The translations under genes were made by a program, and so were the position numbers. The notes below the pieces were generated by a model, which saw only the letters and a program-made list of their open reading frames with translations, was not told where the DNA came from and ran no database searches. A DNA stretch of 34,921 bases from a virus (Duplodnaviria; Caudoviricetes): positions 1-34,921 of IMG/VR virus record IMGVR_UViG_3300011435_000013. The stretch is one strand, 5' to 3'. Shown piece by piece: positions 1-34,921 of this stretch. Within the stretch, counting starts at the first letter, position 1. Every line of letters starts with the position of its first letter.

Positions 1-123
1 AACTTCGTCTGGCAGCGCGTCACGATGCGTTTTCGACTGCCGTCTGCGCTCTGGAACGGCACGGCGCACGACACGACGCTCTCGATCAGCGACGGGGTTC
101 CGGTCACGCTCACCAACGGCGGC
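1..123. repeat. Terminal direct repeat, left copy (circular assembly overlap)
   Basis: 1-123 (aacttcgtct...caccaacggcggc) is identical to 34799-34921. Confidence 0.97.
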
Positions 124-465
124 AACGCCAACGTCGACGATCTCGTGCTCTATCTGAGCGTCGCCTCTTCGTCCAATGCCTCTTTCGAGATATCGAAAGA
201 TATCACGCTCGACCCGCTTCCCGCCGACGCCTTTAACGTGCTCTATGACGGCAACGTCAACGCAGGACAAACGCTCTATCTCGACTCCGGGCGCTGGCTG
301 GCGACAAAGAACGGCATCGGCGTCTGGCCCGATATCGTCTTTCAGGAGCTGCACTCTTGCGCAGGACTCTTTCGACTGCGTCCCGGCGCAAACCCCGTCA
401 AGATAGATTGGAGCGGTACGGGTGCCGTCTCGCTGCGATACGTCTTTTACGACAAATGGCGGTGA
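1..465 (+). CDS. 3' part of putative distal tail protein (Dit-like); the gene starts at 34469 and wraps through the circular join (~264 aa)
   Basis: Frame is continuous from ATG 34469 through 34798 into position 1 (NFVWQRVTMRF...). Lies directly after the tape measure gene; C-terminal LRPGANPVKI...YDKWR resembles Dit proteins. Confidence 0.7.
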   Translation, partial: NFVWQRVTMRFRLPSALWNGTAHDTTLSISDGVPVTLTNGGNANVDDLVLYLSVASSSNASFEISKDITLDPLPADAFNVLYDGNVNAGQTLYLDSGRWLATKNGIGVWPDIVFQELHSCAGLFRLRPGANPVKIDWSGTGAVSLRYVFYDKWR

Positions 466-469
466 GCAG

Positions 470-3400
470 ATGAGGGCGTGGGTCGAAGTCTTCGAGTCGG
501 ACGGCGTCGCGTCGAGCGTCACCGACGGCCCGATCTATCAGGTGCGAAGCTGGCGGCAATTGTCTCTGCTCAACGGGGCGGGCAATTTTAGCTGCGTGCT
601 CAACGCGCTCGACGAGCGGGCTGCGAGTCTGATTCACCCGCTGTCCGTGCTGCGCTGCAAAGTGCTCGACATTGACGACTATCTGCCGAGCGTCGAGCGC
701 GTCAAGACGCTCGGCACAGTCATCGTGCATAGCGTCTCGTGGCGCGTCGTGCCCGACGGCACGGTCGACCTCGTCGTCTCGGGTGCAGATTCGCTTTACG
801 ACCTGACGAAAGTGCTCGTCGAGCAGACGACCTTGACCGAAGACGAGACGCTTCCTCACGATGCGTTGATGGATCGCTATGCGCCGCCCGCCTGGGGCTG
901 GAGCGGAGCGTATGCGAATCCCGTCGCGCTGCAATTCAGCTATGAGACGTTGCTCGACGCGCTCGGTCAGGTGAGCGAAGTCAACGGCGACCGCTTCAGA
1001 GGGACGCGAGACGGCTTTGCGTTGAGCTGGATATCTTCCGTCAACGGGCATTTGGCCGCGCCGAATATGCCGACGATTGTCGCGTCGCTCGACCCGCAGG
1101 TCGTCTTGACCGATGCGCCGTCGGGTGCGCTGCTCGGCACGAATCGCGACACGCTGCTCGCCACGAGTCTTGAGATCGGCGAAGACGGCTACAACATTGC
1201 GACGCACTGTTTTGCGTTTGGCAGCGGCATCGGCATCAATCGATTGCATCTCAACTATGCAACGCACTGGCCCGACGACTCGCTGATCAGCGCGGGCAAC
1301 TACACCGACGAGCTGGGCATCGAGTGGCAGCGTCACGCGACGGGGATGCTCATCAACCTCACCGACGCCGTAATCATCGGCACGCGCTACGTACACAAGT
1401 ATTGGCCCCAGATCGTTCCCGCTTCCGTCAATACACCTGACTATAACGTCGCCGGCAATACGTTGATGAAGTTTGCGCTCTCTTATATGCGCAGCGTGCG
1501 CAGAGCGACGAAAGTCTATCGAGCGACGATCGTCAAGCCGATGAGCGTGAGTCCAAACGGCTACGTCGGCAACTATGCGTCGCTCGTCTACGTGCGCGGC
1601 ACGACCGACGGCATTCCCGTCTATGAGAACGTCGAAGCGCTGCTCGTCACCGAAGCCGAAGAGAGCATCGACGAGCGCGGCGTCTATACGGTGCGCTTGA
1701 CCATGATCGACGCCGAGCGCCCGCCGAAGACTGAGTCGCAGTACATTCTTGAAATGTTGCGCACGAATTCGATGGCGCTCAAGAATGACCAATTTACCAG
1801 TCAGGACTTGGGCACGTCCGAGGCTCCGCTGCGCGTCGTCTACTCCGAGAGCATCGTCTCGTCGGGCGGGATCCCGCTTTCGGGCAGCGAATGGGAATAT
1901 AGCGGCAATATGCTCGTCGATGCGAACGCGGGCAGCGACACGATTGTACAGATTGCGAATCAGGGGGCGGGGCGCGCCGATCTGTACGTCGACAGAAATA
2001 TCGTGCTCGGCGGCACAGTCAACGGCGTCGATATTGCGTCGCTCGTCGGCTCTGGGCATCCTGCGGCGACGGGCGGCGACGGAATCGACGTAGACGGGGC
2101 GCAGGTAGTCGCAGTCGATGCGACCGTCGTGCGCACGTCGAGAAGCGTCGCGACGGGCGACGGCTTGAGCGGCGGCGGCAATCTCTCTGCGAATCGCACG
2201 CTCACCGTCGATACAAGCGTCGTGCGCACGAGTCGCAGCATTGTCGCCGGGACGGGGCTAACGGGCGGCGGCTTCCTGAGCGCAGACGTGACGCTCAACG
2301 TAATCGGCGGCGACGGCATCACCGCCAACGCCAACGACGTAGCCGTCGATGCGACGGTAGTCAGAACGTCGAGACAGGTCATAGCGGGCGCGGGGATGAC
2401 GGGGGGCGGTGCGCTCAGTGCAGACGTGACGCTCAACGTCATCGCAGGAAACGGCATCGTCGTAGGTGCGAACGACGTAGCCGTCTTGCGGGCGACGCCG
2501 GATAGTGGATTGACGTTTGTCTCTGGCGGCCTGGCGCTCGGCGCGCCGGGCGCTGTCTCTGCGCTCACGACGGCCGCCGTCACGACGACGACGCATGTGC
2601 ACCCCGTCATCGCCGCCAACGACGTGGGAACGATTGCGCCGGGAGTCGAGACGTTGCTCAAGGCTACGGGCGCGGGCGCGTTGACGCTTGGTTCGCTCGA
2701 CGTGACCGGCTCTGCGAATATCCTGCAAAGTCTCTATGCAGCGGCGAGCGGCTTTCAAGTGCTGCACCATACGGCGGGCGGCGCTCATGCTCACGTGCTC
2801 GTAAACCCGTCGGGCGACCCCGTCGTCATCGATGAGCAGTTCGGGATGGATATCTACGACAATCTCAGAGTGCGCGGCTATATCGTCGGAAACTTGACGC
2901 TGCAAGTGCGCGATATGGATCCCGTCATCCCCTTCGACGGAGCCTTCCCGCTAGAGAGCAACTACACCGGCTCGACGCTTGGAAGCGGCGGGCAGGCGGG
3001 CAGAGCTGCGACGGGCTGCCGTATGCCCATCTTTCGACCGGGACGATTCGGCAAGGCCGTGCAAATCACGAGCGCGGGAACCAATCTCTTTACGAACCCG
3101 ACCGCCGAGATCGATGACACCTCCTACGCCAACACCGGCAGCGCGACGCGCACCGTCGTGACGACGCACAGCTATTTTGGAGCGAAGTCGATCCGCGTTC
3201 AGACGACGAGCGGCGCATTTGACGGGCTGGTCGCGATTGGCCCGACGCACGGCTCGGCGCAGACGTACTCCGCAATCGTCTGGATCGAGCGCACGGAGAT
3301 CGTCGCCGACTTAATCGTCGGACTGCGCGAAGCGACGGCCACGCAGATCGCGTTTACGACCATCCCCAAACGGCTCGGCTGGCAGCCGGTGAGCGTGAGC

Positions 3401-6208
3401 GGCACGACGACGACGACGGGTTCGCTGCGTCTCTATATCCAAAAGAGCGGCGGCGCGGCGGTCGTCGTCTTTTACGTCGACGGCGCCTCGATGTATCTGT
3501 CTGCGAATTGTCTGCCGTCGGCGCACGGCGCGATGACGACCAACGAAGGCAGCGACGCTTATAGTTGGACGGGAGCGGCGCACGGCAGCACGACGACGAT
3601 TCTCAAGACGGGGCTGGTCTACCCGTCCACGTCGCCAATCCACACCGTCGGTGCGAATGGCTCTTTCGGCGCTTGGGTGCGTCTGCCGTGGGCGGGTTCG
3701 GGTTCGGGTTCGCTCGTGCACTACGTCTTTACCGCGGGCAACAATAATTTGTCGCTGCGCTTCGACGCGTCGGGACAAGTCATCTTTCAGGCGGGAGGCT
3801 CGGACGCGACGCCTCACGCGATTACGCTCGATACGCAGTGGCATCTCTATATGGTCACATGGGCCGACGACACGAATCTCGTGCAGCTCTGGTATGACGG
3901 CGTTGTCATCGCGTCGCACGCTTACGTCGGCCCGACGACTTCTAGCGATATGTACATTGGCTGTAACACCGCAGGCGACGCGCAGCTCGACGGGCAGATC
4001 GACCATGTGATGAACGTCTCACGCGTGCTCGACGCCGAAGAGATGCTCGCGATTGCGACCGCCGACGGCCCCGCGTTTGCGTTTCGCTCAGTCTTCAATC
4101 TGCGCTTTGGACGCAATCGTTTCAGCTTCGACGATGAGGGCTTTTGGGGAACGGGCGCGAGCGGGCGGCGCTTAATCGGAATCTATGCGGGCGTAGACGG
4201 CGCGCCTTCGACGACAAAGTCGTGGGGTAACGTCAATCTGAGCGAAGGGGATATCCTCTTCGGCCAGAAAGCGACGCTTGGCGGCGGCTGGATGCACTTC
4301 GACCAGGCGGTGACTGCGCTCGGCGAGACGCCGCGCATGGCGTGGGGCTATGACGGCGTAGAAGTCTTGCAGCTCGACACCGGAGGGGCGACGCTCAACG
4401 GCGTACTTGACCTTTCGGCGACGGGCGGAATCTTTCAGGGAACCGGCACGTTTGCAGAGCCCGACGACGCGCTCAAGATATACAACAATAGCGGCGTCGG
4501 TAACATCGAGCTTTGGGTCGATCTTGTCAAAGAGGCGTGGCTTGACGCGCAGGGCTTCGCCGTGCGCAGGCCCGTCTTCGAGGGCGACTATTCGACGCTC
4601 AACAGTTATAAGTTTATGAGCGGCTCGGCGACTGTGGGCGGCGTGACGGGTCTGCTCTCGAATAGCTCGACGCAGAATAACGCTATCCTGTGGGCCGAAG
4701 ATACGACGAGCGGGCGGCAGGCAGTCGCCGCGGCGCGCGCTTACGGCACGTCGGCCAACGTCTACGCCGAGATCGTGGCCACGCGGCGCGGCACGGGCGC
4801 ACGCGTCGGCTTCGTGACGATCTCGGCGCTGGCGGCTTCGACGCTGCTCAACGTCGGAGCCGATCAAAGCGACTTCTACGGCGCGCTACACGCGACGGGA
4901 GCCGCAGACTTCGACGGCACGCTCAACGCAGACGGGGTCGTCACCTTCGGCAGCACGCTCAACGTCGTCGGCGCACTGAGCGCAGCGAGTCTCGCCGTCG
5001 GGAGCGTCGTGCTGACCGGCAATCTGACCGTGCCGAATGCCATGCGCATCAACGTCGAAACGCTGCGCGCGATAGACACGACGGGACTGCTCTTTCAGAA
5101 CGCGGCGGGCACGACGGGTATGTTTATCTCGAATGCGGGGAACGTCGTCGTGCCGACCGGCCAGAAATTCGCGACCGACGCCGTCGCTGCGCTCAGTGCG
5201 GCGGGCCTGCTCTTGAGCGACGACGCGAATGATCCGGGCGTGTTTGTGGCCGACCTGGGTGCGGTGGCGGTCGGTCATCTCTCGCCCGATTCGGGAACGC
5301 GTTTCCATGCGAAGGGGTCTAGCGGTTTACTGACGACTGCGCCATTTAAATTTGAAACCACGCTAGGAGGTAGTCTAGGCTCGACGCGCGCCGTGCTGTC
5401 ACTGAAAGCGACGACGACCGGCGTGGCGAGTGCGGCATTTGGGCCGCGCATGATCTTCGAGCTGAACGACTCCGACACGAGCGGCGTCAACGTCATCGCT
5501 GCACTCGCCGGAGTGCGCGACGGGGCAGACAATAGCGGGCGGCTCGTCTTCTCGGCGGCGGCCGCGGGCGTGCTGGTCGACGTGCTGACCTTGCGGGCCG
5601 ATAGTACGATTGTCTTGGGCGGGCCGGTAAACAGTCAGGTAGCAGGCACGGTTTCGCTGATAGTGGATTCACCGGCGTCGCCGACGGGCGATATTCTCCG
5701 CGTGCTACGGGCGACGGTGGAAAGGTTTACGATCACGAAAGAGGGATGGGGCAAGTTTGTCTCGACCGCCGCGTCGGGCGGCGGCGTAGACGACGTAGGA
5801 GCGCGGCTGATATTGCAGAGTGTGAAGGGGAGCGCCGGGGCCGCGTACGATATGGCCGGGCAACTTCGCTTCATGGCTAAGAATTCGAGCAGTGTCGACA
5901 AAGTCTTCGTAGACGTAAACGGGCAGGTAGACGTGGCGACGGCGGGCAGCGAGAGGGGCGGGCTATACATCAATACGCAGCACGGCGGGGCCGACGCGAT
6001 TCCGTTTGCGGCGGTGGGGGCGAATGTGCGCATGGCGTCTAGTTCGCTGTCCGCCGTCAACTTCCACGGGACGAAAGGCGTAATTTTCATCGAGAATCGA
6101 GCGACAGCCCCTAGCCCCGCGAATCCGCCGTCTAACGGAATCTTCCTCTACGCCGAAGGGGGGGTGCTAAAATACATGGATTCGAGTGGTAGTGTCTGGA
6201 CTGCGTAG
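470..6208 (+). CDS. Large tail-tip/adhesin protein (~1912 aa): baseplate-hub-like N-terminus, Gly-rich repeats, CBM-like and LamG-like domains
   Basis: Follows Dit; likely ATG at 470. Repeats VAVDATVVRTSR..GxGLxGGG; TNLFTNPTAE (CBM-like); GAWVR...QWHLYMVTW...LWYDG...LDGQIDHV (LamG-like). Confidence 0.8.
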   Translation: MRAWVEVFESDGVASSVTDGPIYQVRSWRQLSLLNGAGNFSCVLNALDERAASLIHPLSVLRCKVLDIDDYLPSVERVKTLGTVIVHSVSWRVVPDGTVDLVVSGADSLYDLTKVLVEQTTLTEDETLPHDALMDRYAPPAWGWSGAYANPVALQFSYETLLDALGQVSEVNGDRFRGTRDGFALSWISSVNGHLAAPNMPTIVASLDPQVVLTDAPSGALLGTNRDTLLATSLEIGEDGYNIATHCFAFGSGIGINRLHLNYATHWPDDSLISAGNYTDELGIEWQRHATGMLINLTDAVIIGTRYVHKYWPQIVPASVNTPDYNVAGNTLMKFALSYMRSVRRATKVYRATIVKPMSVSPNGYVGNYASLVYVRGTTDGIPVYENVEALLVTEAEESIDERGVYTVRLTMIDAERPPKTESQYILEMLRTNSMALKNDQFTSQDLGTSEAPLRVVYSESIVSSGGIPLSGSEWEYSGNMLVDANAGSDTIVQIANQGAGRADLYVDRNIVLGGTVNGVDIASLVGSGHPAATGGDGIDVDGAQVVAVDATVVRTSRSVATGDGLSGGGNLSANRTLTVDTSVVRTSRSIVAGTGLTGGGFLSADVTLNVIGGDGITANANDVAVDATVVRTSRQVIAGAGMTGGGALSADVTLNVIAGNGIVVGANDVAVLRATPDSGLTFVSGGLALGAPGAVSALTTAAVTTTTHVHPVIAANDVGTIAPGVETLLKATGAGALTLGSLDVTGSANILQSLYAAASGFQVLHHTAGGAHAHVLVNPSGDPVVIDEQFGMDIYDNLRVRGYIVGNLTLQVRDMDPVIPFDGAFPLESNYTGSTLGSGGQAGRAATGCRMPIFRPGRFGKAVQITSAGTNLFTNPTAEIDDTSYANTGSATRTVVTTHSYFGAKSIRVQTTSGAFDGLVAIGPTHGSAQTYSAIVWIERTEIVADLIVGLREATATQIAFTTIPKRLGWQPVSVSGTTTTTGSLRLYIQKSGGAAVVVFYVDGASMYLSANCLPSAHGAMTTNEGSDAYSWTGAAHGSTTTILKTGLVYPSTSPIHTVGANGSFGAWVRLPWAGSGSGSLVHYVFTAGNNNLSLRFDASGQVIFQAGGSDATPHAITLDTQWHLYMVTWADDTNLVQLWYDGVVIASHAYVGPTTSSDMYIGCNTAGDAQLDGQIDHVMNVSRVLDAEEMLAIATADGPAFAFRSVFNLRFGRNRFSFDDEGFWGTGASGRRLIGIYAGVDGAPSTTKSWGNVNLSEGDILFGQKATLGGGWMHFDQAVTALGETPRMAWGYDGVEVLQLDTGGATLNGVLDLSATGGIFQGTGTFAEPDDALKIYNNSGVGNIELWVDLVKEAWLDAQGFAVRRPVFEGDYSTLNSYKFMSGSATVGGVTGLLSNSSTQNNAILWAEDTTSGRQAVAAARAYGTSANVYAEIVATRRGTGARVGFVTISALAASTLLNVGADQSDFYGALHATGAADFDGTLNADGVVTFGSTLNVVGALSAASLAVGSVVLTGNLTVPNAMRINVETLRAIDTTGLLFQNAAGTTGMFISNAGNVVVPTGQKFATDAVAALSAAGLLLSDDANDPGVFVADLGAVAVGHLSPDSGTRFHAKGSSGLLTTAPFKFETTLGGSLGSTRAVLSLKATTTGVASAAFGPRMIFELNDSDTSGVNVIAALAGVRDGADNSGRLVFSAAAAGVLVDVLTLRADSTIVLGGPVNSQVAGTVSLIVDSPASPTGDILRVLRATVERFTITKEGWGKFVSTAASGGGVDDVGARLILQSVKGSAGAAYDMAGQLRFMAKNSSSVDKVFVDVNGQVDVATAGSERGGLYINTQHGGADAIPFAAVGANVRMASSSLSAVNFHGTKGVIFIENRATAPSPANPPSNGIFLYAEGGVLKYMDSSGSVWTA
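2080..2490 (+). repeat. Degenerate intragenic tandem repeats in the tail adhesin
   Basis: Three units of VD[AT][TS]VVRTSR.[VI].[AT]G.G[LM][ST]GGG.LSA; DNA repeat gcagacgtgacgctcaacgt at about 2282 and 2420. Confidence 0.8.
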
Positions 6209-6223
6209 ACGAGAAATGAGGGA

Positions 6224-6544
6224 ATGATGGCCGTATCGACTTTGCAGCGAGTCGCTTTCGAGTCTTCGGCAAACTTTGTGACGCAGGTCGAAGGGGTGGT
6301 GCGTGAGACTGCCATCTATCGGAATGGGCAGCTTGTGCCGGGCGACGAGAAGACGGAGGAAGCGCGGCGTCGATACGCTGCGCTTGTGCGTGAGCCGGGC
6401 GGCTTTGGGTTTGTGCCGACCATCGTGGCCGACAACGCCTGGAATCTCACTTACGACGTGTGGGCGACTGACCCGGAAGCGCAAAAGCCGGTCATCGAGT
6501 CTGCTGTGCAGGCGGCATGGGCGCTATTGACCGGCATCGAATGA
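6224..6544 (+). CDS. Hypothetical protein downstream of the tail adhesin (possible tail accessory)
   Basis: 106 aa ORF with gaggga upstream; co-directional with tail genes. Confidence 0.65.
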   Translation: MMAVSTLQRVAFESSANFVTQVEGVVRETAIYRNGQLVPGDEKTEEARRRYAALVREPGGFGFVPTIVADNAWNLTYDVWATDPEAQKPVIESAVQAAWALLTGIE

Positions 6545-6564
6545 ATACGATAGGAGAGATCAGC

Positions 6565-6852
6565 ATGGGCAACGCAATTACAAGAGACGACTTGCTCGTC
6601 GAGAAGGCGAAGCTCGAAGACGGGTTGAAAGAGATCGTCGAGCAGTTTCAGCGAGTGCACGCGTCGCAAAAGGGCGCGATTGCGGGCGTCGATAGACTGC
6701 TAGAGGTGCTCGACGAGCGTGCTGCGAAGAGCGAAGCGCCGCCGCAATTTGTACCTTTGGCCGACGGCAGCGTCGAGCTTGAGCCTATGAGCGCAAACGG
6801 GAACGGCTTCGCTCACGAAGTGGGGGCAAAGCCCCATGATCAGTCGGCGTAA
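6565..6852 (+). CDS. Hypothetical protein with N-terminal coiled coil
   Basis: RBS aggaga upstream of ATG 6565; last gene of the late operon. Confidence 0.6.
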   Translation: MGNAITRDDLLVEKAKLEDGLKEIVEQFQRVHASQKGAIAGVDRLLEVLDERAAKSEAPPQFVPLADGSVELEPMSANGNGFAHEVGAKPHDQSA

Positions 6853-7052
6853 CAGGTTTCGACCGTCACCATGAGAAAAAGCTCGTCGAGCGTCGCCATC
6901 GCCTGCTCGACTTCGCCGATCTCCTCTTCGAGTCGTCGCTTTCGGTACGGGCCGACGAGCGGCCAGGCGGCGCGTTTGCGCGCACGCTCGACGACGAGCG
7001 TGCTGCGCAGCCGCACGTAATAGTGGCGGGAGAAAGCGAGAGTCGTCGTCAT
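6840..7052 (-). CDS. Hypothetical protein
   Basis: ATG 7052 overlaps the upstream stop (ATGA coupling); MTTTLAFSRHYY... Confidence 0.55.
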   Translation of the reverse strand: MTTTLAFSRHYYVRLRSTLVVERARKRAAWPLVGPYRKRRLEEEIGEVEQAMATLDELFLMVTVETCYAD

Positions 7053-7285
7053 CGCTGCGCCTGCGCCAGGATCGCCCGCGCCGCCTGCTCGATGCGCAGC
7101 GCAAGCCCGACGCGCTCGGCGCCGATATTGTCCTGCACGATGCGCCGCAATTGCTCCGGCGTCTTTCCCTGGACTAACTCTTGCTCGATAGCATCGAGCA
7201 GACGCGGGGCGTGCGTCGTGAGCCAATCGTAGGATTCGGCGTCGAGCGCGTCACGTAGGGGATGAGATTCTATCTTGTGCGTCAC
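7049..7285 (-). CDS. Hypothetical protein (78 aa, GTG start)
   Basis: Strong RBS AAGGAGG 8 nt before GTG 7285, inside the longer 7049-7399 ORF. Confidence 0.6.
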   Translation of the reverse strand: MTHKIESHPLRDALDAESYDWLTTHAPRLLDAIEQELVQGKTPEQLRRIVQDNIGAERVGLALRIEQAARAILAQAQR

Positions 7286-7399
7286 GGAATCAGCCTCCTT
7301 TGCGAATGATCGATCAACAGCAACCCAGTCGAGTTGATAGCGCGCTTGCGTGTCGCCGTCGAGTCGCACGTCTTCAATCGGAATCTCGACGACGCTCAC
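7286..7399 (-). pseudogene. Possible remnant of a ParB-like gene N-terminus, fused in frame to the next gene
   Basis: MSVVEIPIEDVRLDGDTQARYQLD resembles the IRLDGGTQxR start of phage ParB-like proteins; the rest of the domain is absent. Confidence 0.35.
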
Positions 7400-7725
7400 G
7401 GCTGCGCCTTCTCTCGCTGCTGCTCGGCGAGACGACGCAGCACGTCTTTCTGCAATGCGACGTGCGTCTGCCTCATCTCTTCGCTATAGTCTTCCCAAGC
7501 CGTGAGATGCGGGAAGCGCAGCCGCCACGACTCGCCCGTCGCTTTGGCAAGGGCAAGCGCTGCGTCGTCGCCCTGCGGCCAGTGCGCGCGCTCCGCTTCT
7601 AGGGAAGCGGCATAATCAGCAAGCCCCGCCGTTATCATGTCGCGACTGTCAATGTGCCTACGATTCCGCGCAATCGCTATTTCTTTTGCCCATTTTTCCA
7701 GCGGGGTTTTTTGCTCGTCGCTCAT
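7396..7725 (-). CDS. Hypothetical protein containing WPQGDDAA motif
   Basis: ATG 7725 overlaps the lysin stop; 109 aa. Confidence 0.6.
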   Translation of the reverse strand: MSDEQKTPLEKWAKEIAIARNRRHIDSRDMITAGLADYAASLEAERAHWPQGDDAALALAKATGESWRLRFPHLTAWEDYSEEMRQTHVALQKDVLRRLAEQQREKAQP

Positions 7726-9125
7726 TCGGCTAGCCCCGTCACTTCGAGCAGCTCGGCGACTCGTCGCACGTGGCCGCGCCAAAATTTGTCCTCATAGGCG
7801 GGCATTTTGGCGTAGACGTTGAGACGACGAGCGACGAAGCGAGCGGGGTCGGGTCCGACTTCCGACACCCATGCTTTCGCCGCGCCGACGCCGTGCAGGA
7901 CGGCGGTATCGAAGAGCATGAGACAAAGCGGCCACGCGACGCCGTCGGCTCCGCTCGCTTGCCAGTAGTCGCGATAGTAGATCGCGTCGGCTTCGGCCAT
8001 CGTCAAGTGCACGATATCGAGATCGGGATAGCTGCACGCAGAGATTCCGTACTTTGTGCCTTTCAGCTCGCCCACCCCTTCTCTACACCCCGTCCAATTC
8101 CCGATATCGTCGGGGTCGTTGGAATAGCCGCCTTCCCACTTGCGCACGAAAGCTCGACTGCGCTGCCAATCTTTGTCGCTGTGCGGCGGCTCAGTCGGCG
8201 GCTGCACGACGGGCGGCTCGACGGGCTTGGGCGGCTGGATGATTGTCGGCAAGTCGAGAAAATAGGGGTGCGCTTCTTGCGTGTCGAAAGATTCCCACGA
8301 GTTATCCCGATAGTCGGTTGCGAAGGGAAGCACAGCGAGAATGCGAGAATCGAGTCGTGCGAGATAGTATGCGAAGTGCTCGCCGTACCCCTGCGGCGAG
8401 ACGTTGCCGCGCCAGCCGCGATTGCCGCCTTCGTTATTCCAGCGCACGATATCGACGTAATTATCGACTCCGCTCTCGCCGATGATGATCGGGACGTCCC
8501 AGTCGCATTTGTTGATGCGACCCGCCCACCAACCCCACCCGTCCTGAGGGCCAGTGTCGTACCAATATTCGTGCACGTCCATCACGTGGTCGCCGCGCTT
8601 GATTGCGTCGTAGACTGCACGATAGGGCGACCAGTCGGGCGGCGTCTCTGCGCCTTTGTTATTCGGCCAGCCGACGCCCCATTGAAACGCCGACGCTCGC
8701 AGAGCAAACGCAGCGCACTCGTCGAGAAAAGCGACGTTATAGCGCGTGATCGCGTCGGTCGTCCCTCCCTGATTCGGCTCATTGACGCCGCCGACGAGCA
8801 AGAGCGCCGACGGCGGGAAAGCGAGATTGCGCTCAGTCGCTTCTCTGCGCAGGCGCGTGATCTCCCTGTCCCATTCTTGAGCGTGACGCTTGCCCGTCCC
8901 TTCCGGGTCTTGATTCATTGAGCGAAGCTGCTCGCCGCTGCCGTCGTCGAGCCACCAATAGCGAAGAAAGACAATCGCACGCGGCGCGGCCGCATGTACG
9001 CTTGCGACGTGCTGCACGTCGGGATCTAAAATGCGCACGACGGGCGGTTGCAGTCGTGCGATGTATTGCAGATCGGGCGGGCGGTTGTGACCGGGCGACC
9101 AGTAGACGCCTAACTTGCTGCTCAT
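7722..9125 (-). CDS. Endolysin: N-terminal GH-A-like TIM-barrel glycosidase, Pro-rich linker, C-terminal GH108 lysozyme
   Basis: VNEPN / DVHEY / IIIGESG motifs; linker QPPKPVEPPVVQPPTEPP; WEGGYSNDPDD..G...TKYGIS and A.AIYYRDYW typical of GH108. Confidence 0.8.
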   Translation of the reverse strand: MSSKLGVYWSPGHNRPPDLQYIARLQPPVVRILDPDVQHVASVHAAAPRAIVFLRYWWLDDGSGEQLRSMNQDPEGTGKRHAQEWDREITRLRREATERNLAFPPSALLLVGGVNEPNQGGTTDAITRYNVAFLDECAAFALRASAFQWGVGWPNNKGAETPPDWSPYRAVYDAIKRGDHVMDVHEYWYDTGPQDGWGWWAGRINKCDWDVPIIIGESGVDNYVDIVRWNNEGGNRGWRGNVSPQGYGEHFAYYLARLDSRILAVLPFATDYRDNSWESFDTQEAHPYFLDLPTIIQPPKPVEPPVVQPPTEPPHSDKDWQRSRAFVRKWEGGYSNDPDDIGNWTGCREGVGELKGTKYGISACSYPDLDIVHLTMAEADAIYYRDYWQASGADGVAWPLCLMLFDTAVLHGVGAAKAWVSEVGPDPARFVARRLNVYAKMPAYEDKFWRGHVRRVAELLEVTGLAE

Positions 9126-9343
9126 CTGGGAAGCTCCTCTCTAGGAACAAAGTACACTTTGCCGAAGTCCGGCGCGCGTATCGAGCCGAGCTGTATGCGC
9201 CAGACGCCTTCGACGACAATGCCGTGCGCTTCGGCGTGCGCGATGGCTACGTCACGCTCGCGTGCCATCATGGGACGACGAAGACGCTCGACGATGCGAC
9301 GCTTGAGCGCAGTCTCAGTCACCGTCTGCGTTGGGAAGCTCAT
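9122..9343 (-). CDS. Hypothetical protein
   Basis: 73 aa; RBS AAAGAG; stop overlaps the lysin ATG. Confidence 0.6.
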   Translation of the reverse strand: MSFPTQTVTETALKRRIVERLRRPMMARERDVAIAHAEAHGIVVEGVWRIQLGSIRAPDFGKVYFVPREELPR

Positions 9344-9525
9344 GGCTCTTTGTCTCCATTGTGCGAAAGCGTCGCAAGTGTCACACGTCGAGCGACGATG
9401 CGCGCGGTGTAACCCTTGTGCTTCAAGAATGACTTGAGGATCACGGCCTCGGTGAGCGAGTCGGCTTCGACCTCGACGAGGTCGCCGTCGTCGTTGCGCC
9501 AGTAGACGAGATAGACGAGACTCAT
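9340..9525 (-). CDS. Hypothetical protein (61 aa)
   Basis: MSLVYLVYWRNDDG...; ATGA overlaps on both sides. Confidence 0.55.
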   Translation of the reverse strand: MSLVYLVYWRNDDGDLVEVEADSLTEAVILKSFLKHKGYTARIVARRVTLATLSHNGDKEP

Positions 9526-9650
9526 CGGCGCGGCGGCATACGGTCGGCTAGTGCGCAGAGCAGCGCGGCGGCAAAGAAGCCGAGCGCGAGCGACCAGAGC
9601 GGCACGCGCAGCTCGTCGAGCGTCGTTTGCAGATACGCAACGTCGAGCAC
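9522..9650 (-). CDS. Small single-pass membrane protein (42 aa)
   Basis: RBS CAGGAGG before GTG 9650; hydrophobic LWSLALGFFAAALLCALA followed by a basic tail. Confidence 0.5.
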   Translation of the reverse strand: MLDVAYLQTTLDELRVPLWSLALGFFAAALLCALADRMPPRR

Positions 9651-9652
9651 GG

Positions 9653-10090
9653 CTATGCCTCCTGCGCCCCGGCCAGTAGCGCGAGTGCGGCCAGCGCATG
9701 TTCGTACAACGTGACCGTCTTGCCCGGCAGCCACGTCTCATACCACGCATCTCTCAACTGCTCCGCCGCCTCGTCGCCCTGCGGCCACGTCTGCGCGGCA
9801 TTCTGCAACTCGTCGCGTACTGCCTCCAGCGCGGCGATTCGCCTCTCTGCCAACTCGACACATCGTTCGCACGAATCGTATTCTGCCACCGTCTGCTGCG
9901 CCTGCGCGTCCATCGCATCGGCGGCGGCGCGGACTTCGGCCATCTCGCCCTCTATGTACCTCCTGTGCGACTCCTCGTCTCGGTCGAGGTAATCAACCGC
10001 CCAATAGTGCGCGCAATAGCTAAACTCGCCGCCCACGCCTATCGCCCGCTCCACCAGCCCGCGCACCGGGCCGTGCTGTTTGTCGCTCAT
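9653..10090 (-). CDS. Hypothetical protein with coiled coil and WPQGDEAA motif
   Basis: ATG 10090 overlaps the rep stop; 145 aa. Confidence 0.6.
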   Translation of the reverse strand: MSDKQHGPVRGLVERAIGVGGEFSYCAHYWAVDYLDRDEESHRRYIEGEMAEVRAAADAMDAQAQQTVAEYDSCERCVELAERRIAALEAVRDELQNAAQTWPQGDEAAEQLRDAWYETWLPGKTVTLYEHALAALALLAGAQEA

Positions 10091-11322
10091 AGCGAGACTC
10101 CCGCCAAAGCGAATTCGACGACGACGCGCTTGTGCAGCACGCTCGACAAAGAGCGGCGAATGCCGACGCCCATGCGGTCGCGAATCAGCGAGAGCATGGC
10201 GTCGGCGGGCAGCGTGACGAGATAGGCGCAGCAGCCGTCGACTTCGCCAGCGGGCGCGATGGATGCGGCGCGAATCGGCTCGGTGTACGTGTGACTGAGT
10301 CGCGAGTCGCACATCTCGACGAGCACGACGTGCCACGCGGCGGCGAGAGCGTCGTCGGCGGGGCAGATCGAAGCGACAGTCTCGACGACGTGCTCGACGA
10401 CCGCTTCGTCGGCATAGAAGTCTTCGTCTTCGCTCAGAGCGCTCGACCAAGCGCTTTCCTCGAAGTCATAAGGCACGTGGTCGCGATACCACGCGCTTTG
10501 TCGAAACGCAGCGCTCACGGGCGGCGCTGCGACGTGCTGCTCGATACGATGCACGAGCAAGCCCGTCGAGACTGCGCCATCCTCGTAAGCGTGCATCCAC
10601 GCGCCGATCTGTCTGAGCGCTTCGCTGCGTGAGCAGAGTGCAGCAAGAGCGCGTGCTTTGACGGCCCAGATACCCGCCGCGATGAGCAGCTCGACGACTT
10701 GCTCGTCGACTTCGTGCTCGTGCGTCTTTGTTTGGATGGTTGTTTGTTTAACATCAACTTCAATAACTGATTGGGTAGGAAACAAACAACCATCCATTCG
10801 CGTACGTGTGACTGCACGCGCAGATTCGGTACGTACACGCGCAGTTTCAGCGCGTGGGATGACCGTTTCAGCGCGTGGGATGACCGTTTCAGCGCGTGGG
10901 ACGACCGTTTCAGCGCGTGGGACGACCGTTTCAGCGCGTGGGACGACCGTTTCAGCGCGTGGCGTCTCTGCGTCGATCTGCGCAGCGTGCTCGTCGTGCG
11001 GCACGTCGTCGCTCGACGGCTCAATCTGCGCGCAGATTTGGTACGTCGACGCGCTGATTCTGCGCGCAGGGAACGCGGCAATGGTGACGTATACGTCACC
11101 GTTGATGCTATAGTGCAGCACGTTTGCGGTCTGCAAGTCGCTGAGATGACGACGTGCGGCGTTGAGATTCGAGCAATTTGTCACGGCGAAGAGATCGTCG
11201 AGCGTGAGACGCACGAAGCCATTGTCGTCGCTGGCAACGTCGAGCAGCTCACGGGCGACTCGATAGAGGGTGGGTGACAAGTCTGCGCTCTTGATGGCGG
11301 CGAGTGCGGCGGCTTTGCTCAT
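10087..11322 (-). CDS. Replication initiator: N-terminal wHTH-like region, internal iteron repeats, C-terminal DnaA domain I-like region
   Basis: N-terminal ..LTLDDLFAVTNCSNLNAARRHLSDLQTANVL..; (PRAETV[VI])n repeats; C-terminal AWHVVLVEM...TYTEPIR...IRRSLSSVLHKRVVVEF resembles DnaA_N. Confidence 0.7.
   Translation of the reverse strand: MSKAAALAAIKSADLSPTLYRVARELLDVASDDNGFVRLTLDDLFAVTNCSNLNAARRHLSDLQTANVLHYSINGDVYVTIAAFPARRISASTYQICAQIEPSSDDVPHDEHAAQIDAETPRAETVVPRAETVVPRAETVVPRAETVIPRAETVIPRAETARVRTESARAVTRTRMDGCLFPTQSVIEVDVKQTTIQTKTHEHEVDEQVVELLIAAGIWAVKARALAALCSRSEALRQIGAWMHAYEDGAVSTGLLVHRIEQHVAAPPVSAAFRQSAWYRDHVPYDFEESAWSSALSEDEDFYADEAVVEHVVETVASICPADDALAAAWHVVLVEMCDSRLSHTYTEPIRAASIAPAGEVDGCCAYLVTLPADAMLSLIRDRMGVGIRRSLSSVLHKRVVVEFALAGVSL
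10733..10796. repeat. Perfect 17-bp inverted repeat around a 30-bp AT-rich spacer (candidate origin unwinding element)
   Basis: tggatggttgtttgttt 10733-10749 and aaacaaacaaccatcca 10780-10796. Confidence 0.85.
10844..10962. repeat. 21-bp tandem repeats (5 full + 1 partial), candidate iterons
   Basis: Unit gtttcagcgcgtggga[t/c]gacc starting at 10844, 10865, 10886, 10907, 10928 and 10949. Confidence 0.9.
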
Positions 11323-11393
11323 CTCAGCAACCTTGCCGCATCTGGGGGGTTATTCGACTGTTGGGAATGGGGCGTGGTAAGATGATCTCGCAT
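11319..11393 (-). CDS. Putative 24-aa leader peptide translationally coupled to rep
   Basis: GGAG 7 nt upstream of ATG 11393; MRDHLTTPHSQQSNNPPDAARLLR*; its TGA overlaps the rep ATG (ATGA). Confidence 0.5.
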   Translation of the reverse strand: MRDHLTTPHSQQSNNPPDAARLLR

Positions 11394-11463
11394 CAAGAAG
11401 CTCCATTTCTTGGTTGCCTGGCCGGGGGGTGCTGATAACACCGCCCCGGTCGTCTTTTTGTTT
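11375..11463 (+). ncRNA. Candidate antisense RNA to the rep leader, with its promoter and terminator
   Basis: Extended -10 TGgTAAGAT 11375-11383; hairpin gcatcaagaa/ttcttggttgc; GC hairpin 11420-11451 then tctttttgttt. Confidence 0.5.
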
Positions 11464-11474
11464 GAAGTGACGAC

Positions 11475-11503
11475 AGTATAGCACAGATGAGCGAAACGTT
11501 CAA
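11475..11503 (-). promoter_or_regulatory. Leftward sigma70-type promoter for the rep operon
   Basis: TTGAAC - 17 bp - TATACT with TG extension on the minus strand. Confidence 0.65.
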
Positions 11504-11709
11504 CCCTGCCCCTCCTGCGCTGTGCGCTCTGCCCAGAGTTTCGCCGCGTCCCAACTTGGGAAGCGACTCAGTGCCAGCGCCCGCGTGCCGTCGGCGAAGT
11601 CTACGCTGGCGCTGATTTTCGTCGCGCCCTTCTTGCGGTAGATCGTCGCAGTGGCCGGGGGCCCATCTTTGGGCGCGATCTCGTATATCTCTTGATTGCG
11701 CTCTAGCAC
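11500..11709 (-). CDS. Hypothetical protein (69 aa)
   Basis: RBS AAGGAGG before GTG 11709. Confidence 0.6.
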   Translation of the reverse strand: MLERNQEIYEIAPKDGPPATATIYRKKGATKISASVDFADGTRALALSRFPSWDAAKLWAERTAQEGQG

Positions 11710-12023
11710 TCTGCGGCCTCCTTTTTTGCGAGACGCGCCTTGATGGTGCGAATCAAATCGGCGACGTGGTCGTTTGTCTCTTCGTCGCCGATCTCGCTGT
11801 AGCACTGGAAACTATGCGACGCTTCGGCTTCGTCGACTGAGTCGTAGGATGCGACGAAGCCGACGACGCTCGAATAATGCGTGCCGTCTTCTAGCTCTTC
11901 TTTGATGGCCCAGAGCAAGATGGGACAACGCCACGACTCGCCCGACTTATCTGATATGTAGATTGCCTCGATGCCCGTCGCCGGAATGATCGACTTATAT
12001 CGGCCCGATGGAAACTTCTTCAT
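11703..12023 (-). CDS. Hypothetical protein (106 aa)
   Basis: RBS AAGGAG before ATG 12023; MKKFPSGRY... Confidence 0.65.
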   Translation of the reverse strand: MKKFPSGRYKSIIPATGIEAIYISDKSGESWRCPILLWAIKEELEDGTHYSSVVGFVASYDSVDEAEASHSFQCYSEIGDEETNDHVADLIRTIKARLAKKEAAEC

Positions 12024-12101
12024 GGTGCTCTCTCCTTCGGCGTCGACGGTGGCGTGGTGACACCGTGACACCGCTCTCGACTGCGACACCGCACGCGACT
12101 T

Positions 12102-12533
12102 CTATCGACTGCTCACGTAAGCGGGGAAGTGGCCGACCCGCTCAGACTGCTGCGCTTCCCACGTGCGCAGACGACGCAGCGCAAGTCGCTCGCTCACCTG
12201 CGGCACGTCTGCGCCGTGACGGTATACGTGCAGATCACGCAGCAGCAGCGCCGCCGCCGCCCATCGCCGCTCGCTCATGTGACGAGCCATCTGTCGGCGT
12301 GACGCCGCCGACCCCCTGTAGCGGTAGTGCAGCAAGAGTCGAGCGTCGGCGGCGACTTGCGAGACGCGCACGACTTCGACGATGCGCTCGCGTGGCATTG
12401 AGTCGGTGAAAGCGGGCAGCTCGACGCTCTGCGTATAGCTGCGCGACTTGCGGCGGCGTAGACGGAAGATTGCGATACACACGCCGATTATGGTGCCGAC
12501 CACGATTGACGATAGAATTTGTTCCGCTTGCAT
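12102..12533 (-). CDS. Membrane-anchored hypothetical protein
   Basis: RBS AGGAGG; N-terminal TM ILSSIVVGTIIGVCIAIF followed by RLRRRK. Confidence 0.65.
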   Translation of the reverse strand: MQAEQILSSIVVGTIIGVCIAIFRLRRRKSRSYTQSVELPAFTDSMPRERIVEVVRVSQVAADARLLLHYRYRGSAASRRQMARHMSERRWAAAALLLRDLHVYRHGADVPQVSERLALRRLRTWEAQQSERVGHFPAYVSSR

Positions 12534-12596
12534 GAGTCCTCCTAAGACTTATGCGGCATGGCGGGCGCGTAGTCGCAGACGTGCTCGCCTTAACTT

Positions 12597-12923
12597 TTAC
12601 TGAGGCCAGACGGCCCAGAGAAACAACAGAACGAAGCACAGCACGACGAGAAAGTCTGCGCCTGCGCTCTCGACGTTTGGGTCGTGCAAGAGGCCGCGCC
12701 CCGGCGCGGCGTTCTGCAAAGAGCCGCGCCCGGAGGGCACCCGCATCCCTCCGCCCTGCGCATCGTCTAGGGTTCCCTTCCCCTTTCTGTTGGCTAGGTG
12801 ACGGCGGCGCTGACCCCGGCCAGCGTAGATATAGTGAGGTGCAGAGAATCCCCTGCGCCGTACTATCTGCGTGCTGCGCTGCTCGACGAGCCATTCGCCG
12901 AGCGTGTATGTCTTCTCAGCCAT
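12597..12923 (-). CDS. Hypothetical protein with C-terminal TM helix
   Basis: RBS GAGGAG; ends FLVVLCFVLLFLWAVWPQ. Confidence 0.55.
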   Translation of the reverse strand: MAEKTYTLGEWLVEQRSTQIVRRRGFSAPHYIYAGRGQRRRHLANRKGKGTLDDAQGGGMRVPSGRGSLQNAAPGRGLLHDPNVESAGADFLVVLCFVLLFLWAVWPQ

Positions 12924-13167
12924 GATCATAGTCTCCTCTTCGAGCGCGTCCGATTTTGTCTCTGGCGTCGAGCGCAAGGCCGCGAATGTCAGTCAGATCG
13001 ATCAGCGTTTGCGCAACGTCACCCGCTTTGATGGCGAGCAGCCCGTCGCGCGCTTTTCCGTCAATCTCTAGCAGGTTCGCAGTCACGTCGTCGAGCATAT
13101 CGGCTTGCTTATTGCCGAATTCGCGTTCGTGTCTAGCCACGTCGACGGTTGCCTCCCAGGCGCGCAT
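12916..13167 (-). CDS. Hypothetical helical protein
   Basis: 83 aa ORF overlapping its neighbours in the leftward operon. Confidence 0.5.
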   Translation of the reverse strand: MRAWEATVDVARHEREFGNKQADMLDDVTANLLEIDGKARDGLLAIKAGDVAQTLIDLTDIRGLALDARDKIGRARRGDYDHG

Positions 13168-13321
13168 CCCCGCGCTCTATGTGATGGTCGATGAGTGCGT
13201 GCAAAGTGCGCTGCTGGCGAAAGAGCGCGTAGAGTGTGAGCGCCAGAGCGACGAGCACGACGGCTTCGAGTGCGGTGCGCAGATGGTGCAAGGCGGGGGA
13301 AGTTTCGGTGCGTTTCGCCAA
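13133..13321 (-). CDS. Small membrane protein
   Basis: TM ALEAVVLVALALTLYALF; first ORF divergent from the integrase. Confidence 0.45.
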   Translation of the reverse strand: MAKRTETSPALHHLRTALEAVVLVALALTLYALFRQQRTLHALIDHHIERGDARLGGNRRRG

Positions 13322-13428
13322 AGTGCGCTCGCTTTCTGCTAGGATCGTCCGAATCTGTACATAACTTTCTGGGGCGGCGCTGCGTCATGCTCTCTACACC
13401 TATCAACAACACCGCCCCGGAGAATCAA

Positions 13429-14343
13429 ATGGACTTGCGCACTCTGCTCGACCGCTTTCTCGTCGCCAAAGCCGCCGCAGGATTGTCGCGGCGTAGTATC
13501 GCATGGTACGAAGCTCAGATCGTGCTCTATGTGCGCTGGCTGGGGCGCGTCGGCGTGCGCAGCGAGCGCGCCTTTGTCGCTTCGACGGTCGAGACGTATC
13601 TCGCCGAGCAGCGAAAAGCCGAGCTGCGCCCCGCAACGCTCGCTGCCCGATATCGTGCGCTCTGCGTATGGTGTAACTGGCTTGTCAGTCGTAAGCTGCT
13701 GGCCGTCTCGCCGATGGACGAAGTCGCCGCGCCGCGCGTGCCGAAAGAGGCAATCGAATACGCTCGCTTCGACGAGTATCAGCGGCTTTACGAATCGATC
13801 TCCGGTCACGGCTGGATGGCGCTGCGCGACCGCTGCATTCTGTCGATTCTTTTCTGGAGCGGCTTGCGCGTCTCTGAGCTGGTCGCTCTCGCAGTGCACG
13901 ACGTTGACGCCCGCGCCCGCCTGATTACCGTGCGGCGCGGCAAGGGCGGCAAGGGGCGCGTCGTGCCCTGCCCGCCTGAACTGAACGGGATACTTGTCGG
14001 CTATCTCTATGCGCGCCCGCCCTACGACGGCGATGCGCTCCTCGTGGGCAACGACGGGCAAGACGGCGTGCGCGGGCCGCTCAAAGATTCGGGAGTGCGC
14101 ATCATGCTTCGTCGTCGCTGCAAAGCCGCCGGTCTGCGCGTGCTCACGCCGCATGACTTCCGGCACGGCTTCGCGATGGCGCTGCTCAATAACGGAATGG
14201 AGATGAGCGCCATCTCGACGGCGATGGGACACGGCAGCGTCAAGGTGACGGAAAGTATCTATGCTCGCTGGTTGACCGAAGGGTTGACACGAGAATATGA
14301 CGCGGCGCGGGCACGCATCAAGAGCAAGAGCCGCCCCGGATGA
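13429..14343 (+). CDS. int: Tyrosine recombinase/integrase (XerC/D-like, 304 aa)
   Basis: Catalytic motifs GLRVSE, KGGKGR, HDFRH, MGH, ESIYA; RBS ggaga before ATG 13429. Confidence 0.93.
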   Translation: MDLRTLLDRFLVAKAAAGLSRRSIAWYEAQIVLYVRWLGRVGVRSERAFVASTVETYLAEQRKAELRPATLAARYRALCVWCNWLVSRKLLAVSPMDEVAAPRVPKEAIEYARFDEYQRLYESISGHGWMALRDRCILSILFWSGLRVSELVALAVHDVDARARLITVRRGKGGKGRVVPCPPELNGILVGYLYARPPYDGDALLVGNDGQDGVRGPLKDSGVRIMLRRRCKAAGLRVLTPHDFRHGFAMALLNNGMEMSAISTAMGHGSVKVTESIYARWLTEGLTREYDAARARIKSKSRPG

Positions 14344-14389
14344 TTGCAAATCAAGTGAGGCGGGTCGCTTGCGCCAGAGGCGAATCGAA

Positions 14390-14435
14390 TGACTCTTAAT
14401 CAGCGGGTTCGGGGTTCGAATCCCTGGTGGGTCAC
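14390..14435 (+). other. attP core: 3' half of tRNA-Lys(CTT)
   Basis: TGA-CTCTTAA-TCAGC anticodon arm, T-arm CGGGG-TTCGAAT-CCCTG, acceptor 3' strand GTGGGTCA; no 5' half upstream; lies just after the int stop. Confidence 0.85.
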
Positions 14436-14595
14436 TTGCAGCACAGCGTCGAGCACGCCCGCACTCGATAGGGCGAACCGACGGAATGTTATTCGAGCTG
14501 CGCTGCGTAGCAAAAGGCATAACGCCCGCCCCTGCGGGTATATGCGAGAGACTTGAGTCGCGTGCTTGGTGGCTGAGACTCAAGTCGAGTATACG

Positions 14596-14633
14596 AAGAG
14601 CGTCACGGTCTGCGGGCTGTGGCGCTTTTTGTT
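14596..14633 (+). terminator. Intrinsic terminator-like hairpin between int/attP and the convergent RHH gene
   Basis: aagagcgtcacggtc-tgcg-ggctgtggcgctttttgtt. Confidence 0.65.
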
Positions 14634-14661
14634 ACGCCTCAGCCCTAACCGTGCTTATCCT

Positions 14662-14859
14662 TCAGTTCTGATATATCCCGGCCAGGGCGCGCTCTTTTCC
14701 CTGCGGCGCAATCTTGAAAGTCGGCTTGGTCTGTCGAATATAGTCGAGAGCGCGCCGAATGAGATTCGAGCGGTCAAGGCCATACTCCGCCGTTAGCTCT
14801 TCTAGGATTGCCTCGTCGGACGGCGTCAAGCGCATCTGGAGCCACTTCGGTTTTTCCAT
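14662..14859 (-). CDS. Ribbon-helix-helix (CopG/Arc-like) regulator, candidate repressor
   Basis: LQMRLT..DEAILEELTAEYGLDRSNLIRRALD; RBS AAAGGAGG. Confidence 0.75.
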   Translation of the reverse strand: MEKPKWLQMRLTPSDEAILEELTAEYGLDRSNLIRRALDYIRQTKPTFKIAPQGKERALAGIYQN

Positions 14860-14882
14860 ACAATCCTCCTTTCGTGAGTCGT

Positions 14883-14920
14883 TGCGGCGTCATAATACCA
14901 CGCCGCATTTACGGCGTCAA
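14883..14920 (-). promoter_or_regulatory. Leftward promoter for the RHH gene, overlapped by operator-like repeats
   Basis: TTGACG - 17 bp - TATTAT with TG extension; half-sites tgcggcgt 14883, acgccgca 14900, tacggcgt 14910. Confidence 0.7.
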
Positions 14921-14965
14921 TACGTCTTTGTTTGCGCTGTGTAACGTTTTCGTCTGCGTTTCGTA

Positions 14966-14994
14966 TTGACAGTGTATTTACAAAATGATATAAT
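14966..14994 (+). promoter_or_regulatory. Perfect-consensus early rightward promoter
   Basis: TTGACA 14966-14971, 17 bp spacer, TATAAT 14989-14994. Confidence 0.85.
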
Positions 14995-15049
14995 GTAGTC
15001 GTAAGGCAATTCAACGAAGCAAACCACCAGACAACGAGGAGACGGGAAC

Positions 15050-15277
15050 ATGGCCCTGCGATTTACACGAAGCGTTGACGGCAAAGAACGGGCAAATATA
15101 ACCGTGACGATCCGCCTGACGAAAGAGGAAATCGAGATTTACTCAAGCATGTGCCGCGATATGGGCGAAACACTACGGGAGCGATTGCAGAATGCCTGCC
15201 TTGACGATCTGAACTTCCGGCTTGATGAGCAGCATAAGGATCACATGAAATATGTAGGCAAGACCATCGGGAAGTAG
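15050..15277 (+). CDS. Small DNA-binding protein, RHH-like
   Basis: ITVTIRLTKEEIEIY...MGETLRERLQ; RBS GAGGAG. Confidence 0.6.
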   Translation: MALRFTRSVDGKERANITVTIRLTKEEIEIYSSMCRDMGETLRERLQNACLDDLNFRLDEQHKDHMKYVGKTIGK

Positions 15278-15398
15278 GGCTTCGGCCCGTAATGCGGCAA
15301 GTCGGTGGCAAGCCCGACGGCGGACGCAGAGCCAGGCGAAAAAAGCGCCGCCGCACCTGATAGCGCAGATGCGGCGGCAATTCAGAAAGGCGAGGAAC

Positions 15399-15533
15399 AT
15401 GAAACACAATAGCACAGACGGGCGCAAATGGCACTATGCCAGTGCAGTCGGCTTCGACGGTCTTGCTGCGACGTATGGCGCGGCCAAGCTCAAAGGTTCC
15501 CACCGTGACGACGCAGAGCGTATCGCGGCGTAA
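15399..15533 (+). CDS. Small hypothetical protein (44 aa; below the ORF-track cutoff)
   Basis: gaggaa RBS; MKHNSTDGRKWHYASAVGFDG...RIAA*. Confidence 0.4.
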   Translation: MKHNSTDGRKWHYASAVGFDGLAATYGAAKLKGSHRDDAERIAA

Positions 15534-15571
15534 ATAAAGCGACGCCCGCAAGCCGGAAACTTGCGGGCGTC
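15531..15571 (-). terminator. Hairpin with T-tract on the minus strand
   Basis: gacgcccgcaag-ccggaaa-cttgcgggcgtc preceded by taaataaag on the plus strand. Confidence 0.55.
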
Positions 15572-15608
15572 ATCACAAATCCCAACACCGAAGGAAAGGA
15601 GTTGCACC

Positions 15609-15860
15609 ATGAGTATACAACTCGACGAGTACGGAATGCCAAAAGAGTATCTTGCGTGCGAAGCGACGCCGCAAGAAGCCGAGCAGGGGAAAGCGCTCTA
15701 TCACAGCGCAGCGTATCAAGAGCGCTTGGGTCGTGATCTCTACGTCAACGGTTGCCCGATCTGGGCCTGTCCGAGCATCGTCGCTCGCGTCGGATGGCTC
15801 GACGAGCAGCGCATCGACGCAGCGCTCTTTGCGAAGCTGCTCGCGGCGGTGCCCGCATGA
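15609..15860 (+). CDS. Hypothetical protein
   Basis: RBS AAAGGAG before ATG 15609. Confidence 0.65.
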   Translation: MSIQLDEYGMPKEYLACEATPQEAEQGKALYHSAAYQERLGRDLYVNGCPIWACPSIVARVGWLDEQRIDAALFAKLLAAVPA

Positions 15861-16156
15861 GCGTCTATCTCTTGCACTTTCTCAAGCCGATCTCAGACAA
15901 GCACACAACGCAGCACTATATCGGCTATGCCGACGACGTTGCGAAGCGCATCGAGTTACATCGCTCCGGGCATGGCGCTCGTCTCACCGAAGTCGCCAAA
16001 GAGCGCGGGATCGACTTCGTCGTGACGCGCATCTGGGACGGCGGGCGCGACGTTGAGCGTCGTCTCAAGAATCAAAAGATGGGGCCGCGACTCTGCCCGT
16101 TTTGCAGCGGCATCGAATCAGACGTTAACTTCTACAGTCGCGGGGGTGCAAAGTGA
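15857..16156 (+). CDS. GIY-YIG endonuclease
   Basis: VYLLHF...HYIGYA...RI..HRSG.GARL...ER.LK...CPFC. Confidence 0.85.
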   Translation: MSVYLLHFLKPISDKHTTQHYIGYADDVAKRIELHRSGHGARLTEVAKERGIDFVVTRIWDGGRDVERRLKNQKMGPRLCPFCSGIESDVNFYSRGGAK

Positions 16157-16392
16157 AAGTGCTACTCGAAGTCACGCTCGAAGAGGCGCAAGATATTGCA
16201 GCGTTTATGAGCTGGAAAGCGCAGCACGATATCGACGTGCCGCAAGAACCAAGCGAAGCGCAGATACAGCGCGACGCGGAGATCGCCGAAGAGCGTGCGC
16301 TTGCGCTTGAGCGTCGCACCGTCGAAGGACGGCGAGAGCAATTGCTCGACCTCGAAGAGTCTTACGACCGCATCAACCGTTGGCGATACTAG
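16153..16392 (+). CDS. Hypothetical protein
   Basis: GTGA overlap with the previous stop; 79 aa. Confidence 0.55.
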   Translation: MKVLLEVTLEEAQDIAAFMSWKAQHDIDVPQEPSEAQIQRDAEIAEERALALERRTVEGRREQLLDLEESYDRINRWRY

Positions 16393-16440
16393 ACTGAGCA
16401 AGCGCGCTCGTGCGCTTTGTACGCGAGCAGAAAGACTCTT

Positions 16441-16626
16441 ATGGACATAGAGACTATCATGATCGAGATGGAGATGGCGCTCCTCGTCGGGCAAAAGATG
16501 AGGGCGGCGCAAGTGCGATACTTCAAGACGCGCAGCCGCGACGATCTCGTCGAGAGCAAGATGCTCGAAGCGCAATTTGACGCAGCAGCGAAAGACGTTC
16601 TCAAGAAGGTAGGGAGATCATCATAA
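16441..16626 (+). CDS. Hypothetical protein
   Basis: MRAAQVRYFKTRSRDDLVESK.LE small phage protein; stop overlaps the ERF start. Confidence 0.6.
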   Translation: MDIETIMIEMEMALLVGQKMRAAQVRYFKTRSRDDLVESKMLEAQFDAAAKDVLKKVGRSS

Positions 16627-17477
16627 TGGACGCAGTATCGACGACAAACGGGGCGCTCTTCAAGCGCATCGCCGCTGTGATGAGCGCAATTCGCAGTCTG
16701 CCCAAAGACGGCTACAACCCGCAGGGGAACTATAACTACGTGTCGAGCGACGCTGCACTCGACCGCATCGGCAAAGAGATGGCCGCGCAGGGGCTAGTGA
16801 TCATCCCGACCGTGCTCGATGTTGAATCGCTCGACACGCAGACGGCGAACGGGAAAGCGCTCACGCGCACGCGTGCTCGCTTCTTGATGCACATTGCAGA
16901 CGCCGACGGCAACGTCTTCGCTGCTGCGTGGGCGGGCGAAGGCATCGACTACGGCAACCCAGATCGGGCGCTCAACAAAGCGATGACCAACGCGACGAAG
17001 GTCTTTCTGCTCAAGCTCTTCGTCGTCGGCGCAGGCGGCGACGATCCCGACGGCGAAGCGACTGAGCAGCCGCAGGCGCAGCGCAAGACGCAGACTGCGG
17101 CACAGCGACCCGCCGCAGCGCCCGCGACGCAGCGCTCAGCACCGCCGCCGCCGAGCGTCGATGAAGACAATCCCTTCGTCGAGAAGAGCGCTGCGCCCGC
17201 AGACCCCGCGCCGACGGCGACGGGCAACGCCAAGAAAGCGTCGCAGTCGCAGCTCAATGAGATGCACAAGATTGGCCGTCAATTGTACAAAGAGGGATGG
17301 GACGCGAAGAGGGCGCAGCTCGTCAATAGCATCTCGTCGGGCAGTGCGTTGTCGAGCATCGATCTCACCGTCAAAGAGTGCACTAGCCTCATCGACGGGA
17401 TTCGCAAGAAGCTCAACGAAGCCGCCGTCGCTGTGCAGACGCCTGCGCCCGCGCACGTCGCCAACGGCAGAGCATAA
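16626..17477 (+). CDS. erf: ERF-family single-strand annealing recombinase
   Basis: KDGYNPQGNYNYVS, GLVIIP, GEGID..DRALNKAMTNA.K..L.KLF. Confidence 0.85.
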   Translation: MDAVSTTNGALFKRIAAVMSAIRSLPKDGYNPQGNYNYVSSDAALDRIGKEMAAQGLVIIPTVLDVESLDTQTANGKALTRTRARFLMHIADADGNVFAAAWAGEGIDYGNPDRALNKAMTNATKVFLLKLFVVGAGGDDPDGEATEQPQAQRKTQTAAQRPAAAPATQRSAPPPPSVDEDNPFVEKSAAPADPAPTATGNAKKASQSQLNEMHKIGRQLYKEGWDAKRAQLVNSISSGSALSSIDLTVKECTSLIDGIRKKLNEAAVAVQTPAPAHVANGRA

Positions 17478-17555
17478 AAGTAAGCTCAAGTTAGCTCAAC
17501 AATCGGGGCAGTCGTCTTGACTGCCCCGTCTATCTATCGACTGAGGAGAATCATC

Positions 17556-17789
17556 ATGGCAACGCAAGAACCGCAACGCGCTTACGACGTTATGCAGCAC
17601 TGGCTCGACGGCGTCATCAACGAGCCGAAAGATTCCGACGATCCGCGCTGGCTCGACTTCGTCACCGGCAATACTGCGACCATCACCAACGTCGCTTTTT
17701 GGGCGCAAGTCGCACAAGTCGAGCAGCTCAAGCGCATCGCCGACGCACTGGAGCGACTCGCCGACGACGTGAGCAAGATGCAAGCATAA
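17556..17789 (+). CDS. Hypothetical protein
   Basis: RBS GAGGAG before ATG 17556. Confidence 0.6.
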   Translation: MATQEPQRAYDVMQHWLDGVINEPKDSDDPRWLDFVTGNTATITNVAFWAQVAQVEQLKRIADALERLADDVSKMQA

Positions 17790-17808
17790 GCGCAGTCGTC
17801 GAGCTGAG

Positions 17809-17846
17809 CAACGCGCACGAGATCGACTTCGTGCGCGTTGTCTTTA
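17809..17846 (+). terminator. Intrinsic terminator-like hairpin
   Basis: caacgcgcacga / tcgtgcgcgttg 12-bp stem followed by tcttta. Confidence 0.6.
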
Positions 17847-17870
17847 TATGCAGATCATCGCTTTCTCAAT

Positions 17871-17899
17871 TTGCGTAGTTTGATTAGGTGTAGTATCAT
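17871..17899 (+). promoter_or_regulatory. Rightward promoter
   Basis: TTGCGT - 17 bp - TATCAT followed by gtagtc, as at the 14966 promoter. Confidence 0.55.
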
Positions 17900-17944
17900 G
17901 TAGTCAATGAAGTTTAACGAAGCACTAGAGAAAGAGACGACACA

Positions 17945-18223
17945 ATGAGCACACCAAACGTCACAGAAAGCGCAAAGCGGGGATACGTCACGAAGCTGCA
18001 CATGCTCAAAGGCAAGTGGGTCGAAGCGACGAAGATGCCCGCGATGATGCGTCGTCAATTCGCACTTGAGAACGCAGTGCAGCTCGACGCAGTCAACGGC
18101 CACTTCGCTTACCTGCGCGACGGGCGCGAAGTCTTCGTCGTCACGACGGGGACGCGCAAGGGATATTGGGAGCGCATCGACGACGAGTCGCTCGCTCACG
18201 AAGCTCGTGCGAATCGCTTTTGA
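17945..18223 (+). CDS. Hypothetical protein
   Basis: 92 aa; purine-rich leader. Confidence 0.65.
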   Translation: MSTPNVTESAKRGYVTKLHMLKGKWVEATKMPAMMRRQFALENAVQLDAVNGHFAYLRDGREVFVVTTGTRKGYWERIDDESLAHEARANRF

Positions 18224-18259
18224 TTCAATCAACCCACCAGCGAAAGAGAGACGACACAA

Positions 18260-18610
18260 ATGCGACACTTTACCGAGCAAGAGATCAACTTCGATGATAT
18301 GCCGAGCTATGAGATGCGCGACGCAGAGATCGACGAGCGCCGCGAGATGAGCGCAATCGAGCGCATCGAAGCGCTGAGCGAATCAGACGACGAAGGCGCA
18401 GCGCTTGAGCTGCTCTACACTGCGCAAGAGCATATGCTCACCGCAATCGAAGCGCTGCGCAAGTATGTCGAAGTCACCGGCGACCGCCACACCGAAGCGT
18501 ACATTCTCGACCATCTCGTGATTATGACGACTGCGAATCACGGCTTTATGAGTCGCAACGCAAACATCGAGCAGCTCATCGCCAACGTCGAGCGCGGGGA
18601 AGACTACTAA
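18260..18610 (+). CDS. Hypothetical acidic protein
   Basis: 116 aa; same leader ending (gagacgacacaa) as the previous gene. Confidence 0.65.
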   Translation: MRHFTEQEINFDDMPSYEMRDAEIDERREMSAIERIEALSESDDEGAALELLYTAQEHMLTAIEALRKYVEVTGDRHTEAYILDHLVIMTTANHGFMSRNANIEQLIANVERGEDY

Positions 18611-18676
18611 ACATGAGCACGAAAGACGCAGCACTCTATCTTGCGCCCGATTCTTGAGAACTGAGGAGATTACACG

Positions 18677-18886
18677 ATGACTGAGACGACACTCACAAAG
18701 CGCGGCGGCGCTCGACCCGGTTCCGGGCGCAAAGTCGGCTACCGCAAGCCCGACGCGCTCACGACTTACGTGCGCTTGCGTGTCACGCACGAAGAGCACG
18801 CCACCTTGCAGCGTGTCGCGACTGCGCACGGCCTGACCGTGAGCGACTATATCCGCGAGAAACTCAGTATGCAGCGCAGCGAGTAA
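18677..18886 (+). CDS. RHH-type DNA-binding protein with N-terminal RGG.R.G.GRK motif
   Basis: KRGGARPGSGRK...VRLRVTHEEHATLQRVATAHGLTVSDYIR; RBS GAGGAG. Confidence 0.75.
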   Translation: MTETTLTKRGGARPGSGRKVGYRKPDALTTYVRLRVTHEEHATLQRVATAHGLTVSDYIREKLSMQRSE

Positions 18887-18888
18887 CA

Positions 18889-18917
18889 TTGACAGAGTCG
18901 GCGTGACGTGCTAACGT
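18889..18917 (+). promoter_or_regulatory. Candidate late-operon promoter
   Basis: TTGACA - 17 bp - TAACGT with TG extension. Confidence 0.6.
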
Positions 18918-18945
18918 TGCGCCAACCGAATACAAAGGCCGTTAG

Positions 18946-18992
18946 GCGGGGTTGTGCTCCAGTGCTCAGAGCGCAATCCCGCTTTTTCGTTT
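18946..18992 (+). terminator. Terminator in the late leader
   Basis: 14-bp stem gcggggttgtgctc / gagcgcaatcccgc followed by tttttcgttt. Confidence 0.75.
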
Positions 18993-19011
18993 GCCCGGAG
19001 ACAAACGCCTC

Positions 19012-19167
19012 GTGGAAGGTCTCGTCGTCGCAATTCTCATCATCTTCATTCTTGCCGCGCTCGTGTCGTATCTGCCCATCGACGCAGAGTTAAAGCGCTG
19101 GATGATCGTCGCGCTGCTCGTGATCCTCATCGTCTATCTGCTACGGTGGGGCGTGCCGGGGATATGA
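19012..19167 (+). CDS. Small two-TM membrane protein (holin candidate)
   Basis: 51 aa; LVVAILIIFILAALVSYL and WMIVALLVILIVYLL. Confidence 0.55.
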   Translation: MEGLVVAILIIFILAALVSYLPIDAELKRWMIVALLVILIVYLLRWGVPGI

Positions 19168-19754
19168 GCGCAGCGCCCCGTCGCGGTTCTGCAATTTTGG
19201 GGCCGGAAACCGTCCCAGGGTTGAGCGCAGTCTCGCCCAGGTTCCGCAACCGCATCGTCGAGCAGCGTGTCGTCACCGCCGACGAGCTGCGCACGAACCC
19301 GCTTAACTGGCGCAAGCATCCCGCCCATCAAGCGGCTGCGCTGCGCGGCGTGCTCGACGAGGTCGGAATCGCAGCGCCGCTCACGGCCTACTATAGCGAA
19401 GAGGCAAACGGCGCGCTCACGCTCATCGACGGGCATTTGCGTCTGAGCACAGGCAGCGCATGGCCGACCGACATTCTCGACGTTTCAGACGCCGAAGCGC
19501 GTCTCTTGCTCGCCGCGCTCGACCCGCTCGCGGCGCTGGCCGAAGTCGACGCTGCTGCGCTCGACGCTCTGCTGCGTGACGTGCAGACTGAGGACGCCGC
19601 CGTCTTAGAGCTGCTCACGGCGCTCGCCGCTCAGGCCGGGTTGATTCCGTCGCCCGTCGAGCCGCCGAGCGACTTTGCCGAATACGACGAAGAGATCGAG
19701 ACGGCCTATCACTGTCCCAAGTGCGGCTATACGTGGAGCGGTAAGCCTAAATGA
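19164..19754 (+). CDS. ParB-like N-terminal domain protein with C-terminal CPKCG motif
   Basis: NPLNWRKHP..Q...L...L.EVG, LIDGHLRL, CPKCGYTW; type commonly found beside phage DNA MTases. Confidence 0.75.
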   Translation: MSAAPRRGSAILGPETVPGLSAVSPRFRNRIVEQRVVTADELRTNPLNWRKHPAHQAAALRGVLDEVGIAAPLTAYYSEEANGALTLIDGHLRLSTGSAWPTDILDVSDAEARLLLAALDPLAALAEVDAAALDALLRDVQTEDAAVLELLTALAAQAGLIPSPVEPPSDFAEYDEEIETAYHCPKCGYTWSGKPK

Positions 19755-20956
19755 TTCTTACGAAAGAAGCATCTGTCGCAAAGCCGCCCTATCGCGTGCC
19801 GTCGATGGCCGAGATTCGTGCGACTCCGCGCAACGGCTATACGGCGATCTCGACATTCTCCGGCTGCGGCGGCTCGTCGCTCGGCTATAAGATGGCGGGC
19901 TATAGCGTGCTCTGGGCCAACGAGTTCATCCCCGCCGCTCAGGAGACGTACCGAGCGAATCACCCCGATACGCTGCTCGACGAGCGAGATATTCGCTCGA
20001 TTACGCCTGCGGAGATTCTCGACACGCTCAAGCTCGAAGTCGGCGATCTCGACCTGCTCGACGGCTCACCGCCGTGCGCTTCTTTCTCGACTTCCGGCAA
20101 GCGGGAAGCCGGGTGGGGCAAAGTCAAGCCCTACTCAGAGACGACGCAGCGCGTGGACGATCTCTTCTTTGAGTATGCGCGTCTCGTGCAGGGGCTGCAA
20201 CCGAAAGTCTTTGTCGCCGAGAACGTTTCGGGACTGATCAAAGGCACGGCCAAAGGTTTCTTTCTGGAGATTCTTGCCGCGCTCAAAGCGTGCGGCTATC
20301 GGGTGCGCTCGAAGCTGCTCGATGCGCAATGGCTCGGCGTGCCGCAGGCGAGACAGCGCATCATCTTTGTCGGCGTGCGTGACGACTTGCAGCTCGACCC
20401 GGTCTTTCCTGCACCCCTGTCTTACCGCTATACGGTACGCGACGCGATCCCCTGGATTCGCTCGATTCGTCTCGGCGGCTCGCCCGATAACTGGCAGTCT
20501 GCGAATCGACCTTCTGGCACGGTCGTGCAGAGCGACGGCGCACGCGTGAGCGAGACAGCATACTTGAGTTCTTACATGGTCGAGGCCGATACCGACATTG
20601 CTCGATATGCTATCGGCGACGAGTGGGACAAGCTGCGCCCCGGCCAGACGAGCGAAAAGTATCGCAGTCTTTCGCTGCCCGCGCTCGACGCGCCCTGTCC
20701 GACAATCACCTGCCCGTCGAATGGCACATTCTCGCCGACTGGGTTTGTGAGCGCCGCATCTGTCACTCACCCGACTGAGAAGCGCAAATTCTCGATTGCA
20801 GAGCTTAAGCGCATCTGTGCTTTTCCCGACGACTTTATTCTCACCGGAACCTACGCGCAGCAATGGGAGCGACTCGGAAGAGCCGTGCCGCCCGTAATGA
20901 TGGCGGCGATTGCGCGCACGATTGCAACGGAGATACTCGACAAATGCAAACGTTGA
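19751..20956 (+). CDS. C5-cytosine DNA MTase-fold enzyme, predicted carboxymethyltransferase
   Basis: Motif I FSGCGG, IV GSPPCASFS, VI ENV, VIII Q.RQRI, IX R..S..E..RI..FP, motif X LGRAVPP (Asn replaced by Arg377). Fold call is strong; carboxymethyl activity is inferred. Confidence 0.9.
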   Translation: MILTKEASVAKPPYRVPSMAEIRATPRNGYTAISTFSGCGGSSLGYKMAGYSVLWANEFIPAAQETYRANHPDTLLDERDIRSITPAEILDTLKLEVGDLDLLDGSPPCASFSTSGKREAGWGKVKPYSETTQRVDDLFFEYARLVQGLQPKVFVAENVSGLIKGTAKGFFLEILAALKACGYRVRSKLLDAQWLGVPQARQRIIFVGVRDDLQLDPVFPAPLSYRYTVRDAIPWIRSIRLGGSPDNWQSANRPSGTVVQSDGARVSETAYLSSYMVEADTDIARYAIGDEWDKLRPGQTSEKYRSLSLPALDAPCPTITCPSNGTFSPTGFVSAASVTHPTEKRKFSIAELKRICAFPDDFILTGTYAQQWERLGRAVPPVMMAAIARTIATEILDKCKR

Positions 20957-21663
20957 CTAGAGACGAGACGACGCCGGGAACAAAGTGGGCTTTCGACGAT
21001 TCCGTCGCCGCCGCTTTCGACGATATGCTCGCCCGCTCCATCCCGCAGTACGAAGTCATGCGTCAAACGTGCTTCGACCTCGCGACGCGCTACGCTCAAC
21101 GCAATACGGCGATTGTCGATCTCGGCTGCTCACGTGGCGAGGCGATGGCTGCGCTTCTCGATAAGTTTGGCGTCAATAATCATTTTGTGGGCGTCGAAGT
21201 CTCCGACGCAATGCTCGACGCAGCCCGCTCTCGCTTCCGGGGCCTGATCGACGCCGGGGTCGTCGAGATTCGCAAGCTCGACCTGCGCTCAGACTATCCC
21301 CAGGTTGCCGCATCCGTGACGCTCTGCGTGCTCACGCTGCAATTCACACCGATTGAATACCGGCTGCGCATTATGCAGGACATCTATGACCACACCGTCG
21401 AGGGCGGCGCGCTGCTGCTCGTCGAGAAGGTGCTCGGCTCCGGCGCAAAGATCGACCGCACGATGGTCGATCTCTATTACCGACTCAAAGCCGACAACGG
21501 CTACAGCGAAGAGCAGATCGAGCGCAAGCGTCTGAGTCTCGAAGGCGTGCTCGTGCCGATGACGGCGCGCTGGAACGAAGAGCTATTGTCGATGGTCGGC
21601 TTTCGACATGTCGATTGCTTTTGGCGCTGGCTCAACTTCGCCGGTTGGATTGCGCTTCGCTAG
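20944..21663 (+). CDS. cmoA: Carboxy-S-adenosyl-L-methionine synthase homolog
   Basis: W.FD..VA..F.DM..RSIPQY, DLGCS.G, TLQF, EK, K..NGYSE.QI..KR..LE.V, GF......W.NF match the CmoA pattern along the full length (239 aa). Confidence 0.88.
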   Translation: MQTLTRDETTPGTKWAFDDSVAAAFDDMLARSIPQYEVMRQTCFDLATRYAQRNTAIVDLGCSRGEAMAALLDKFGVNNHFVGVEVSDAMLDAARSRFRGLIDAGVVEIRKLDLRSDYPQVAASVTLCVLTLQFTPIEYRLRIMQDIYDHTVEGGALLLVEKVLGSGAKIDRTMVDLYYRLKADNGYSEEQIERKRLSLEGVLVPMTARWNEELLSMVGFRHVDCFWRWLNFAGWIALR

Positions 21664-21680
21664 AGCGGAGATCAGACGCA

Positions 21681-22043
21681 TTGACACGGCGTAAAAAAAA
21701 GGCGACGAAAGAGCAGATCGCCGCCGCACTGAGCGCCAGCGCTGGGAACGTCGCTCTTGCCGCCCGCAGCCTGGGCGTGGGCCGCTCGACGCTCTTTCAT
21801 CGCATCAAAGCGTCGGCGTCGCTGCGTGAGATCGTCGAAGACGAGCGCGAGTCGCTCGTCGATTACGCAGAGTCGAGGCTCAAGACGAAGGTGCTGGAAG
21901 GCGATATGACCGCCATTATCTGGACGCTCAAAGCGTCGCCCGCCGCCAAAAAACGGGGCTGGGGCGAGCGACACGAAGTCACCGACGGCGACGGCAAGCC
22001 GACGCCGATTGCAGTTCTGAGAATGCCCATCGACGAGTTATGA
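21681..22043 (+). CDS. terS: Terminase small subunit (Fis-like HTH N-terminus)
   Basis: AL....GNV.LAARSLGVGRSTLF.RI; GDMTAIIW.LK...RGW.ER.EV; directly before terL. Confidence 0.8.
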   Translation: MTRRKKKATKEQIAAALSASAGNVALAARSLGVGRSTLFHRIKASASLREIVEDERESLVDYAESRLKTKVLEGDMTAIIWTLKASPAAKKRGWGERHEVTDGDGKPTPIAVLRMPIDEL

Positions 22044-23407
22044 GCACAGCGAAGACTTACGCCATCATCGAAGCGCCCGACGACTCCGCGTTCGGCTATA
22101 AAGGATACGGGGCTGCCTACGCGTTCTGGTGCTACAAAGGCCCTGAAGTCGTGCTCGACGGCCCGTATCAAACGGGCAAGACGATAGGCGCGCTCAACAA
22201 ACTACATGCGCTCTGCGCAAAGTATCCCGGCGCACGTGCGCTCATGGTGCGCCGCACCTATTCGAGCTTGAAGCATACCGCAGTCGTCTCTTACGAAAAC
22301 AAAGTGCTGCCCTATCCGCCGCATCATCCCAAGTGTGGCGTCGTGCCGATTGGCGGCAACTCGCCAGAGCGGTACGTCTACCCGAATCGCTCGACGATCA
22401 CGCTCGGCGGGCTGGATAATCCCGCGAAGTTCTTGAGCGGTGAATACGATTATATCTACGTCAATCAACTCGAAGAGCTGCCGCTCGACAGTTATGAGCT
22501 GCTCACGGGCAGAGCGACGGGGCGGGCGGGGAACGTGCCCTACCCGCAGGTAATGTCCGACTGCAATCCCGACAAGCCGACGCACTGGATATTGCAGCGT
22601 GAGCGGCTCAAGCGCTTCAAGTCGAAGCACGAAGACAACCCCACCCTCTACGATCCCGATACGGGCGCGCAGACTGCGCTCGGCGCGACGACAATGACAG
22701 CGCTCGACGCATTGACCGGCGTGCGGCTCAAGCGCGGCCGTCATGGCCTGTGGGTCGGCGTCGAAGGGATGGTCTATGAGGACTTCGACAATACCGTGCA
22801 TCTGATTGACCGCTTCGACATTCCCGCCTCATGGCGGCGTATCTGCTCAATCGACTTCGGCTACACAAACCCCTACACCGCTCAGTATTGGGCGATTGAC
22901 GAAGACGGGCGCATGTATCTCTATCGTGAGCTATACAAGACGCAGACGACGGTGCGCGACCATGCGACGCAGATGAAAGCGCTCTTGCAGAAAGACGAGC
23001 GCATCTCCGCATACATCGCCGACCACGACGCCGAGGACAGGGCGACGCTGCGACAGAACGGCATCGAGACGATTGCCGCCGACAAGCGCATCAAGGTCGG
23101 CATTGAAGCTGTGCAGTTCAGACTCAAGACGCAGGGCGACGGCAAAGCGCGTCTCTTCGTGCTGCGTGATTCGCTCGTCGAGCGTGACGCCGCGCTCGCG
23201 CTGCGCTTCAAGCCGACGAGCGTCGTCGATGAGTTTCCCGCCTACGCCTGGCAGCCGACCAACGATAGCAGAGCAGCGAAAGAGGAACCTATCGACGTGG
23301 ATAATCACGGACTCGACGCACTGCGTTATGCAGCGATGTATCTCGACGGCGACCAGGGGACGATCAAGATCGGGAAGGTAGATTTCTATGCCAGCCGCCG
23401 ACGGTAA
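22040..23407 (+). CDS. terL: Terminase large subunit (PBSX-like)
   Basis: Walker A GPYQTGKT, DCNP..PTHW, SIDFGYTNP, NHGLDALRYA. Confidence 0.93.
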   Translation: MSTAKTYAIIEAPDDSAFGYKGYGAAYAFWCYKGPEVVLDGPYQTGKTIGALNKLHALCAKYPGARALMVRRTYSSLKHTAVVSYENKVLPYPPHHPKCGVVPIGGNSPERYVYPNRSTITLGGLDNPAKFLSGEYDYIYVNQLEELPLDSYELLTGRATGRAGNVPYPQVMSDCNPDKPTHWILQRERLKRFKSKHEDNPTLYDPDTGAQTALGATTMTALDALTGVRLKRGRHGLWVGVEGMVYEDFDNTVHLIDRFDIPASWRRICSIDFGYTNPYTAQYWAIDEDGRMYLYRELYKTQTTVRDHATQMKALLQKDERISAYIADHDAEDRATLRQNGIETIAADKRIKVGIEAVQFRLKTQGDGKARLFVLRDSLVERDAALALRFKPTSVVDEFPAYAWQPTNDSRAAKEEPIDVDNHGLDALRYAAMYLDGDQGTIKIGKVDFYASRRR

Positions 23408-24722
23408 GAGCAGCGTCACCGGAGCGTCGATTTTCGGCTTGCCCGAATATCGACCGCACGCTGCGCAGTTTCACAGCCGCCTGAACCGGCTCATCAAGCA
23501 TCGACGCTATGCCGACGGCACAATCTACGCCGACAGCGCCTTCAAGCTCGCACACAAGCTCTATGCGCAGACGACTGCGCTCTTCAACATCCTGAGTCGA
23601 GCCGTCGATCTCGACATTGCGCTCGTGCCGGGCGTTATGCAGCCGTGGGAGCTTGACAAGAAGACGCCCGCCGCGATTGTCGAAGCGCAAGCGCTGCTCT
23701 ATGAGTGGTCGGGTTGGGACGTGGGCGCAGACGACTGGCTCGAAGACGGGACGGAGACAGGCGAAGCGCTGCTCAAGATTGTTCCCGACGTTGAGCGCGG
23801 CGTCGTCAAGATACTGCGTCTCAAGCCGGAGCACGGCTACTTGTGCAAGCACGCGCAGGAAGGCGAAGTCGTCGATCTCTTGCTCGTCGTCGATAGAGCG
23901 ATGAGCGACGAGCAGGGTGTCACTTTCGAGTACGCCGAAGCGATTACGCCGCTTGAGATTCGCACGTATCGCAACGGCGAGCCGCACAGCTACGGCGGCA
24001 ACCCCAACCGTTACCCGAACCCGCTCGGCTTCGTTCCCGCCGTGCCGGTCAAGAATGACAGCGAATGCAGACCCACGTTTGGCAAAGTCATGGCGCAGAT
24101 TGACCGTGTGAATGAGATGGCGTCGTATCTGGGCGATATCATCGGGCGGCACGCTGAGCCGGTGTGGGCCGCGTTCGGAGCGTCGAAAGTCGAAGAGGCT
24201 GAAAAGGGCGGCTCAGTCTGGTATATGCCGAAAGAGGCGAAGCTGCAAGCGATTCTCGCCGAGATCGACGTTCCCGGCACGCTCTCTTTCGTCGAGAGCG
24301 TCAAGAGCGAAGCGAAGAGCGCGCTGCCGGAGTTGTCATTCGACGACTTGCGCGCCAAAGACCAGATCGCGACCGAAACCTTAGAGATACAACTCATCGA
24401 GCTGGACGTAAAAATCTGGCGTATGCGCAGACGATACGACGCCGCGCTCGTCGATGCGCATAGGATGGCGGCGGCGGCTGCGGTTGCCGTCGGCGTCGAT
24501 GGGCTTGCGCCGCTGCTCGCGCCGCACAGCTTCGACTACAAACGCCCTGTACGTCCGGTGAGCGAGTTTGATGCGATACGACTCGAAGAGGCGCGACTTG
24601 CGCTCAAGATGCAACAGGCGATGAGCAGCAGCGAGAGCATGAGCGTCGCAGCGCCATCACTACGCAATAGCGAAGTCGAAGTCGATGCCAACGAAGTCGA
24701 TATAGAGGAGAGCAACGCATGA
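23388..24722 (+). CDS. Portal protein
   Basis: 444 aa directly after terL; NPLGFVPAV.VKN motif of SPP1-type portals. Confidence 0.75.
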   Translation: MPAADGKSSVTGASIFGLPEYRPHAAQFHSRLNRLIKHRRYADGTIYADSAFKLAHKLYAQTTALFNILSRAVDLDIALVPGVMQPWELDKKTPAAIVEAQALLYEWSGWDVGADDWLEDGTETGEALLKIVPDVERGVVKILRLKPEHGYLCKHAQEGEVVDLLLVVDRAMSDEQGVTFEYAEAITPLEIRTYRNGEPHSYGGNPNRYPNPLGFVPAVPVKNDSECRPTFGKVMAQIDRVNEMASYLGDIIGRHAEPVWAAFGASKVEEAEKGGSVWYMPKEAKLQAILAEIDVPGTLSFVESVKSEAKSALPELSFDDLRAKDQIATETLEIQLIELDVKIWRMRRRYDAALVDAHRMAAAAAVAVGVDGLAPLLAPHSFDYKRPVRPVSEFDAIRLEEARLALKMQQAMSSSESMSVAAPSLRNSEVEVDANEVDIEESNA

Positions 24723-25087
24723 TTACGATCCAACTTAGCGTCACGACCAACGCGGGCGGCGTCGGCTCAGCAAGCGACATTCTCGACGCAGGGAAAGCGT
24801 ACCTGCTGCACGCCGTCGAGTGGATCGACGGCACGCTCGTCGACGGCGTCGACGCAGTGCTCTCTTGCAGCGCCCGCCCGTTGGGGATGGCCGACAAAGT
24901 GCTGCTCACACTCACCGACGCCAACATCGACAAGACTTACTATCCGCGTGAGCTTGAGCACAGCAACGTCGGCGTTGCGCTCACGACGTACGCGCTGATG
25001 CTCGTCGACGGCACGCTCTCGCTTGCAGTCACGGCGGGCGGCAATGCGATGACGGGCGGCTGCGTCTGCTATCTAATTGAGCTATAG
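24719..25087 (+). CDS. Hypothetical beta-rich virion protein
   Basis: 122 aa; ATGA-coupled to the portal gene. Confidence 0.65.
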   Translation: MITIQLSVTTNAGGVGSASDILDAGKAYLLHAVEWIDGTLVDGVDAVLSCSARPLGMADKVLLTLTDANIDKTYYPRELEHSNVGVALTTYALMLVDGTLSLAVTAGGNAMTGGCVCYLIEL

Positions 25088-25096
25088 GTCGGCGAC

Positions 25097-26479
25097 GTGG
25101 ACGCAGTGACAAGGAGCTTTGTCGCAACAAACCTACTTCGTTCGCATGGCGGCGGCGGCGGTGCATTCTCCCCGCTCGACCTCGCCGCGCTCACCGGCTG
25201 GTGGGATTTTTCCGACGCGCCGACCGTGTATGAGGATACCATCGCCACCAATCCTGCCGAAGCGGATGACGGCGTGGCCTATCTGGGTGACAAGTCGGGC
25301 GACGGGCGGCATTTGACGCAGGGCACGGCGGGCAGCCGACCGGCGTGGAAAGCGGCAATCCAGAACGGACTCAGTATCGGGCGCGGTGACGGTGGCGACA
25401 TCCTCACACGCGCCAGCGTGACGGGGAGTGCTCTGTTTGGCACGAACGTCGGCACGGTGGTGCTGGTGCTCAAGCATGGGCCAGGCACGGACAACTTCGC
25501 TTTCGCCTGGATGAACGACGCGAGTAACGCCGTCAACATATTCTGCACCTACAGCGACACGATTTACTTCGACTTCGGCCAGTATGACGCAGGCGGGCGC
25601 ATCACAGTGGCGCAGCCGGTGGGATGGGATAACAATTGGCACGTCGTCGTCTGTCACCGCAAATTGGGGGCGGGGCGCATCATTGTGGACGGCGTGATCC
25701 TGAGAGAGGCAGAGTTTACCGATACGCTCAACAATGCTATAGCTGGCACGCTACAATTGATGGGTTACGGCGGCGGGCCTAATTTTACTGGCGACATGGG
25801 CGAAGCGTTTGCGTTCAATGACGGTTTGCTCGTGACAGAAATCAACGACCTGTGCAACTATCTCGCGACCAAGTGGGCCGCAACGTGGCCCGACTTGCGT
25901 GGCCCGTGGACGGTGGTTTGCGAGGGTGACAGTTTGACGCTTGGTACCGGGGCCGTTGCCGCGTCATCCTATCCCGCGCAGTTGGCGACCCTGCTCGGCA
26001 CGTCTTACGGCGTGATAAATCTGGGTGTCGGCAGCGAAACGATAGACGATATGGCGACGCACGCGCAGCTAACGGACGGCATGGGGTGGTCGGCTGCGGG
26101 CAAGAACATCTGCGTTGCGTGGGCCGGAACGAATGATATTTACGGGGCAGAGTCGGGGGCCGACGCCTACGCAGACTATGTTGCTTATTGTGCGGCACGG
26201 CAGGCGGCGGGCTTTCTGGTGGTGGCGGTGACGATGCTACCGCGCTCAGGCGGCTCCCCTCCCGGCGACCTGGAGACACAGCGCGGCACGTTCAACACCT
26301 CCATTCGCAACAATTGGGCGACCTTTGCCAACGCTTTGGCGGACGTGGCGGGGAGCAGTCTTATTGGCGATGCGGGCGACGAGCTAAATGCGACCTACTA
26401 CGCAGACGCTACCCATCTCAACGCCACTGGCTACGGCGTCGTGGCGGGCATTGTGCAAACGGCAATAGGGACGCTGTGA
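25097..26479 (+). CDS. LamG-like domain plus SGNH/GDSL hydrolase
   Basis: W.DFSD...GDKSGDGRHLTQ....RP lectin-like N-terminus; blocks GDSLT, NLGVG, GTND, D.THLN..GY. Confidence 0.8.
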   Translation: MDAVTRSFVATNLLRSHGGGGGAFSPLDLAALTGWWDFSDAPTVYEDTIATNPAEADDGVAYLGDKSGDGRHLTQGTAGSRPAWKAAIQNGLSIGRGDGGDILTRASVTGSALFGTNVGTVVLVLKHGPGTDNFAFAWMNDASNAVNIFCTYSDTIYFDFGQYDAGGRITVAQPVGWDNNWHVVVCHRKLGAGRIIVDGVILREAEFTDTLNNAIAGTLQLMGYGGGPNFTGDMGEAFAFNDGLLVTEINDLCNYLATKWAATWPDLRGPWTVVCEGDSLTLGTGAVAASSYPAQLATLLGTSYGVINLGVGSETIDDMATHAQLTDGMGWSAAGKNICVAWAGTNDIYGAESGADAYADYVAYCAARQAAGFLVVAVTMLPRSGGSPPGDLETQRGTFNTSIRNNWATFANALADVAGSSLIGDAGDELNATYYADATHLNATGYGVVAGIVQTAIGTL

Positions 26480-27405
26480 TGCCTAGACCTTTCCCGCGCC
26501 GCTCGACGACGCTCGACAATCATATGCTCGCGCTTGAGCACGCCGAGACGCGTGCGGCTCGACAAGTCGCACTCGCTTACAACGACGCACGGCGGGAGAT
26601 CGTCGATTATCTGCTGCGTCGCTGGACGGGCGCGGCGACGCTCACGCCTGGCGCTTCGCTCGACCTCATGCGCCGCCTGGCTCTGCTGCGCGGCGTCGAG
26701 AAGCGACTCGCTGCGCTTGAGCGGCAGACGGGCGTCGTGCTGCGCGACGTGGTGCGCTCTTCGACTGAGCTTGCGCTCGAAACGATGGGCCGCGAGATGG
26801 CGCTCTTGCCGCCTGAGTTTCGAGCGCCGCTTGGCAATTTTGCAGCGCTCGAAGCGCCCATGATCGAGCGCTTCTTGCCGCAGGCCTTAGCTCAAGCGCA
26901 GGTCGCTTCGCGCAGCGTGCTCGTCACGATGACACGTCACTTACAAAGCGGTCTTGCGCAGGGGCTTTCGTTCCCCGATCTCGTCGCTCGACTGATGGGT
27001 GCGACTCCCGTCGGCGAGACGCCCGCCGTATGGCGCAACGGCGCGACGAGTGCGCAGCTCATGGTGCGCCGCACGGTCATCACCGCCGCGAATCAGGCAA
27101 AGCTCAACGTGCTCGACGCAGTCAACGCACGCGGCGCGACGCAGGTGCGCAAACAGTGGATGGCCGTAATCAACGAGCGCACCACCGACTGTTGTCTGCG
27201 CGCGCATGGGCAGATACAACGAGTCGGCGATCCGTTTATCTTGACGGGGACGCCGCAATTTGCGCCGACGGTGCAAGCGCCGCCCGCGCACTGGAATTGT
27301 CGCAGCAGTGTAGTCATGCATCATCCCCTTTTCGAGCAGGGGGCAATGACAACGGCTTCTATGCAGTCGAGCGCGCAGTCTGAACTATCGAAGCGCGCAG
27401 ACTAG
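26479..27405 (+). CDS. Head morphogenesis protein (MuF/SPP1 gp7-like)
   Basis: RKQWMAV..ERTT.CC...HGQ, PPAHWNCRS. Confidence 0.85.
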   Translation: MPRPFPRRSTTLDNHMLALEHAETRAARQVALAYNDARREIVDYLLRRWTGAATLTPGASLDLMRRLALLRGVEKRLAALERQTGVVLRDVVRSSTELALETMGREMALLPPEFRAPLGNFAALEAPMIERFLPQALAQAQVASRSVLVTMTRHLQSGLAQGLSFPDLVARLMGATPVGETPAVWRNGATSAQLMVRRTVITAANQAKLNVLDAVNARGATQVRKQWMAVINERTTDCCLRAHGQIQRVGDPFILTGTPQFAPTVQAPPAHWNCRSSVVMHHPLFEQGAMTTASMQSSAQSELSKRAD

Positions 27406-27457
27406 CATGAGCATATAGCACACGTCACGCGCACGGTAAGCGCGGGGAGCTTCTCAC

Positions 27458-28108
27458 ATGAGCGACGCACAACCTACCGGGACACCGCCGCAGCAGCCGA
27501 CGCCCTATAACGGCGCGCCAACGACTGCGACGCCTGCGCCGGGCGAGACTACGCCGACTCCACCTTCGGCGGCGACCCCTTCGACGCTTGAGCCGTTCCG
27601 CGCTTTCGCAACGCAAGCCGATCTCGACAAGTTCGTGAGCGGCTCGAAGCGTCAAGCGCAACGGGCCGCGCTGCGTGAGGCTGCGCAGCGCTTCGGATTC
27701 GAGGAGTGGTCAGACGTAGAAGACGCGTTACAGGCATTGCGCCCCACCGCTCCTACACCGGAGCCAGAGGCACAAAGAGCGCAGCAGTCGCAAAGCGATT
27801 CCAACGAAGCGACTCGGCTGCGACTCGCGCTCAAGGTGGGCGCGGCGAAAGGCTTACCGGCGACGCTCGTCATGCGCTTGCAGGGCAGCACGGAAGAGGA
27901 GATGACACTCGACGCCGACACGCTCCTCGGCCTCGTGCAGCAGCCTGCGACCGTAACACGACATGCGACGCCCGGCATCCCGCCGCCGCCGCAAGGGGGC
28001 CAGCCTGTGACCTTCACCCGTCAACAGTTGAGCGACCCGAAGTTCGTGCGTGAGCATCAGGACGAGATACGCCAGGCGTACGCACAGGGTCGCGTCGTGG
28101 GCAGCTAA
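27458..28108 (+). CDS. Capsid scaffolding protein
   Basis: Before the MCP; Pro-rich N-terminus, TQADLDK, GLP..L..RLQGSTEEE...DA. Confidence 0.75.
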   Translation: MSDAQPTGTPPQQPTPYNGAPTTATPAPGETTPTPPSAATPSTLEPFRAFATQADLDKFVSGSKRQAQRAALREAAQRFGFEEWSDVEDALQALRPTAPTPEPEAQRAQQSQSDSNEATRLRLALKVGAAKGLPATLVMRLQGSTEEEMTLDADTLLGLVQQPATVTRHATPGIPPPPQGGQPVTFTRQQLSDPKFVREHQDEIRQAYAQGRVVGS

Positions 28109-28129
28109 AACGCTGCCGGAAGGTGAACT

Positions 28130-29038
28130 ATGGCAAACGTAACTGTCACCGAAGCCGCTGCCTTTATCCCTGAGATTTGGGCGGCGACCGCATTGGGTCG
28201 GCTCAGAGCGCGCACGGTCATGGCGCAGCTCGTCAACCGCAACTTCGAGAACGAGGTCGCAAGGTTCGGCGATATCGTCAATGTGCCGGTGCGCGGCACG
28301 TTGACCGTCAACAACAAGGCGGCGAATACGGTCGTCACGCTGCAAACGCCGTCGGCGACGACACTGCCGCTCACGCTCAATAAGCACAAAGAGGTGAGCT
28401 TCATCATCGAGGACGTGGCGGCGGCGCAGAGCAACCAGGACATCATCCAGGGCTATATCGACGACGCCGTCGGCGCAATCGCCGAGCAGGTGGACACCGA
28501 CATTCTGGCGCTCTATGCGGGTTTCAGCACCACGCCGATCAACGCCACGACCGGCGGCGGCGGCATCGTCGCGGCCACGATCACGGAAGCGCGGCGACTG
28601 CTCAACGCGGCCAAAGCGCCGCAGGACAATCGCTACATCGTGTGGCACGAGGACGCAGAGGCGGCGCTGCTCAATAACGACAAGCTCACGAGCGCGGAGT
28701 TTGGCGACTCCGGCAGCGCAGTCTCAGAGGCGGTCATGGGCCGCAAGTACGGTTTCACGCACTTGATGAGCCAGCTTGTGCCGACGGCGACGTCCGAGAC
28801 AAAGAATCTCGCATTTCACCGCGACGCGATTATGATGGCGACCCGCCCGCTCCCGCCTCCCCCGCCCGACACCGGGGCCAGGGGCGTGACGATGAACGAG
28901 GGCGGCTTGTCGATTCGGGTGCTGTACGCCTACAACGCGTCGCACCTCGGCGTGCAAGTGACGCTCGACATTCTCTACGGCGTCGCCGAGCTGCGCGACA
29001 ATCATGCGATTGTGATTCGCGGCACCGAAGGCGCATAG
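28130..29038 (+). CDS. Major capsid protein (P22 coat-like family)
   Basis: FIPEIWA, VNRNFE.E...GD.VNVP, LAFHRDAI....RPL, LD.LYG. Confidence 0.9.
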   Translation: MANVTVTEAAAFIPEIWAATALGRLRARTVMAQLVNRNFENEVARFGDIVNVPVRGTLTVNNKAANTVVTLQTPSATTLPLTLNKHKEVSFIIEDVAAAQSNQDIIQGYIDDAVGAIAEQVDTDILALYAGFSTTPINATTGGGGIVAATITEARRLLNAAKAPQDNRYIVWHEDAEAALLNNDKLTSAEFGDSGSAVSEAVMGRKYGFTHLMSQLVPTATSETKNLAFHRDAIMMATRPLPPPPPDTGARGVTMNEGGLSIRVLYAYNASHLGVQVTLDILYGVAELRDNHAIVIRGTEGA

Positions 29039-29146
29039 CGGTTCCCACCTCAACGGGTGTTCCTCCTTTTACCTCGTCACACGGAGCGGGCGCTTCCCAG
29101 GGCGACCCGCTCCGGCGACGAGACTAGCACAGAAAGGTATCGACAA

Positions 29147-29461
29147 GTGGCAGAGCAACCCGCAGCAAAAGACCCCAGAGAAGCACGAGAGACGAGAGAA
29201 GCACGTGAGACAAGGGAAGACAAAGACAAGTGGATCGTCAACGAATTCGGCGTCGTGCATAGCATTCCCGCCGATATGGATCCGCCTGCAGGAAGCCGCC
29301 CGGCGACGCCCGCCGAAGTGCTCGACTTCAAGAAAGCCGACGCCGAAGTCGCAGCAGCGAACAAAGACGCCGCCGACAGCGCAGCCGCCGCGCCTGCGCC
29401 GACAGATGAGACGGCGAAGCGAGCGCCGCGCGTTCCCCGGCCTCCGGAGGGAGCCAAATAG
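29147..29461 (+). CDS. Hypothetical protein after the MCP
   Basis: RBS agaaagg before GTG 29147; low-complexity ends. Confidence 0.65.
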   Translation: MAEQPAAKDPREARETREARETREDKDKWIVNEFGVVHSIPADMDPPAGSRPATPAEVLDFKKADAEVAAANKDAADSAAAAPAPTDETAKRAPRVPRPPEGAK

Positions 29462-30268
29462 ATGACGCTCGTCACGCAGACACGCGTGCCGAATCTGCTC
29501 TCCGCCGCATCCTTCGACGGCGGCGTAGACAGCGACGAGTGGAGCGGCACAGGCGGCTCTTCGCTCACGCTCGGCTATCCGCGTCCCGGCGCAGCGCAGC
29601 TCGACGCCGCCGAGTCGCTCACGCAGCAAGTGGATCTCGCCGCAGACGTGCTCTATACGCTGCACCTCTTCTACCGGCTTGCGACGGGCGCGACGCTCAC
29701 CGTCACCGTCGGCGCAGTCGCGCAACCCTACGTGGGCGCGCCGCTCGACGCGTGGCGTGAGGCTGTGCTCGTCTTTGCGCCTGCGACTGCGCAGAGCAAT
29801 ATCACGTTTGCGAGCGCGGGCGGTGCGTGCTTCGTCGATACGGCGACGCTGCTCAGTGGCGGCTTGCCGATCTCACGTGCGCAGATTGCAGCGCAGCTCG
29901 CCGCGAGTCTTGCCGAGCTGGTCGCCGATGCGGGCCTTAGCTCGACGCCGTCGAGTATCGGACCCGAAGGCGATTACACTTACGCCATCGACGAAGCGCT
30001 CAGACAGATCGGGGCGGTCAACGTCTACGGCGACGCCGACGTGACGCAGCTCTTTGCGAGCGAAGTCAATGACGTTTTAGACGCCGCGCAAACGGCGTTG
30101 CTGCGTCGACTGCGCGCAAAGTATGCGCTCGAAACGGACGTCACGCTTGGGCCGCGCAGCGAGAGCAGGTCGCAGATCGCGGGCAGTATCGACGAGATGT
30201 TGAGCGGGGGCGGCTCTTCGATGACGATTCAGTTTGGAAAGCTCACGCACAAAGATTGGTTGCGTTGA
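29462..30268 (+). CDS. Putative head-tail adaptor with N-terminal CBM-like jelly-roll
   Basis: Position; NLL..ASFDG...W..T...FVD beta domain followed by a helical domain ending DVTLGPRSESRSQ. Confidence 0.55.
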   Translation: MTLVTQTRVPNLLSAASFDGGVDSDEWSGTGGSSLTLGYPRPGAAQLDAAESLTQQVDLAADVLYTLHLFYRLATGATLTVTVGAVAQPYVGAPLDAWREAVLVFAPATAQSNITFASAGGACFVDTATLLSGGLPISRAQIAAQLAASLAELVADAGLSSTPSSIGPEGDYTYAIDEALRQIGAVNVYGDADVTQLFASEVNDVLDAAQTALLRRLRAKYALETDVTLGPRSESRSQIAGSIDEMLSGGGSSMTIQFGKLTHKDWLR

Positions 30269-30269
30269 C

Positions 30270-30620
30270 GTGAGCGCGCTTGAGTTCTGCACTGTCGAAG
30301 CATCGACGAAGCGGGCGCAAGTGCTCGGCGGCGGCGTGCGCGGCGCGCTCGTGACGCACGTCGCTTCCGTGCAGATTACCCCGCTCTGGCCGCTCACGCA
30401 GGAGACGACGCAGATCGTCGGCATCAACTCGCCACGCGAGTATAAAGTTTGCTACCACGTTCCCATCGACGACGCAGCGCTCCCGGATATTCGGGAAGGC
30501 GACCGGCTCGTCGTCGCAAGCGTCGAGTATCCAGTGCATCACGTCTCAGAGTGGGCAGATATAGAGAACGGCGAGACGAGCTGCCTTGAGTTGATCGTGC
30601 AGCAGGTGAAAGGCACATAA
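30270..30620 (+). CDS. Putative head closure protein
   Basis: Position; DIREGDRLV....Y.V..V. Confidence 0.6.
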   Translation: MSALEFCTVEASTKRAQVLGGGVRGALVTHVASVQITPLWPLTQETTQIVGINSPREYKVCYHVPIDDAALPDIREGDRLVVASVEYPVHHVSEWADIENGETSCLELIVQQVKGT

Positions 30621-31006
30621 TGCCGAATTCGCTCTTCGAGGCGGGCTTCGTCGATAGAGCCGCCGTGACCGATCTCGTCGCTCTGCAAGACGAGCTGCGT
30701 CGCATCCAATACGAGGTCACCCCCGGCGATGGACTCGACGACACGATGGATTTGGCGCTCGGCATGACGCACAGATACGCGGCGGGCATCGTGCACGTCG
30801 ATACGGGGCGGCTCAAGAATAGCCTCTTTACTGAGAAGCACGGCCAGGGCGACAATCTCGTCGGCCACGTTGCGACCAACGTCGCATACAGTCTCTTCGA
30901 GGAGCGGCGCGGCGGCGCGCACGGCTATTTTCGGCGCACGGTCGTCGAAGAGGGGCCGCGTGTGACAAGTCTCTTTCATCAGCGCGTGACGGGCGGGCAG
31001 CAATGA
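30620..31006 (+). CDS. HK97 gp10-like tail completion protein
   Basis: VDTGRLKNS...V.TNVAY....E. Confidence 0.75.
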   Translation: MPNSLFEAGFVDRAAVTDLVALQDELRRIQYEVTPGDGLDDTMDLALGMTHRYAAGIVHVDTGRLKNSLFTEKHGQGDNLVGHVATNVAYSLFEERRGGAHGYFRRTVVEEGPRVTSLFHQRVTGGQQ

Positions 31007-31419
31007 GCACAGTGCTCACGAGTCGCAAAGAGACGCGCTTCGCACTCGCAGCGCTGCTCGACGAGATTGCGACCTTTCGCGCCGTCTACGACCACCAAAC
31101 CAAAGACTTTCAGGCAGGCACGCCCGTCGGCATGATTCACAGCGACGGCACGCTCACGCGCTTTCCCGGCTACGCCGACGAGCATCACGGTTATATCGTG
31201 ACGCTGCTCTGGCAGCGTGACGACGCCGGTGCGTCGGAAGATGGACTCGACGACCTATCGCAGGACGTGCGTCAAAAGATGCTCGACAACGTCGTCAATG
31301 CGCTCTGGAATGATATCCGCTTCGACGAAGTGCGCTCACAAATGGGCTACGTCGAGATCGAGAATACGCAGTATAGGATCGAAGAGTTTCGCATTTTGGT
31401 GCACGTGATAGGAGAGTAG
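31003..31419 (+). CDS. Putative tail terminator
   Basis: 138 aa directly before the tail tube gene. Confidence 0.55.
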   Translation: MSTVLTSRKETRFALAALLDEIATFRAVYDHQTKDFQAGTPVGMIHSDGTLTRFPGYADEHHGYIVTLLWQRDDAGASEDGLDDLSQDVRQKMLDNVVNALWNDIRFDEVRSQMGYVEIENTQYRIEEFRILVHVIGE

Positions 31420-31422
31420 AGC

Positions 31423-32442
31423 ATGAGCACGACGACGAAGTTTCTATCTGCGTATCTCGGTAAGCAAACCGTCTTCGGCACGCCCGTCGCGGCGTCGATG
31501 AAAGTGCCGCTCGTCGGAGACTATGAGGACGCACAAGAAGAGCACAGCGCCGAGTGGGATACGGGCTATTGGACGCCGCGCACGATTGTCGCACAAGTCG
31601 CGCAGCACGCACGTTTCACGCTCAACGGCACGGGGTTTTTCGAGATGCTCCCGGTGCTCTTCAATGCGGGCCACGACCATATCACGCCGACGGGCGTCGG
31701 CCCATACGCTTACGACGACGCAGTAAATCCGAGCGCCGTCGGCGTGCCAAGAGCGTATACGGCTTTCTTTGGCGGGAACGAAAATCTAGGCGCAACCGGG
31801 CCGATGATTCGAGTGCGCGACTGCCATCTCGAAGCGTTCTCGCTGGCGGGCAACATCAATACGAAAGAGATTGCGCTCACGTCGCAATGGTACGGCGCGT
31901 CGATAGACGACAACGCAGGGGCGGGCTTCGCACGTCCGACGAGCACACTACCGGCACAAGTCGGTATGATGCGCACGTTGCTCTCGACGCTTGAGCTAGA
32001 AGACGCGACGGTGGCGGGCGGCGCTTTCACGACGATGACTGCGACCGACAAGGCGCTGCTCGATTGGCAATTCGACTGCGACTTCGGACTTCGCCCGCTC
32101 TGGGCGGCAGACGAGAATCAGCTCTTCTATTCGGGCGTGCGTCATCAAGCGCCCGTCGCAGCGCTGCAAGTGACGATGCGCACGAATCAGGCGACCTATG
32201 CGGTCGTGCGCCGCAAAGCCGAGTTGCGCACCTATCAGGAGTTACAACTCACGCTCAACGGCGGCGACGCAGAGCAGCTCGTGCTCAAGCTAACGGGGCG
32301 CTTCTTGCCGACGGTCATCGCGCACGCACGCAGCAATGACGAGGTTGTGATGGCGGCGACGTTTCAAGTCGAGACGCCCTACACGCAGGTGACGACGCCG
32401 CATTGGATGAGCTGGTCGCTCGACACCAACGTTTCGCTATAA
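31423..32442 (+). CDS. Major tail tube protein
   Basis: YLGKQTVFGTPVAA N-terminus; 339 aa; precedes chaperone and TMP. Confidence 0.75.
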   Translation: MSTTTKFLSAYLGKQTVFGTPVAASMKVPLVGDYEDAQEEHSAEWDTGYWTPRTIVAQVAQHARFTLNGTGFFEMLPVLFNAGHDHITPTGVGPYAYDDAVNPSAVGVPRAYTAFFGGNENLGATGPMIRVRDCHLEAFSLAGNINTKEIALTSQWYGASIDDNAGAGFARPTSTLPAQVGMMRTLLSTLELEDATVAGGAFTTMTATDKALLDWQFDCDFGLRPLWAADENQLFYSGVRHQAPVAALQVTMRTNQATYAVVRRKAELRTYQELQLTLNGGDAEQLVLKLTGRFLPTVIAHARSNDEVVMAATFQVETPYTQVTTPHWMSWSLDTNVSL

Positions 32443-32450
32443 GGAGACTC

Positions 32451-32798
32451 ATGCAAGAGACAAGTCGAGTAACCTGCCCGTTGCCGGGACTCGAAGCGGT
32501 GGTCGTCGTCTATAACATGATGGCGAGCGAAGAGCAATTCGAGTCTTGGGCGACTTCGATGGGCGTGCAGAATGCCGACGCCGTGATCGACTCAGTCGAG
32601 AATTGGCCCGCCGACAAGGGCGAGCCGTTCAGTCGGCACGCTCCGTTTGCGTTTCGACTCTGGGCGTGCAAGAGCGGGCTTGAGCTGGCGATGCAAGGTT
32701 TTTTAGCCTCGTTCCAGACCTCGACGCCGTCGATGCTTTCCACAGTGCCTACAAACGGGGGCGGCTCGTCGCGCCGCCGCAAGAGTATGCCGACTTGA
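32451..32798 (+). CDS. Tail assembly chaperone (gpG-like)
   Basis: RBS aaggag; between tail tube and TMP; contains a slippery site. Confidence 0.75.
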   Translation: MQETSRVTCPLPGLEAVVVVYNMMASEEQFESWATSMGVQNADAVIDSVENWPADKGEPFSRHAPFAFRLWACKSGLELAMQGFLASFQTSTPSMLSTVPTNGGGSSRRRKSMPT

Positions 32799-32959
32799 TT
32801 CTCGTGCCTGCGCTGCTGCACATCGACCCGCTCGTCTTCGCAGCCTACCCGCCGATGATGCAGACCAAAGTGCGCTTGCTGCTCATGCGCTTTCTGGGTG
32901 CGGGTCAACTGAGCGTCTTCTCAGTTCAATCGTCGAAGCAAGGCTCGTCAAATGCCTAA
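32699..32959 (+). CDS. -1 frameshift extension of the chaperone (gpGT-like)
   Basis: In-frame slippery heptamer T TTT TTA 32699-32705; the -1 frame (FSLVPDLDAVDAF...QGSSNA*) is open to TAA 32957-32959. Confidence 0.75.
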   Translation, partial: FFSLVPDLDAVDAFHSAYKRGRLVAPPQEYADLILVPALLHIDPLVFAAYPPMMQTKVRLLLMRFLGAGQLSVFSVQSSKQGSSNA

Positions 32960-34472
32960 CTATGTAATCGACATAGCGATCAACGCCAGCGACAAAGCGA
33001 GTGCACCGGCGGCACGCGCAGAGTCGAGCTTTAAGAGTCTCGCTGCGACCGTCGGCAAGACGTTGGCCGTCGGCTTTGCAGCGGCGGGCGCGGCGGCGCT
33101 CGCGTTCGGCGTCAAAGCTGTGCAGATGGCGTCGGACGCCGAAGAGACAAAGTCGAAGTTTAACACCGTCTTCAAGGACATGGCGGGCGAAGTCGGCGCC
33201 TGGAGCGACTCAGTCTCGAATTCGATGGGCCTCACCAAAGCCGAAGCGAAAGGGATGCTTGCTTCGGTGCAAGACTTGCTCGTGCCGTTCGGCATGGCAC
33301 GCGACCAGGCGGCTGATATGAGCCAGCAAGTCTTGACGCTGGCGGGCGATATGGCGTCCTTTAACAATCTCAACACCGCCGACGTAGTCTCGGACATAAA
33401 CAGCGCTCTTGTCGGCGAAACGGAGGGCATGAAAAAGTACGGCGTCATTCTCAACGCCGCCGCGATTGAAGCGAAGGCGCTTGAGCTGGGCTTGATGGAC
33501 GTGGGCGGCGAGCTGTCGAATACGGCGAAAGCGTCGGCGACGATGGCGCTCATTATGCAGAGCACGAGCGACGCGCAGGGCGATCTCGGACGCACGCAAG
33601 ACTCATTCGCGAATCAGATGAAGTCTGCGCAGGCGAGCGTCAAAGACTTTACGACCGAGATGGGCGCTGTGCTGCTGCCGATGCTCACGCCGGTCTTGGG
33701 TGCGCTCTCCGATCTGGCGAAGGTCGCACTGCCCGCACTCGTCGACGCGTTCGCCAGCGCGATGGAGACGATTAAAAAGGGATGGGCCGAAGATTGGGCG
33801 GGCATCCATTCGACGTTTGCGACGTTCGCCGACGATATGCAGACGGAGGGCGATGAGTTTTGGAAAGAGTGGAATCTGCTCTTCGAGCACGAGCAGTCGG
33901 AGAATGAAGCGGATTGGGAGGGGTGGACGCGCACGGTCTTCGAGTCGGTCGTCGGTGGGATGCGGCTCATTCTAAACAGTGTGACTGAGCAGCTTCGAGC
34001 GCTGCGCGGCCTCAAACAATACTGGATGAGCGCCATCAAAGGCGATTGGGAAGGCGCATGGGAAGGGATGGTCGCGTTTGCCGAAGGCACAGTGAATACC
34101 TTTCTCAACTTTATACAGTTCAACTTTGGCGCCGATCTGCGCAACTCGATGGCGGCTGCGCTGAACCAAATCTGGGATGCGCTCACGCCGTGGGCGAGCG
34201 ACTTGACGACGTGGTGGAATAGTCTTTGGTCGAGCCTGGGACTTGGCGGCGGGGCGCAAGTGCCGACGCCGCCGTCGACGACCAACCCGCTTCCGCAGAC
34301 TCCTTTCGACCCGCTTCCCAATGGCCCGCCCGCGTACCCGCCCGGACTCGGCGGCGGGCAGCAGGGTATGAATATCCAGCAAAACTTTTACGGGATGGAA
34401 AGCACAGGGAGCATCAAGCGCGCCGCAGAGATCGGCGTCTTGAGCGGGGCGCGGGCGGCGGGTATCGCATGA
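32952..34472 (+). CDS. Tape measure protein (506 aa)
   Basis: I.INA.DKAS start; LAGDMASFNN...ALVGETEGMKKYG; Trp-periodic helical C-terminal half. Confidence 0.88.
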   Translation: MPNYVIDIAINASDKASAPAARAESSFKSLAATVGKTLAVGFAAAGAAALAFGVKAVQMASDAEETKSKFNTVFKDMAGEVGAWSDSVSNSMGLTKAEAKGMLASVQDLLVPFGMARDQAADMSQQVLTLAGDMASFNNLNTADVVSDINSALVGETEGMKKYGVILNAAAIEAKALELGLMDVGGELSNTAKASATMALIMQSTSDAQGDLGRTQDSFANQMKSAQASVKDFTTEMGAVLLPMLTPVLGALSDLAKVALPALVDAFASAMETIKKGWAEDWAGIHSTFATFADDMQTEGDEFWKEWNLLFEHEQSENEADWEGWTRTVFESVVGGMRLILNSVTEQLRALRGLKQYWMSAIKGDWEGAWEGMVAFAEGTVNTFLNFIQFNFGADLRNSMAAALNQIWDALTPWASDLTTWWNSLWSSLGLGGGAQVPTPPSTTNPLPQTPFDPLPNGPPAYPPGLGGGQQGMNIQQNFYGMESTGSIKRAAEIGVLSGARAAGIA

Positions 34473-34921
34473 GACTCGTGAGCTTTGGAAGCTATACCTT
34501 TCCGACTGCGATGGTCGAAGACGGCTTCGGCGGGCGTGACGCGCCCGACACGTTTATCGACACGCCGTTCGGCCCCGTCGACGCGCTCGCCGAGGACGCG
34601 CTCGACTACGGCGAAGACGTGATCACGCGCAGCTTCGACATTGTCTCGACGACGCCGACGGCATTGCAGACTGCACTCGACGCGGCCAGGGGATGCAAGG
34701 GCGTCTTCGCTGCGCTGACCGCCGAGACGTTGAGCGGCAGTGCGGAGCGCTGGACATATGCGCGCTGCGTCAACGTCTCGACGAAGAGAACGAATCGCAA
34801 CTTCGTCTGGCAGCGCGTCACGATGCGTTTTCGACTGCCGTCTGCGCTCTGGAACGGCACGGCGCACGACACGACGCTCTCGATCAGCGACGGGGTTCCG
34901 GTCACGCTCACCAACGGCGGC
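34469..34921 (+). CDS. 5' part of putative distal tail protein (continues at position 1)
   Basis: ATG 34469 overlaps the TMP stop; MRLVSFGSYTFP...; open to the window end. Confidence 0.7.
   Translation, partial: MRLVSFGSYTFPTAMVEDGFGGRDAPDTFIDTPFGPVDALAEDALDYGEDVITRSFDIVSTTPTALQTALDAARGCKGVFAALTAETLSGSAERWTYARCVNVSTKRTNRNFVWQRVTMRFRLPSALWNGTAHDTTLSISDGVPVTLTNGG
34799..34921. repeat. Terminal direct repeat, right copy
   Basis: Identical to 1-123. Confidence 0.97.

What the first reader, a model, noticed from the sequence alone, without database searches (positions are those of the whole stretch)
19751..21663. Phage CmoA plus C5-MTase pair: predicted DNA 5-carboxymethylcytosine pathway
Seen: a full-length CmoA homolog, including the Arg of KRxxLE (equivalent to E. 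coli R199), overlaps the end of a C5-cytosine MTase-fold gene. There is no cmoB and no intact tRNA in the genome. Established: CmoA converts SAM plus prephenate to carboxy-SAM, normally used by CmoB for tRNA cmo5U. Inference: the phage repurposes this tRNA-modification cofactor to carboxymethylate cytosine in its DNA, probably as anti-restriction armour that also differs from 5mC. I recall a recent report of such a pair in a cyanophage, so check the literature for novelty; its presence in a small temperate siphovirus packaging operon would still be notable.
Basis: partly seen in the sequence, partly recalled or inferred. Interest (0 to 1): 0.92.

Follow-up and report, generated by a model that had tools for sequence, protein, structure and literature searches.

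The report
Phage CmoX–CmoA carboxymethylcytosine gene pair
Just before its DNA-packaging genes this temperate phage carries two genes whose key residues match a system published in 2025, so it likely puts carboxymethyl groups on cytosines in its DNA as predicted protection from host nucleases; it is a new member of a known system.

Summary
Observation confirmed; the reading is probably right but already published. 19751–20956 encodes a C5-methyltransferase-fold protein whose best PDB match, by sequence and by predicted fold, is CmoX of Synechococcus phage S-B43 (8YF3; Yang et al. 2025, PMC12783734). All nine residues named in that paper are kept, including SPPC and the carboxylate-binding Arg (R377 = R350), the two criteria used to,615 candidates. 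20944–21663 encodes a CmoA homolog that keeps the E. coli Arg199 equivalent but scores below the CmoA family cut-off. The complete 34.9-kb genome gave no match for CmoB, tRNA, CmoY ligase or chorismate mutase. The pair sits in a ParB-like–CmoX–CmoA–terminase block, an order also found in Moraxella phage Mcat8; CmoA lies beside the CmoX relative in 76 of 80 viral loci. Likely product: 5-carboxymethylcytosine left uncapped. Small extras: the target-recognition loop is atypical, so the motif may not be GC; and the likely host class (Anaerolineae) showed no CmoB and only prophage-type CmoA, which would explain why the phage carries its own. No chemistry was tested here. This scan found the same pair before on other DNA.

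The parts
19164..19754 (+). ParB N-terminal-like protein with a C-terminal CPKC motif (196 aa); first gene of the cassette, stop overlaps the cmoX start
   Evidence: PHROG 498 N-terminal part E=1.8e-8 and ParB-like phrog_620 E=1e-3; no Pfam hit at E<=0.01; C-terminus 63% identical over 27 aa to TurkishDelight gp122; a ParB-like gene was scored in 78 of 80 related loci
19751..20956 (+). CmoX-type DNA cytosine C5-carboxymethyltransferase (predicted), 401 aa; F36, E58, F59, D80, S106-P-P-C109, R377
   Evidence: Top PDB hit 8yf3 by sequence, E=5e-68, and by fold, E=7e-30; 9 of 9 named SpCmoX residues identical, 41.7% identity over 348 columns
20944..21663 (+). CmoA-type carboxy-SAM synthase (predicted), 239 aa; Y36, D59, G61, S63, D113, E161, R196, E200
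   Evidence: TIGR00740 E=1.6e-47, below cut-off; phrog_4752 E=3e-72; alignments to 4gek/1im8; residue census
21681..22043 (+). Terminase small subunit (HTH); start TTG 21681 chosen by eye from a GGAG upstream; the listed ORF begins at 21615
   Evidence: phrog_4044 terminase small subunit E=1.4e-4, HTH_8; sequence
22040..23407 (+). Terminase large subunit (context)
   Evidence: TIGR01547 E=5e-18; PHROG terminase hits
23388..24722 (+). SPP1-type portal protein (context)
   Evidence: PF05133 E=1.5e-7
13426..14343 (+). Tyrosine integrase (context: temperate lifestyle, host hint)
   Evidence: PF00589 E=6e-29; best homolog that carries an organism name is from Caldilinea sp., 54% identity

Best explanation
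The phage encodes a CmoA homolog predicted to turn SAM plus host prephenate into carboxy-SAM, and an overlapping CmoX-type enzyme predicted to transfer the carboxymethyl group to cytosine C5 in the phage DNA, likely leaving uncapped 5-carboxymethylcytosine that would block host restriction enzymes. Shown here: the genes, their order, the conserved catalytic and cofactor residues, and no detectable CmoY, CmoB or chorismate mutase gene. Shown in print for the homologs: Cx-SAM synthesis, Cys attack on C6, carboxymethyl transfer needing Arg350, no use of SAM, and protection from HhaI. Inferred: the same chemistry here; expression with the packaging genes late in infection; the phage's own CmoA is needed because the likely Anaerolineae host appears to lack the tRNA cmo5U genes; prephenate comes from the host; the ParB-like protein may steer the enzymes to DNA being packaged. 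The target motif is unknown and may differ from the GC of S-B43.
For: SpCmoX residues F25, E47, F48, D69, S95-P-P-C98 and R350 map to F36, E58, F59, D80, S106-P-P-C109 and R377. The motif VI/VIII residues E157, R201 and R203 are invariant in a 64-row alignment. The model (pLDDT 83.9) ranks 8YF3 first. PMC12783734: wild-type SpCmoX accepts only Cx-SAM, and R350N is inactive with either cofactor. Among the best 80 of 304 viral loci, 78 have Arg at the R377 column, 76 have a cmoA in the locus and 26 a CmoY-like gene; the single Asn variant (L068) has no cmoA in its 7.9-kb fragment. Pseudomonas phage U8's Asn-type MTase has none in its 5.7-kb locus. CmoA keeps the equivalents of Y39, D62, G64, S66, D117, E164 and R199. 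Its nearest tree neighbours L085, L025, L036 and L001 all sit beside CmoX. Class of G001 (L017, titled Anaerolineae): CmoB in 0 of 151 genomes, CmoA in 2 of 151, both beside ParB-type phage genes.
Against: Nothing was measured for these proteins. Identity to the characterised enzymes is modest (CmoX 41.7%, CmoA 28.4%). CmoA is below the TIGR00740 cut-off, and D89, N90 and N132 are replaced by E85, V86 and V129; the active SpCmoA also lacks the N90 and N132 equivalents. In the target-recognition loop, L309 stands where 52 of 64 rows have Arg/Lys, R305 where 43 of 64 have Phe, and a 7-residue insert follows; this could change specificity or lower activity. The 80 loci are kin, include near-copies and are often truncated, so the co-occurrence counts are not independent. 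CmoY was sought with only two proteins and two Pfam families, and many small ORFs have no family hit. The host is inferred from 50-65% protein identities, and the class sample had no genome scored as high quality.
Confidence: 0.8

Rival explanations
1. 5cxmC is made but is then capped (amide, ester or other) by an unrecognised phage or host enzyme, as in S-B43, where only the glycine amide was found in virion DNA.
For: S-B43 virion DNA held 5gcxmdC and no free 5cxmdC. CmoY-like genes come and go among close relatives, for example L025, which has the nearest CmoA by identity. Many small window ORFs have no family hit.
Against: No match to Asn_synthase or GATase_7, nor to SpCmoY or TurkishDelight gp124 (best E 5.8 and 1.8). 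The cassette genes abut with no room for a ligase. 50 of 80 related loci have cmoA without a CmoY-like gene.
Confidence: 0.09
2. The transferase is a weak or decaying enzyme because its target-recognition loop has drifted, so little DNA is modified.
For: It has lost the near-conserved Arg/Lys at 309 and Phe at 305. PMC2790894 says that changes in recognition loop 1 of hybrid C5-MTases led to inactive enzymes.
Against: Both frames are intact and all catalytic residues are kept. The 7-residue insert is shared with the closest homolog L025, which suggests a lineage trait. The cassette has the same dinucleotide make-up as the rest of the genome, which suggests long residence.
Confidence: 0.05
3. 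The MTase is an ordinary 5mC methyltransferase, and CmoA serves another purpose, such as draining host SAM or feeding a different acceptor.
For: CmoA homologs occur without CmoX, beside other transferases (L004, L017, L124) or in Alcaligenes phage Afa-NA1, which has no C5-MTase match in its whole record. SAM depletion is raised as a possibility in PMC12783734.
Against: Arg rather than Asn at motif X; wild-type SpCmoX takes only Cx-SAM; tight overlap and co-occurrence in 76 of 80 loci; no alternative transferase was found in this genome.
Confidence: 0.04
4. The chemistry is as predicted, but its main role is a packaging or regulatory mark at selected sites, not genome-wide armour. This does not exclude the best explanation.
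For: Position between a ParB-like gene and the terminase genes, the ParB-Tls locus proposed to link modification with packaging (PMC6536676, PMC4738411). The genome still lacks most GC-containing six-base palindromes.
Against: Two related prophages with about 50% identical capsid proteins have no such cassette in the stretches fetched (L127, L129), so packaging does not need it. The same palindrome avoidance occurs in chromosomal DNA of the likely host class (L128, L131). S-B43 modifies about 75% of its GC sites.
Confidence: 0.12

Closest known systems
CmoA-CmoX-CmoY system of Synechococcus phage S-B43 (Yang et al., Nat Commun 2025, PMC12783734; PDB 8YF3)
   Same: CmoA homolog plus a C5-MTase-fold enzyme with SPPC and the R350-equivalent Arg; no CmoB; ParB-like neighbour, as in many contigs of the paper's survey.
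   Different: No CmoY ligase; 35-kb temperate phage versus a 214-kb cyanophage; gene order ParB-X-A-terS versus A-Y-X; CmoA has the E. coli-like KRxxLE where SpCmoA has KEKELR; target-recognition loop differs, so the GC motif cannot be assumed.
Moraxella phage Mcat8 (KR093632) and Streptomyces phage TurkishDelight (NC_073473) cassettes (uncharacterised)
   Same: Mcat8 has the same order, ParB-like, CmoX-like, CmoA-like, small gene, terminase, portal, in a 41-kb genome. TurkishDelight gp123 is the closest cultured CmoX relative (58%).
   Different: TurkishDelight adds an amidotransferase-type CmoY; both have the other CmoA subtype, without Arg at the 199 position.
E. coli CmoA/CmoB tRNA cmo5U pathway (PDB 4GEK; PMC3663124)
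   Same: CmoA fold and the Arg199/Glu164 equivalents.
   Different: No CmoB or tRNA here; below the CmoA equivalog cut-off; the predicted acceptor is DNA cytosine.
ParB-Tls DNA-modification loci of phages and prophages (as described in PMC6536676, PMC4738411)
   Same: DNA-modifying genes lie between a ParB-like gene and the terminase genes.
   Different: The usual occupants are 6mA/4mC or 5mC methyltransferases; here it is a carboxymethyl pair.

Membership tests
CmoX (DNA cytosine C5-carboxymethyltransferase) | SPPC catalytic motif (S95-C98) | tested here: met
   S106-P107-P108-C109
CmoX | Arg at the SpCmoX R350 position (Asn in M.HhaI) | tested here: met
   R377 in ERLGRAVPP
CmoX | Cofactor-binding F25, E47, F48, D69 and C5-MTase fold | tested here: met
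   F36, E58, F59, D80; model ranks 8YF3 first, TM 0.81 by target length
CmoX | Forms 5cxmdC from Cx-SAM and does not use SAM | not testable with these tools
   Needs LC-MS; shown only for SpCmoX
CmoX | GC target motif (known for SpCmoX only; not a family criterion) | tested here: inconclusive
   Recognition loop differs; genome composition gave no usable signal
CmoA (carboxy-SAM synthase) | Arg199 salt bridge to the carboxylate; conserved Glu164 | tested here: met
   R196, E161
CmoA (carboxy-SAM synthase) | SAM-contact residues Y39, D62, G64, S66, D89, N90, D117, N132 | tested here: inconclusive
   5 of 8 identical; D89>E, N90>V, N132>V. The active SpCmoA also has E at D89 and lacks both Asn
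Bacterial CmoA equivalog TIGR00740 (tRNA pathway) | Score above the 193.3-bit cut-off | tested here: not met
   162.2 bits; filed as a phage-type CmoA homolog, not as the housekeeping equivalog
CmoA (carboxy-SAM synthase) | Makes Cx-SAM from SAM and prephenate | not testable with these tools
   Needs an enzyme assay
CmoA-CmoX-CmoY hypermodification (glycine amide) pathway | AsnB-like AMP-forming ligase CmoY | tested here: not met
   No match in the complete genome
tRNA cmo5U pathway | CmoB partner and tRNA substrate | tested here: not met
   No PF08003 match; no tRNA gene
ParB-Tls locus | Modification genes between a ParB-like gene and the terminase large subunit | tested here: met
   Gene order; the ParB call rests on weak PHROG hits and similarity to phage ParB-like proteins

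The most novel reading that the evidence does not exclude
The virion DNA of this temperate, likely Chloroflexota-infecting phage carries uncapped 5-carboxymethylcytosine as the final base, at a motif other than GC set by a remodelled recognition loop. That would be a natural case of free 5cxmC in a phage genome, which S-B43 did not show, and a carboxymethyltransferase of new specificity.
Probability: 0.3. Interest if true: 0.45.

Novelty: new member of a known kind. Interest (0 to 1): 0.22.

Why it matters
The chemistry is recent but published, with thousands of predicted members, so this locus adds little by itself. Its value is as a compact ligase-free test case. It could show whether free 5cxmC is a final base in nature, whether CmoX enzymes vary in target motif (the paper lists this as open, and it matters for enzymatic DNA labelling and sequencing tools), and whether a phage brings carboxy-SAM chemistry into hosts that appear to lack it.

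Tried and rejected
1) Reading the target motif from genome composition. CC/GG is depleted genome-wide (rho 0.59). At fourfold sites before a C the swap goes mostly to G, not T, which does not look like a deamination scar, though at twofold sites T is raised before C (0.61). Six-base palindrome avoidance also occurs in chromosomal DNA of the likely host class and in a phage without CmoX. Rejected as uninformative. 2) Single-sequence fold of CmoX failed (pLDDT 34.5); repeated with a 64-row alignment. 3) Own prephenate supply: no chorismate mutase (PF01817, PF07736). 4) Whether close relatives are in the paper's candidate list: six contig names gave no hit in four supplementary files, so this is open. 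5) Expression: no RNA holder listed. 6) The first tree run did not finish; the FastTree rerun used 94 of 95 rows, dropping the short L014, and has long-branch warnings for SpCmoA and TurkishDelight CmoA. 7) PMC7496830 passages gave no R199 data. 8) The side-lead transferase of L004 gave no PDB sequence match at E<=1. 9) No earlier notes on this genome.

Full report
Setting. The window is a whole phage genome: one 34,921-base contig with a 123-base terminal repeat, classed as 100% complete. It has a tyrosine integrase, an Erf recombinase, terminase, SPP1-type portal, capsid and tape-measure genes, and no tRNA. The host is not given. Three hints point to Chloroflexota, class Anaerolineae: the best integrase homolog that carries an organism name is from Caldilinea sp. 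(54%; its placement in that class is recalled); the best CmoA match in GTDB genomes is an Anaerolineae record (65%); and capsid relatives at 50-52% were found in 2 of 401 genomes of that class. This is an inference.

Observation. The two ORFs are as described. The C5-MTase runs 19751-20956 (401 aa). The CmoA homolog most likely starts at ATG 20944, overlapping by 13 bases, and ends at 21663 (239 aa). Upstream is a ParB-like gene (19164-19754) whose stop overlaps the MTase start; downstream come terminase small, terminase large and portal. The block is translationally tight, with no room for another gene. One public contig matches 19100-22100 with no differences, though it may be the source of this DNA.

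The known system. A search for 'carboxymethylcytosine' found Yang et al., Nat Commun 2025 (PMC12783734). I read parts 1-4 of 8 (abstract, introduction, results, discussion, part of the methods), further passages and part 1 of 2 of supplementary file 1. In Synechococcus phage S-B43, CmoA makes carboxy-SAM, CmoX carboxymethylates cytosine C5 in GC motifs and blocks HhaI, and CmoY adds glycine. Wild-type CmoX takes only Cx-SAM; R350N is inactive with either cofactor. The authors called 5,615 candidates by SPPC plus R350, with 4,257 CmoA, 2,251 ligase and 1,660 ParBc genes on those contigs. The words temperate, prophage and terminase do not occur in the main text. Searches for other papers on the phage system listed no second study; subscription papers are not covered.

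CmoX test. The top PDB sequence hit is 8YF3 (E=5e-68, next 6e-25). Aligned with SpCmoX from the S-B43 record, 9 of 9 named residues are identical: F36, E58, F59, D80, S106, P107, P108, C109, R377 (41.7% identity over 348 columns). A model from a 64-row alignment has pLDDT 83.9, and Foldseek ranks 8YF3 first. Both published criteria are met.

CmoA test. TIGR00740 matches at E=1.6e-47 but below its cut-off. Against E. coli CmoA (contact residues from passages of PMC3663124) Y39, D62, G64, S66, D117, E164 and R199 are kept; D89, N90 and N132 are not. The active SpCmoA also lacks both Asn and has Glu at the R199 position with an Arg four residues on. Of 95 collected CmoA rows, 37 have Arg there and 50 have Glu.

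Relatives. Of the best 80 of 304 viral loci, 78 have Arg at the R377 column, one has Asn (L068) and one is frameshifted (L036, whose second piece has GRAVPP). CmoA lies in the locus in 76 of 80, a CmoY-like gene in 26, a ParB-like gene in 78. L068 has no CmoA in its short fragment; three Arg-type loci (L095, L096, L100) also lack one nearby, all in incomplete contigs. These loci are kin and include near-copies. Among annotated phages, TurkishDelight has ParB-ParB-X-Y-A and Mcat8 has ParB-X-A followed by terminase and portal, the same layout as here. The position is the ParB-Tls locus (passages of PMC6536676 and PMC4738411). Two related prophages lack the cassette in the stretches fetched, and no cassette gene was scored in four terminase relatives, most of them short, so it is an accessory module.

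What is missing. No Asn_synthase, GATase_7, CmoB or chorismate-mutase match in the genome, and no tblastn match to two CmoY proteins. In the likely host class CmoB was found in 0 of 151 genomes and CmoA in 2 of 151, both beside ParB-type phage genes; these are samples of genomes of unstated completeness. That would explain why the phage carries CmoA.

What may differ. In the target-recognition region, position 309 is Arg or Lys in 52 of 64 rows (R295 in SpCmoX) but Leu here; position 305 is Phe in 43 of 64 but Arg here; a 7-residue insert follows PTIT and is shared with L025. By its spacing to the Thr of the T-L motif, 309 may correspond to the guanine-reading Arg240 of M.HhaI. That equivalence is recalled and not shown by a call; passages on the loops and on Arg240 are in PMC2790894 and PMC4090504. 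The motif may therefore not be GC. Composition did not settle it: GC-containing six-base palindromes are nearly absent (GAGCTC 0 versus 20 expected, GCATGC 0 versus 21) while AGCGCT and TGCGCA are enriched, but chromosomal DNA of the likely host class avoids many of the same sites.

Mechanism and verdict. Most likely, late in lytic growth CmoA makes Cx-SAM from SAM and host prephenate, CmoX transfers the carboxymethyl group to cytosine C5 through C109 with R377 holding the carboxylate, and the base stays uncapped and blocks restriction. Genes and residues are shown; chemistry, timing, motif and protective role are inferred. Interest is low, with a modest upside if the free base or a new motif is confirmed.

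Noticed in passing
L004:3452-6726 (= L114); also L011, L012, L017, L019, L115-L122, L124: Close CmoA relatives (up to 65% identical to the window's) sit beside a different transferase: a ParB-fused protein with DFGAG and (V/F)(L/M/F)NS(V/I)PF motifs that looks like an amino-methyltransferase, usually with a small HAD-like gene. All 9 loci carry cmoA; L004's 61%-complete contig has no C5-MTase match. It is a candidate N6-adenine or N4-cytosine carboxymethyltransferase, which PMC12783734 says its preliminary search did not find. CmoA partners are mixed on the tree. A search for 'carboxymethyladenine' with 'phage' listed two papers, seen as listings only. Already noted in this scan.
   Followed up: partly
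L108 (Alcaligenes phage Afa-NA1) and L109 (Erwinia phage Yoloswag): CmoA homologs without a neighbouring CmoX. Afa-NA1 has no C5-MTase match in its whole record and an annotated adenine methylase 2.5 kb away. Yoloswag has a CmoY-like gene next to cmoA and a C5-MTase-like gene about 14 kb away.
   Followed up: partly
window 1-34921: Strong genome-wide CC/GG depletion (rho 0.59; lower in only 1 of the loci of 6 kb or more compared) and near absence of many six-base palindromes, with AGCGCT and TGCGCA enriched. Cause unexplained.
   Followed up: partly
window 18889-18917: Seen by eye: TTGACA, 17 bases, TAACGT preceded by TG, upstream of the operon; not listed by the scanner. If constitutive, the cassette could be on in the lysogen. 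A 71-aa hydrophobic ORF (18952-19167) precedes the ParB-like gene.
   Followed up: no
window 14892-15014: A 12-of-12 sigma-70 consensus promoter (14966-14994, +) and promoter-like sites on the - strand, between small ribbon-helix-helix-like ORFs; probably the lysis-lysogeny switch.
   Followed up: no
window 7722-9125 (-): 467-aa lysin with a C-terminal glycosyl hydrolase 108 domain and an unassigned N-terminal 300 residues.
   Followed up: no
window 25097-26479 and 422-6208: A GDSL esterase/laminin-G protein among the head genes and a 1,928-aa laminin-G tail protein.
   Followed up: no
window 10087-11322 (-): Replication-initiator-like ORF with a tandem seven-residue repeat (PRAETVV/I, about six copies).
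   Followed up: no
CmoA homologs in L001-L122: Phage CmoAs fall into two subtypes: KRxxLE (Arg at the 199 position, 37 of 95 rows) and KELSL...QRP (Glu there, 50 of 95), which suggests the carboxylate-binding Arg has moved.
   Followed up: partly
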